Source: Callorhinchus milii (taxonomy: Eukaryota). From it: a DNA stretch of 64,000 nt. The DNA lies in the NCBI RefSeq assembly GCF_018977255.1, contig NW_024704742.1:80664001-80728000 (forward strand), written 5' to 3'. Shown in pieces: positions 1 through 64,000 of this stretch. The notes under the pieces were generated by a model that was given only the letters and a program-made list of their open reading frames with translations, was not told where the DNA came from and made no database searches. Position numbers and translations under genes: made by a program. Position 1 is the first letter of the stretch; the number at the start of each line of letters is the position of its first letter.

Positions 1-231
1 GTGAATCAATGCCTTATCGTCTTACTCAGGAAAACGTTATATGGGGCCAATTGCTTAACCTGGACTTTGCAATGAGTGACCAGTGCTGCACTCAGATCCC
101 TCATTGCTCTACGTGAACCAGATTCATAACTGGCAGAACACAAATTTTGCAAATAATTAGTTATATCAACAAACTGAAATCAGGAAAATAAAGTGCACAG
201 TAAGATTTTCTAATCCAATTATATCACTTGA

Positions 232-530
232 GTGTAGAAAACATTGTAATTTTGGAGGTGCCATCTTTCTGTTTACTGTTGAACCAAGACCCCTTTCCAG
301 GCAGATATTAAAAGATTCTGCAGCACTACTCAAAAAGAAATGTGAGTTTTTCCCAGTGCCCTGGCCAACAATCCTCCAAAACAAAATTGGTCACTCATTT
401 CATGGCTGTTGATGGGACATTGCTTCTTTGCCTGCAGTACAATCACAACACTTTGCAGTGAATGCTATAAAGTATTTGAGATGTCCTTCTGACATGAAAG
501 ATACTATAATGAAATGTAAAGATTATTAAT
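232..530 (+). mobile_element. Degraded Deu-domain SINE with L2-type 3' tail
   Basis: GGAGGTGCCATCTTTC...TTCCCAGTGCCCTGGCCAACAAT core, similar to the fuller copy at 29160-29607, followed by a decayed stem-loop tail. Confidence 0.7.
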
Positions 531-704
531 ATTTATGAGAGTTCATCAATCATTCAGTCCCCTTTGCTTTCTTAATCAAGATCAAATCAGAATTAAGACA
601 TCATTTAGAAAATTAGTAGTGAAACAAAGGTACTCCCATTCCAGCATACCCATATACAAGTAGAGAGAACCACCACTTTTCTCAAATGGCACTTTAACAG
701 CAAC

Positions 705-840
705 CAGAAGAGGGAATCTTAGCTATTTTCCCCCTCCCAAGCCCAATCACCCGGAGGTCAACTATAATGCTTTAACTGCTGACTCAACTGAAAACATCTA
801 ATTCAGCGCACATCAAGAATTGTACCTAAGACTTTTAGGT
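705..840 (-). mobile_element. Ancient SINE fragment (AmnSINE2-like)
   Basis: TTTTCCCCTCCC...CAACT...CTAATTCAGC resembles the reverse complement of a recalled AmnSINE2-like consensus; strongly diverged. Confidence 0.35.
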
Positions 841-1036
841 GAGAGCAATCAATCAGTTCTTGACATGTGTTTTTCCTACAGTTCCGTCAAGCTCGCTATG
901 AAGTGAAACACAGGAAAAAACCCAGTTGACAAAAGTAAATACAATGGATACGTCTTATTCTTTGGTGTCCTGGCACAAATTTGTTTGCTAACCTCATGGT
1001 ACATTGTTATTTTGCTTGTTGTTGCTTCTGTCCAAC

Positions 1037-1680
1037 CCTGCTGAAACTCTGGTCCACGCCTTTATCACCTCAAGGCAGGACTATGGGAACTCTCTCCTCG
1101 CCGGCCTTCCCGGCACCTCCCTCCACAAGCTGCAGGTCATTCAGAACTCTGCAGCTCGTGTACTGTCCCGCACCAGGCTTCGGGACCACATCACTCCCAC
1201 CCTCGCTCGCCTCCACTGGCTCCCGATACCCCAGACGATCGAATTCAAGATCCTCATACTCACCTACAAGGCCATTCATGGCCTTGCTCCCTCCTACCTC
1301 TCCGACCTACTATCCCCCTACCTACCTGCCCGTTACCCTCCGTTCCTCTGGCTCCGGTCTGCTCCACATCCCCCGCCCCAACCGCCCTACCTTCGGTGGT
1401 CGGGCCTTGAGCCTCTCAGCCCCGAGGCTCTGGAACTCTATCCCCGAGTGCCTTCGCCGCCTCCTCCCTTTCCTCCTTCAAGGCCGGTCTCAAGACCTTT
1501 CTCTTTGACCGTGCTTTCAGCTCCCCTCTCGACTCTCTACCCCCTCCTCGCTCCCTCCCTTCCCTCCCCTCACCCTGACCATTTACCCCCTGCTCAGGTC
1601 CCGACCCAACTGTCCAGCACCTTGGGACGTCCTCCCGACATGAAAGGCGCTCTATAAATGAAATCTTGTTGTTGTTGTTT
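1037..1680 (+). mobile_element. L2 LINE 3' fragment, young subfamily
   Basis: [51 protein letters not shown]; 3' stem-loop and (TTG)n tail; near-identical to 28226-28875 and 50648-51442. Confidence 0.95.
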
Positions 1681-3574
1681 TTATTTATCCTTGTTTAATA
1701 TAAACATTATAAAAAGATAACTTTTTAGTGAGCACAAAATGACACATAGATCTATATATGTCATGCAATAATATGGTCTAATTATTTTAATTTTGGGCTA
1801 CATTTGTCAAATACTTTGTTATATTTAGTAGTAGAAGCAAGTGGCTAAAATAATGACAACCGGATTGCTGAGTATTCTTTAGATTTGAAATATCTCATAT
1901 CCTTATTAGCCTTAGGACAATTGTCTTAAAATTTAAGACTGTAGAACATTTTCAAAAATTCAATTCAGGCTTATCTTGGATGTAAATTCCACCTCCCCCA
2001 CCCCCATCCACCCCCCACCCACACACAAAAAAGCCCCAAAAGCTAACTTTACAAAATTAAACCTAAGTGAATTTTTTAAAAAAATGATGCATAATGTTAA
2101 ATTTTAATGGAGCATTCTTAAATCTAATATCATGAGAAATATTGAGCTGGGAGAGGGAACAAACTTGGCAAAGTGCAAGATCCTTTTACAATTCAGGTTA
2201 TTTTTCTCCTAAATCCACATGGGGATTAATTATCCACTTGACATTTGTGGCGGTGCTTCGTAAATTTTTCATTTCTGCAGCTGTTACTGACACAGCAATA
2301 TGAACCAGTAGTAAATCCAGAGTAACTCTGGCCTTTACCTTCTGCCCAATAGTTCTTATGGGTCTTTCTACCTTTTGGAATTCAAAAATAAAAAGAGAGT
2401 TCTTTTGCTTTTGGGGATAGAGATGATCTGAATTGCGGGATGCTATTGAACTGGTTTAGGAGATGATTTTGGTTCTAATTTACAACAGGCTTAAGTGAGT
2501 ATAATGAAGAGCTCCCTCTCTAACTCTCTATCACTTCCAACCAGACTTTTCAGAGCGGTGAGGCTCCTGCGAATTGGCAGACACTAGGGAACCAGAGAAG
2601 CTACAAGTGGTGGTCAAAATGCTTAATGCATGCTGTAAAAGACCCAAAAGAGAAAAGATGAAGGCTGCATTAAATGGGCCCGAGGGAAGCGAGAAGGTTA
2701 GTTGCTCTGTAATTTGGAGAAATAAAGGGAAAACTGCAGAAGTTGGAAATCTGAAACATAATACAAACCACAGTAGTCAATGGACATCCATCAGACCTTT
2801 ATTGGAACTGGGGGGGTTCAGTGTTATTAAAACACACTTGTATTAACAAGTTGGGGATGAACTATGTGACATTTCATAACCGATTCAATCTGTTAAGCTG
2901 CTGTCAAGACTGTGATTGAAGAATGTGGCTGTTGAGCAAAGGACCATGTGGTTCATTCAGTCACCATTTTTAAGGGATAAAGAAAAAAGTTTGACATTTC
3001 ATGAAAGTTACCATGTGATAGTTATTATATTGACATATTATATCTGTTACATTGCATCACCTTTTTTCATCCCTATTAAGATGAAATGAACGGGTGTTAA
3101 ATCAGCTCCGAGGAGTCATTATTTGCCCAGATCCCTACAAAGATCTCTTTTTACAGACGAGAGGTTGAGAAAGCACTCTCAACGAGTGTGAACTCCATGT
3201 AAAAACTGTGAAAAGTGCTTCACAAAGTCATTTTAGATATCCAAAGACAAAGTGTGCTTGCGTTCTTCTGTGCAGTAAAGTTTCAAGATAAATTGAGTTT
3301 CCTGTGCAGCTCAAATGAAAAACAACGATGACAGTAATATCATATTAAATAGTCACAATAGGCAAATCACCTATGTCTAATATTTCTGAGTGTGCTTTAG
3401 TATTGCTTGCAGTAGCACCATACTTTCTGCTGTAACAACAGTACTTGCATTATCATTAAAATTCATTTAAAATGTTTGAATGCCTAATTGCTGTATCTTC
3501 GAACATTGTCTCGCACATAATTTGCTATTGTTGTTACATTAAGTCAATAATAACAGCAATTTATATTTATAAAT

Positions 3575-3720
3575 TCTTTGACCGCGCCTTCGGCCACCCT
3601 TCTACCCTCCCTGTCTTCCACCCTCCCTGAAGCTAACCCCACCTATCCCTGACAGGCCAGTGCCTTGGGACATCCTCCCGATGTGAAAAGTGCTATACAA
3701 ATGTAATTTTTTATTGTATA
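3575..3720 (+). mobile_element. L2 3' end
   Basis: TTTGACCGCGCCTTC...GTGCCTTGGGACATCCTCCCGATGTGAAAAGTGCTATACAAATG. Confidence 0.85.
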
Positions 3721-4080
3721 CACTAACAACAATTTACATTCTTACATACATTTTCCTCTCCTCTGCTCGCCCCCTCCATTCAGTTAACCCGGGCCTGATG
3801 CTAGTCTCTGTCCTCTGCACTATTATGGCTGAGCAAGTTGAGCCAAATGATGTTTGGGGTGATGGGAGAGGACACAGGCTATAGAGTTCTGGATGGTCTG
3901 TAGCATGTGTAGGGAGGAGCTGAGGAATCTGTTGAGTAAGGCATTGGAATAATCGAGCCTGAACATGATGAAGATAAATTATATAAATGCAGATAGTTGT
4001 TGTTTTTGTTGAAGGATTTGATGAGGGTTTTGGCAGCCTGGGGAAGCTTCTATCTAAAACAGTGTTCGAGATGGTGCTGT

Positions 4081-4393
4081 AATAATAATAATAATCCTTG
4101 CATTTGATATAGCGCTTTTCACGTCGGGAGGACGTCCCAAAGCGCTTCACAGAACACACTGTAAAGTGAATTGACTGTATATTTGTGGGCGAACGCGGCA
4201 GCCAATTGCGCACTGCAATGTCCCACAAACAGTCGTATATTGAAAATGACCAATTTATTATTGTTTTTGGAGGGATTATTATTAGGTGTGTGGAGTAAGG
4301 AAATTTGCCCAAGGTTTCGCCCTGTGCCTGGAATTGAACTCAGGTCTCTCACTTGCAAAGCGAGTGCTCTAACCACTGAGCTACAGGACTCCA
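4081..4393 (-). mobile_element. Full-length tRNA-Ala-derived SINE with L2-type tail
   Basis: Minus strand: A box TAGCTCAGTGG, TTTGCAA anticodon loop, B box GAGTTCAATTCC, 3' stem-loop, (ATT)n tail; matches 21477-21787 and 32644-32950. Confidence 0.93.
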
Positions 4394-6049
4394 CGAGCTA
4401 CAGGACTTCACATCAAGCAGGGAGGATGGTTAAGGAAGGAGCTAGCTTTAGGCACAGTTGAAAAGGTGGATTTTAAAGAGAGGTAGAGAGGAGTCAAGAT
4501 GGAAGGATTTAGGGAAGGAGTTTCACAAGACATTTTCATCTTGAGTTGGCCATCGATGGGGTAGACAGGGTGAGTAATTTGCACCGAAAGAAGTGGGCGG
4601 GCAAGAGAGTAAAATTGGATTAGGTCCCACAGGTAAGGAGGAGAATGTGTGATGTTCTGAATGTTAAGTAATAAATAAAAGTTTCATATTACTAACGTAA
4701 AAATTATACTTTGCTGCCTGATTTCCTCTGCTTTACAACATGACTTATAAAAATATATTTCCCGTGCATCAGACTGGGACTAAAATATGCAGTTGAATAG
4801 AAATATGTACTGATTTTCTCCTTTTTCTCAAAATGTCACAGCAAAACATTTTTGTCTGACGCATGGTGTTGCTTGGCACATTCCCATTGGTTAATGAAGT
4901 AACAAACAATATTCCCGTCCAACAACACCTTATTGTACAATATATAATGTGCTGGAACATCTGTTACACCTCAGGGATGTGAATTGTATGTCTGTTAACT
5001 TTGTCAACTTGTGTTAGTCATGATTCTATCACATTATTCCTCACTGTCAGCTAATATCTTTTCATTGACTAATGGACTGTCATATTCTTCATTTTAAAAT
5101 ATGGATATCTGGTTAGGGATGGGATTAAGGGTTGAAAGAATACATAAAGATACTTAAATGCTATCAGAGATGTAATGCTCATGAAATGTTGGAGAAATCA
5201 AAATAATAAAAATAATATCCTTGCATTTGATACAGCACCTGTCAAGCACCCCAGAACACTACCCCATGCCAAGGGCACTATATAAATTCAAGTTGTTGTA
5301 GTTGTCATGTCAGGGAGAGATCGCAAAATGCTTAACAGGATTTAAACTGTAAAATGTAGTGACTAGGTTTTTTTTGCATTTTCATCCGAAACAAGGAAGT
5401 TAACTGTCAAATACATTTAAAGTGGTCAGTCAATAAGTATTTAGGAAGTTTGCTTGATTTACCATTGAAAGCAAAACGAAACATTGCAGAAGCCTTTATT
5501 TAGAAGATTGGATGAGTTGGATGGAATAAATGACAAACCAGATTAAACATGGTGTGTGTAAGGAATGGCCTTGATAGGTTGAATTGTTATTTATTTTGTG
5601 CTTCATTCTTTAATGTTCTTATTGTCAATACAAAGTGAACTAAAGCATGCTGAATGTGCGTTCTATGAGGTGGGGAAAGAAAGTGTTTTGAATGCACAGC
5701 TGAATGAAAAACAAAACAAATCTTGCTGAATGCACAAGAATCCATTGCGAGGAAAGCATTAATGTCAAATCCAAAAGTAACAAAAGGATATGGAATTCAC
5801 ACTCAGTACACACTGATAAGCAAAGCCAAGGCAAATGTGAAATAAAATGAGCTGAAACCATCTTAAGTTCATAATGAGATATAACGGACTGAACACGGAA
5901 TGAAATTAAGTATTTCAATTCCATGTCAAACACAAAGGGAGAACAATCATGAGGATTATACATTTGAATATAAGAGCTGAATCCTATGTTAAATAAAATA
6001 TGCTGAACTCTTAAAAAAATGCGAAGTCAAACAAACAAGCACTTAGAAT

Positions 6050-6290
6050 TTTAGATATTTCTTGTGACTGAAGTTGATTTAGCCATAAATTGAAGTGAAC
6101 TAGTTGTAGCGAGGCATTGTTTCCGGCTCCATAGTTCTTGCAAGTCAGTTCACTAATTAGAATTAAGTAATAAAAAAAATCAATACTTTAACTGCAAGAA
6201 AATTAAAGATGTATAGAACTGACCGTTCTGATGAGAGTTAGAAAAGCATCATCAACCTATTGATTTGAAGTGAAAGTAAATGCAATAATG
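6050..6290 (+). mobile_element. Possible very decayed hAT transposase C-terminal (dimerisation) region
   Basis: Frameshifted reading SELVVA/ALFPAP..SSLIRIK..LTVLMRV..Y*FE loosely fits the hAT pattern LxxxALxxPxS..FSxxxRIK..LxxLMRI..FDF. Confidence 0.25.
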
Positions 6291-6440
6291 CCGTATTCTC
6301 AGCAGTGTACAAGCAAAGAAACTGAATGCTGACTTCATAAAATGCCTGCGGGGCAAGTAATTACAGCAGCGACAATGTAAGATCAAGAGCAGTTAAGGGA
6401 AACAAGTGATAAAGATATCATCATCAGTATAGGCAATTGA

Positions 6441-7084
6441 TAATAACAATAACAACAAAATTACATTTGTATAACGCCTTTCAATTTGGGAGGACGTCCC
6501 AAGGTGCTGGACTGTCAGAGTTTTGGACCTGAGCTGGGGGTCAGAATTGGGGAAAGCGAAGGGGAGGGGGGGAAGCAGGGTAATCGAAAACACGGTCAAG
6601 CGAGGGGGTGAGGTGGAGGGTCTGTAGGATGGAGGGTGGGGGCAGAGTAGCTGAAGGCCCGCCTGCCAATGGTGGGGTGGGCGAAGCAAGGGGACATGAA
6701 GCAGGCCAGAGCTCGCTGAGCGGAGCGAGTGGGCGGTATGGTAGGGGATTCAGAGGTTGCAGAGGGAGTGGGGAGAAAGGCGGTGGAGAGCTTTGAAGGT
6801 GAAGACCAGGATCTTGAAATGTGTCCTCTGTGTGATGGGAAGCCAGTGGAGTTGGGCGAGGATGGGGTTGATAAGGTCACGGAGCCTGGTTCAGGAGATG
6901 ACATGGGTTGCAAAGTTCTGGGTGATCTGCAGCCTGTGGAGGGAGGAGTTGGGGAGGCCGACAAGCAAAGTGTTCGCATAGTCAAGCCTGGATGTTATGA
7001 ATGCGTGTATGGGGATTTTGACGGCCTGCAGTGTGAGACAGTGGCGGAGCCGGGTAATGTTGCGGAGGTGGAGGAAGGCAGAGT
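6441..7084 (-). mobile_element. L2 LINE 3' fragment
   Basis: Frameshifted ORF2 C-terminal homology plus 3' stem-loop tail. Confidence 0.9.
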
Positions 7085-8824
7085 GATAAGTGTTTACCTT
7101 ATTGACAATCTCATCGCCACTCCACTACCCGCCTCGAAGTATGCAGAAGGATGGTAAATGGTAGTTACTGATTAAAACTCAGATACATCGCATAATGAAA
7201 CTGAATTTTATCATCTGTATTCCCTTGAAGAACTAAATAATTAGAAATTCTTATGATGATCTAATGCTTCCAGTTATTTTCTAGGCTATTATTGTACTTT
7301 TTTAATTTAAAGGTATTTTTATTGGAACAGTAAGAGCTAATGGGTGAGGGAGGGGTAATTGTTAAGAATTCCAATGCAAGGGACATGACTAACTTAACCT
7401 CAACTCTCCAAAGAGCAGGAGATAATAATTCCACCTTTTGGTGTTCATTCAACTCTCTCACACTGGCAAATAGGCAGTTTTTCAATGATATTAATAACAC
7501 ACTTATTAAATTCGGACAGTGTAAAAAGGAAGCTTAGATCACAGCCAGTGCTCATCGAAATGCAGTGTGCAAAACCAGGGGAATCTGAGGTCATAGCAAA
7601 AGTACAGTGTTAAAGACCATAGGAAATAAAGCCATCCCTCCAGCAAGTATTAACGTCTTGGGTTCATCCTCCCAACGTGAAGGGCACTATACAAACGTAA
7701 TTTTGTATTGTATCGTACTCCTGCTATCTAAAATCTTCACAGAGCATCCTATTTCTTTTTGAATGTTTTCTGTTTCTACCTCTACTTTCCTATCTTATAG
7801 ATTTTTCGAAACGTCAGTTTTTGAAAGAAAATTATAAGTACATCCTGGTTCTTGTGTACATCCTTGTTACAACTGCAGTGAGCATCCTTCCAATGAAAAA
7901 TAATTTTGAGCGTAATATTTGGGATATACTGTTAAGTGCAGTGGCTGTGTGTTTTGTAGGTGAATGCCACAAAAAACAACATGGAGGTGAACGATCATTG
8001 ATTTTTTTGAGGGAGATTAGATTAGATAAACCAATTGTCTGATCTTTTCTGTAAAAATTATTCATTAATAATAATAATAATCCTTGCATTTGATACAGCG
8101 CCTTATCATGTCTTTGAGACATCTCAAAGCGCTTCGCAGAATATACTGTAAAGTACAGTATAAAAATATACTGTATATTCTGTGGGTGAAACGTTACAAT
8201 GTCACAAAATCCTTCTGCTTATCCAGTTGGATGATGAATATTTCTCACTCTAGTGTAGAAATTTGACTTCACCATAACAAATCTCACCCTTCCACTGGGA
8301 CTCTTAGTCACACAAGATCTGCGGCCCTATTGATCTCTCTTGGTTAACTATCTTTATACAAACTAACAAATATGAAGTTAACTTGCTCAGCAGTTACTCA
8401 GCACTTAAACCTTATGATGATTTTACTGGAAGTCAGCCAGTGCTATTAACTGAATCCATCCTTTGTAATTGCTTAATGGGAGCTTTCTAAATGCAGTATC
8501 TTTAGGACCTAACTATTTCTCCTCAGTATGACAGATGTACTCTTTCTCAAACAGATAATGATATAAAATGAATGTTTTAAGAACACGAGGTAATTCGTTT
8601 TCAAGAACTGCCAATTTAGCCACTTCACACAAGGGCTAATTGGCTTTATATTTTAGGAATTTAACTTACCTATTGTTCATCTTCGGTTATGGTATTAAAG
8701 AAGGACTTAATATACGATTTGAAATCTAACAGCCTTAAGAGGGTGAATTTCTTCATGTTGCTAAATATAGCAATAGATATAATGGTGTCATAAACCTTCG
8801 TCCACACATTCATCCCATGTAAGC

Positions 8825-10150
8825 TAACAACAACAACAGCAAGATTACATTTGTATTGCGCCTTTCACGCCGGGAGAACGTCCCAAGGCGCTGGACAAAG
8901 TACAGCATTTCAGACCCGAGCTGGGGTCAGGGAGGGAGAAGGGAGGGGAAGGGAAGGGGGGGTGATCGATGGCATGGTCAAACAGTAGCGTTTTGAGGCA
9001 GAACTTGAAGGAGGCTAAGGAGGGGGCGAGGCGGAGTGATTGGGGGATGGAATTCCAGAGTCTGGGGGCAGAATGGCTGAAGGCTCTCCTACCAATGGTG
9101 GGGTGGGTGGGTCAGGGGACATGGGGCAGGCTGGAGCCAGTTGAGTGGAGGGAGCGGGTGGGTTGGTAGCGGGTTAGGAGGTCACAGAGGTAGGGTGGGG
9201 CGAGACCATTGAGGGCTTTGTAGGTGAGGACGAGGATCTTGAACTGGATCCTCTGAAGGATAGAGAGCCAATGGAGTCGGACGAGAATTGGGGTGATAGG
9301 GCGCGAAGTTTGGTGCGGGAGAGGACACGGGCTGCAGAGTTCTGGATTATCTGCAGCCAGGGAAGGGAGGACTTGGGAAGGCCGACAAGCAGGAAGTTTG
9401 CAAAGTCGAGCCTGGAGGTGATGAAGGCATGAACAAGAGTTTCAGTGGCCTGAGGGGTGAGGTAGTGGCGGAGTCGGGCGATGTTACGGAGGTGAGGGAA
9501 GGCAGAGCGGGTCATGGCTTGGATGTGGGGGAGAAAAGACAGTTGAGGGTCGAACAAGACACCTAGGTTCCTGACTGGCTTGGTGAGTTGTAGTGAGCAA
9601 CCATGGAGGTTGATGGTGCCAGAGCCTGAGGTGCTGAGGCGCTGGCGCGAGCCAATCAGGAGGGTCTCAGTCTTGTTCATATTCAACTGTAGGAAATTTG
9701 CCCTCATCCAGGACTTGGTGTCCAACAGGCAGTCTGTCAGGACAGCAGTGGTCCTGGAGTTGAGGGTGGAGGCAGAAAGATAGAGTTGGGTGTCATCTGC
9801 ATGCATGTGGAAGTTGACTCTATGTCTGCGGATGATGTCACCAAGGGGGAGCATGTAGATATCAAAGAGGAGAGGGCCAAGGATAGAGCCCTGGGGGATG
9901 CCAGATGTGACAGTGCGGGGGCTGGAGCAGAAACCGTTAGAGGCAACAAAGTGGCGATGGTGAGACAGATAGGATTTGATCCAGGCAAGGGCAGGTCCAC
10001 AGAGATTAAGTAAAGAGAAAAGGCGGTGTGAGGATGGAGTGGTCGACAGTGTCGAAGGCAGCAGAGAGGTCGAGGAGAACAAGGAGGCAGAGGGAGCCCT
10101 GATCACAGATGTTCAGAATGTCATTAGTGATTTTGACCAGGGCTGTTTTT
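8825..10150 (-). mobile_element. L2 LINE fragment with RT core
   Basis: [51 protein letters not shown]; (TTG)n tail at 8825. Confidence 0.95.
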
Positions 10151-10154
10151 AAAC

Positions 10155-10712
10155 TCCGTCAACTCCCTGCTTGTCGGCTTCCCAACTCTTCCCTCCACAA
10201 ACTGCAGGTCATCCAGAACTCTGCAAGCCCATGTCCTCTCCTGCATCAGGCTCCGTGACCCCATCAACTCACCCTTGCCCGGCTCCACTGGTTCCCCATC
10301 CCCCAGAGGATAAAGTTCAAAATCCTTGTCCTCTCCTTCAAGGCTCTCCATGACCTTGCTCCCTCCCTACCTCTGTGATCTACTGACTCCTTATCAACCT
10401 GTCCACTTCGTCCTCTCAGCAGGTTGTTCCACATCCCCCGCCCGGCTCGCCCCACCATCTAGGGTCAGCCCTTCAGCCTTCCTGCCCAAATCCTATAGAA
10501 CTCCATGCCACATACTCTTTGCCTCGCTCCCTCCCTTACCTCCTTGAAGGCACACCTCAAAACCCTTTTCTTCGAACGAATCTTCAGCCATCCTCATAAC
10601 CTCCCTGCCCACCACCCTCCCCGACTCCCAGTTCATGTCCAAATCTCTGACTGTCCAGTCCTTTGTGATGTCCTCCCAAAATGAAAGGCGCTATACAAAT
10701 GCAATTGATAGT
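10155..10712 (+). mobile_element. L2 LINE 3' fragment
   Basis: [17 protein letters not shown] homology; decayed stem-loop tail. Confidence 0.9.
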
Positions 10713-11759
10713 TTTTTTAGGTTGAATTTGAAGGTAGAGAGGGAAGTTGTGAGATGAAGAGGTTTAGAGAAAGAGTTCCAGAGAATTCTGAAGGCTCACC
10801 TACCGACGGTGGGACAGGGGGATATGTAGCAGTCCTGAGTTGGCTGGGGGAGTGGGCAAGATCATTGCTCTGACATTCCTAGTTCAGAAAATGACATTAA
10901 ACTCTTGATTTCAGCTTCTGTATGCAAAGACAGGGTATCGTCAGATTATGTGGGAAAGAATTCCACATGCACAAGAATGCGTGTGAAGCTTTTTGGCTAA
11001 CGTCTGTGTGGGCGTTTTGTACAGACAGAGAATATTCAGCTGCTACTGGAGCTGCTTCTCTTCTCCTCCCATAAACATGGTTTAAGTGTTGATGCTGTTT
11101 CCTCAGTCATGATCTTGTAGAGCTCTGAGAGCACAGGCACATAATAATAACATCCTTAATGCAGTAGAAAAATGGGAGACTGCAATATGTATTGAATATT
11201 TCCCTTACACCTTTTCCTCAGCTCCCCTCGACACAGACTTCTCGCCAATTCTGGGAAGTGCTTTGAGATGTCCTTTTGACATGAAATGTATATATATAAA
11301 TGTAAATTTGTTGCATTTGAGATGTAACAAATTAATTGAAAATATTCAATCCCTGAAGGGTTTTTAATAAAATTAAATTGATCACTGGTCAGACTTTGTG
11401 TGAAACAAGGGCTGTATTAAAATTGATTGCCACCTACCTATTGAAAGGTCTGTGCTTTAATTACAATCAATATAGGAACAGTAACCATATCATTGGTAAA
11501 GAATCTTGTTCAAACTCACTACAAGTCAATCTTTCTAATATTCCAAGTCACATTTCAGTATTGCCATTCCTGAAATCCAGCTTCATCCACACTTTAACAA
11601 AAAAAAACTTTATTTTATATAGCACCCTTCACATAGGGTAATGCCTTGGAACATAGGAACATATTACAAGGACAAGGTTCGACACTGAGTGAGAGGGGTG
11701 GGTGGGTGGGGGCTTGGGGGTGGGGGGGATTGCGGAGAGACCATAGGTGTATTAAAATA

Positions 11760-12610
11760 GCTAGGAATTTCCTGCAGTTGAATGTGAACAAGACTGAGGC
11801 CCTCCTGATTGGCTCGCGCCAGGATCTCAGCACCTCAGGCTCTGGCACCATCACCCTCCATGGTTGCAAACTACAACTCACCAAGCCAGTCAGGAACCTA
11901 GGTGTCTTGTTCGATTCTCAACTATCTTTTCTCCCCCACACATTCAAGCCATGACCCTCTCTGCCTTCCCTCACCTCCGTAACATCGCCTGACTCCGCCA
12001 ATACATCACCCCTCAGGCCGCTGAAACTCTTGTTCATGCCTTCATCACCTCCAGGCTCGGCTATGCAAACGCCCTGCTTGTCGGCCTTCCCAACTCCTCC
12101 CTCCACAGGCTGCAGATAATCCAGAACTCTGCAGCCCGTGTCCTCTCCCGCACCAAACTCCGGGAACCCATCTCCCCCACTCTCGCCCAACTCCATTGGC
12201 TCCCTATACTTCAGAGGATCCAGTTCAAGATCCTGGTCCTCACATACAAAGCCCTCCTTGGCCTCGCCCCACCCTACTTCTGTGACCTCCTAACCCCCTA
12301 CCAACACGCCCGCTCCGTCCGCTCAGCCGGCTCTGGCCTGCTCCATGTCCCCCGACCCAACCGCCCCACCATTGGCGGGAGAGCCTTCAGCCACTCTGCC
12401 CCCAACCTCTGGAATTCCATTGCCCAGTCACTCCTGAGCCTCCTTCAAGTCCCGTCTCAAGACCCTCCTCTTCGACCATCTCATCGGCCACCCCCCCTAC
12501 CTTCCCCCCCCCGACCCCAGCTCAGGTCTGAAATGCTGTACTCTGTCCAGTGCCTTGGGACGTCCTCCCGACGTGAAAGGCGCTATACAAATGTAATCTT
12601 CTTGTTGTAG
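11760..12610 (+). mobile_element. L2 LINE 3' fragment
   Basis: NFLQLNVNKTE, VRNLGVLFD; perfect tail GCCTTGGGACGTCCTCCCGACGTGAAAGGCGC. Confidence 0.95.
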
Positions 12611-13132
12611 GAATTAAGGCATTATGTAAAGCCAGAAAGAAAGGAAGCTAGAGAGAGGGAGTTGAAGAATGGTGTGACCGCTCTGACCAATGTGCTGTCA
12701 CCTTGAGCCAGGCTTTGCTTCTTTAGCAATGCCAGGCAATACTGCCTGTGCCCCCAAACAGAGTTTGATTCCAATGACTCAAGGGTCTGCTGCCTATGAG
12801 TTCCTCCTCCTCTTCCTCACCGCATCCTTCTGTGAAATGGGCTGTTGAAGAAGTTTCCATATAACTAGTGTCAAAGTAAAATGTGAAACTTACAGAGACT
12901 AACACTCACATACTACAATATTGTGTTGCTGTTTTGGTAGTACCACCGATCACATATCTTTAAATTAACTATGTTTCCATCATGTAATTACAACTCTAAT
13001 CACTAGTTTGTTGGTGCTCTGTAGTCAAATCACTCCAAACCCATTTCAATGGCTGCAGCCAGAAGCCAATCAAGATTGACAGTGCCTTTCATATGAGGAT
13101 CGCCCACAAAACAAACATTCACTCCACTTTAC

Positions 13133-13228
13133 GGTATTGGCCGAATGCAGATTCCGCTCGTTGCTGACCTGACTAATTCCATCTTGGAGGACTATGGTGT
13201 TCTGAAGGAAGATGAAGGAATTGCTTAC
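13133..13228 (+). pseudogene. 2-Cys peroxiredoxin (PRDX1/PRDX2-type) coding fragment
   Basis: Translates without stops to GIGRMQIPLVADLTNSILEDYGVLKEDEGIAY, matching the family segment GGLGxMxIPLxxDxxxxIxxDYGVLKxDEGIAYR; no splice sites; flanked by SINE tail sequence. Confidence 0.88.
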
Positions 13229-13809
13229 AATACAGTATACCTGTGAAGCACTTTGAAATGCCCTCCTGATTGGAAAGGCCCTCTCCCAAATGTAAGGAAT
13301 ATTATTATTATTCCTGGAGGACATCTCAAAATGCTTCACAGGCTGTATTGCAAATGTAGGGACTGTTTATTTTTTGTGAGTGAACATGGGAGCCAACTTG
13401 CGCACAACGATATCCCACAAACAGCTACAAAGTGACCGATTTTTTCTGGACACAAGGAGTGGAAAGCAGAAACCTATTTTGAGTTACCATTCAGAGCCTC
13501 TCCTTACCAAGCAGTAAGTAGGGAGCCAATTGTTAGTTGTTTGATGGATCACTTTTCTGGGGTAATGATCCTTTAGAAACATTTAAAAATATAATGGGTC
13601 ACTAAATCCACAAGTGTTTGTGGAACACTACTGTGCACAAATGGCTGATGTGTTTCTCCCACAAAATATACAGTTAATTCACTTCACAGTATAGTCCGTG
13701 AAGTGCTTTGAGACGTCTCAAAGACGTGATAAGACACTATATCAAATGCAAGGATTATTATTATTAATATAGAAGCTGGTAAAAAGAAAACATTAAGTAG
13801 TGCCAAAAG

Positions 13810-13996
13810 GAATTGGATGGCACTGGAGTTCTTTCATCTTCAAAACATGGGCTTCAATCCAGGCCTCACAGATGGGATGAAAGGTCTTTGCTTGCCCTTT
13901 TAACAGCTGTAAAAGGGTCCAAGTGAAAGTTTGGATAGTTCCCAGTAGATACTAAACTGTCGCTAACAAAACTGTGCTCATGATTGACTTTTGGCA
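13810..13996 (+). mobile_element. Ancient LF-SINE-like fragment
   Basis: CTTTCATCTTC..TTCAATCCAG..GATGGGATGAAAG..GCTGTAA..GTGAAA..AGTTCCCAGT..CAAAACT..TTGGCAC follows a recalled LF-SINE-like layout; related copy at 43355-43560. Confidence 0.45.
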
Positions 13997-14227
13997 CACA
14001 TTCAGCACACACACGCGCATTCACAGTGTGGCACCTGTACACACACGTATACAAAGACACTCACATGCATACACACACACAGAAACAATCACGCACTTGT
14101 TCATTCACATATACACATTCACACTTATATCAAACACACATACACATTCATGCACATGCATGTAAACACTCACGCACAGCCACACACATACACACTCACA
14201 CTCATATACATACTCGTGTGTGCACAG
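13996..14227. repeat. Degenerate (CA)n microsatellite
   Basis: About 230 bp of interrupted CA/TA repeats. Confidence 0.9.
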
Positions 14228-15704
14228 AGTCAGAAACAAAACAAAATACTAAGGATAGACTCTGTCCTCATAAAATACATTTCTGCATACCTTAAAAATG
14301 TGTTTAGTGTGCGGTTTAGTAAAATATTTGCAAATGAATGACATTTTCCTCCAAATGATTGTGTTTATTGCATCTGTATATCTTCTAATCAGTAAAACAA
14401 TAAAAAAAAGAACAAGCAAGTTAGATTAGACTTTTGTTTAATTCATCTTACATTGCTTTTTTTAAAAAAAAGGAATTTTGAGATCAATGGATGCAGCAAA
14501 CATCAGATCGGAATTGATAATCTGGAAGAGATTTTGCCAGATATCTGTGTATTTGCTGTTGTATTTGTGAATTGTTATTCTGTTACCGGAATAGATAACC
14601 AGCTGTAATCACAGGTGGCTTGTGAATCTGGGGGTGATGGTGGGTGGTGGGGGGTGTTGGACCCCTTAGACAGGTGAGGTTGGCTTGACTGACAGGTCCA
14701 TTGGCCAATCAGAGCTGAGGAAGCCCTGATGAGCAGCCCATTGGACTGGAAGTGGGTGGGTGCCTACAACAAATTTGGAGAGGGGCAAGAGCAGGCATGT
14801 GGGTATCATGGGTTGGGGCTGCTCAGAGGATTGGCTATGGTCCTTCTCAAGCCTCAAGGTTTTCCCCCACCAGCTTCCCTTAAAGAGATGAGCTGTCGCT
14901 AGATGGGGGGTTGAGTCCTCTCTAGCCCTGGCCACCCTCTGCCTATGGCTGCAATGTAAACTATCCTGGAGTGATGAGAATGTGACTTGTGTTGATGTTT
15001 TGCTGCCACATGCTGCCTTTAGGGGGTGCTGCTGACAACATTACTGACATTGCTGACAACATCCACAGGGTGATCTGGAACTGCACACACACTGCTGCAA
15101 AGGTTTGATTTGGATTTGCTCTCATTCTCACCCAGAGGCAGTGACTCATGCTGGGCTACAATTCCAGGAATACCAATTCACCTTCCTTTAGGATGTTGGA
15201 AGCATTCTTTCCTCAAAGTCAAACGTTTGCAGGCTGAAGCCCCACATTGGGATTTGTGGCTCAAAATCCAGGTTGGCACTCCGGTGCAATACTTAAAAGA
15301 GGGCTGCATTGTTGAGCTGTTGTCCTTTGGATGAGATATTAAACTGCCAGTTCAGGTGGAAGTTGGAGATCTTAGTTAAAGATGATGCTTTACGTTTCGG
15401 TTCTGAAACACTGATTGTCCAGCACCTTGGGATGTCCTCCCGACATGAAAGGCACTGTACAAATGTAATTTTCTTGTTGTTATGAGTAATTAATGCCATT
15501 GCTGTTTGTTGGACTCTGCTGTATTCAAATTCTTTGCATCTATCCAGAAATATACAGAAGCTACAGGAATGACCTGTGAGATATTTCAGTGTTATAAGCA
15601 CCATAACAAATGCAAGATTTATTATTACTACATAGTGAATGTCAACATGCTCTTTCACTTGAGGGTGTAGTAGCCAAGATTCATTTTATCCTCATCCACC
15701 ACTC

Positions 15705-15731
15705 AATACAATACAATACAATACAATACAA
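15705..15731. repeat. (CAATA)n microsatellite, tail of an inverted L2-type end
   Basis: About five CAATA units next to TTTGCATTTATATAGCACC. Confidence 0.85.
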
Positions 15732-16139
15732 ATTTGCATTTATATAGCACCTTCCACGTCATAAAATCCCATAGCACTTAACATTGCTACCTGGGCACTC
15801 AAACTTGGGGTGTTAGCCTACAAGATCTACAGTACCTTGGCTTCTGTCAATCCCAATCGGATGTTTGTTCCATGTGCAGTTTATTCCATTTTTTGGGCTT
15901 ATGGAAACAGACTGCTCCTTGGCTGTTGACTGGACCCTTTTCAAATGATGTTCGAACACAGTATCCTATCTTCCTCCACCATAATCTAAAAATACTGGAA
16001 GCACAAAAAATATCTTTAAAAATATATCTATTAATATTTACAAACATATATGAAAAAACCTTAAATATATACTCCCAGTAGTAAACGGATGGCAGAGATT
16101 CTTCACACTCAGTTCATTGCAGTCTTATCTGGTAGCGTT

Positions 16140-16455
16140 GTCCTAGCTGGAAAGGCACTGGGAAAACTTGCCAAAACATGCTTTCAATGGCAAGCTTTAG
16201 AATTTTAGCTGGTTAAATTCCAGCAACTTTCCCCAAGGCAACGTTCACAAGCGTTGTCTCTTGCCAGACTGCACCTAATACTCTGTCCCTCCATGGAGAA
16301 AGTGAGTCCCTCCAGGGAGAGACTGATGTGCATTTCATTCCAATACAAAAGAGTTTCCATGTGGAGGTGGGATACACGGAACTCTCAGTCTGGTCGGGAT
16401 ACTCTTAAGCATGGTGATGGTTTTCTGCAGGTGTCAGACAACAGGCTGAAAAAAG
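16140..16455 (+). mobile_element. Putative 3' UTR of the unclassified non-LTR family
   Basis: CAATGGCAAGCT..TTTTAGCTGGTTAAATTCCAG..TCCCTCCAGGGA..ATACTCTTAA..GGCTGAAAAAA is shared with the copies near 34887, 39798 and 43610. Confidence 0.75.
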
Positions 16456-16459
16456 AACT

Positions 16460-16860
16460 ATTAAACACAGTTGGGTGGAAATATCCAGAGACTGAGGAAA
16501 AGGGATATGACTGTGATGGATCTGAGCCCTCTTGGTAGCAATAATGGGAGTTCTTTACCTCTCTGATAGCTGCCTGGTTTGGAGACCACTTCACAGGTGG
16601 CATCGTAATGCATGAGAACAGTTGGATACGGAAAACAAATTAAATCTTTCAGATTCAGATTCAGATTGCGAGGGATGGAAATGCCGCTGTTTAGTAAGTA
16701 GTGTTCCAGGTTTTTTTNAATGTCTCCCTGAAGGCCTTTCACAATTCGAAATAAAAAATTGCAAATGTTCAAACACTGGAGGTTTTGTGCAAAACATAGG
16801 TAGAATGCAATGGAGAATGTGAAAGAAACAGTTTTAAGGAGGTAAGTGTACGTAGAGCAG
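16460..16860 (+). mobile_element. Decayed hAT-type transposase core fragment
   Basis: KGYDCDGSE/LGSNNG/V..H..VA/HR..FFNVSLK across frameshifts resembles GxxxDGAxxMLGxNNGV..HCxAHR..FFxxSPK. Confidence 0.4.
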
Positions 16861-17009
16861 TTTTTTTTCAGAATAGTTTGTATTGAACTTCAGAAAGCAT
16901 TTTACAGTAATTATTGTCAAGTTTTAGTAGGCAAAGTGATGTGGTGTTCAATTTTGACCCGTTTGTTTTCTGCATAAAGGGTTTGAGCAGACTTTTCAAG
17001 GAGCCAAAA

Positions 17010-17210
17010 TATGGAGGAGTGCGGCATTGATGAAGCCGCTGTCCTTCTTACGAGATGTTAAATCAAGGTCCCATCTGTCTCATCAGGTGGACCTTAAAGA
17101 TCCCACGATACTACTCAAAAAAGAGTGGGAGATTCTCCCAGTGTTCTGGCCAATCCCCCAGAAAGAGAATTGGTCATTCACCTCATGGCTGTTCAAGGGA
17201 CATTGCTGTG
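17010..17210 (+). mobile_element. Deu-domain SINE fragment
   Basis: GAGATGTTAAATCAAGGTCCCATCTG..CAGGTGGACCTTAAAGATCCCACG..GTGTTCTGGCCAA. Confidence 0.75.
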
Positions 17211-18950
17211 TCCTCCATTTCAATTTCCCCTGCCCCATCTCCTCTAACTTCGCCACCTTCCTCTCTACCCTAAACCTAACCCTCCATGTAAACTCCCCAA
17301 CCCATAACCACGGCCACCCTTTCAACCTCATCATCACCCATGGCCTTGATATCTCTGATCTGACCACCACATACAAGGCCACCTCAGACCACTTTCTCAT
17401 CTCTCTCTCCTCTCATATCATCCTCCCCTCCTTTCACCATCTTTTCCACCCATGGAAAAAGCTTCCACCCCGAATCCCTCAAAAAACGCCCTCTCAACTT
17501 CAGACCTTCTCTCTCTCTGGCCTTTCATCCAAAGTGATCCAAACGCAGCCGTCAAGCTGCTGAACGATCACCTCTCCTCAACTTTCAATTCCCTTCTTTC
17601 CAACCCGCTCCCCTGGCACAACAGACATCTCTGCTTCCTGAAATCCCAAACCCGGTTGCTTGAGCGCAGATGGCACAAAACTGGCCAGTCGTGGCTCAAG
17701 CATCGTCACACTTACTGCTGGTCCCTCCCTCAATCCCAAACCGCTTTCTATTTACAGGTCATGCTTGAGGCCCCAAACACCCCCAAAATCCTATTCTCCA
17801 GTACCCACCACCTCCTCAACGCCCCCTCTCAAGCATCGCAATCCTCACTTCCGATGCCAAGTGTGAAGAGGTCCTGGACTTCTTTATCCTTGAGATACAT
17901 ACCATCCACGTGGGTGGCTGCCTCCTCCCCAATCCCCACATGTCGCCTACCAGCCCCACCCCCTGCCATGCCTACTTTATCACCCTGTCCTTCTACCACG
18001 ATTCTTACCATAGCCCCTATCATACACTCCATCCAGCTTCTGGAAAATCAACTCCCATTCCTCTTCTCCCTGCTGACGTGAAAAACGCTATTCAAATGGA
18101 ATTTGTTGTTGCTTGTTGACACAATCAACTGGTCCCTCTCTTCAGGCTCCGTCCCACCTCCCCTCAAAACCACTTTCATCAGTCCTCTTCTTAAAAAAAC
18201 ACACTCTCCTTCCCTCCAATTTCACAAATTTCAGACCCAACTCAAACCTGCCTTTCCTGGCCAAGGTTTTGAAATGTGTCATTGGAAATCAACCTTCCTC
18301 ACACCTCTCGCTCCACTCCCTACTCGCCTTTTGCCCTGCCCACAGCAATGAGAGTAAATTTAACTTGCAAAGTAACAACAAACTCCTCTCTCTCTGTGAC
18401 CAAGGCTCCTTCTACCTCATCATTGTCCTAGGCCTCACCGCTGTGTTCGACACTGTCGATCTCGCCATCCTCCTCCAGCACCTCTACTTCCTCATTCACC
18501 TTAATGGGACCACACTCACATGGTTCAAGTCCTACTTAACCAACCACCAACAATACATCTCAGCAAATGGTTTTTACTCCTGCTCCCGCCCGGTCACCTG
18601 CGGGGTACCACAAGGTCCTCTTCTTTTCCTTAGTTACTTGCTGCCTCTCAGCGATGTCATTCACAGGCATGGGGTCAACTTCCACATGAATGACACCTAA
18701 ATCTACTTTTTCTCCTCCTCCAGTTGTGACTCTCAGTTCGTTGATATCCTGTTAGTTTGTTTGACGGACATCAAGGCCTGGATGAGCGCAAATTTCCGGC
18801 AGCTGAATGTTGGCAAGATAGAAGCCACATTCTTTGGCTTCCGTCTTCACTCCTGCGGGTCAGTCCTGCGGGACGACTCCTTTGTGACTACCTAGCTGGA
18901 CTATTCCAATGCCCTCCTCGCTGATCTCCCCAGCTCCACCATACACAAAT
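17205..18950 (+). mobile_element. Long degraded L2 (endonuclease end to RT), cut off by a CR1
   Basis: HVNSPTHNHGH..LIIT, SDHFLI, FRPNSNLPFLAKVL, AVFDTVD, GVPQG. Confidence 0.92.
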
Positions 18951-21475
18951 TCATAGAATCATAGAATCGCACAGCATAAAAAGAGGCCATTCGGCTCATT
19001 GAGTCTGTGACGGCTCTTTGAGAAGAACAATGTAATGTCAAATCCCACTCCCCAGCCCATTCCCTATAACCCTGCTGACCCGTCCTCCTCAAATCCCGTC
19101 CACTGCAGTTTTAAAAGTTGTTATTGAATCGGCCTGCACCACCCTTTCAGGTAACGTGTTCCAGATTCAAACAACTCGCTGCGTGAAAACATTTCTTCTC
19201 ATTTCCCCTCTGCTTCTTTTAGAGACTATTTTGAATCTGTGACCTCGAGTCACCGATACACCCACCATTGGAAACAGTTTTTCCCTTTCTAACCTATCAA
19301 ATCCCCTCATGATTTTGTAGACCTCTATTAGGTCTCCTCGTAACCTTATCTGCTGCAATGAGAATAATCCCCACCTCTCTAGCCTTTCCTCATAATCAAG
19401 GTCCCTCATTCCTGGTACCATTCTTGTAAATTTCCTCTGTGCCCTTTCCAGTGCCTTAACATCCTTCCTATAGTGTGGTGCCCAGAACTGGGCGCAGTAT
19501 TCTAACTGAGGCCTAACCAGTGTTTTATATAGGTTAATCATAACCTCCTGACTCTTGTACTCTATGCCCCTATTTATAAACCCTAGTATCCCATATGCCC
19601 TTTTTACAGCTTTATCTACCTGTCCGGCCACCTTCAAGGATTAATTTACCTGAAACCCCAGGTCTCTGTTCGTTCACCCCCCTTAAGATTGTATTACATA
19701 GCCTATATTGTCTCCCCTCATTCTTTCTACCAAAATGCATTATCTCACATTTCTCCACATTGAGATTCATCTGCCATGTGTCTGCTCATTTTACCATTCT
19801 GTCTATATCTTCCTGCAGTTGGCTGCTATCTGTCTCACTGTTTACCACCCTACCTAACTTTGTGTCGTCCGCAAACTTGAAAATGGTACTTGCTATATCC
19901 AAGTCCAGATGATTTATCTATATCAAGAAGAACAGTGGTCCTAGTACTGATCCCTGGGGGATGCCACTGTGCACATCATTCCAGTCAGAAAAGCAGCCGT
20001 TCACCAGAACCCTCTGCTTTCTGTCTCCCAGCCAGTTCTGGATCCACGCTGCCATTCTCCCTTTTATCCCATGGGCTTCTATCTTTCTTACAAGGCTTTC
20101 ATGTGGCACTTTGTCAAATGCCTTTTGAAAGTCCATATAAACTACATCAACTTCACTTCCTTTATCCACCCTCTCCGTTACCTCATCGAAAAATTCTATT
20201 AGATTTGTTAGACAAGATTTGCCTTTAACAAATCCATGTTGGCTGTCCCTAATTAACCCATATTCTTCTAAGTGAAGATTTATTCTGTCCCGGATTATAG
20301 TCTCCATGAGTTTCCCCACTACTGATGTTAGGCTGACTGGCCTGTAGTTCCCAGGTTTGTCCTTCTGTCCCTTTTTGTATAGGGGAGTCACATTGGCCAC
20401 TCCAGTCCTCTGGCACCACCCCTGTATCCAACGAAGATTGAAAAATTGTAGCCAAAGCCTCCGCTATTTGTACCCGTGCCTCCCATAGTAATCTTGTTTG
20501 CATCCCGTCCGGACCGGGCGACTTATCTTCCAGTTGCCTGGTCAACCTTTCCAGTACTTCCTCTCTGTTTATACTTCTGCTATCCATTTCCTCTACCCTC
20601 TCCTCCGATACTGCAGCATTTGGCGCATCCACTTCTTTTGTGAAGACAGATGCAAAGTACTCATTCAGTACATCAGCCATGCCCTCTGCCTCCACAATAA
20701 GATTTCCCCCTTGGTCCTTAATTGGCCCCACCCTACCTATGACTGACCTTTTTTCTTGATGTGTTTGTAAAATATTTTAGAATTCCCTTTAATGTTACCC
20801 GCTAACCTTTTCTCGTATAATCTTTTTGCCCCTCTTATTTCCTTTTTCAAATCTCTTCTGCACTCCCTATATTCTATTTGGTTGTCTTCTGTGTCTTGGG
20901 TTTGACATTTGTCATACGCCTCCTTTTTCTGCTTCATTCTAGATACAATTACCTTTGTCATCCAGGGAGGTTTGGAAGCCCTACTTTTCCCTTTTGTGGG
21001 AATGTATTTATTCAGTCCCCGAGCTGTCTCATCCTTGAAGACTTCCCACTGCTCTTTAGTTGTTTTACCTGCCAATCTTTCTTTCCAGTTCACCTTGGCC
21101 AAGTCCCTTTTTAATTCACTGAAACAAATCCTCTTCCAGTTGAGTATCTTCAGCTTTGATGGTTCCTTGTCTCTTTCCATATGCACTCTGAATCTAATGA
21201 TGTTGTGATCACTATTGCCCAGATGCTCTCCCACTGAAACCTGCTCCACTTGCCCTACTTCATTCCCCAGAACTAGATCCATCACTGCTTCCTTCCTCAT
21301 TGAGCTGGAAATGTACTGATCAAGAAAGTTGTCCTTTATGCATTTTAGGAATATTTCCCCCTCCTTGCCCTTTGCGCTGTTGTTTTGCCAGTCTATGTTG
21401 GGATAATTAAAGTCCCCCATTATCACGCCTCTATTGGCTTTGCATCTGTCTGAGATCTGCTTGCAAATCTGCTCA
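18951..21475 (-). mobile_element. CR1 LINE, 5'-truncated (APE endonuclease + RT), frameshifted
   Basis: [77 protein letters not shown]; (TTCTATGA)n 3' tail. Confidence 0.97.
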
Positions 21476-21476
21476 T

Positions 21477-21787
21477 GTGGAGTCCTGTTGCTCAGTGGTT
21501 AGAGAACTCACTTTGCAAGTGAGAGGCCTGAGTTCAATTCCAGGCAGGGCGAAACCTTGGGCAAGTTTCCTTACTCCACACACCTAATAATAATACCTCA
21601 AAAAAAACCCAATAATAAATCGGTCTTTTTCAATGACTGTTTGTGGGACATTGCTGTGCGCAATTGGCTGCCGGGTTCGCCCACAAATATACAGTCAATT
21701 TACTTTACAGTATATTCTGTGAAGCGCTTTGGGTCGTCTAGAAGACGTGAAAAGCGCTATATCAAATGCAAGGATTATTATTATTAT
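21477..21787 (+). mobile_element. Full-length tRNA-Ala-derived SINE
   Basis: A and B boxes, TGC anticodon loop, L2-type stem-loop, (ATT)n tail. Confidence 0.93.
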
Positions 21788-23166
21788 CTCTTTCCTTCCC
21801 ATTATTTGGTGGTCTCTATAGTATAACCCTACCAGCTTTACAGCTCCTTTTTTGTAGTGGAATTTGCTCCCCCGTATTGATCTGTGTGGTGAAAATTGGC
21901 TTCCAGCTGAGTCTGGCATGTTCAACAGTCAGTTGCCTGACTAACAGTTTGCTGGCTTATGGCTGCTGGACTGCTTTGAACTTCAGTGGCTGAATCTGCT
22001 CCTCATTAGCTACATATGATTCAGATCTGAATGATCTGTGCACCACCCAGCTTTAGACATGCTACAGTACTTACAAGCTTTGTCTGAAAATCAAAGCACC
22101 TGAACAGCAGTCTGACATTCCGGGGGGTCCAACCATGTACGACAATTTTGGTTTAAAAGACTAAGGTTGTGCAGAGTTTACGGCAAATTCTTAAATTTTC
22201 TCTTAGTTTGTAATGTGGTTTCTAGTCAGTTTTAAAATTATGACTGAATTTAAATTCTACACAATCTTAAATTTTAAGGTCTTACAGCCTAAGACAAGAT
22301 GAAATTTTTGGTTGCACATACTGCTGACAGTGTTAATAACAACTGTTAAACAATTGGTTCCCTTCTTCATTGTTTTCTCCAAATCGTTATTTCTGCTTCC
22401 TCTCCCCTCAGCATTTTTATGTACAAATATCATCTACATGTTACCTTTTATTGATGTTGCATCATGGTTGTGTCTCTGTGACCCAGACTGAGTCATTGCA
22501 TGTCACAAGCAATGTCTGTGAACTGTGAGCATCGATTGATGTGAAAATCTTTGTCTGGCAAAGGAGCTGGGTTTCAGCAGGCAGTCACATTTCATCAATG
22601 AAGATAACTTAAGGTAATTATCATTGGAAAGATTAAATATTTAAGCTGAGCTGTGACAAGTGGCCAGAAAAGATAATTCACCATTGATCATCTAAGAATA
22701 AGTTAATTTGAGCCAGTGGGTTACACATTATATGCAAGAAAGCATACATTACATTGGTAAAAAAATTATATCTAAGCTTAATTCAATGTCCCCCAAATGG
22801 AATTTGTAACATTCTACATGTTTTGTTTAAGATACTAAGGAGTTGAACTTCTGTGCACTACATAGCAAATCTGAATTTAGATTTGAAAGATTGGCCGTGT
22901 AATTTGGAAAGTGCATAAAGATAGGATAGTTAAATTTACATTGCTGCGGGCTGTTTGAACAGGTTTTGCAGAGTTATAGTTGTGCTGTCAAACCATAGGA
23001 AATGGCCTCAGATTTGCACCTATTCAGGGACACATTTAATTGCATAGAAAATAATTTTACATTGAGAGCAACATAGACGATGTATAAAGATGTCTATTTG
23101 AAACAGCATAGAATGAACATTGACTTGGTAGTGGTTATTTATGGACTGGATAAAGTTGACTTGTGA

Positions 23167-23527
23167 CCCGAAACAGCAGCTCCCTCCAGTCAGTGGTGGG
23201 GGGCCCCGGGGGGGTTGCGGGTGGCACAGGGTTTGGGGGGTGTTGGGGGGTCAAAACGGCTGCCACAAGGAGATGGGTCCTGATTGTAATGGAGTTTAAA
23301 TAGTTGTGTTTTTTCTGTTATGGTTGTTCTTTTCCATGAGGCCAAGCGGAATGTGTTTTTTAGATAATAATTAATATATTTGCTTGGGAAAACAAGAGGA
23401 CGGGGCCATTGCACATTGTAACCGGGTTGAAGTAGCTTTCTGTGTTTTTTTCTGTCACGGGTGTGGTTTTTCATGAGGAAAGTGATATATATTTTTTAAA
23501 TTAATATGATTGTTTATATAAAAAAAG
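23167..23527 (+). mobile_element. Poly(A)-ended retroposed insertion with 12-bp target-site duplication (L1/Tx1-like 3' end or retrocopy)
   Basis: GTTGACTTGTGA at 23155-23166 and 23528-23539; G-rich 5' part; ends in an A-tract. Confidence 0.75.
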
Positions 23528-23749
23528 GTTGACTTGTGAATGAAATTGAAACCCTCTGGTATTAAAGATGAGAGGTATTAAGGACAAGAATTAAGGTATA
23601 TATATATTATATATATCATCAGTGAGTGCTTAAAATATAATACAAATTTACATTTGTAGAGCGTTTTTCATGTCAGGAGAACCTCCCAGGGTATGTAATG
23701 GTCCTGAGCTGGGGGTGAAAGCCGAGGAATGTGGAGAGGGGAAAGCTGT

Positions 23750-23922
23750 CACTTTTTCAAGACAGAGGTAGATAGATATTTGTTAGGTCAGGGTATTAAG
23801 GGATATGGGGCAAGGGCCTTTAATTGTACTTGAGGTACAGATCAGCCATGATCTCATAAAATGTCGGAACAGGCTCGAGGGGTTGAAAAGCCTACAACTG
23901 TTAGTATGTTTCTATGTTTCTA
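23750..23922 (+). mobile_element. CR1 3' end
   Basis: TTCAAGACAGAGGTAGATAGAT..ATTAAGGGATATGGG..CAGATCAGCCATGATCTC; (TATGTTTC)n tail. Confidence 0.85.
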
Positions 23923-25795
23923 TCAACACTTACTGTTCTGCCCTCACGTCAGCTAAATCATCCTTCCACTCCAAGACAATCTTGGAGGCCAAGGACAACC
24001 ACAGGCTTCTCTTCTCCATCACCAACTGGCTCCTCCGCTCACCCTCTCACACCTCACCCATCCTCTCCTCCAATGCCAACTGTGAGGTGATGCTGGACGT
24101 CCTCAAAACCAAAGTCAAGGGGATCCACTCAGCTGCCTCTGCCATTCCGATCACTAAGCCCTCCCCATCTCCCCCTCACACTCCAGCCCCTACCCATCTT
24201 TCCCTCAACACCTTCAAACCTGTCTTCCCCTCCTCTTTCACCAACATAAACCACATGAAGCCCACCACCTGTTCCATCAAATCCATCCCTACCCCTATCC
24301 TTACCTCCCAGCTCCACCTCTTTGTCCCCTATTCATAGACATCATAAAGTTCTCCCTATCCACTGGCATTGTTCTCACCCTCTTTAAAATGGCCAACATC
24401 ACTCCTATCCTTAGAAAAAACCTTCCTGGACCCATCCCTGTTCTCAAATTATTGCCCCATCTCTAACCTACCTTTCCTTTCCAAGGTTCTGGAATAAGTC
24501 GTTGCTTCCCAGCTTCACTTCTTCCTCTCCCACCACTCCCTTCATAAACCCCTCCAATCAGGTTTCTGTGCCACCCACAGCATAGAAACAGCTTTGGTCA
24601 AAGTGAGAAATGACATTTTGGCCATCTACGACCAGGCCTCCCTCTGCCTCCTTGTCCTCCTTGATCTCTCTGCTGCTGTTGATATTGTTGACCACTCTAT
24701 CCTCCTCCACTGCCTCTCCTCCCACCACAACATTCATAATTCTGTCCTTGAATGGATCAGATCCTACCTGTCCCACTTTGTCCACTTCATCTCCACAAAC
24801 GGTTTCTCCTCTAACTCCCGCACCATCTAGTGTGGCGTTCCTCAGGGCTCTGTTTTTGGTCCCCTTCTCTTCAATATCTATATGCTGCGTCTTGGTGACA
24901 TTGCCGCAGACATGGGGTCATCGGATGTATGTGGATGACATCCAACTCTATCTCTCTGCCTCCACCTTCGACTCCAGGACCACTGCTCTCCTGACGGAAT
25001 GTCTCTCAGACATGAAGCCCTGGATGAGAGCTAACTTTTGAATGGTAACAAGACCAAGGCTCTCCTGATTGCCACCCATCAGTGCCTCCACACCTCAGAT
25101 GCTGACAGCATCACCATCCAAGGATGCACACTCCACCTCACTGAGTCAGTGCGAAACCTTGGTGTCTTGTTTGACCCTCAACTATACTTTCTACCCCTAT
25201 ATCCATGCCATGACTCGCTCTGCCTATTGCCACATGTGCAACATCGCCCGATTCCGCCGCCGTGTCACACGACAGGCCGCTGAGACGCACATAGATGCAT
25301 TCATAACATTCAGGCTTGACTATGCAAACTCCTTGCTTGTCAGCTTCCCCAACTCCTCCCTCCACAGGCTGTATATCATCCGGAACTCTGCAGCCAGTGT
25401 CCTCTCCTGCACCAGGCTCCGTAACCCTACCACCTCCATTCTCGCCCGACTTCACTGGCTTCCCATCACACAGAGGATGCAGTTCAAGATCCTGGTCCTC
25501 GCCTTGAAACTCCTCCATGGTCTCACTCCCCCTACCTCTGCAACCTCCTAATCCCCTACCAACCTGCCTATTCCCTCCGCTCAGTGGGCTTCGGCCTGCT
25601 TCACATCTGCTGCCTCGCCCACCGTACTATTGTTGGGCTGGACTTTAGCCACTCTGCCCCCACCCTCTGGAACTCCATTCCACAGTCCCTCTGCCTCGCT
25701 CCCTCCCTTACCTCCTTAAAAGCCTCTCCTCTTCGACCATGCCTTTGATCACCCTCCATCTCCCCCTGCCCTCCACCCTCCCTGATCCTGACATC
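23922..25795 (+). mobile_element. Degraded L2 ORF2
   Basis: [50 protein letters not shown]. Confidence 0.93.
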
Positions 25796-27109
25796 CTTGA
25801 TGTTGCTATATTTCTTTGTTTCTATGACCAAAAGTGCAGTCAAACTGTTAGGTATTGAGATGGACTATGCGAGGGAGAGAGTTGGAAGGACTCCAGTATG
25901 AAGTTCCAGAGAATACTTAGACTCATATAACCTCTACAACCACCCCACCCTTACATCACCTCATTTTTGATCCACACCAAACACATTTGTAAACCCACAA
26001 GAACATAGAACAAGAGGACATAGGTTTAGAGTTGTGAAGGACAAATTTAAGACAGATACCCGGAAGTTTTATCTTTACACAGAAGTTAATCATTGACTGA
26101 AACAGGTTGCCAGGAAAGGTAGCAGAATTTAAAGTGCTTCACAGGATTCACTATAAAGTGTAATGACTGTGTGTGTATGGGAAGGGGGGTGGGGGTGGGT
26201 TGCAGGGTGGGTTTGTGGCAGATGCGGTATCAATGCAAGTTATTGTGAAAGCTTCTTGTTGAATTGGCACTTTGATCTGGAAATGATGTCTGATAGACAT
26301 GGGTGAGCTATCACATTGGGAAGCTTCCATTGTTTTACACTCTGAACCCAGTGCCAGTTGCAGTACAACTAATAATATTGCAGTGATCTCCAGACCCTTT
26401 TATGTCATCTATGTTCATGTAATGGAATTTCAACCCCCAAGTCTGTGATTTTCAGCCCCGGTAAGCTATTGATGAAAACACAAAAAGAAGGTTTTCTGAA
26501 ATGCCTCTGAACTCTTCATATTTGGAGATTACTGTCTGTAGAGGCATGCCATTTTAAGCCCATTGACTTTGAGACTTATATACTGAGGAACGAGAGCAAA
26601 GTGACCTGTGGCATATAGTTATAGTGAGTGATGAGCCCAGAGGTCTGAGGCCTTTCAGACAAAGTAAGCTTACGTCAATGTCAAGGACAAACTACCGTGA
26701 TGACCTAGCTTACAAAATCTTCTTAAGAATAAGTGCTTGAGATTGCTTAAGTGTATCCATTTTTTGCTGCAGATTGGCTGAGATGTTGCAGTAAACCTCT
26801 GTAACTTTCATCTCTTTGGGATCTGAACTTTGGCTAAAGGTATTAATCTTTATCATGGGTAATTAAACGTGCTGTCATGATAAATTAGCAAGGTTATTAT
26901 TTTACACACAGATGCTTCGAATTTGTTCATACACTTTGAAGTAAATGTGCACAAAGCTATTCTTTTTCAAGATCGTTTTTTCATTATTGATTTCAAGATC
27001 CTCTCACTCGTCTTCAAATCCCTTCATGCCCTGGCACCTACCTACCTCTCTGAACTGTTTACTCCCAAATCCACTACCCACCAAGCAAGGGAGAGTATCC
27101 TGTTTAATG

Positions 27110-28875
27110 ATGTCACCAAGGGGGAGTCGAAGAACAACCCCAGGCTACTGTTTTCTACCACATCCCGACTCCTACATCCCCCCCGCCACCCCGCACAGGT
27201 CATCTCCTCCAACCTTCACTGCGAGGAGATGCTGGATTTCCTTGAATCCAAAATCAAGGGAATTCGCTTCACGGTCACTTCCCCTCCAACATCCACCCAC
27301 CCCCACCCCCTCCCTCCCACACTCCAACTCCTACCCATCCTCCCCTACACACTTTTGTACCCGTTTCCCCATCCTCTGTCACCAAACTCATCCTATCCCT
27401 GAAACCCACCACCTGCTCCCTTGACCCCATCTCCACTCCACTCCTTATCTCCCAGCTCCACCTCCTTGCCCCACATATCACAGACATCGTCAACCTGTCC
27501 CTCTCCTCTGGCTCCATTCCCATTCCCTTAAAAACTGCCACCATCACTCCCACCTTGAAAAAACCCTCCCTTGATGCATCGCAGCTATCAAGCTACCGAC
27601 CCATCTCCAACCTCCCCTTCCTGTCCAAGGTCCTCGAAACAGTTGTCGCCTCCCAGCTGTGCTCTTTCCTCTCCACCCATTCACTATTCGAAACCCTTCA
27701 GTCGGGTTTCCGTGCTGCCCATAGCACAGAAACTGCCCTGGTCAAGGTCACCAATGACATCCTGACCATCTGTGACCAGGGCTCCCTCTGCCTCCTCGTC
27801 CTCCTCGACCTAACGGCAGCATTCGATACGGTCGACCATGCTATCCTCCTCCACCGCTTGTCCTCCCACCTCAACCTTCAAGGCACTGTCCTTGAGTGGT
27901 TTAGGTCGGACCTCTCCCACCGTCTTCACTATGTTTCCATAAATGGCTTTTCCTCCACCCCCCGCACTTTCTTATGCGGTGTCCCTCAGGGCTCTGTCCT
28001 CGGTCCCCTCCGTTTCACCCTCTACATGCTCCCCCTTGGTGACATCATCCACAGACATGTGGTTAACTTCCACATGTATGCGGATGACACCCAACTCTAC
28101 CTTTCCTCCTCTACCCTGTTTGACCCTGTGCTGTCCTTTCTCCCTCACATCCGCACCACAATTGGCACTGCCTTCCATCACCTCCGGAATATCGCCAGAC
28201 TACGGCACTACCTCACCCCTCACGCTGCTGAAACTCTGGTCCATGCCTTTATCACCTCAAGGCTGGACTATGGGAACTCTCTCCTCGCCGGCCTTCCCGC
28301 CACCTCCCTCCACAAGCTGCAGGTCATTCAGAACTCTGCAGCTCGTGTACTGTCCCGCACCAGGCTTCGGGACCACATCACTCCCACCCTCGCTCGCTTC
28401 CACTGGCTCCCCATCCCCCAGAGGATCGATTTCAAGATCCTCATCCTCACCTACAAGGCCATTCACGGCCTTGCTCCCTCCTACCTCTCCGATCTACTAT
28501 CCCCCTACCTACCTGCCCTCACCCTCCGTTCCTCTGGCTCCGGTCTGCTCCACATCCCCCGCCCCAACCGCCCTACCATCGGTGGCCGGGCCTTCAGCCT
28601 CTCAGCCCCTAGGCTTTGGAACTCTATACCCCAGTACCTTCGCCGCCTCCTCCCTTTCCTCCTTCAAGGCCGGTCTCAAGACCTTTCTCTTTGACCGTGC
28701 CTTCGGCTCCCCTCTCGACTCTCTACCCCCTCCTCGCTCCCTCCCTTCCCTCCCCTCACCCTGACCATTTCCCCCCTGTTCGGGTCCTGACCCAACTGTA
28801 CAGTGCCTTGGGCCTTGGGACGTCCTCCCGACGTGAAAGGCGCTCTATAAATGGAATGTTGTTGTTGTTGTTGTT
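27110..28875 (+). mobile_element. Young L2 with a 379-aa open RT frame (27555-28694) and an in-frame internal deletion
   Basis: [54 protein letters not shown] joined directly to LFDP; intact tail. Confidence 0.97.
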
Positions 28876-29159
28876 AATGGAATACCTGTCACCTTTATCC
28901 CTATTATTTCCTCATGTGGTTTGTCTTCCCCTTCGAATGGCCACATTAGTATCATTTCTTTGCTTGATCCCCACACAAGTTTTTTTTTACCCGCTTCAGC
29001 AATTTGTTCTCAGCTGGAAGACCACTTCTGCACTTATGCATAGAATCTGTTTGTGTCCGTCAGTAATGGGATCCATTCAGAATCATTTACTTGGAAGAGA
29101 ATGTCAGTCACCTCTGCACTGGTCTCCGAATATAAAGTTATGAATTTGTCATTATTCTA

Positions 29160-29607
29160 CATAGCCTGGTTCAGTAGCCACTCCTCACCTCTGAGTCAGA
29201 AGATTGTGGGTTCAAGCCCCAGGTCGAGACTCAAAATCACAGTTTAAGCAGACACTCCAATGGAGTGTTTGGGGCGGGGTGGGGGGTGGAGGTTGCAATG
29301 TTGAGATTTCATCTTTGGATGAGATGTTAAACCGAGATCCTGTCTACCTGTTCAGTTGGATGTTAAAAATTCCATGGTACTATTCGAAAAGAGAAGGGAG
29401 TTTCTCCTGGTGTCCTGGCCAACAATAAGCCTAAATAAAATTGCTCACTCACTCCATAACTGTTTGTGGGACATTGCTGTGCAGAACTGGCTGAAGCTTT
29501 TGCACACAATACACAGTCGATCTACTTTACATTATATCCTGTGAAACGTTTTGAGACATCTCTATGATGTGATAAGGTGCTATATCAAATGCAATGATTA
29601 TTATTAG
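29160..29607 (+). mobile_element. Near full-length tRNA-headed Deu-domain SINE (SacSINE1-like)
   Basis: CCTCTGAGTCAGAAGATTGTGGGTTCAAGCCCC head; GGATGAGATGTTAAACCGAG..GGTGTCCTGGCCAA Deu core; L2-type tail. Confidence 0.8.
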
Positions 29608-30949
29608 TTTATATTACAAGATGTGATGGCCTTCCAAGCTAAAACTAGATAGAATTTTGAAGCTTAGGGCCTTACTTTTCTTCTTCTGCCTTCCATTGTT
29701 CTCAAACTAAAATTGCAACTGCATAATTTAGTCTCAAATTTCTAATGTTAAATACAGGAAGATACTTGTTAGAAAACTTGGTAACTGTAGATATTGATAG
29801 CCATGCTCATGTCTACTCATTGAATCGGTGGTTGTTCCTTTGATGTGATATAGTTTCCAGTCATGCCTCAGTGATTCTATTTTTTATCAAAGTGAGGGCA
29901 TCTCTCTACAGACTCATTCTACTGCTCCTTCACAGAACAAAAATAATAAATAATACATACAATTCGTATCCTCCCCAACCATCTCAAACATCTTTCAGTG
30001 TTTTAAAAATCCTTACTTTAGCCTTTCGATAATGAGTTCCTTTGAAGTGTAGCGACTGAGTCAATGGGCAAACACAGCAGGAATATCCACTAATAGCAAT
30101 AGAGTGAATGGCCACAGATTGTTATCTATCTTTGATAAGTCAGATGTATCCTGGCAAGAACAAAAAGTCCCTGTCTTCTCTGAAGTAAATTAGTATCTTT
30201 AATGTTCGGATGAATCACTGGGTCAGGCAAATGGGAACTCAATTTGGCACCTCAGCTGAGAGATGGCACATCCAACAAAGTAGCTTTTCCTCCGTTTTAC
30301 AGTGAGGTGTCACCCTAGGTTATGACCTTAGTTCCCGATATTCAGTTGAAACCAGCCTCCAGCACTAGAAGTGAGAACAATGCCAAGCTGACATCAGTAG
30401 AACCCCAATTGCTAAATACATGATAAGTGATTCATGATTATCTTTCTCTTCGAAGAAAGTTTGGAGTTCTCTGTCACTGGTAAAGATGGTGTTTCTGCCA
30501 AAGAAGTGGATGATTCCTCAGATCATATAATGCAGTCTTTAAATTGATTTTGGAAACCTGTGCCTGGCTGGTGCCAAGTGATAACATTTCTAATAAATAT
30601 GTGCAGATTTTCTTTTCTGTGCTGCTTATCATTTCACTGGGCATTCAGAATATCATTCAAACTTGTGGAATGCATCATTCTTTTCAGAAGTGTAGAAATT
30701 AACAGCACTGTATATTGATACGTTTCCCCCACCCCTGTCAGTTGGAAGAGTTTTTTTGGTTCAGTGGGTAGATCTTGAACATATTTAGTCGAAGAATAAA
30801 CAGAAATAGACACGTCTATTCTGAAATTAATCATAAGAATCCTTGCATTTGATAAAGCACCTATACCATAAACAAATCTTCAAGGGGAATTGTTGTAAAG
30901 TGAAGGGACAATCTATGTATGGGTAAACACAACAGGCAATTAAAGACAA

Positions 30950-31910
30950 CAAAAACAGAAGTCACTGGGAACACTCAGCAGGTCAGGCAGCATCTATTGG
31001 AGAAAGGAAAGTTTTCTGTCAAAGGATTGCAACAAAACAGGGGAATAGAGGTGTTAATAATGTAAAACAAGTGGGGAGGGTGGGGTAGAATTGCAACAAG
31101 ATAGGAGGACTGGAGAGAAAAGGTGTGTCTGGGACCCAAATGATGTTGTAATGGTCACAGAAGAGGGGGAGGGGGAAGGTGAGCTGTTATGGTCTGAAAT
31201 TGTTGAAATCAATAATGAGGCCAGAGGGCTGTAAGGTAAATGATAAATGAGGTGCTGTTCCTCGAGCTTGCGCTGTGGTTCATTGGAACAGCGTAGGAGG
31301 GCGCTATATAAATCCAAGTTGTTGTTGTTGTAGGAGACTGTGGATGGAGAGGTCAGAGTGCGAGTGGGAGGGAGAGTTGAAGTGGCAAGAAACTGGAAGC
31401 TCAGGGTTGTGCTTGCGGACAGAATGGAGGTGTTCAGCAAATCGGTCACCCAATCTGTGTTTCATCTCTCCAATGTAGAGGAGACCACATCATGAGCAGA
31501 GAATGCAGTAAACTACATTGGTGGTAATACATGTAAATCACTGTCTCACTTGAAAACTCTGTTTGGGGCCCTGGTCAGTGGTATGGGAGGAGTGCAGCTG
31601 TTTTTTTTTCTCTGGTCTGCCTATTTTGTTGCAATTTCCCCCCACCCTTTTATTTTGCATCATCAAGACCTCTTTAACTCATCACCCCCTGTCCTCTACT
31701 CCATTTTCTCCTTTGTCTTTGTTGCCCTGCCTCCCCCCTCTCGTTAGCTCTTAAAAGCCTCTCTCTCCCAACATGCCCCAATTCTGACCAAGGGTCGTGG
31801 ACCCAAAACGTTGAGTCACTTTCCTTTCTCCAGAGATGCTGCCTGACCTGCTGAGTGTTCCCAGATTTTGTTTCAGATTTCCAGCATCTGCAATATTTTG
31901 CCTTTTGTTT
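30950..31910 (-). mobile_element. Penelope-like element remnant: GIY-YIG endonuclease between inverted terminal repeats
   Basis: Minus 31575-31195 reads FTCITTNVVYCILCS*CGLLYIGEMKHRLGDRFAEHL..VSCHFNSPSH..RKLEEQHLI; CTGGGAACACTCAGCAGGTCAGGCAGCATCT at about 30965 recurs inverted at about 31835-31865. Confidence 0.9.
31784..31812 (+). ncRNA. Decayed minimal hammerhead ribozyme motif
   Basis: CTGACCA-AGGGTC-GTG-GACCC-AAAACGTT equals CUGANGA-stemII-GAAA with two core substitutions, within a Penelope terminal repeat. Confidence 0.65.
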
Positions 31911-32643
31911 AGCCAATTAAAGATCTTATGATAATATTCAGAAAGAGAATTGGGTTTTCCCTTGCGCCCTAGCCAACAATCTCCCAAATAAAATTTGTTA
32001 ATCACTGCATGACTATAGGACATTGCAGTTCATATATTAGCTGCTGAGTTTGCCTACAAATTTACAGCAGCACACAGAAGTGGAAATACATTGATGTGAA
32101 TGGATGGTAACATTCCACACCCCTCAGTTTATAATCTGGCCAATGACCTTGCTAAACCCTACACCATAATTGCTCTGCATCTTTAAGACAGATCTTAGCT
32201 GCAACCTGCTCATATGGCTTCCTGTTGATACCCACTGAAATTAATAATAATCTGACAAAATATACAACAAAAGAAATACTCAAATATTCGGTCTAAAAAC
32301 TGCAGCAGACAACTTTATTGATTTAATGTCATAACTTCAAAAGTAGAATAATAATCCTTGCATTTGATATAACACCTTATCACATCATTGAGACACCTCA
32401 AAGCACTTCACAGAACACATTGTAACATGGATTGACTGTGCATTTTGTGGGAAAGATGTGCAGCCAATTGCACACAGCAGTTTCACTGTTTCTGATGAAT
32501 ATCCCATGATTGGCATTACCACACATCCAAGAGCCCCATACCTAAATGGCTCCAGCAGTATTTTTGCATTGATCTATTTGATCTTTCATGGGTCTACATT
32601 GTCCTGGTCAAAATAGAGATAGATGCCCACAGCCAGTTTATTA

Positions 32644-32950
32644 AATAATAATAATAATCTTTGCATTTGATATAGCGCTTTTCACATCTTCAAAGCGCTT
32701 CACAGAATAGACTGTAAAGTGAATTAACTGTAAACTTGTGGGCGAAATGCGGCAGCCAATTGTGCACAGCAGTGTCCCACAAACAGTTGTGGATTGAAAT
32801 GACCAATTCATTATTGTTTTTTATCTTTAGGGATTATTATCAGGCGTGTGGAGTTAGGAAACTTGCCCAAGGTTTCACCCTGCTGGGAATCGAACCCAGG
32901 TCTCTCACTTGCAAAGTGAGTGCTCTAACCACTGAGCTACAGGACTCCAC
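32644..32950 (-). mobile_element. Full-length tRNA-Ala-derived SINE
   Basis: B box GGTTCGATTCC; same family as 4081-4393. Confidence 0.93.
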
Positions 32951-34886
32951 ATAGTGATGATCTCCAAACAACAACAACAAGATTTCATTTATAGAGCGCC
33001 TTTCATGTTGGGAGGACGTCCCAAAGCACTGGACAGTTGGGTCAAACACCAGCTCGTTGTCTTTTGTAATGTTCTATATTCACTAACTATGACAGAGCCT
33101 TAATATATTGCAATGTGCCATCTTCAAAAAAGTAACCTGAAAACCATTGATTGAAGAACTATGATCATCTCCCCTTTCTTCACGGCATCAAAGCTCCTCC
33201 ATTGTTAAGTGCACCGAGACACTACCCCTTGAAGGGCGATATAAATGCAGGTTGTTGTTATGCAATCTTAAATTTCTTTAATCAACATCTAGCATGAATC
33301 CCAATTCAGTGATAGATGGTTATCACTTTTTCAAAGTAACTTTATTATGTATTTTCAAAACTTGGGGATGATACCGTTAATTACATTAGCTGAGCTGAGA
33401 GGTTTTGGAGAACATTTACCCATAGCTCCATTGCCCCTTCAGTATCTCCAGAATTGCTTCCTTTGCATTTCTTTATCTCAAGTCGTCCCTACCTTCAGCA
33501 TAGATGATAGATTAGGTTTCTGATACTCATCACTCGCGGTCTTACAACTACAATATTTTTCCAAAGTCGCATTAAAGAAGGAAGATGGGCCCCACACAGT
33601 TTGGAGTTTCTTGTCCTATTTGTGCTGCTCTCCCTCTACAACTGAAGAGAGAGAGAAGCATTAAGCTCATTGATTTATTCATGGTTCAGAATCTGTCTTG
33701 CTGTGTCCTCTCTTTAATCTTAATTACCTATTCTATGGCATTAGTTTGTATTACGCAGGCTTTGTTCTTTGATCATCATAGACAAGTTCACTCATCACCC
33801 TGCACAGGGCAGAATTTTCACATCACTAATTAGTCTGACTGCATCTTTAATCTGAGAAAAGGTTAGCATTTGTGGTGGTTCTGAACTAATGCTTGCATTA
33901 AACTTCCCTCACCAAGTGGCAGCACACTCCCCCTGGTAATGACTTAATCAATACCAGATCCAAAACCAAACATTTCATATTAATAATCCTTTCATTTGAT
34001 ATAATGTCTTATGATGTCATAGAGACTTCACAAAGTGCTGCATCGGATATATTATAAAACGTGGTGTGACTGTGTATTTTGTGGGCAAACAATTTTGTTG
34101 TTAAAATTTGAAGCAAGGTATTTTTGTTTTGCTGTCATGTGCCTTAGAGGGGCTGCTAAATTGTCTCTTTTGTTTCATATTTAATTCTGCTGCTTGATCA
34201 GCCAAGGTGAGGTGAAATCCCAACTCTCCCCCTCAACATATATTACAATTTTGGCAATCAGCCTAGCCTGCTCAATTGTGTATTTTTGGCTGGGCAGAGA
34301 GAAAGAAAAGATTTCTACCCCTCCTCCACAGATCAAGTTTAGAAATAAATATTAAACAGAAAAAAACTCTAGTCAATTTTTTTTAAATCCTCGCTTAAAA
34401 TGTTTGCAAATGGCAAATGATGTATCTGAAAAGGAGGAAACCACTTGCATGGAGGGACACCATGCCACATTCTGGGCAATTATATTTAACACTGACAGGA
34501 GATAAGAAACCCTGAAAATTTTACACCTATATCAAACTTGCAAGTGTGGCATTTTTATTAGCTGCAGATCTGGGTTGGTGCTGCAATGTGTAGATACCAT
34601 ACTTTAGATTTGAAGTTAAACTGAAGTCCTGTCTACCTATCCAAGAGGATGATAAAGAGCCCCTGACACTATTTGGAACAAGACATGAGTTTCTTTGGTG
34701 TTCTGGCCAACAATCCCTCAAATAAAACTTGATTATTCGACAACAACAAGTTACATTTATATAGAGCCCATCATCCAGTTCTGGAATGCCTAAGTGTGGC
34801 AGAACCTGACACTGAGCTGGGGGGATAGGGGAAGTGACTGTAGGTACTGTCGAAAAGGAAGGTCTTCAGGTATTATCCGGGGAATT

Positions 34887-35135
34887 ATTTTTTAGTCAGT
34901 TGGGTGTCATGTGTGGAAACCCATCATCATACTTAAGAGTATCCAAACAAAACAATTCCAAGCATCCCACATACACATGGAAATTCACGAGATAAATTGT
35001 TGGAATGGAATGTGGATCTCTCCCTGGAGGGATGCATCCTGCTTACCTAATTTGGAATGTATTAGGTTGGCAAGAGTGTGCGTTGGGGTACTGCTGGAGT
35101 CTAACCAGATAAAACTGCATAGCTTTCCATTGATA
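34887..35135 (-). mobile_element. Putative 3' UTR of the unclassified non-LTR family
   Basis: Colinear with 39798-40085; ends GACACCCAACTGACTAAAAA on the minus strand. Confidence 0.8.
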
Positions 35136-35580
35136 GCACTGTCTGAAAATAGGGAAGTAGGGGGCAATGCAGAGGGACTGAGGGAGAGTGTTCCAAAATT
35201 TCAGAGCAAAATGAATGAAAGCCACCCATGGCGGACAGGAGGGGATGAAGCATAAGCAGGAGACCAGTCAGCTGAGTAGAAGAGGTGAGCTGTGAAATGG
35301 GAAGTGAACAAGCTTAAGAGGTAGGAAGGTCCAGGGGATGACGGGATTTGTACACAAGCGTGAGGATCTTGAAGCCAATCCATTCTATGTTAGGGAACTA
35401 ATGGAGCCTGGCAAAAACTGATGTGATTGGGGTACACAGTTTAGTGCAGTTGAGTAGATGGGTGAGAGAGTTTTTAATTAGTTAGATGTTGTGAACAGTG
35501 GAGCTGGGGAGACTGGCAAGGAGAGCATTGGAATAATCAAAGCAGGAGATGACGAAAGCGTGGATGAGGGTTTCAGCTAA
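35135..35580 (-). mobile_element. Old L2 3' fragment
   Basis: ETLIHAFVIS..DYSNALL, DWLQD, FWNTLPQSL homology. Confidence 0.75.
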
Positions 35581-36204
35581 TGTGCACAATAATAGAAATT
35601 TGCTATGCACACATTAGCAGCCAATTTGCATGTAGCAATGTTCAACAAGCAGTCATTCACTGCTTGGCTGCAGATGCACAGATTATTAATATTTTAAATC
35701 TGCTTCAAATTAACCTTACAGCCAACTAAAAATCCCATCTCCAAAATAGTTACAAGTAGAAAGACAATTGAAAGATTTTCAAGTGAAAAAGGTACAAGCG
35801 GTTTAAGATAGTTATAACAATAGAATACAAAATTACATTTGTATAGAGTCTTTCACATCAGGAGGACGTGATGCGTTTATGAAAAAAAATACAAATGAAG
35901 TATAGAAAATGGATAGAAATAAAATGATGGCAAGACATGTGCAGGTGAAGTCTTATTTATTGAATAGTTTGAGGTTAATATTCCAGTAGTGAAACTAATA
36001 CAGGTAATAATAAAATAATAGTAATTCTTGCATTTGATACAGCACCTTTCACATCAGAAGCATGTCCCAAAGCGCTTCATAGGATATTCTCTAAAGTGCA
36101 CTGATTGTATTTTGTGGGCAAATGTGGCAGCCAAATTGCACACAGCAATGTCTCGCAAACAGTCATGAAACAAATGACCAGTTTTATTTCGGGGATTGTT
36201 AGAA

Positions 36205-37090
36205 TTATAGATTCATAGAATTATAGAATATTAAAGCACAGAAGGAAGCCATTCGGCCCATCATGCCTGTGCAGGCTCTTTGGAAGAGCTACCCGATCAG
36301 TTTCACTCCACTGTTCTATCCCCATATCGTTGCAAATGTTTCCTTTTCAAGTACCTATCCAATTCCCTTCTGAAAGTTATTATTGAATCTGTTTCCATGT
36401 CCCATTCAGGCAGTGCATTCCAGACTGTAACAACTCTGTAAAATAATTGCCAATTATCTTGAATTAATGTTCCTTGGTTACCGACACACCTGCCAGAGGA
36501 AACAGTTTCTCCCTATCTACTTTATCAAATCGATTTATTATTTTGAACACCTCTATTAAATCTCCCCTTAACATTCTAAAATATGAATAATAATTCTTGC
36601 AGTTAATATAGTGCCTTATCACATCTTTGAGACATCTCAAAGCGATTCACAGAATATACTGTAAAGTGAATTGATTCTATATTTTGTGGGTGAAACAGAG
36701 AACAATCCAAGTTTGTCTAGTCTCTCCACATAACTAAAGTCTTTCGTACCTGGTACTATTCTGTTAAATTTCCTCTACACTTTCTCCAAGCCCTTGATAG
36801 ATACAATACTCCAACTGAGGCCTAACCAATGATTTATTAAAGTATAGCAGAGCTTCTTTGCTTTTGTACTTTAGGCCTCAATTTATAAATCCAAGGATGC
36901 CATATGTTTAGTTATCAGTTCTATCAACTTATCCTGCCACCTTCAAAGACCTGTGTATGTGAACACCCCTAGGTCTCTCTGTCTGCATTAAACTTCATCT
37001 GCCATGTGTCTGCCCACTTCACAGTCTGTCGATGTCCTCCTGAAGTCTGCTACTATCCTTCTCATCATTTACTATGTTCCGGAGTTTTAT
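36205..37090 (-). mobile_element. Degraded CR1 3' region with a nested SINE tail
   Basis: CATAGAATTATAGAA tail and GCCATTCGGCCCATC; homology to 18951-19900. Confidence 0.85.
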
Positions 37091-39019
37091 GTTGGCCAGG
37101 ACATCAAGAGAAACTCCCTTTGCTACTCTAATGCATATCTTTCCATTGTAATATTACTGGGGGGAATATGCAACATAACACTATGTGTCCTGAAAATATA
37201 CAGAGCTTGTCAGCCCAGAGCAATAGAAGCTTCTGTAGAACTGACACCAATTTAGAGTTAATGATATTTTACATATCTCTTGTATCTGTTGGCAACTGCT
37301 TGATAAAATGATGGGATGAAAAATGTGACATTTTGCAACAGAATCATTCCAATAAGTGTGGCATTTTTCACATTGATAAATAATACATAGAAGTTCTTAA
37401 AGAAATAAAAGAATTTCATGCAGCAAAAAGTTAATTTCAGTGCAAGGGAATCCAAAGCTCAAATTCCCTGTTTTTATTTTCATTGGTGAAACTATTTGTA
37501 TTCAGGTTCAAAGTAGAGATGAATGATTCTTCAATTTTGGCAAGGCTGAAATAAAAATAACTTGTCTTGAAGTTGATTTTTGTCAGCTCAGTGTGCACAG
37601 AATTATAGGTTCAATTCCCAAAAGGCAGGTTACTCTTTAGACAAGAATAAGACCAACAAACAAAATCTTGATATTTCTTAACAAAAAAAATTATTTCCTT
37701 CATTAAAAGATGTAGAAGATGAATAACAGATGCTTTTAATTACTTCTGCAGTGACAGTCTCTAAGGATTAACTGTACAAGGTAATGGATGTTCGTGCCCC
37801 AGAAATGTTTTATTGGGCTGTGACTCAATGGTTTTCATCGCACAGTTGGATAGGGACAGGCTATACGTCATCCTTAGGCCAAGAGTGAGTGTCGATATAG
37901 TGGAACACTCTCAGCAGAACTACTAATGTTCTCCAGTCATGTATTGTGGTACGGTATGATCACAATTTTTGGACAGGTCTAACTTAAAATACCTTTAAAA
38001 TAATTTGTTGGAATGCAACAACAACAATTTATATTTTGTGGTGCATTCATATTGGGGGAAAACAATCTCAGGGCAATTTACACAGACTGGGCAGGAGTCC
38101 AAGCTGGAAGGGAGCACGGAGGAGGAATAAGGCTAAAAATACAGGCAAAGCTAGGTCAAAGCAAAGTTGAAAAAAAAAGACACACTTGTTTTTCTATTAA
38201 TCTTGTTTTCAAAAAAAATAGCATTGGGAAGGTGTTAAAGTTGATACTAGGGAGGATACTTGTGGCCAGGACATTGGACTCATTTAAAAAGCAGCTTGGT
38301 ACTATGATGGGATGGTAGGGTGGGTGTTCTGGAAGGATTGAGATCAGATGGGCCAAAGAGACTTCTTCACCCAAACCAATCTTGTGATCTTGTGACCCCC
38401 TTGGAACTTTACTCAGACATCCAATCCAAGATAAGCAGCTCAGTGGAATTCCAGCAGGTCGGCTATGATAAATTCTCCAATTTGCGATTTGCAAATAATT
38501 TTGTGAATCTTGCATTTAGACTTCATTGCAATACTGCTCATTTCAATGAAAATTTATATTTCTTGTCACTCACACGAGCTAATGAAAATGAATAACATAG
38601 CACGTTTCTACAAGGCTTGTGGAAATAGCATTGGATGCAGAGAGGGGAGTGATGAATACATTGGGGTCTAATTTGTAGGTTGTGTTAACAACGTGTAAAC
38701 ACGTGTACAGAAATGCAGTAATTATATAATTAAGAAAACACTGGAAAAGATTATAGGTGATATCATTTTTAATTGTAGGCAACTGAAAATCCTTTTATAT
38801 GCATTCATAAGTGGAGGGGTTTATCCCAGTGTCCTGGCCAATAATCCCCCAAATAATAAAATAATAATAATCCTTGCATTTGATATAGCACTTTTCACGT
38901 ATTCTAGATATCTCAAAGATATCTCAAGACATTGTCATACATAATTCCAACAGTCTGGTGGTCCTCAGACAATACAATAGTCCAGGAAATCAAATAAACT
39001 TCTACCTTAGACAGAGGTT

Positions 39020-39610
39020 AAAGGTTTTCTGCATATGGTCCAGCTGTTGGAAATTTGTTTCTGTACCCAACAGCAAAACTCCAAATGAACAAATTAATTG
39101 GTACCTGAATCCAATTGAATAGTGCCTTATTCACACTTCCAAACACTAAACTGAGCTTCCTAGATTCTACAATAAAAAGGGTTCCGAGCAGCCACTCACA
39201 GGATGGAGCGTTCACAAAGCCCGACACTACCTTATGAACCTTATCACCTCTCACCCATTGTAGCTGTCAGATGAGAAGCTGCATGAACAAAGCTGTAGGC
39301 ACATTGACTAAAGCCAGATTTTATTTTATACAGAGGCAACTTCTGAAGAGCAGTGTCAGAACATTTGAGGCTTTCCAAGGTGGCAATCACTAACGATTCC
39401 AAAATATCAGTTGAAAGCTTGAGAGTCTCCTCAGTAATTAGGAACATGGCTGTCAAAACTGCTGCCACTTGTTCTCTCTGAGGATTGAAACTCCACTTAA
39501 TTTTAGCCCATAACACCATTTGGTTTTTCAAACAGACTTGTGGAAAGTTCTTGTGTTCATCATTTTTTAGTAGGTGATAACCTGGAAGCCTTTTTACTCC
39601 CCACAATCCT
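39020..39610 (-). mobile_element. Possible decayed hAT transposase core
   Basis: YHLLKNDE..KNQMVL..EETLK..KIKSGFSQCAYSFVHAASH/QLQWV resembles FSLxxDE..KEQMVL..IK....AxFVHCxxHxLQL. Confidence 0.4.
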
Positions 39611-39797
39611 TAAAAAGAAACCAGCTTCCAAATTAATACTGAATGTAAGAATTTTCCACCATTCTGTGTGATCTTAAATTTTCAGATCAAATGGTCTTAC
39701 AGGTAACAGTCAGTGAAACTTTAGCCTTCCCCTGCTGTGTTAGCAAAAAAAATGTGGTTCTATTATAGAAGTCACCATGTTGTGTGCTGTGCTGTAC

Positions 39798-40905
39798 TTT
39801 TTTTCTGGTCAGCCGGGTGTCTGACACATGTGGAAATCCATCACCATAATTAAGAGTATGCAAACCAAGCTAAGATTTCCATGCATCTCAAATGCACATG
39901 GAAATCCCAGAGATAGATTATTTGAATGGATGCGCACTCTGTCCCTGGAGGGATACATTCTGCTTACCTAATTCCTGGAAAGTATTAAGCACAGGTTGGC
40001 AAGAGTTAAGGCTTGGGGGCCCCAGAGTGTGTGTTGGGGTACTACTGGAGTTTAACCAACTAAAACCATATAGCTTGCCAATGGCTAGTGGTGGATAATA
40101 GGTACAATGAACTCCCTGCGCGCTTCCCAGTGGGCAACACATCTCAGCATGAAATTCGTGAGAGCATTGCCACCATTTTCCTGCCCGCAGCTCGGGCACA
40201 CATCGCTTCCCAGTGAGCAATGGTTCCACCAATTAGAGGTGCGGAGTTTTAGCAGCAGCTGTTTGCCTCTCTGCAGGCCAACCAAGATAGATTCCAGGCA
40301 CTGGACGTACAAATATGTGTTCACAAACTCGGACTCCAGGTAACTCATTCCAGCTTTCTGTCACCCCAAGCCTCAGTGTTTCCTCATCAACTATCTGGTG
40401 GGCATCTGCCTTCAGCATGGTGGGCAGACTTTTATAGGACAGCTTGTGATGTGCCAGCCACCTTGACGTTCTTGAGGTCCAAGTCCAATGCCTTGTACCA
40501 GACTTACTCAGCACCAGCTGCTCAATCCAGGACCTCATGTGAGGGGCCTTGGCAAATAGACGTGCTGGCTGTGAAATCGACTCTGCCTCCAGGGTGCTTA
40601 GTGACAGGTCAGTGTAGGCTGGAGCCCTCCCTCTCCTGCAACCGCTTCCCGTGTTTGCCACAAATCCTCCTCGCTGCTTGATCTTGCACTTTGCAGATGG
40701 TTCGGAGGAAGTCTCTTCGCTGCATCCCCAGGAGCTCAGATAGGTAAAGGAGAACTGTTTACACACAGATCTTGTATGAGACAAGCTTGACCTGCTTTGA
40801 GACCTTGTTGTCCTTGAAGAGGGAGGAACATAACCAAAGTGCCCTTCACCCCTTCTCAGCACAGACCTTCAGGAAAGTGTCTCGGCTGATGTTGGTGTCC
40901 AACTG
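39798..40905 (-). mobile_element. Non-LTR retrotransposon 3' portion, neither L2 nor CR1 (RTEX-like?)
   Basis: LDTNIS..KG*RAL..VKLVSYK..V*TVLLYLSELLG..KVQDQAARRICG; ARLFAKAPHMRSWIEQL..TWTSRTSRWL; LLKLRT..CPSC..LTNFMLRC..WEARR; then a 3' UTR and A-tract. Confidence 0.8.
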
Positions 40906-42636
40906 TGCTGGTTGAATTGTTGAGAAGAATTAGCACAGGTTTATATTATTGGTGTTTGATTGTGGGTGCTGTAAGCTGTATGTAAGTCTGAATTCAAGTC
41001 ACTGCCACTTATCGGTGCTCCTCGCATAAAATGTCATGAAAGTATAAAACAGATTGACTTTACAAGTCAATAGTTTATTGATGAGTTCAAATTAGCAATA
41101 ACTAAACAATTGTTAAATAAGAATATTAAAGGTTATGGAGATAAGCAGATAAATAGTATTAAAGTTTGATCGACTTAATGGAGGAAAAACCTACTCAAGA
41201 ATCAAAGAACATACCTAAGAAGTTATAAAGACCCCAGTACAATTTTTTTTACAAAAATTGTTAATTATATACCTGGCAGAGTAGAAATGCAGTGTATATG
41301 ATTGACAATATATTGTGAGTGTTCCAACACTTTTTGTAGGTGAACCTATTGAAAAGGAAAAAATGAATGCTAGAAAGTGGAAATGAAACCAAAAAAGATT
41401 TTTTATCTGTGTGGAAAAGGCAGCAGAATTGGGCTAAATAGATAACTTTTGCAGAGAGCCAGCACAGACTCAAGCAGCCAAATGGTCTATTCTATGGTCT
41501 CCTTCTGTATTCTAGTTCTATTGACAGGAGGTTGATTAACATCTGAAAACAGTAGGTTAACATTTTGGAGCTATGAAAGGTGTTCGGGTACTATACAAGG
41601 AAGAATGAACATTTCTAGCACAACAAAATACTCATCTCAAATTGGAGACTGTGCTCTCAGTTTTCTATCCCCTGAAGTGGCCGGAAAGTATGCTAATTTT
41701 ATCAAAAATGTAGATGTGCATAAGAAATTCCAACATATTGAGAGCTCCTAGCTATTTGACAAATTATCCATCTTCAAAGCTACGTCTAAGCATTATTACT
41801 TTGCATAAACCCAAAGTGACAATCTTGAACCAAAAAGGAGGAAAGCACATTATAACAATAATCTTACCATCTCACATCACAGCATCAAGCTGCTTTTTAA
41901 ATAATTCTAGTGCCCTGGTCTCAATCACATTTCCTGGCACCCTGTTCCATCCGTTTATCCATTTGCTTAAAGAAAAAACTTCCTGGTGTTGGTGCTGAAA
42001 TTGTCCTTTGCAACTCTAAACCCATTGAACTGGGTTTACTTTTTCAATTCCATTTAAAATAATGACACAATCACTAGCATGTACCTAAATTCACCCTCAC
42101 ATCTTTGACATGATTTACAGTATATGCAAATGATTTCAGCCTATCTTTAATATGTTGAGGAACATTTGTCTTTCTCAGTTAATGGGCTATGGTGGTTTTA
42201 ACAAAAGTACGTACACTTCCAATCGTGATGGCCTCTTTTCCCAGTATGCTCCAAGGTAGTTTAAGCTCCAGGGGCAGTATTTCATTTCAAATTGTGTAGC
42301 ATTTGACTCGAGTTTATAGCATTTCAGTTGATATTATTGCTCAAATAAAATGTATTAGCCTTTTCTGTCTTAAAAAAAACATCTAAAGAAGTGACCGTGA
42401 GCTCTGACCTTTTCATTCAGCCACACAATCTCTTTCAAGGCAGATTGAGTGTCCTAAACAGGATTGAGATACAATCACATCCCGGAAGTTCTTTGGAAAT
42501 CACCAGGCAAGGATAAGATATCCACTCATACTATTGTGCTGGAAATTTAGAATAAAACAAGGTTACTTCATACAGCAATCTCATTTCGTGTAAAACACAT
42601 ACTGAACATAATATTAATATAACACTAATAATAATA

Positions 42637-42893
42637 ATTCCAGGCAGGGCGAAACTTTGGGCAAGTTTCTTTATTCCAGACACCTAATAATAATCCCTCC
42701 AAAAAACAAAACAATAATAAATTGGTCATTTTCGATCCACGACTGTTTGTGGGACACTGCTGTGCGCAATTGGCTGCCGCATTTCGCCTGCAAATATGCA
42801 GTCAATTCACTTTACAGCATATTCTGTGAAGTGCTTTGAGACGTCTAGAAGATGTGAAAAGCGCTATATCAAATGCAAGACTTATTATTATTA
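42637..42893 (+). mobile_element. 5'-truncated tRNA-Ala SINE
   Basis: Starts within the B box (ATTCCAGGCAGGGCGAAAC); intact tail. Confidence 0.9.
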
Positions 42894-42917
42894 ATAATGT
42901 TATTAAAAATTATACAT

Positions 42918-43290
42918 TCATTTGATATAACATCTTTCACAGAGAGAGGATGTTTCAAAGCATATCACAGAATAATACTCTAAAACGTGACTGTGACTGC
43001 GTATTTTTGTAAGCGAACACAGTAGCCAACTTACATACAGCCATGACCCACAAACAGTACATACAGCCATGAAGTGAATGATAAATTTTATTTGGAAGAC
43101 TGTTGGCCAGGACACCAGGAAAAACTCCCTTCTCAAGATCAGTGTTTAACATCACTTAACATCTCCTAACAGCACTTCCACCAATGGAGCACTGCACTTG
43201 CGAGTCAGTCTAGAGTTCAAAGTCCTGACTTGCAGTTTGAACCTACAACCTTTTAACTCAGAGGTGAAAGTGCTATAAACTGAGCCGTTG
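42918..43290 (-). mobile_element. Deu-domain SINE
   Basis: TTGGCCAGGACACCAGG core; GAACCTACAACC..ACTCAGAGGTG..CTGAGCC head. Confidence 0.75.
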
Positions 43291-43609
43291 CACTCAATTC
43301 GGTATCCCATGAGGTGACACTCAACTATAATATTTCATAGAGACTTGATAGTGCACACTGTCCTTTCACCTTTGGACAGTTTTAATTCCATGAGATAAAG
43401 GCTAAAGTGATTAAGATTTGTTCCCTCTGTTGGCTCAGGAAATCCTACATGAAATAAGTTTGGCAGTCTGAACTAATGTTTCTATTGAGTGTGAATGCAG
43501 AGCAAGCAAATTGATGCCAATTGGAAATTTCATATTGGAACTTCAGGGAATTCTCTTCTTAAACTTAATTGTTTAGACAGAGTAAAAGGGAACCATGGCT
43601 CTCCATCTG

Positions 43610-43860
43610 GCTTGTGCCAAACAAGCAGTGGGAAGCTTGCCAGAAAGGGCTCTCAATGGCAAGTTGTGCGGTTTTAGCTAGTTAAACTCTAGACAATGCA
43701 CACTCAAGACTTGGCTCATGCCAACCTGTACTTAATGCTCTCCAGAATTTGGTACATGGGGTGAATCCTTCCATGCATTCCATTCACAAAACAGGGAAAT
43801 TTCCATGTGTAGGTGGCATACATATGTGGTCTGCTCCGGGACATACATACATATGTGATC
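43610..43860 (+). mobile_element. Putative 3' UTR of the unclassified non-LTR family
   Basis: GCAGTGGGAAGCTTGCC..CAATGGCAAG..TTTTAGCTAGTTAAACTC..TGCCAACCTGTACTTAAT. Confidence 0.7.
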
Positions 43861-44496
43861 AAGCGCTCCAGAGTGCTAACCCTTGTGAAGGGCACAATAT
43901 AAATGCAAATTGACGTTGTTGCTTTGGATGCATACCTGACTGAACCAAGAAAAATCTGTTTGCGCTGCATTTATCAGCACACACCAGGATGATACTGGGT
44001 GAGAAAAGTAAAAAATATGTTTTATTCCCAGCATTGACACTTCTCGCACTGAGCGTAAAACCTGACAAGAAAATTAGCCAGATTAGCCTTTTTTTAGAAA
44101 ACAAAATATTTCAGAACAGCAAAGTGAGTCATAAAGTGTGCAATTTTTGCCTCCTGGGAAAAATGAGTAATGTTTCTACCAAAGACGGTGTTAATGAGTC
44201 CAATGGCCTAATTAGCAGATGTTGAGGAAACAGTAAATGCCTGAGGGATAGAAAGAGGAAAAGGGGGAAGTTCTATGTATTCCAATCAGTTCCCATATCA
44301 GAGTAGAATAGTTTACTTTGTTGCCCTTGAGAATAAGCCACCATGCAAGGTGACTGTTCAAAAAATTTGCAGTGGGTGGACACATGCTTCTAAGTGAGTG
44401 ACTGGCTGACTGGACTCGATATCCCTTCTACCTTGTTTGTGGAATATTGCTCTTTGCAAATTGGCAGCTGCATTCACCCACTCATGCACAAAAATA

Positions 44497-45722
44497 AATA
44501 GAAACATAGAAATCTATCGAGCAGAAGGAGGCCGTTTGGCACATCAATCCTGCACCGGCTCACAGAGCAAGGAGATCACTTCAATCCCACCTCACCGTCA
44601 TATCCCCATACCTCTTCAAGCCCCTCTCTTTCATATGCCTGTCTGCTACCCTCTTGAAAGCCATAATGGACTCCACCTCCACCATCCTATTGAGCAGGGA
44701 GTTCCACACCCCAACAATTCTCTAGGTTGGGGGTCACCTCCCCACCCTCTACCCCATGCACCCCCACCCAGGTCAGAGTCAGGCTCGACCACTATTAAGC
44801 ACTCTGAGATGCTACCCTGCGTGGAGGGTGCTGTATAAGTGCAAGTTGTTGTTATAGGTAAAAAAATCCTTCTAAGTTCTTCTTTTACTGTTCTTATTGT
44901 TATCTTGTAACTATGTCCCCTAGTTACTGACTCTCCTATCAATGGAAATAACGTCTCCCTTTTTTCCCCAACAATACCCCTTACAATTTTGTATACCTTC
45001 TCTGCTCCAATTAAAACAGACAACAACAACAACAACTTGGATTTATATAGCGCCCTCCATGCTGGATGGCATCTCAGAGAGCTTCAAGACCCTTCCTGTC
45101 TCTCCAATCCTTCTTCATTACCACAGCCCTTCATTCCAAAATCATTTCCATAAACCTCCTCTGTCCCCCTTCTAAGGCTTTCACATCTTTTCAGAAGTCA
45201 GGTGTCCAGAACTGAATGTAATGCTCCAGTTGCAGCTTAACCAATGATTAATACAAAGAGTATTGTTGCTTTACTTTTGTACTCTATGTTCCTGTGTATG
45301 AAACACAGCATACTTTAAGCTTTCTTTGCAGCCTTTGTCATTTGTGATGCCAATGATCTAGGTACCTGGACTCCCAAATCCCTTTAGTCCTTGCCTCCTT
45401 GCAAGATACTGCCATTCAGCATATATTGCCTTCCCTCATTTTTCCTACTAAAATGAATCTCCTCACATTTCCCTTCATTGAACTTAATTTGTCACTGATC
45501 AGCCAATCGCACTCATCTGCTTAAATACTCTTGCAGTCTCTTGCCATCCTAGCTTGGTATTTGAAAACTTTGATAACATAACCTCTACATCCAAGTCAAG
45601 GTCATTAACGTATATAGAACAGAGGCGAGGCCCCAAGACATATTCTGGGCACGCCACAACCTTCCTCCAAATGGAAAAACAGCCCTCTTTGCTTTCTAGC
45701 CTTCAACCACCCTTCAATCCAA
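44497..45722 (-). mobile_element. Degraded CR1 with nested short L2 tails
   Basis: TAGAAACATAGAAA tail; VTRGHSYK and WLKARKQR homology. Confidence 0.8.
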
Positions 45723-46070
45723 GCTAACAACAACAATAACAATGCAATTATATTTGCAAAGTGCCTTTCACATCGGGAGGACTTACCAAGGTGCTGAACA
45801 TTGATGGATCGGACAAGCCACCCCATTTCCCTATTCCATGTGTCTCAATAACAACAACAAAATTACATTTGTATAGTGCCTTTCATATTGGGAGGATGTC
45901 CCAAGGCACTGGACAGTCAGGGTTTTGGACCCCAGCTGGGGGTTGGGATTGGGGAGGGTGAAGGGCATGTGGTGAAGCAAGATGATCGAAAGCATGGTTG
46001 AAGAGGAGGGTCTGCACTGCATTGGAGTCTCAGCACAGTTAGTGAGTGCAAAGTTCTAATGTGGGGTTTT

Positions 46071-46850
46071 AACAATAACAACAACAAAATTATACTTGTA
46101 AAGCGCCTTTCGCATCAGGAGGATGTCCCAAGGAGCTGGATAGACAGAGTCACGGACACGAGCTGGGGGTCAGGGTGGGGAAAGGTGGAGGCAGATGGAG
46201 AAGCAGGAAGATAGAAAGCATGGTCGAAGAGGAGGGGCTTGAGATGGGTCTTGAAGAAGGCAAGGGAAGGGACAAGCCGGAGGGACTGCAGGATGGAGTT
46301 CCAGCAGGTGTGGGCAGAGTGGCAGAAGCCCCACCCACCGATTATGGGAACATGAAGCAGGCCGGAGCCCGCTGAGCGGAGGGAACGAGCAGGATGGTAG
46401 GGGGTTAGGAGGTCGCAGAGCTAGGTGGGAGCAAGACCATGAAGGGCTTTGAAAGTGAGGAACAGGATCTTGAACTGTATGCTCTGTGTCATGGGAAGCC
46501 AATGGAGTCAGGTGAGGATGGGGGTGATAGGGTCATGGAGACTGGTGCGGAAGAGGACCTGGGATGCAGAGTTCTGGATGATCTGCAGTCTATGGAAGGA
46601 GAAGTTGGGGAGACCGACAAGCAAGGAGTTTGCATAGTCAAGCCTTAATGTAATGAATGTATGTATGAATGTTTCGGCGACCTGCGATGTAGAGTCGAGC
46701 GATGTTTCGAAGGTGGGGGAAGGCAGAGGGGATCATGGCGCAGATGTGGGGTAGAAAGGATAGTTGAGGGTCAGATAAGTCACCAAGGTTCTGGACTGGC
46801 TTAGAAAGGTGGAGTGTTCATTCATGGATGGTGATGCTATCAGTGCCTGA
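46071..46850 (-). mobile_element. L2 3' fragment
   Basis: ORF2 C-terminal homology plus stem-loop tail. Confidence 0.9.
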
Positions 46851-49747
46851 CAGCTTAAGTTTCTTCACCAATCTTCCATGCAGCACTTTATTAAATGATT
46901 CTTTGCCTTAATCTACATTTGCAGTTACTACTTCAAAGCACTATATTAAATTGGTGAATTAAATTACTCAAACAAGATCTGTCCTTCTCATGCTAGTCAC
47001 TACACTTCATAGTAAAATCCTGTGAAACACTTTGAGACGTCTCAGCAACATGATAATGTGGTATATCGAGATGCAAGGTTTATTTATAATTGTTACATCT
47101 AAGCAATGCCCCATATAAGAAGCCTGCTGTTTGTAACTGAAGTAAACACTTGGAGCATATCTCTTTCTTTAACCTCAGTCATAAGGATAGAATGTGTTGC
47201 TCCACTTTCACTGCCACCTTACTCTAAAGTCTAGACCATCCTCTGGTGACTAATGGCTGTAAAAATGGGCCTTGGGATAAATTAAAATGCAATAGCAATA
47301 GAAACTTAGAAGTATAGGATTATTTCTGCACATTTGCCCATCATGACTGTGTCACCCCTTCTATCCAAATCACCACCTTTCCCTGTTCCATGTTTCTTAA
47401 GTTTCTTCACCAATCTTCCAAGGGGCATCTTATCAAATGCTTTTTGGAAATCCAAATATACATCCATATAGTATTGCTGTGATTTACATTTGCTGTTACT
47501 ACTTCATAGAACTATATTAAATTGGTCAATTAAATTGCTCCAACAAGATTTGTTTTTTTCTATGTTGCCCTTTACCAACAGGAAATATTTGCCTTCACAT
47601 AGAGTCCTTCTCAAAGCTCTGCACAAAGACAGGGGCTGATATTGAGCAAGGGAGGAGGGGGAGAAGGGAGGAGATCACAGCTGTGGTCGAAGATATAGGC
47701 TTTTAGGTAGGAATTAAAGACAGAGAGGGGATGAGGTTTAAGGATAGAGAGAAGGAGTTCTAGAGATTAACATCATAGATGCTGTATTGTAGATTCCATT
47801 TCCAGCCTCTTCCGCATACCTCTTAAGCATTTTTTTTGATGTTCAGCTGCACATTGTGTTGCCCTTTTGAATGATTCTACTGACCAGCCTTGATAGCCAA
47901 TCTTGGTAACACGCCTAATTGTGTTGCTGTACAAAGAAAAGCAGTGCATGGATAACCTGTTTCAGGAGGTAATGTTGTGAATTATCCAAGCTACACACAG
48001 TCAAGTAGTTTGTGTTGTTGCATAACTTCATCATTATAGTCATAATCCCTGCATTTGATATAGTACCATTGGAACGTCATTGAAATGTCTGAAGTGCTTT
48101 ACAGGAATTATCGTAGATTGTAATAACTGTATATTTGTAGGATAGTGTTGTCCAATAGAAACCACACTGACTAGTCACAGTTGTGACTAGGTTGACACCA
48201 TTTTAGCTACAATGCACTGATTTTAGTAGTAAATGCCTTTCATGCACTCACCCAATACAGGTAAACCTACTTTGTTTGTATGTTTACATGTATATTTACT
48301 TAACAAACATCTACTTCACAAACATCTACCGTCATTCAGTGGGAAGCTAAGCAAACTTCTCTTTATTTTTCTTTCGCATGACTCGCCAGACTCACCCTTG
48401 CTCTCCATCCAGAACTCAGTTGGATATTGTTTTCCATTTGCCATGACATGTCCTGTCCTATTGGAGTTGATCATTGTTGGCTGGGCTTAATGTATTCTGC
48501 TGGCCTGGAGTGGTTATTCAGATTGGTCTACCTGACCACAATGGACAGCTCCCCTCTCCATACAATATTGCTGGTGTTTCCATGGTGCTGAAATCCAAGT
48601 TTTCACCTGTGTTATGAATTATTTTAGCAATTAACCAATAAGCAATAACCAAGGAGTTAAAGCACACACAATGATCCCAAAACACTCATACACACTGATT
48701 TTCCTCTTACCATTTTACCAACAAAAACACAAAAAGGTCAAAGTGCACATGCATACGCTGTACGAATATAAGTATTGAGATTGCATGCACATCGATAGTG
48801 TCTATTACACATTTTTCAGTTACACATTAACAACACAATTTCACCACATTTGGATCCCCAGTTCCCACATGTTAGTGGCTAACATATTCACAACAATCCT
48901 GTTGTAGGAGAATTCAGCAGTCAATTTTCACAGACCAATGTCCCATAAACTTGAAGCAAGTGATCAATTTTAACTGGGGGGATTGCTGGCCGGGACATCA
49001 GGAGAAACTCAGGGAGGTCTTTAATGTTGAACCTGAACAGGCAGAGAGAATTTCAGGAGGTCTCATCAGGTTTCACCTCCAACAATGAGGCAAACCTCTA
49101 GGATTGCATTACAGTGTCAGCCTGGGGTGTGTAAACTAGAAATCCTGATATTGCCTCTTGAAGAGAGGTGCTCTTCCTGTCTATCCTAACCCATGGTAAA
49201 ATGAATGAGTAGATGTGAGGTTCTTCCATGTGTGAATGAGCCTGAATGGTATGATGATTTGCAAATCCCTGAAATTAACACAACTGGCATGTAATATCCT
49301 AAAAATCACATTTCATTCACAATTGAATTTTTGAGACGATACGGTTCGTGCACAAAGATGATGTGTAGTGTAATGATAGTGACTCCTTTCTCCTAATACA
49401 ATTTTTTGTTGAGTGTAACTTTTCTCACAGTTTCTCTGAACGTGCTCATCTGTGTGTGACCAAGTTATCCCCTGAAGCCTTCATGATGAAACTGGAATCC
49501 ATGGGAGTACATGACCAAATGTTGGATTTTATGTGGAATGTTTATTCCAGCTCCAAGATCTGGGAAAAGGTTGACACCCAAGGGCGGGGGTGGGGGGGTG
49601 AAGCAATGTTGGCTATTGTAACTTACCCTAATAGATGTATTCACAAATATATAGTCAATTCACTTTACACTTTATTCTGTGAAGTGCTTTGAGATGTCGA
49701 GAAGACGTGAAAAGCACTATATCAAATGTAATGATCATTATTATTAT

Positions 49748-50130
49748 AATGACTTGTTGGATGGCACTGAGTGGGATGGAATTTGTATATCTGCGCCAGG
49801 TCTTCTAACAGGATTGTGGCATATCTGTTTGCGGATGATATTGTGCTGCTGGTGAACTCATCTGGGGACCTTCTGCACTCCACCCAACATATTAAACATT
49901 GGGCCAACTGGCCAATTTGTAAAGTCCAAATCAAGCAGTGAGGTGGAGTTGTGGCAAACACGGGAAGCAGCGGCAGGGAGGGAGGGCTCTGGCCGATACT
50001 GACCTGTCACTAAGCACCTTGGGCGTGGAGGCAGCTTCACACAGGCAGGTCTATTTGCCAAGTCCCCTCACATGACGACTTGGATTAAGCAGCTGGTGCT
50101 TAATAAGTCTGGTACATGACATTAGACTTT
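49748..50130 (+). mobile_element. RT-core fragment of the unclassified non-LTR family
   Basis: NDLLDG..APGL/SNRIVAYLFADDIVLLVNSSGDL..IKHWANW, followed by DNA matching 40480-40700 in inverted orientation. Confidence 0.85.
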
Positions 50131-50294
50131 AATTAGTACTTAAACCAACCGATGAGTAGAAATTCCATCTGAGTTTAAATTCACTCTATGTTTAAATGAA
50201 TATAGCATTTCAGATAATGCAAAATTTGGTTATTTCTTAAATTCTCTGATATGTGTTTTCTGCAGTTCTGCAGTTCTTAGAGAATTTACAGAAA

Positions 50295-51490
50295 ATAATA
50301 ATCCTTGCATTTCAATATATGGCCTTATCACATTGTCAAAGCATCTGAAATCACTTCACAGGATATACCGCAAAGTATAGTGACTATGTATTTTGTGGGC
50401 GAATGCAGCAGAAAAATTGTGGACAGCAATGTCCCACAAACTACCATGGAGTGAGTGACCAATTTTATTTAGGGGGTTGTTGGACACCAGAAGAAATTCC
50501 TTTCACTTCTCAACTAGTTCTATAGAATCTTTCACATCCACCTATACAGGCAGATGGGATTTTGTTTTAACATCACATTTCAAGAATGGTACCTACAACA
50601 ATGACTGTGCGAGTTTCAAGCCTGGAGATGGGGCTTGAACCCACAACAACAACAACAACAACAAGATTCCATTTATTAAGCGCCTTTCATGTCGGGAGGA
50701 CGTCCCAAGGCGCTGTACAGTTGGGTCAGGACCCGAGCATTGGGGGAAATGGTCAGGGTGAGGGGAGGAAAGGGAGGGAGCGAGGAGGGGGTAGAGAGTC
50801 GACAGGGGAGCTGAAGGCACGGTCAAAGAGAAAGGTCTTGAGACCGGCCTTGAAGGAGGAAAGAGAGGAGGCGGCGAAGGAACTCGGGGATAGAGTTCCA
50901 GAGCCTGGGGGCTGAGAGGCTGAAGGCCCGGCCACCGATGGTAGGGCGGTTGGGGCGGGGGATGTGGAGTAGACCGGAGCCAAAGGAACGGAGGGTACGG
51001 GCAGGTAGGTAGGGGGATAGTAAGTCGGAGAGGTAGGAGGGAGCAAGGCCGTGAATGGCCTTGTAGGTGAGGGTGAGGATCTTGAATTCGATCCTCTGGG
51101 GGATGGGGAGCCAGTGGAGGCGAGCGAGGGTGGGAGTGATGTGTTCCCGAAGCCTGGTGCGGGACAGTACACGAGCTGCAGAGTTCTGAATGACCTGCAG
51201 CTTGTGGAAAGAGGTGCCGGGAAGGCCGGCGAGGAGAGAGTTCCCGTAGTCCAGCTTTGAGGTGATAAAGGCGTGGACCAGAGTTTCAGCAGCGTGAGGG
51301 GTGAGGTAGTGCCGTAGACTGGCGATATTCCAGAGGTGATGGAAGGTGGTGCCAGTTGTGGCGCGGATATGAGGGAGAAAGGACAGCTCAGGGTCGAACA
51401 GAACGCCGGGGTTCCTGACTGGCTTTGAGAGGTTTAGAGTGCAACCCACAACTCTGACTCAGAGGTAAGAGTGCGACCAACTGAGCCTGA
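50295..51490 (-). mobile_element. Deu-domain SINE split by an L2 insertion
   Basis: SINE head continues across the L2: GGGCTTGAACCCACAAC ... AACCCACAACTCTGACTCAGAGG. Confidence 0.8.
50648..51442 (-). mobile_element. Young L2 3' fragment with 10-bp TSD
   Basis: 208-aa open frame; AACCCACAAC at 50638-50647 and 51443-51452. Confidence 0.96.
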
Positions 51491-52712
51491 CTGAGACAGA
51501 CTATATTTAAGAATTTGACAATTTCTGGATCTTTGAAATGCTACATTAATATAATAAAGCTGGGCTCAAGTTTAATTTCTGACCATCAGAGGCATTATAT
51601 TTCAACACTACTCATTGGGAAATTGTCCTGCTCTTTGCTTTCAACGCAGTGCATTTGTGGTTGAAGCACTAATTCTGCTCCATTTTGTAAATTTACAGAA
51701 AAAGTTGCAATGCGCTTAAAAATACAATTTCACATGTATAATTCAATGTTATTCATGATTTTAAATTGCATTACAATAACTTATAAATGCAGAGCAACAA
51801 ACTACCTTAGTGAACAGAGCAGAATTTCACTTTGGCCATCTGAGTGAATTTATTCCATTAGGAAACAGAACAGAATAACCCAGGTAAGTTAAATAGTACA
51901 TATTTCTTATACTGGGACTGCGTAGGGAAGCTTTCACTGATGTTTCAAAGAAAACATTGAATTTAATGTAGTTAACATGAATTAATTTTTCATTGTAATT
52001 TTTTATTTGTATACTTTTGTTATAAAAAAGTGATGTAAATAGTCTTCTTTCTTACAGATATATTATAATTCGCACTTTGATAGGCTGAATTTACTATTTG
52101 CCATCACATGTATGGATTATCAAGGTCAGTCGCTAATGGATTTTTCCCATTTGCAATAATGCTCTGTGTAACTTACTAGAATTGCAGTCCATTCCTCTGT
52201 AAAGAAACATTACAATTTTCACTCAAGCATTAGTTGCTTTTAAAACTATTTTTAGACAGATAAAGAACTTTGACTATTTAGGATTATTCCTCTCTAAAAA
52301 GCCATTGTAACTGCATTATTCAGTGTAATGCAGTGTGTACCTACAAAATACAATCACTGCACTTTACAATAAATCCTGTGAAGCACTTTGAGACATCCTT
52401 TTGACATGAAAGTTGCTATATCAAACTTAAAGATTCTTCTTCTTCCTCTTATTCTTATTCTTATTACTTGTAATTGGGGCAAACACCTGTGGAGTGTATA
52501 TTATTTATTTTGTGAATGTTTGCAATTTTTAATTTTTTTAATCTAGTATAAAAATATGAAAAAGATACCAGACGTGATTGATAATGAAATTATGTTGCTG
52601 TTAATTGTTGCATTGTTTGTCTATGTTGCTGCTTTCTGACTTAGGAACATAGGAAAACAGGATAGGCAAGCGACCATTTAACCCACCAAGCCTGTTCCAT
52701 CAGTTTAGTAAA

Positions 52713-52832
52713 TCCTATAGCTCAGAGTTAGAGCACTCGCTTTACAAGCGAGAGACCTGGATTAGATTCCCTGCAGGGCGAAATGTTGAGCAAGTTTCCT
52801 TATTCCACACACCGCTGTTTACCTAGCAGTAA
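52713..52832 (+). mobile_element. tRNA-Ala SINE head with an alternative (CORE-like) continuation
   Basis: Same head up to TTCCACACACC, then GCTGTTTACCTAGCAGTAA instead of TAATAATAATCC. Confidence 0.7.
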
Positions 52833-53087
52833 GAAGAGAAAAGATATGGCTAAAGTAGAAATTTCAAATCAAGAGTGAAGGACTTGGGAAGAATCAAACA
52901 GAAACTAATCTTAATAGAACAGCTGCTGAAACAATCCAATACACCTTGCAGTTGCTGTAAATAGAATTCTACAAAGATTGTGCAGTGTGAACGCAGAGTG
53001 AAGATGATCTTCCTAGTAAAACCAAGTGAAAGACAATTGAATGCAGTAACTATTCTAAACAAATGCAAAATCTTCCCTGAATATTTA

Positions 53088-53322
53088 TAGAATCATAGAA
53101 TTATATAGCACAGAAGGAGGCCATTTGGCCCATCGTGCCCGTATTGGCTCTTTGAAAGAGCTATCCAAAGAATCCCACTCTCCCACTCTCTCCCCATAGC
53201 CTTGCAAATTTGTCCTCCCAAAATATCTATCCATTTCTCTCTTGATAGGTGTTATCTAATCTGCTTCCACCACCCTTTCAGGCAGTGCATTCCAGATCCA
53301 AACAACTCGCTGTGTGAAAAAA
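53088..53322 (-). mobile_element. CR1 3' end
   Basis: TAGAATCATAGAA tail; homology to 18951-19190. Confidence 0.88.
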
Positions 53323-53444
53323 ATTATCAAAGACTATTTTAGCTATTCAGGAATGCAGAGTAGCAGTAGCAATGCAGGTGATTTTCAGATCAATATTTTA
53401 ACACATACAAGCTATAACATGTGGCATTAAACACCAAACTAGTA

Positions 53445-53860
53445 TAGTAATAATAATCCTTTCATTTGATATAATGCCTTGACATGTTGTCAAGACATCT
53501 CAAAATGCTTCACAGGATTTCTTTTACTGTGTAGTGACTGTATTTTTGCAGTTGAAAGTGGTAGCCAATTTACACAGCAATGTTCCACAAACAGCCATGA
53601 CATCAATGAACAATTATATTGGGGTATCATTGGCCAAGAAACTGGGAGAATCTCCCTTCTCTTTTAGAGTTGTGCTATGGAATCTTTAACATCCACCTGA
53701 GCAGACAGATGGGACTTAGTTTAACGTATCATCTGAAGAATGGCACTTCATCAATATCGCACTCCCCAGCACTGCATTGGAATATCATCATAGACTGTGT
53801 CAAAAGTCCCAGTGACTCAAAGTCCCAACATGGGGCTGGCTTGAACCCACAATTCCAGAG
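53445..53860 (-). mobile_element. Deu-domain SINE
   Basis: ATCTTTAACATCCACCTGAG..TTTAACGTATCATCTGAAG. Confidence 0.75.
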
Positions 53861-55044
53861 ATATCAATGTCCAACAACAACAACAAATTGCATTTGTATA
53901 GCACCTTACACACCAGAAGGACATCTCAAAGCGCTGGAAAATCAAGGTTTGCACCCAAGTTGTGGGTTGAATTTGGAGTAGGAAAGATTTCTGAAGGGAC
54001 AGTCAACTGATTCAAGGACATGGATATCATTTAGGACTTTGACACTCCTAACTTGATCATATGAGGATTTGTGTACAGCACTTGCTCTCCAGGGTTTAAA
54101 AAAAATTTAAATAACCTTTTTGCCCCATTTGTTTAACTCTTCTTCATGTCAAGAATATTAAATTCCAGAAAGAAAAACAGACAGTTCTGTTTTCATGGCT
54201 CCCGAGTAATTGGCTTGTCGGGAATGATTGGCCTGCACTGAAAACACAAATGAATCAATCTCAACAACAATAAATTGTTTTATATAGCAATGCAGTTCCT
54301 ATATGACTCTGTACGCTTCTCTATCAGGCAATAGGCTTCTCCCGAAGACCTTTTTGAACTTCTACAGTATAGACTGACACTGGTGTAGACCTGAGGATAT
54401 GTGAATTGGTGGAGGTGCCTTCTATGGATGACATGCAGGTGGTCGTGTCTGCCTGTTCAGTTTAAGGATCTCATGGGATGATATGAAAGCAAAGGGATTC
54501 CTCCAAGTGTCTAACACTGACTAACAATCCCCCAAATAAAATTGGGAATACACTTCATAGCTGTTTGTGAGATATTGCTGTATGCAAATTAGCTGTCCCA
54601 TTCACCAATACAATATATAGCTTTACAGAATATCCTGTGAAGCTCTTTGAGGCACCCTACTGACATGAAGGTCTTATATCAAACGCAAGGATTAGTTTTG
54701 TTTTTGTGTTACAAATTTATAAATTATTTGGTTTATTGTTCATCCCACCCAGAATGTAATCCTGATGCTGATTTGAGGGAAAGCACGTGAATCTGGACCG
54801 GAAGTAAGAATGAAAAAGCAAGGAAGGAACGAAATTGCAGAGGACAATTCAATTTAATTAACATTGATGTTTGTTTTGAAATCCTTTTGTTCCTTGATTA
54901 CCTGTAAAATAAATACAAACAACGGACTATCAATGTCAGAAATCAGTCATGGCATGTCACCAGCAACGTTTGCCAATAAAATACAGTATCATGCACTTTT
55001 GCAATATGTCTAGTAATGCATCATTCTGTTCTTCCATTACTAGT

Positions 55045-55415
55045 GTCAGCCTGGCTTAATGGTCAGTAAGGTTGTAGGTTCAAGCCTTTTCTGTGCTGAC
55101 AGTCCAGTGCAGTGCTGGGGATGTGCTGCATTATTGGAGGTGCCGACTTTTGGATGAAACATTAAGCAAGGTCTTGGCTGAGTGTTCAGGTGGACTTTGA
55201 CGATCTCTTGACAGTATTCAAAAAGAGAAGGGAATTTCTCCCAGTATTCTGGCTAACAATCCCCCAAATAAAACTAATTATTGACTTCATCCTTGCAAAT
55301 TGGCTGCCAAATTCACCTATAAATACATAGTCACTACACCTCACAGTAAATCAGGGAAAGTACTTCGAGACATCTTTCCAATGTGAGAGCACTATATCAA
55401 ATGCAAAGATTATTC
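55045..55415 (+). mobile_element. Deu-domain SINE
   Basis: GGTTGTAGGTTCAAG head; TTGGAGGTGCCGACTTTTGGATGAAACATTAA core; tail. Confidence 0.75.
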
Positions 55416-56326
55416 TGTCTAGCAAGCTTTCCCACTGCTTGTCTAGCTAGGCCTACTCTACCCATTAGGCTTTGGCTTTCAGGCTTAAAAGGAGCGGAGT
55501 GGGATCACTCGCTGCCTCCAGTGACTGGTCTACTCTTCCAGATCCTGCTGATGAGCAATGCTGGCTGTGCTATCATCAGCAGTGCCCTGGAATACTTTGG
55601 ATCCACTTGGCCAGGAACTGCACTTCACAGAGGGCTCTGACGCGATTCCAACATTCCGTTGCCAGAACTCATTTAACTCTCTCCCCCCCTCCCCCCGCCC
55701 GCCCCCCCCCCCGGAGGATATGCAAAGATTATTATTATCACTACATTACTCATTACTACCTTCTACCATTGCTGTTTATAAGGCTTCATCACGCTGCTAT
55801 CCTGTTATTTGAATAGCTTCAATTTCCAGAATTAAACCATTGACTCAAACAAGCTCTCCATTCCTCAAAGTTAAGGTTCAGAATGAAACACTGTCAGTTT
55901 TTGTTGCCTGATTACGTTAATCTGTAAAATTCTTACCTTTACATTTGGTTAAAAAATTGCCCATTTTATTGTTCATAAAACATTGTAGAGATTTACCCAC
56001 CCTTACTGATCAATTCCCTGTGGACAAGGAAACATTCTTAGCTAGTTTGAATTCTTTACTTATCACTGCCTCTTTGGGTAAAAACATATTCGCCTGAAAA
56101 TGCACAGTCACTGCACTAACAGTAAATCCTGTTAAGTGCTTTGCGATGTCCTTCCAATGCGAAAGGCACTATACCAAATGCAAAGATTATTATTAATCCC
56201 ATTCCTTGCGGTATCAATACCACATATAGAAGAAACTCTTCAGTTTTAGATTTGATGTTCTGGTGTTGATGTTAGGTGACAAAATGCAGAAATGCTGACA
56301 TCTCACACCCCTCACCCTGATAAGTG

Positions 56327-56478
56327 CAAAATATATCAAAGAAACTTTAAATATAAAGGATGACCTCAGCATAACTGAGGATAACCTTAAAAAAACAAAT
56401 AACTACAAAACATATCAAAGAAAATATAAATGTAAAGGACGACCTCAGTATAACTGAGGATAACCTTAATAAAACAAT
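56327..56478. repeat. 79-bp tandem duplication containing a hairpin
   Basis: CCTCAG-YATAA-CTGAGG at 56364 and 56443; the flanks are duplicated with the same period. Confidence 0.9.
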
Positions 56479-57079
56479 TTCACAGCTACTGCAAAACAAT
56501 GACCAAACCAATGCAAGCACCCACCTAAGCACATTCTACTCCATTAAAGTTTTATTTTCCATGCTCGAAAACTCAGCAGGTTCCCCTGCACATCCCTATG
56601 TATCTTCAAAGGAAATAGATTAATTTTACCTTCCCCAAGTGTTTGACATTTTGAAAAAANTTATGTCTAGCAAATGTACACCTACATGAAAGAATGCAAT
56701 CAGTAAACAGGCTATACTGGAAATGCCAGTTCCACTTAGTTGGTGTCAACATTATTGCAACCTACAGGAATAATTCATGTGTAGAGTTTGCCACTGAAGT
56801 ACACAAAAGAACAAGGCTAGCAATGGAACCTGACCGTACTGTGGCAGGCAATGGAGGACGGTTGACCAGTAGATTGCCTCATCCTTCAATTAACCTCCTA
56901 GTACAGGGGTATCCCAGTGCATCACAGGTTGTCATTCATTATCAGTAATCCACAGCAGTGTGCAGTAAACTGAATTCTAATCTTAAAATGGCCCTGTATT
57001 GGACTGACTCTCATGCTGCACCAAATGCCTCAATATGACATTTTGGAAAGTTCCATATCTTTCTAACACAAGGAATACT

Positions 57080-59270
57080 ACAACAACAACAACAACAACT
57101 TGCAATATAGTACCCTCCAGGCAATGCGGCATCTCAGGGAGCTTATCAATGGCTGAGCCCAAGGCTGAGCCAGAGGGTGGTGGAATATGTCCGTAGGCGC
57201 GGTTGAAGAGGAAAATCTTCAAGCGCAACCTGAAGATGAGGAAAGAGGGGATGAGGTGAAGGGGTTGAGGGAGGGAGTTCCAAAGTTTCGGGGCGTATCA
57301 GTTGAAGGTACAACCATCGATGGTGGAGCGGGGATTCGGGGGACACGGAGGAGGCCGGACCCAGTAGAGCGGAGGCAGCAGGTACTGCTGTGGGGAGAGA
57401 GGGTGTTAGAGAGATAGGGGGGGGTGCCAAGGAATGTAGGGATTTAAACACTAAAGTGAGGATCTTGAAGTCAATCCGCTCTGTGACAGGGAGTCAGTGG
57501 AGTTTGGCAAGGACTGGGGTAATCGCAGTGTGGAGTTTGGTGCGGGTGAGAATGCGGGAGGCGGAGTTTTGAATGAGCTGAATTTTGTGAATAGTGGAGG
57601 AGGGGAGACCGGCAAGGAGGGGATTAGAGTAGTCCAGCTGAGAGGTGACAAAGGCATGGAAAAGGGTTTCGGCAGCTTTTGGGGTGAGGTATTGTCGGAG
57701 ATAGGCAACGTGGTGAAGGTGGAGGAAAGCGGTGCTGGTCAAGGACCAGATGTGGGGGAGGAAGGATAACTGGGGATTGAACCTGATGACTAAGTTGCAC
57801 ATGGGTTCAGAGAATTTTAAGGACAGGTCTGGTTGGTTAAAGAGGTCGGAACCGTGGGACAGAAGACGTCAATGGAAGCGAAAGAGTATGGCTTCCATCT
57901 TGCTGACGTTTAACTGCTGGAAATTTGCATTCATCCAGTTCCTGATGTCTGACAGACAAGCTGAGAGAACATCAGGGGACTGGGGATCGCAGCTGGAGGT
58001 GGAAAAATAGTGTTCAGTGTCCACATACATTTGGAAGTTAACCCCGTGTCTACGGTTGACAGCACCGAGAGGGAGCATACAGATGAGGAAGAGAAAGGGG
58101 CCAAGGATGGATTCTTGGGGTAACCCACAGGTGACTGTGTGGAAGCGAGAAGAAAAGCCATTTGCAGAAATGTAGTGCTGACGGTTTGTAAGGTAGAACT
58201 CAAACAAACGAATGCAGTCCCACTGAGGTGGATGATGGATAACAGACAGTGGAGGAGGATGACGTGGTTGACTGTGTCGAACATGGCGGAGAGATCCAAG
58301 AGGACGAGGAGGCAGAGGGAGCCCTGGTCACAGATAGAGAGGATATCATTTGTGACCTTCATGAGTGTTGTCTCTGTACTGTGGGCAGGGCGGAAACCGG
58401 ACTGGAGGGGTTCGAGTAGGGTGTAGAGGGAGAGGTGTGCACGAAGTTGGTTGGCAACAATGCATTCCAAAGCTTTGGCAAGGAAGGCCAGGTTTGCGAT
58501 AGGACAGTAGTGGCCGAGGTTGGAGGAATTAATGGTAGGTTTTTTAAGGAGGCGGGTGTTGACCGCGGTTTTGAGGGTGAGTGGGACTAATCCTGGGGAG
58601 AGAAACTGGTTAATAGTGTCTGCCAGCAGTGAGCAGTGGAGGGGAAGCTGGGTGATCAGCAGTTGAGTGGGGAGGGGGTCGAGGCAGCAGGTGGTGGGTT
58701 TCATTGTGGTGATGGTGGATCAGAGGGAGGAAGGAGTGATGAGGGCAAATGAATGTAGGATGGGGGCCGTGGTAGGAGCTGAGGTCAGGGTGGGTGAGGG
58801 AGATGGAATGGGGGCGGTGGTAGGTAACACGGGGTAGAAAGATAAAGCTGCTAGGCTGATGTTGTCAGTTTTAGAGGTAAGGAAGTCCATGACCTCTTCA
58901 CACTTGGCGTTAGATGTGATGATTGAGATTGCTTGAAGTGGCGCATGGAGGAGGTGGTGGGCAGTGGGAAAAATAATTTTGGAGTTATTGTTGGCCTCCA
59001 TTATGATGTTTCAGTAGTGTGCATTATTTGCTTGCGAACAGGAAATGGCAGTGGGTGTGAAGATGCTCGAGCCACAGCTGGTGATGAACCATGAACCAGC
59101 TGTTTTTCTGCCATCTGCACTCGAGCAGCCAGGTGTGGGATTTTAGGGAGCAGAAATGGCAGTTGTACTTGGGGCATCAGGTGGGTTTGGAGACAGTCCT
59201 GGATTTCAGAGGGACGAGGGAGTTGAAGCTTGATGGCTGCTTCAGGGTCGCTGCGGGTGGACCCTGTGAT
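57080..59270 (-). mobile_element. Long degraded L2 with a variant tail
   Basis: [49 protein letters not shown]; (TTG)n tail. Confidence 0.95.
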
Positions 59271-59661
59271 ACACTTTGAGATGTTCATCATCCTTTGTGA
59301 AAAGTGTGATATAAGTGCAAAATGCTGTTGTTGAGTATCTCCACTTTTAAGTAAAGCTACTGTACTGCCACAAAGCTGTTTGTGTACAAATACTTAATCA
59401 CTACCTGTTGTAATAAATCCTGTAAGGTTTTATTGGAAAAGATGCTATATCAAATGCAAAGATTATTATTTTATTATAAAATATTTGATTCTTTTTTGAA
59501 GTCCCACAATAATCAACACTGATTAAAAAACTAAAGTAAGAATCTGTATTTCACTTATCCTGCAATCCTTTTGTATCACTTGAGAGGTGAGCAGGTCTCA
59601 CTGGTGGCCAGAGTCATATTAATATAGGTATGTAAGATTTTAATTCATTTGCTGAACAATA

Positions 59662-59840
59662 TGATTCCAGTGACCCCTGCTGGACATGTTGAATGTGTGT
59701 GTTTAACTGTCTGTGTGTGTGTGTTGGGGTGGGGTGAGAGGGAGGGGAATTGGATGAGAACAGTATCAGTTGAATAGGATACTTTCACGCACTACCAATG
59801 CCACTGCACATGAAGAATGGCCACTTGGTTGAGGTGCCTG
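59662..59840 (+). mobile_element. Ancient SINE fragment (AmnSINE2-like 3' half)
   Basis: TCCAGTGACCCCTGCTGGA..CACATGAAGAATGGCCACTTGG match recalled consensus blocks. Confidence 0.45.
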
Positions 59841-62800
59841 CTCCTCTTCAATGCATCAGAACACCGCCAGCACCTCCTGCCCTTAGGAGGAAGGTGGGAG
59901 ACAAGAGATGAAAACAAGTATAAAGAAAAATACAAATAGGGGGAGGGGAATTGCACAATTGGTGGTAGGGAGGTCATTTGGGGATAGGGAATGTTCCCTC
60001 ACAAAAGTAAGCTCTGATCTATTCCATCGAACGAGGAGCAGGTTTTATAACAATAACATAACAATCTTTGCATTTGATATAGCATCTTTGCCATTGGGTG
60101 AATGCTTTACAGGATTTACTGCAATGTGCAGTGACTATGTATTTATACGCAAACAGCTTTGTGGTGGTAGCATAGCCATCTAATCCTGAGAGGAGACTTA
60201 GAGAAAATCAATGAGTAATGAGCCCAGGAATCCCAAGGGCAGGTAGTGTTACCTCTTCTCCTCAGTGTAGCTAAGAATCACATTGGGTCAATTGCCGAGG
60301 CAGTTTCCTTTCACCTTTGGAATATTTCTCACTTATGCCCTTTCCTCAACCACACTACCGCTTAGGCCCTCATCCATGCATTCATGAAGAATAGCCCTGA
60401 GTCATCATATTCTCGTCTCCTAGAACTCTCTTCCAAAATCTCTTTGTCTTCCTCCCTCTTCTCAATGTATTAAAACAAATCTTAAAAAACACATGATCTT
60501 TGAACCATGCCTTTGAGCAACATCTTAAATTGCCTCATTTCGCTGCTCATTGTGAACCAATGCATTTGTCAAACATTATTTTTTCATGAAAGTTACCATA
60601 AATTAAATTTGTTTTGGGTAAGGTTTCTCTAAAACCTTGCAGAACAGCATCACACACGGTAGCTGACATGAATAAGAAGCACAACTCTTTGAAGCTGTTC
60701 ACCAACATGTATCTTAAAAGTCACTGGAATATAATTAGAGAAGTAACACCTTTCTAATTGGAAAATGTTGCATCCTAGTTCCAGGCTTAACAGTACAATT
60801 AAAGTACAGATACAATAGCTCTTTTTGCACTTCCTCAACGTAAAGCCATCAAGAATTTATCTGCTCTCAGCAGCTGTTAACAACAGTGCAGATGGAAACA
60901 ATACAGAATGTTTCTTCTCCCATTGGTACGAATCTGCATGGCTCGCAAACTTTTCAAGCCTGGTATTGCAATAGAGTCTTTATCTCAGTTTATTCATTGA
61001 GAAATTAATGATTCTTGCTAGCTGAGGGTAGGAGGGGCTGGGAATCTGCTGGTCTCTATATAATTGCATTGTAAATTCACTGAAATGCAACAACAAAAGA
61101 ATGAACAGGAACAAAATCATGCAGAATGTTCTTTGTGTAAGACATCCTAACATACACTAACATTTTACTCCGATCTTTAACAAATACCAATATTATGATA
61201 ATTTGCACATTAGATGATGACAGTATCATATTTCATTAGTATTGTTGCTTCATTGCTTCATTACTTTATAAAGAACGTTTACTGGATTGTTAGCAACTGA
61301 GAGTTAAGCACTGCAAGTGCTGCTTGTGTTCAGGGATGGCTTCTTGCATTGTCTATTCAGACAATCTGATTTGTTCAATGTAAATCAGGGTATATCAGTG
61401 GGGGAGATATTGACAAAGAAACTGCGGTGACATTAATTGATCCCTGTACTGTGATCAGTCTGCAATTACATTAAGTTCTATCACAAAGATTGAACACAAA
61501 CTCATTATAATACACACAATTTAGTGAGCAAATGTGCAGCTGGGATACAGAAGTGCACAATGGACATACCTATGTGTACTGAATGGTAAGAGTGCATCTC
61601 ACTGTGCTCATACCTCAAATTACAAGAGCAATAAAACAGGCAATCAAAAGTCCATGGAACCCATGTTCCTCCTTATCTTTCTCCTTGGACCTGTGTGACT
61701 ATTACCCCTGAGCATTGTCACTTGCTCAGAAACTTGGAGACAATGCAGCGAGAGATGGTAAAATTACACCAGTGGTACAACTGCAGTAGTTTCAGGCAAA
61801 TGTCGGCTTGTATAGTATTTCTGTAATATTGGGCTGAACGCTGCAAGCTGCGATGCATTAAAGGATCCCAGGGGAAGAATAATCATTTGTATTTGTGAGG
61901 GAAAAAAACTCCTACCGTTCATAATACCCTTGCAGAGGTAAGAAAACAAGAACCTCTAACTCACGGTTTACCATTCTATTTTTTCTGTTGCTATAGAAAT
62001 CCTATTTGAAAAGCCCTGTGCCATTTTTCTTATGTTTTTGTAGCACTGAAAGCTAAACATTCCACTTGCAATCAGCCCGTAAATCCATTTTGTCCTAATG
62101 TTTAAGGCAATCAAAATTGTGAAAAATTCCTAAATTCAGTCTGAATTTGGAAACTCATTTTCTGCATTCAGCATCGAAATTAAGACTGAATTTAAGAATT
62201 TTTCACAATCTGTGCCATCTTAAAGTTTAAGACAAAATATTTTTTACTGGCTAAGAATGCGATTTTGACAAGTTATTTTTTTTATATATTGGTTAACGCT
62301 ATATTAAAACAACTAGCAACAGCATTAATAAATAATAATCATAATACAAATAATAATTCACATCAGGAGGACCCTTCAAAGTGCTTCGCAGGAATTTCTG
62401 TAAAGTGCAGTACCTATTTATTTTGTAGGCATTCCCCTGGTATTAAACAGAGCTCAGTTTAGGGCTGCATATAACAGCGATTGGTTTTCTGTTATTATAA
62501 CATACATGAAGGTAAAAAGAAGTTAAAGGTCTGAGGTTAAAGACATTTTACAGAAATAGTTGTATTTGTATATTGCTGCAGTCTTTATCTCAGTTTGCCC
62601 ATTGAGAAATTAATTGTTCTTGCCAGTTGTAGACGAGAGAGTCTGGGGATCCACAACTCTATGTAATATCCAAGAACAAATATTTATTATGGGAACAATT
62701 TCTTAAATATTTTCCTGAAATGTCACAACTCTGAAAATAAATGTACTTATTCTATTGGACCTTTTTCTCTATATGTACACTGAAGATGTATGTCTTGCAT

Positions 62801-62845
62801 TCTTTTTGGTTGGGGAGTGAAAAGGGTAAATTGTTCAATACCTAG

Positions 62846-63825
62846 TGCTTCTTGTGTGATACCATAAATACGTCTGTAAACAGGTGGAAAAATTACTAGT
62901 ATACTGCTTACTAAATAATCATTATGCAAGGAAATGCAGAAATAGACAACAAAGGCCCCAAATGAACAAAGGATGGAAAACAATAGAGAGGTCACAAAAG
63001 AGAAGAATACCAGGAAGAAGGGAATACAAAGGAAAAGTAAATATCCGGGAACCAAGATTGCACAAATGCAGTCAAGGCAAGATGAATTGTTGGGCAGCTC
63101 GGATGTGGAATCCACTATTAGTGATAAGAAAGAAGAATACAATATTAATCCGATGAGCTTCATAGAGAAATCTGACACAGAAAAAAGGGAAGAGAAAGAA
63201 AGGATAGTACTGCTAAGGTGCACAAAAGGGAAAAAAAAACACAATGTAAATTACACACAGAAGTATAGGAACGTGTGATGACATTAGAAGAGTATTTAAG
63301 GCTGTGAGAACCAGGAAGATAAGATAAAAACTGGAAATTGATTTTCAATTGAGACAGTAGGAATAGAAGCAAAGCAAAAAAAAGATTATATAAAATACAA
63401 TTCACATAGTAAAAGGGAAGGCGGATACCCTGCTGGGACTTCAAGACATAATTGAAATCGGATTGTTGAAAGGAATACAAAATGTGAAGGAAGAAAATAA
63501 ACAATTAGAACAGGGGAAATAGTGAAAAAACACAAACCATTTTTATAGGGAAAGAGGATTAATGAAGGGGAGAATGAGAAAGCTAATAGAAACACACAAT
63601 CCTGTAATACGACCCCTAAGAAGAGTGCCAGAAGTCATCAAAGAAAGACTAAGAAACACATTAAAAAAATGGAAATGGAGAAAGTCATTAAGGTAGAAAA
63701 AAGCTACTGACTGAAAAAGTGCAATAGTGATTGTAGAAAAGCCAGGCAAATCATTAAGTATATGTTTAGACCCAAAGCAACTAAACCGGAATTCTAAGAG
63801 AATAGTATACATTACCTATTCTTGA
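62846..63825 (+). mobile_element. Decayed Ty3/Gypsy gag-protease-RT fragment
   Basis: CFLC/HKYVC..CLLNNHYARKC knuckles; IHIVKGKADTLLG protease end; PVIRPLRRVPEVIKERL/MEMEKVIKVEKATD*KSAIVIVEKPGKSLSICLDPKQLN RT start. Confidence 0.85.
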
Positions 63826-63944
63826 AGGTATACATGCAATGTTGCATGGAGCAAAATGCTTCTCAACACTAGATTGTTCCTTGGATTCTTGGTAAGGTTA
63901 GTTGACAAAGTAGTGCATACTTAACAACGTTCTTAACACCATTT

Positions 63945-64000
63945 CATAGAATCATAGAATTATACCGCACAGAAGAAGGCCATTCAGCCTATTTTGTCTG
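63945..64000 (-). mobile_element. CR1 3' end running off the window
   Basis: TCATAGAATCATAGAA..GAAGGCCATTCAGCC. Confidence 0.8.

Follow-up and report, generated by a model that had tools for sequence, protein, structure and literature searches.

In the window, the whole 64-kb stretch of DNA that was analyzed, L2, CR1 and SINEs predominate. On the minus strand, between positions 40902 and 39795, lies a single, decayed copy of a non-LTR retrotransposon that is truncated at its 5' end. From its 5' end, the copy comprises the end of the reverse transcriptase (RT) palm and the thumb, then a linker and a zinc finger of the form CX2CX10(N)X4C; it closes with an A7 tail, and its target-site duplication measures 8 bp.

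The ORF2 part of the copy is read in three minus-strand frames. Frame A (40636..40902), delineated by alignments with the environmental protein P0003 and its locus L001, covers the palm end and the thumb and has two in-frame stops. Frame B (40356..40634), defined by its phmmer matches P0002-P0004, is the post-thumb region with the block RLFAKA..WI..L / WT..SRTSRW, and would occupy a wrist-like position. Frame C (40085..40354), aligned with P0002, is the C-terminal region, with the zinc finger at 40198-40139 and the first stop at 40087-40085. A 3' terminal segment (39805..40083, minus strand), probably the 3' UTR, is 70-72% identical to three other copies in the window. It is followed by a short A-rich tail, A7 plus GTA (39795..39804, minus strand), within which contigs end at 39798/39799.

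Boundaries of the insertion

The 5' copy of the target-site duplication (CAGCACAG; 40903..40910, minus strand) adjoins the first homologous codon, and the same eight bases are repeated at 39787..39794 (minus strand) as the 3' copy. The probability of such an 8-mer pairing by chance is 0.00065, as estimated from 20,000 random draws. The homology with L001 begins at 40902, flush with the duplication, and the depth of the contigs of sequencing runs aligned to the window is down to the single-copy level past about 40925. At the opposite end, 393 contigs of run X1 at 39798 and 261 at 39799 end in unrelated A/T-rich sequence. Two other copies in the window have the same 3' end position and A-rich tails. 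The GC content is about 0.50-0.55 across the coding part, as against 0.28-0.37 in the flanks. The duplication at the homology boundaries, the common A-rich 3' end and the fall of depth from 3' to 5' together identify a LINE insertion.

The copy is thus very probably a dead, 5'-truncated member of an autonomous LINE-type family that is neither L2 nor CR1 and has an RT-thumb-CCHC organization with an RTE/RTEX-like motif grammar. Longer copies would be expected to encode an AP-type endonuclease upstream of the RT.

Several features of the neighborhood are separate from the element. A short repeat at 39600-39700, downstream of it, has an X1 depth of about 8,000-9,000 (10 in unique sequence) and relatives at 62076-62238 and 22182-22223. 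A 121-codon open stretch with a protein-like end (REQVAAVLTAMFLITEETLKLSTDILESLVIATLESLKCSD...) is located at 39247-39609 on the minus strand, the same strand as the element, and may include an exon of the host. Another possible host exon is a 110-codon open stretch at 62946-63275 (plus strand) that is rich in lysine and glutamate. At 56320-56477 an AT-rich unit of 79 bases occurs twice in tandem, with 88% identity between the copies.

The three frames and their protein relatives

All of the peptides quoted in the sequence-only reading are present on the minus strand, in the order given there, across the three frames. Frame A contains VKLVSYK (40791-40771), VLLYLSELLG (40755-40726) and KVQDQAARRICG (40692-40657). 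Frame B contains ARLFAKAPHMRSWIEQL (40565-40515) and TWTSRTSRWL (40484-40455), and frame C contains LLKLRT (40255-40238), CPSC (40198-40187), TNFMLRC (40159-40139) and WEARR (40129-40115). Among the 40 of 265 rows listed, other copies of the family are one base shorter at 40634 (28 contigs of X1, 30 of X2 and 12 of X10) and at 40355-40357 (11-13 contigs of X1). The two extra bases, missing from other copies, sit exactly at the frame changes, showing that a single reading frame underlies all three. Most of the other copies, among the same 40 of 265 rows, have YG ahead of SELLG (places 40742-40744).

The C-terminal finger had been written as CPSC-x8-TNFMLRC. The finger is present, with a different spacing: nine residues separate the two parts, and the motif is CX2CX10NX4C. 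The codon of its asparagine (place 40156) is a His codon in about 90% of the depth in three runs. A 17-base direct repeat (16 of 17 bases; 40204-40220 and 40121-40137) flanks the finger inside the element; its E value is 1.2 and it may be due to chance.

Frame B was used as the query of an exhaustive phmmer search of 1.84 billion representative proteins, with matches accepted up to E 0.001. Three proteins were matched, all of them singletons without a useful name: P0002 (394 residues, 47% identity, E 1e-19), P0003 (209 residues, 42%, E 6e-12) and P0004 (113 residues, 47%, E 2e-11). P0002 is a UniParc entry, P0003 comes from JGI/IMG and P0004 from a soil catalogue. P0003, which had been retrieved by frame B alone, also matches frame A (42% over 52 residues, E 3e-11), and the start of frame C is 44% identical to P0003/L001 over 32 residues. 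L001, on contig Ga0007824_1030401, aligns with frame A from 40902 (37.5% over 88 residues) and with frame B (46% over 67 residues), and frames A and B combined reach E 8e-34. Its scores were equaled by none of 300 shuffles for frame A, none of 300 for frame B and one of 300 for frame C. Just upstream of the match, L001 has an RT palm end (W..RW.M.I...KC, then YLGV.LD). P0003/L001 and P0004 are thus colinear with the element, at 37-47% identity, from the palm end through the thumb and the post-thumb block into the beginning of the C-terminal region; they differ from it in that neither extends to the zinc finger, and neither has a taxon.

P0002 matches frame C at 47% identity over 68 residues, with the finger in its His form, and appears to be a gene model of the host into which a degraded member of the family has been drawn. 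Its N-terminal part presumably resembles MTCH2. The last 170 residues are a decayed family copy read partly out of frame, probably a mis-predicted exon.

That unrelated frames were joined by chance, or that the locus is the remnant of a host gene, would agree with the lack of a Pfam, PDB-sequence or confident fold match. Both are refuted by the colinearity of one independent protein with all three frames and by the thousands of dispersed copies, the target-site duplication and the A-tail.

Evidence for reverse transcriptase

A fragment at 49752..49914 on the plus strand carries an RT catalytic motif, LFADDIVLL, with a G.I..PG..I lead-in. It matches Pfam RVT_1 at E 0.008 and 16.3 bits, below the cut-off of 29.6 bits. 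The fragment is on the same strand as, and directly before, a further piece of the family at 49915..50129; from this adjacency, the two are read as a sister copy with an internal deletion, the fragment being its upstream portion. When compared with the palm fragment of L001, it aligned out of register and without significance, with 7 of 300 shuffles scoring as well. Together with the palm end of L001, the fragment gives the family a homology to RT that is weak by profile scores and consistent in the order of its parts.

No Pfam family reached its cut-off in the window segments, in P0002-P0004 or in L001; a match to zf-tcix was dismissed at E 0.19. Word-index protein searches yielded relatives among 0 of 116, 0 of 8,000 and 2 of 3,364 candidates, the last two being already in the query. 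In a search for related loci, the one hit among 133 stretches of metagenomes was the query's own contig, and there was none in viral contigs (0/3 and 0/27) or in prokaryote genomes (0/51 and 0/26). Sequence comparison with the PDB, the solved L1 ORF2p included, gave chance matches or none. Clusters of bacterial helix-turn-helix proteins in the ESM Atlas, which were returned for frame B (0.89-0.91, about 140 shared features), were rejected as chance.

The predicted structure of L001 is of low confidence (mean pLDDT 45). Telomerase thumbs were found with this model at Z scores of 7.4 (rmsd 3.9, 100 residues aligned), 7.2 and 6.5, tied with unrelated helical bundles. Foldseek gave no match at E 0.001 with the same model; L1 ORF2p and R2 are absent among the 50 matches listed from a wider search, which does not speak against either.

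Distinction from the L2 and CR1 elements of the window

The element had been described as having no DNA similarity to the local L2/CR1 copies, and the comparison bears this out: for all five stretches, no blastn match was better than E 0.18 and no tblastx match better than E 0.01. The best protein score against local L2/CR1 was 37, equaled by 6 of 300 shuffles, compared with 162-180 for L001. The CCHC pattern occurs in none of the four local L2/CR1 C-termini tested, whereas the family of the element has the finger. L2 and CR1 thus share with the element the non-LTR class, the window and an RT of the FADD/YADD type, but differ in the lack of any DNA or protein similarity and, in the local copies, of a CCHC end. 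The protein relatives and these tests support the reading of the element as a non-LTR retrotransposon that is distinct from L2 and CR1 and ends in a CCHC finger.

The window has young L2 copies at 27246-28876, 50640-51460 and 1035-1685 that are about 94% alike, one of them with a 482-codon open RT-thumb frame. SINEs at 21477-21787 and 32644-32950, with tRNA-Ala heads and L2-like tails, are 85-90% alike to a third at 4082-4394. The tRNA-Ala-headed SINEs resemble the CmiSINEs described for Callorhinchus milii in the available part of PMC5499810, which, with the prevalence of L2, CR1 and SINEs, points to a holocephalan host.

Other copies, abundance and age

Five further related pieces of the family, overlooked in the sequence-only reading, are present in the window, making six in 64 kb. 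The sister copy at 49915..50129 (plus strand) matches 40698-40481 at 83% over 219 columns (E 9e-56), with 21 transitions and 14 transversions. A 3'-end copy at 34885..35145 (minus strand, 72%) is inserted into an old L2 fragment, the flanks matching L2 copies. Two copies have an alternative upstream sequence: a 3'-end copy at 16131..16453 (plus strand, 70%) and a partial one at 43621..43822 (plus strand, 71% over 119 columns). At 55415..55462 (minus strand) the alternative upstream sequence is present by itself, cut by a SINE tail; it matches 16131-16171 at E 8e-5 and 43621-43647 at E 0.003. A profile of the family run against the six-frame translation of the window found only the main copy and the sister copy, both of which are related to the profile rows by construction or descent.

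Among public sequencing runs that share one organism label, contigs that fit the window piece at an identity of at least 80%, counted together with the separate repeat at 39600-39700, number 19,598 of 7,939,851 in X1, 18,061 of 7,138,061 in X2, 4,467 of 1,663,283 in X10 and 130 of 7,387,117 in X9. Run X9 was left aside as unfit for a DNA control, since G-to-A changes occur throughout its loose ends, as in a bisulfite-converted library. The X10 contigs, whose RNA nature is a guess, were left out as evidence of expression. No RNA run is among the runs listed as containing the DNA of the element. Most of the fitting contigs are less than 95% alike to the window copy.

The depth in X1 is about 82,000-102,000 near the 3' end, 10,000-14,000 at the zinc finger and 1,048 at 40824-40874, compared with 10.4 in the unique flank. 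This fall from 3' to 5' is as in truncated LINEs. Copy numbers derived from it are rough, as summed depth is not a copy number: about 100 at 40824-40874, 900-1,300 over the post-thumb block and the finger, 6,000-10,000 over 39855-40058 and 19,000 across the terminal 50 bases. The family would then roughly amount to 0.3% of a 1-Gb genome. CpG depletion in the element (0.29) equals that of the window at large (0.32), compared with 0.57 in a young L2. The family is therefore abundant and old. The word relict, which had been proposed for it, understates its abundance, since thousands of copies are indicated by contig depth.

These observations would fit a family that spread long ago in the host by target-primed reverse transcription. 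In such a process the ORF2 protein would have nicked the target and primed synthesis at the A-rich 3' end of its own RNA. About 1.1 kb would have been copied before synthesis stopped at the RT palm end, leaving the 8-bp duplication. Neutral decay may then have brought in the two single-base insertions, the two stops in the thumb and the loss of the His of the zinc finger.

The 3' end and the short form

At 40080 the depth steps up about eightfold toward the 3' end and is flat on either side, and the last 285 bases of the element are common to a short form that is about eightfold more abundant. At the same position 287 contigs of X1 leave the copy and enter one shared sequence (agreement 0.63), which matches the window copies at 16131, 35145, 43621 and 55462.

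It is an even question whether a longer 3' region is the normal state of the element, part of it having been lost here by a deletion at 40083/40084, and the short copies are ordinary 5'-truncated tails that stop within the missing stretch. The entry of the 287 contigs into one sequence that matches four window copies is in agreement with such a deletion. The four copies also seem to end at differing distances upstream (about 12, 35 and 55-105 bases), and one short copy has a perfect 10-bp hairpin. However, no joint links 40080 to the zinc-finger region among the best 15 of 545 joints, and none of the loose ends listed for the opposite side corresponds to it. The upstream parts of the short copies, moreover, have no significant homology to the coding region (at best, 22 of 500 shuffles scored as well); neither at the DNA nor at the protein level was a convincing match to it found.

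Alternatively, with a probability a little short of even, the last 285 bases are shared with a separate, non-autonomous SINE-like element that would be mobilized by the LINE through stringent recognition of its 3' tail. The eightfold step at 40080 with flat depth on both sides points this way, and a length difference of two versus three A residues in the shared upstream sequence, seen between runs and copies, argues against this sequence being coding. Sharing of tails between SINEs and LINEs is established, as set out in parts of PMC3747384 and PMC5499810. On the other hand, there is no tRNA head at the short copies, ARAGORN detecting only the tRNA-Ala heads at 21482 and 32946; no Rfam family matches within 39000-51000; and a common 5' end is not seen among the four copies. 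RNA folding gave no sign of special structure in the 3' segment (z -1.41, with 18 of 200 shuffles as good) or at 55415-55700 (z -0.11).

Vertical or horizontal origin

Horizontal acquisition had been offered as one explanation of the family, and it gained no positive support: the protein identity is 42-47%, there is no DNA similarity to the relative, and the relatives carry no taxon. A patchy distribution with best matches from outside the vertebrates had been named as a sign of such a transfer; the best non-host relatives are environmental proteins, one from JGI/IMG and one from a soil catalogue.

An ancient transfer into an ancestor of the host, from a microbial eukaryote or a parasite, is improbable. 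It would be in keeping with the fact that both of the best non-host relatives, at 42-47% identity, are environmental and that just one host-like gene model (P0002) was matched. Among the runs listed, DNA of the element is present under one organism label only (8 of 24 runs, two studies), as seen with a run index that finds near-identical DNA only. RTE-type LINEs are, in addition, those known to jump between species, according to the available text of PMC5381603. Against this, L001 and the window have no DNA similarity, no taxon is attached to the relatives, and protein libraries are poor in decayed animal transposon sequences. An identity of 42-47% between proteins is attainable by ancient vertical descent. 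The lack of DNA similarity to L001, together with the 37-47% protein identity, excludes a recent transfer from these relatives. Background on the transfer of LINEs is found in parts of PMC5381603, PMC4350176 and PMC4202319.

The locus alone is ordinary genomic debris. The genomes of cartilaginous fish are, however, described in the available parts of PMC5381603 and PMC6817897 as containing almost only L2, CR1 and SINEs, a gap that the family may fill: a third LINE that accounts for some tenths of a percent of the genome would be an additional lineage among the mobile elements of vertebrates. With relatives that are environmental rather than named animal elements, it would allow ancient loss to be weighed against transfer. 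The result would matter mainly to specialists in transposons, and only if an RT tree sets the family outside RTEX, Tx1, L1 and Vingi.

Comparison with known LINE clades

The LLYG.E..G thumb motif is diagnostic of the RTE group. Its letters are the majority at 40742-40744 (among the 40 of 265 rows listed), and P0003 has LLWGSEACG, which suggests an affinity of the family with this group. RTE proper (BovB-like) is without a C-terminal CCHC finger, so the CCHC end of the family argues against RTE proper. RTEX ends in such a finger, and in this respect the family fits RTEX.

Early-diverging fungal and microsporidian LINE ORF2 proteins presumably carry a block of comparable form, R..F.K...TWI..L / TW...T.RW, together with a CCHC finger and a lead-in reading PG..I..LLFADD, a resemblance to be taken as a lead. 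None of them was retrieved by the word-index or the exhaustive protein searches. Microsporidian LINEs are listed without clade in the available part of PMC4202319, and the open literature yielded no account of RTE-X in Mucoromycota.

The chances are even that the family is a divergent but true member of one of the CCHC-ended clades already named for vertebrates (RTEX, Tx1/L1 or Ingi/Vingi), vertically inherited and perhaps already in Repbase or Dfam. The accessible parts of PMC5753468, PMC7561263 and PMC9004415 document RTEX, Vingi and Tx1 from vertebrate genomes. Vertebrate RTEX includes the relics L4, L5 and ALINE and an RTEX of the anole. Since RTEX is already in vertebrates, the family would not be new to them if it is RTEX. 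The LLYGSE-type thumb points in the same direction, as do the neighbors of L001 in the ESM Atlas: unnamed clusters at 0.95-0.96, one of them mostly molluscan (0.95), and, at 0.85, a zf-RVT cluster from chordates, all to be taken as leads because the recognition value of 2228 is below the mark of 2300. Such membership is at odds with a post-thumb block that is unlike that of the gastropod sequences in the available part of the PMC11203168 supplement, and with the fact that no named vertebrate or invertebrate ORF2 was matched in the word-index or exhaustive protein searches.

The published composition of the elephant shark genome also stands against it, if this is the host. The table in the available part of the PMC6817897 supplement gives 0.006% RTE and 0.012% L1 and lists I, Jockey, Proto2 and Tad1 at 0; it is soft evidence, as the class columns look swapped in one sheet. 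The rough share of 0.3% is far above these RTE and L1 shares, and the family may therefore be unclassified or misfiled in that library. In the open literature, neither a LINE of RTEX-like type nor one gained by horizontal transfer is described for the elephant shark, a silence that does not by itself make the family uncatalogued.

That the family lies outside all clades named for vertebrates is possible but rather unlikely. Just as tentative is the fuller proposal of a lineage outside these clades, sister to or beyond RTE/RTEX and otherwise present only in microbial eukaryotes, that would persist in thousands of copies in a cartilaginous fish as a relic that other vertebrates have lost or through an ancient cross-kingdom transfer and would drive a short partner by way of the 285-base tail.

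Ingi elements have an RNase H and Vingi elements lack it. The distance of about 170 codons from thumb to finger would leave little room for this domain.

With L1/Tx1 the family has in common a CCHC finger after the RT, an A-rich tail, a short target-site duplication and heavy 5' truncation, features that are common to several clades. No zf-RVT Pfam match and no sequence match to the solved L1 ORF2p were obtained with it, the zf-RVT cluster of the ESM Atlas reaching only 0.85, and its thumb motif is probably not L1-like.

The ORF1 of RTEX often has an SGNH esterase, according to the available part of PMC3905857. LLYGSE and LFADD motifs are present in gastropod ORF2 alignments, unlabeled by clade, in the accessible part of the PMC11203168 supplement, and the thumb and the G.I..PG..I..LFADD lead-in of the family resemble the RTE-group sequences there. 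In these proteins the post-thumb region reads YGE.GRYPL..KYW.RL, in contrast to RLFAKA..WI..L / WT..SRTSRW in the family, and RTSRW has no occurrence in that part of the supplement. The YGE.GRYPL..KYW.RL block is absent from the window copy, from P0003 and from P0004.

This block is typical of animal RTEX without being its formal definition. The resemblance to RTEX that had been proposed in the sequence-only reading thus holds for the LLYGSE-type thumb and the CCHC finger, whereas membership does not follow, the post-thumb signature of animal RTEX being absent. With RTEX the family shares the LLYGSE-type thumb and the LFADD catalytic motif with its G.I..PG lead-in. Judged by its motifs, it would work like an RT-thumb-CCHC LINE that resembles RTEX, and is not filed here as RTEX.
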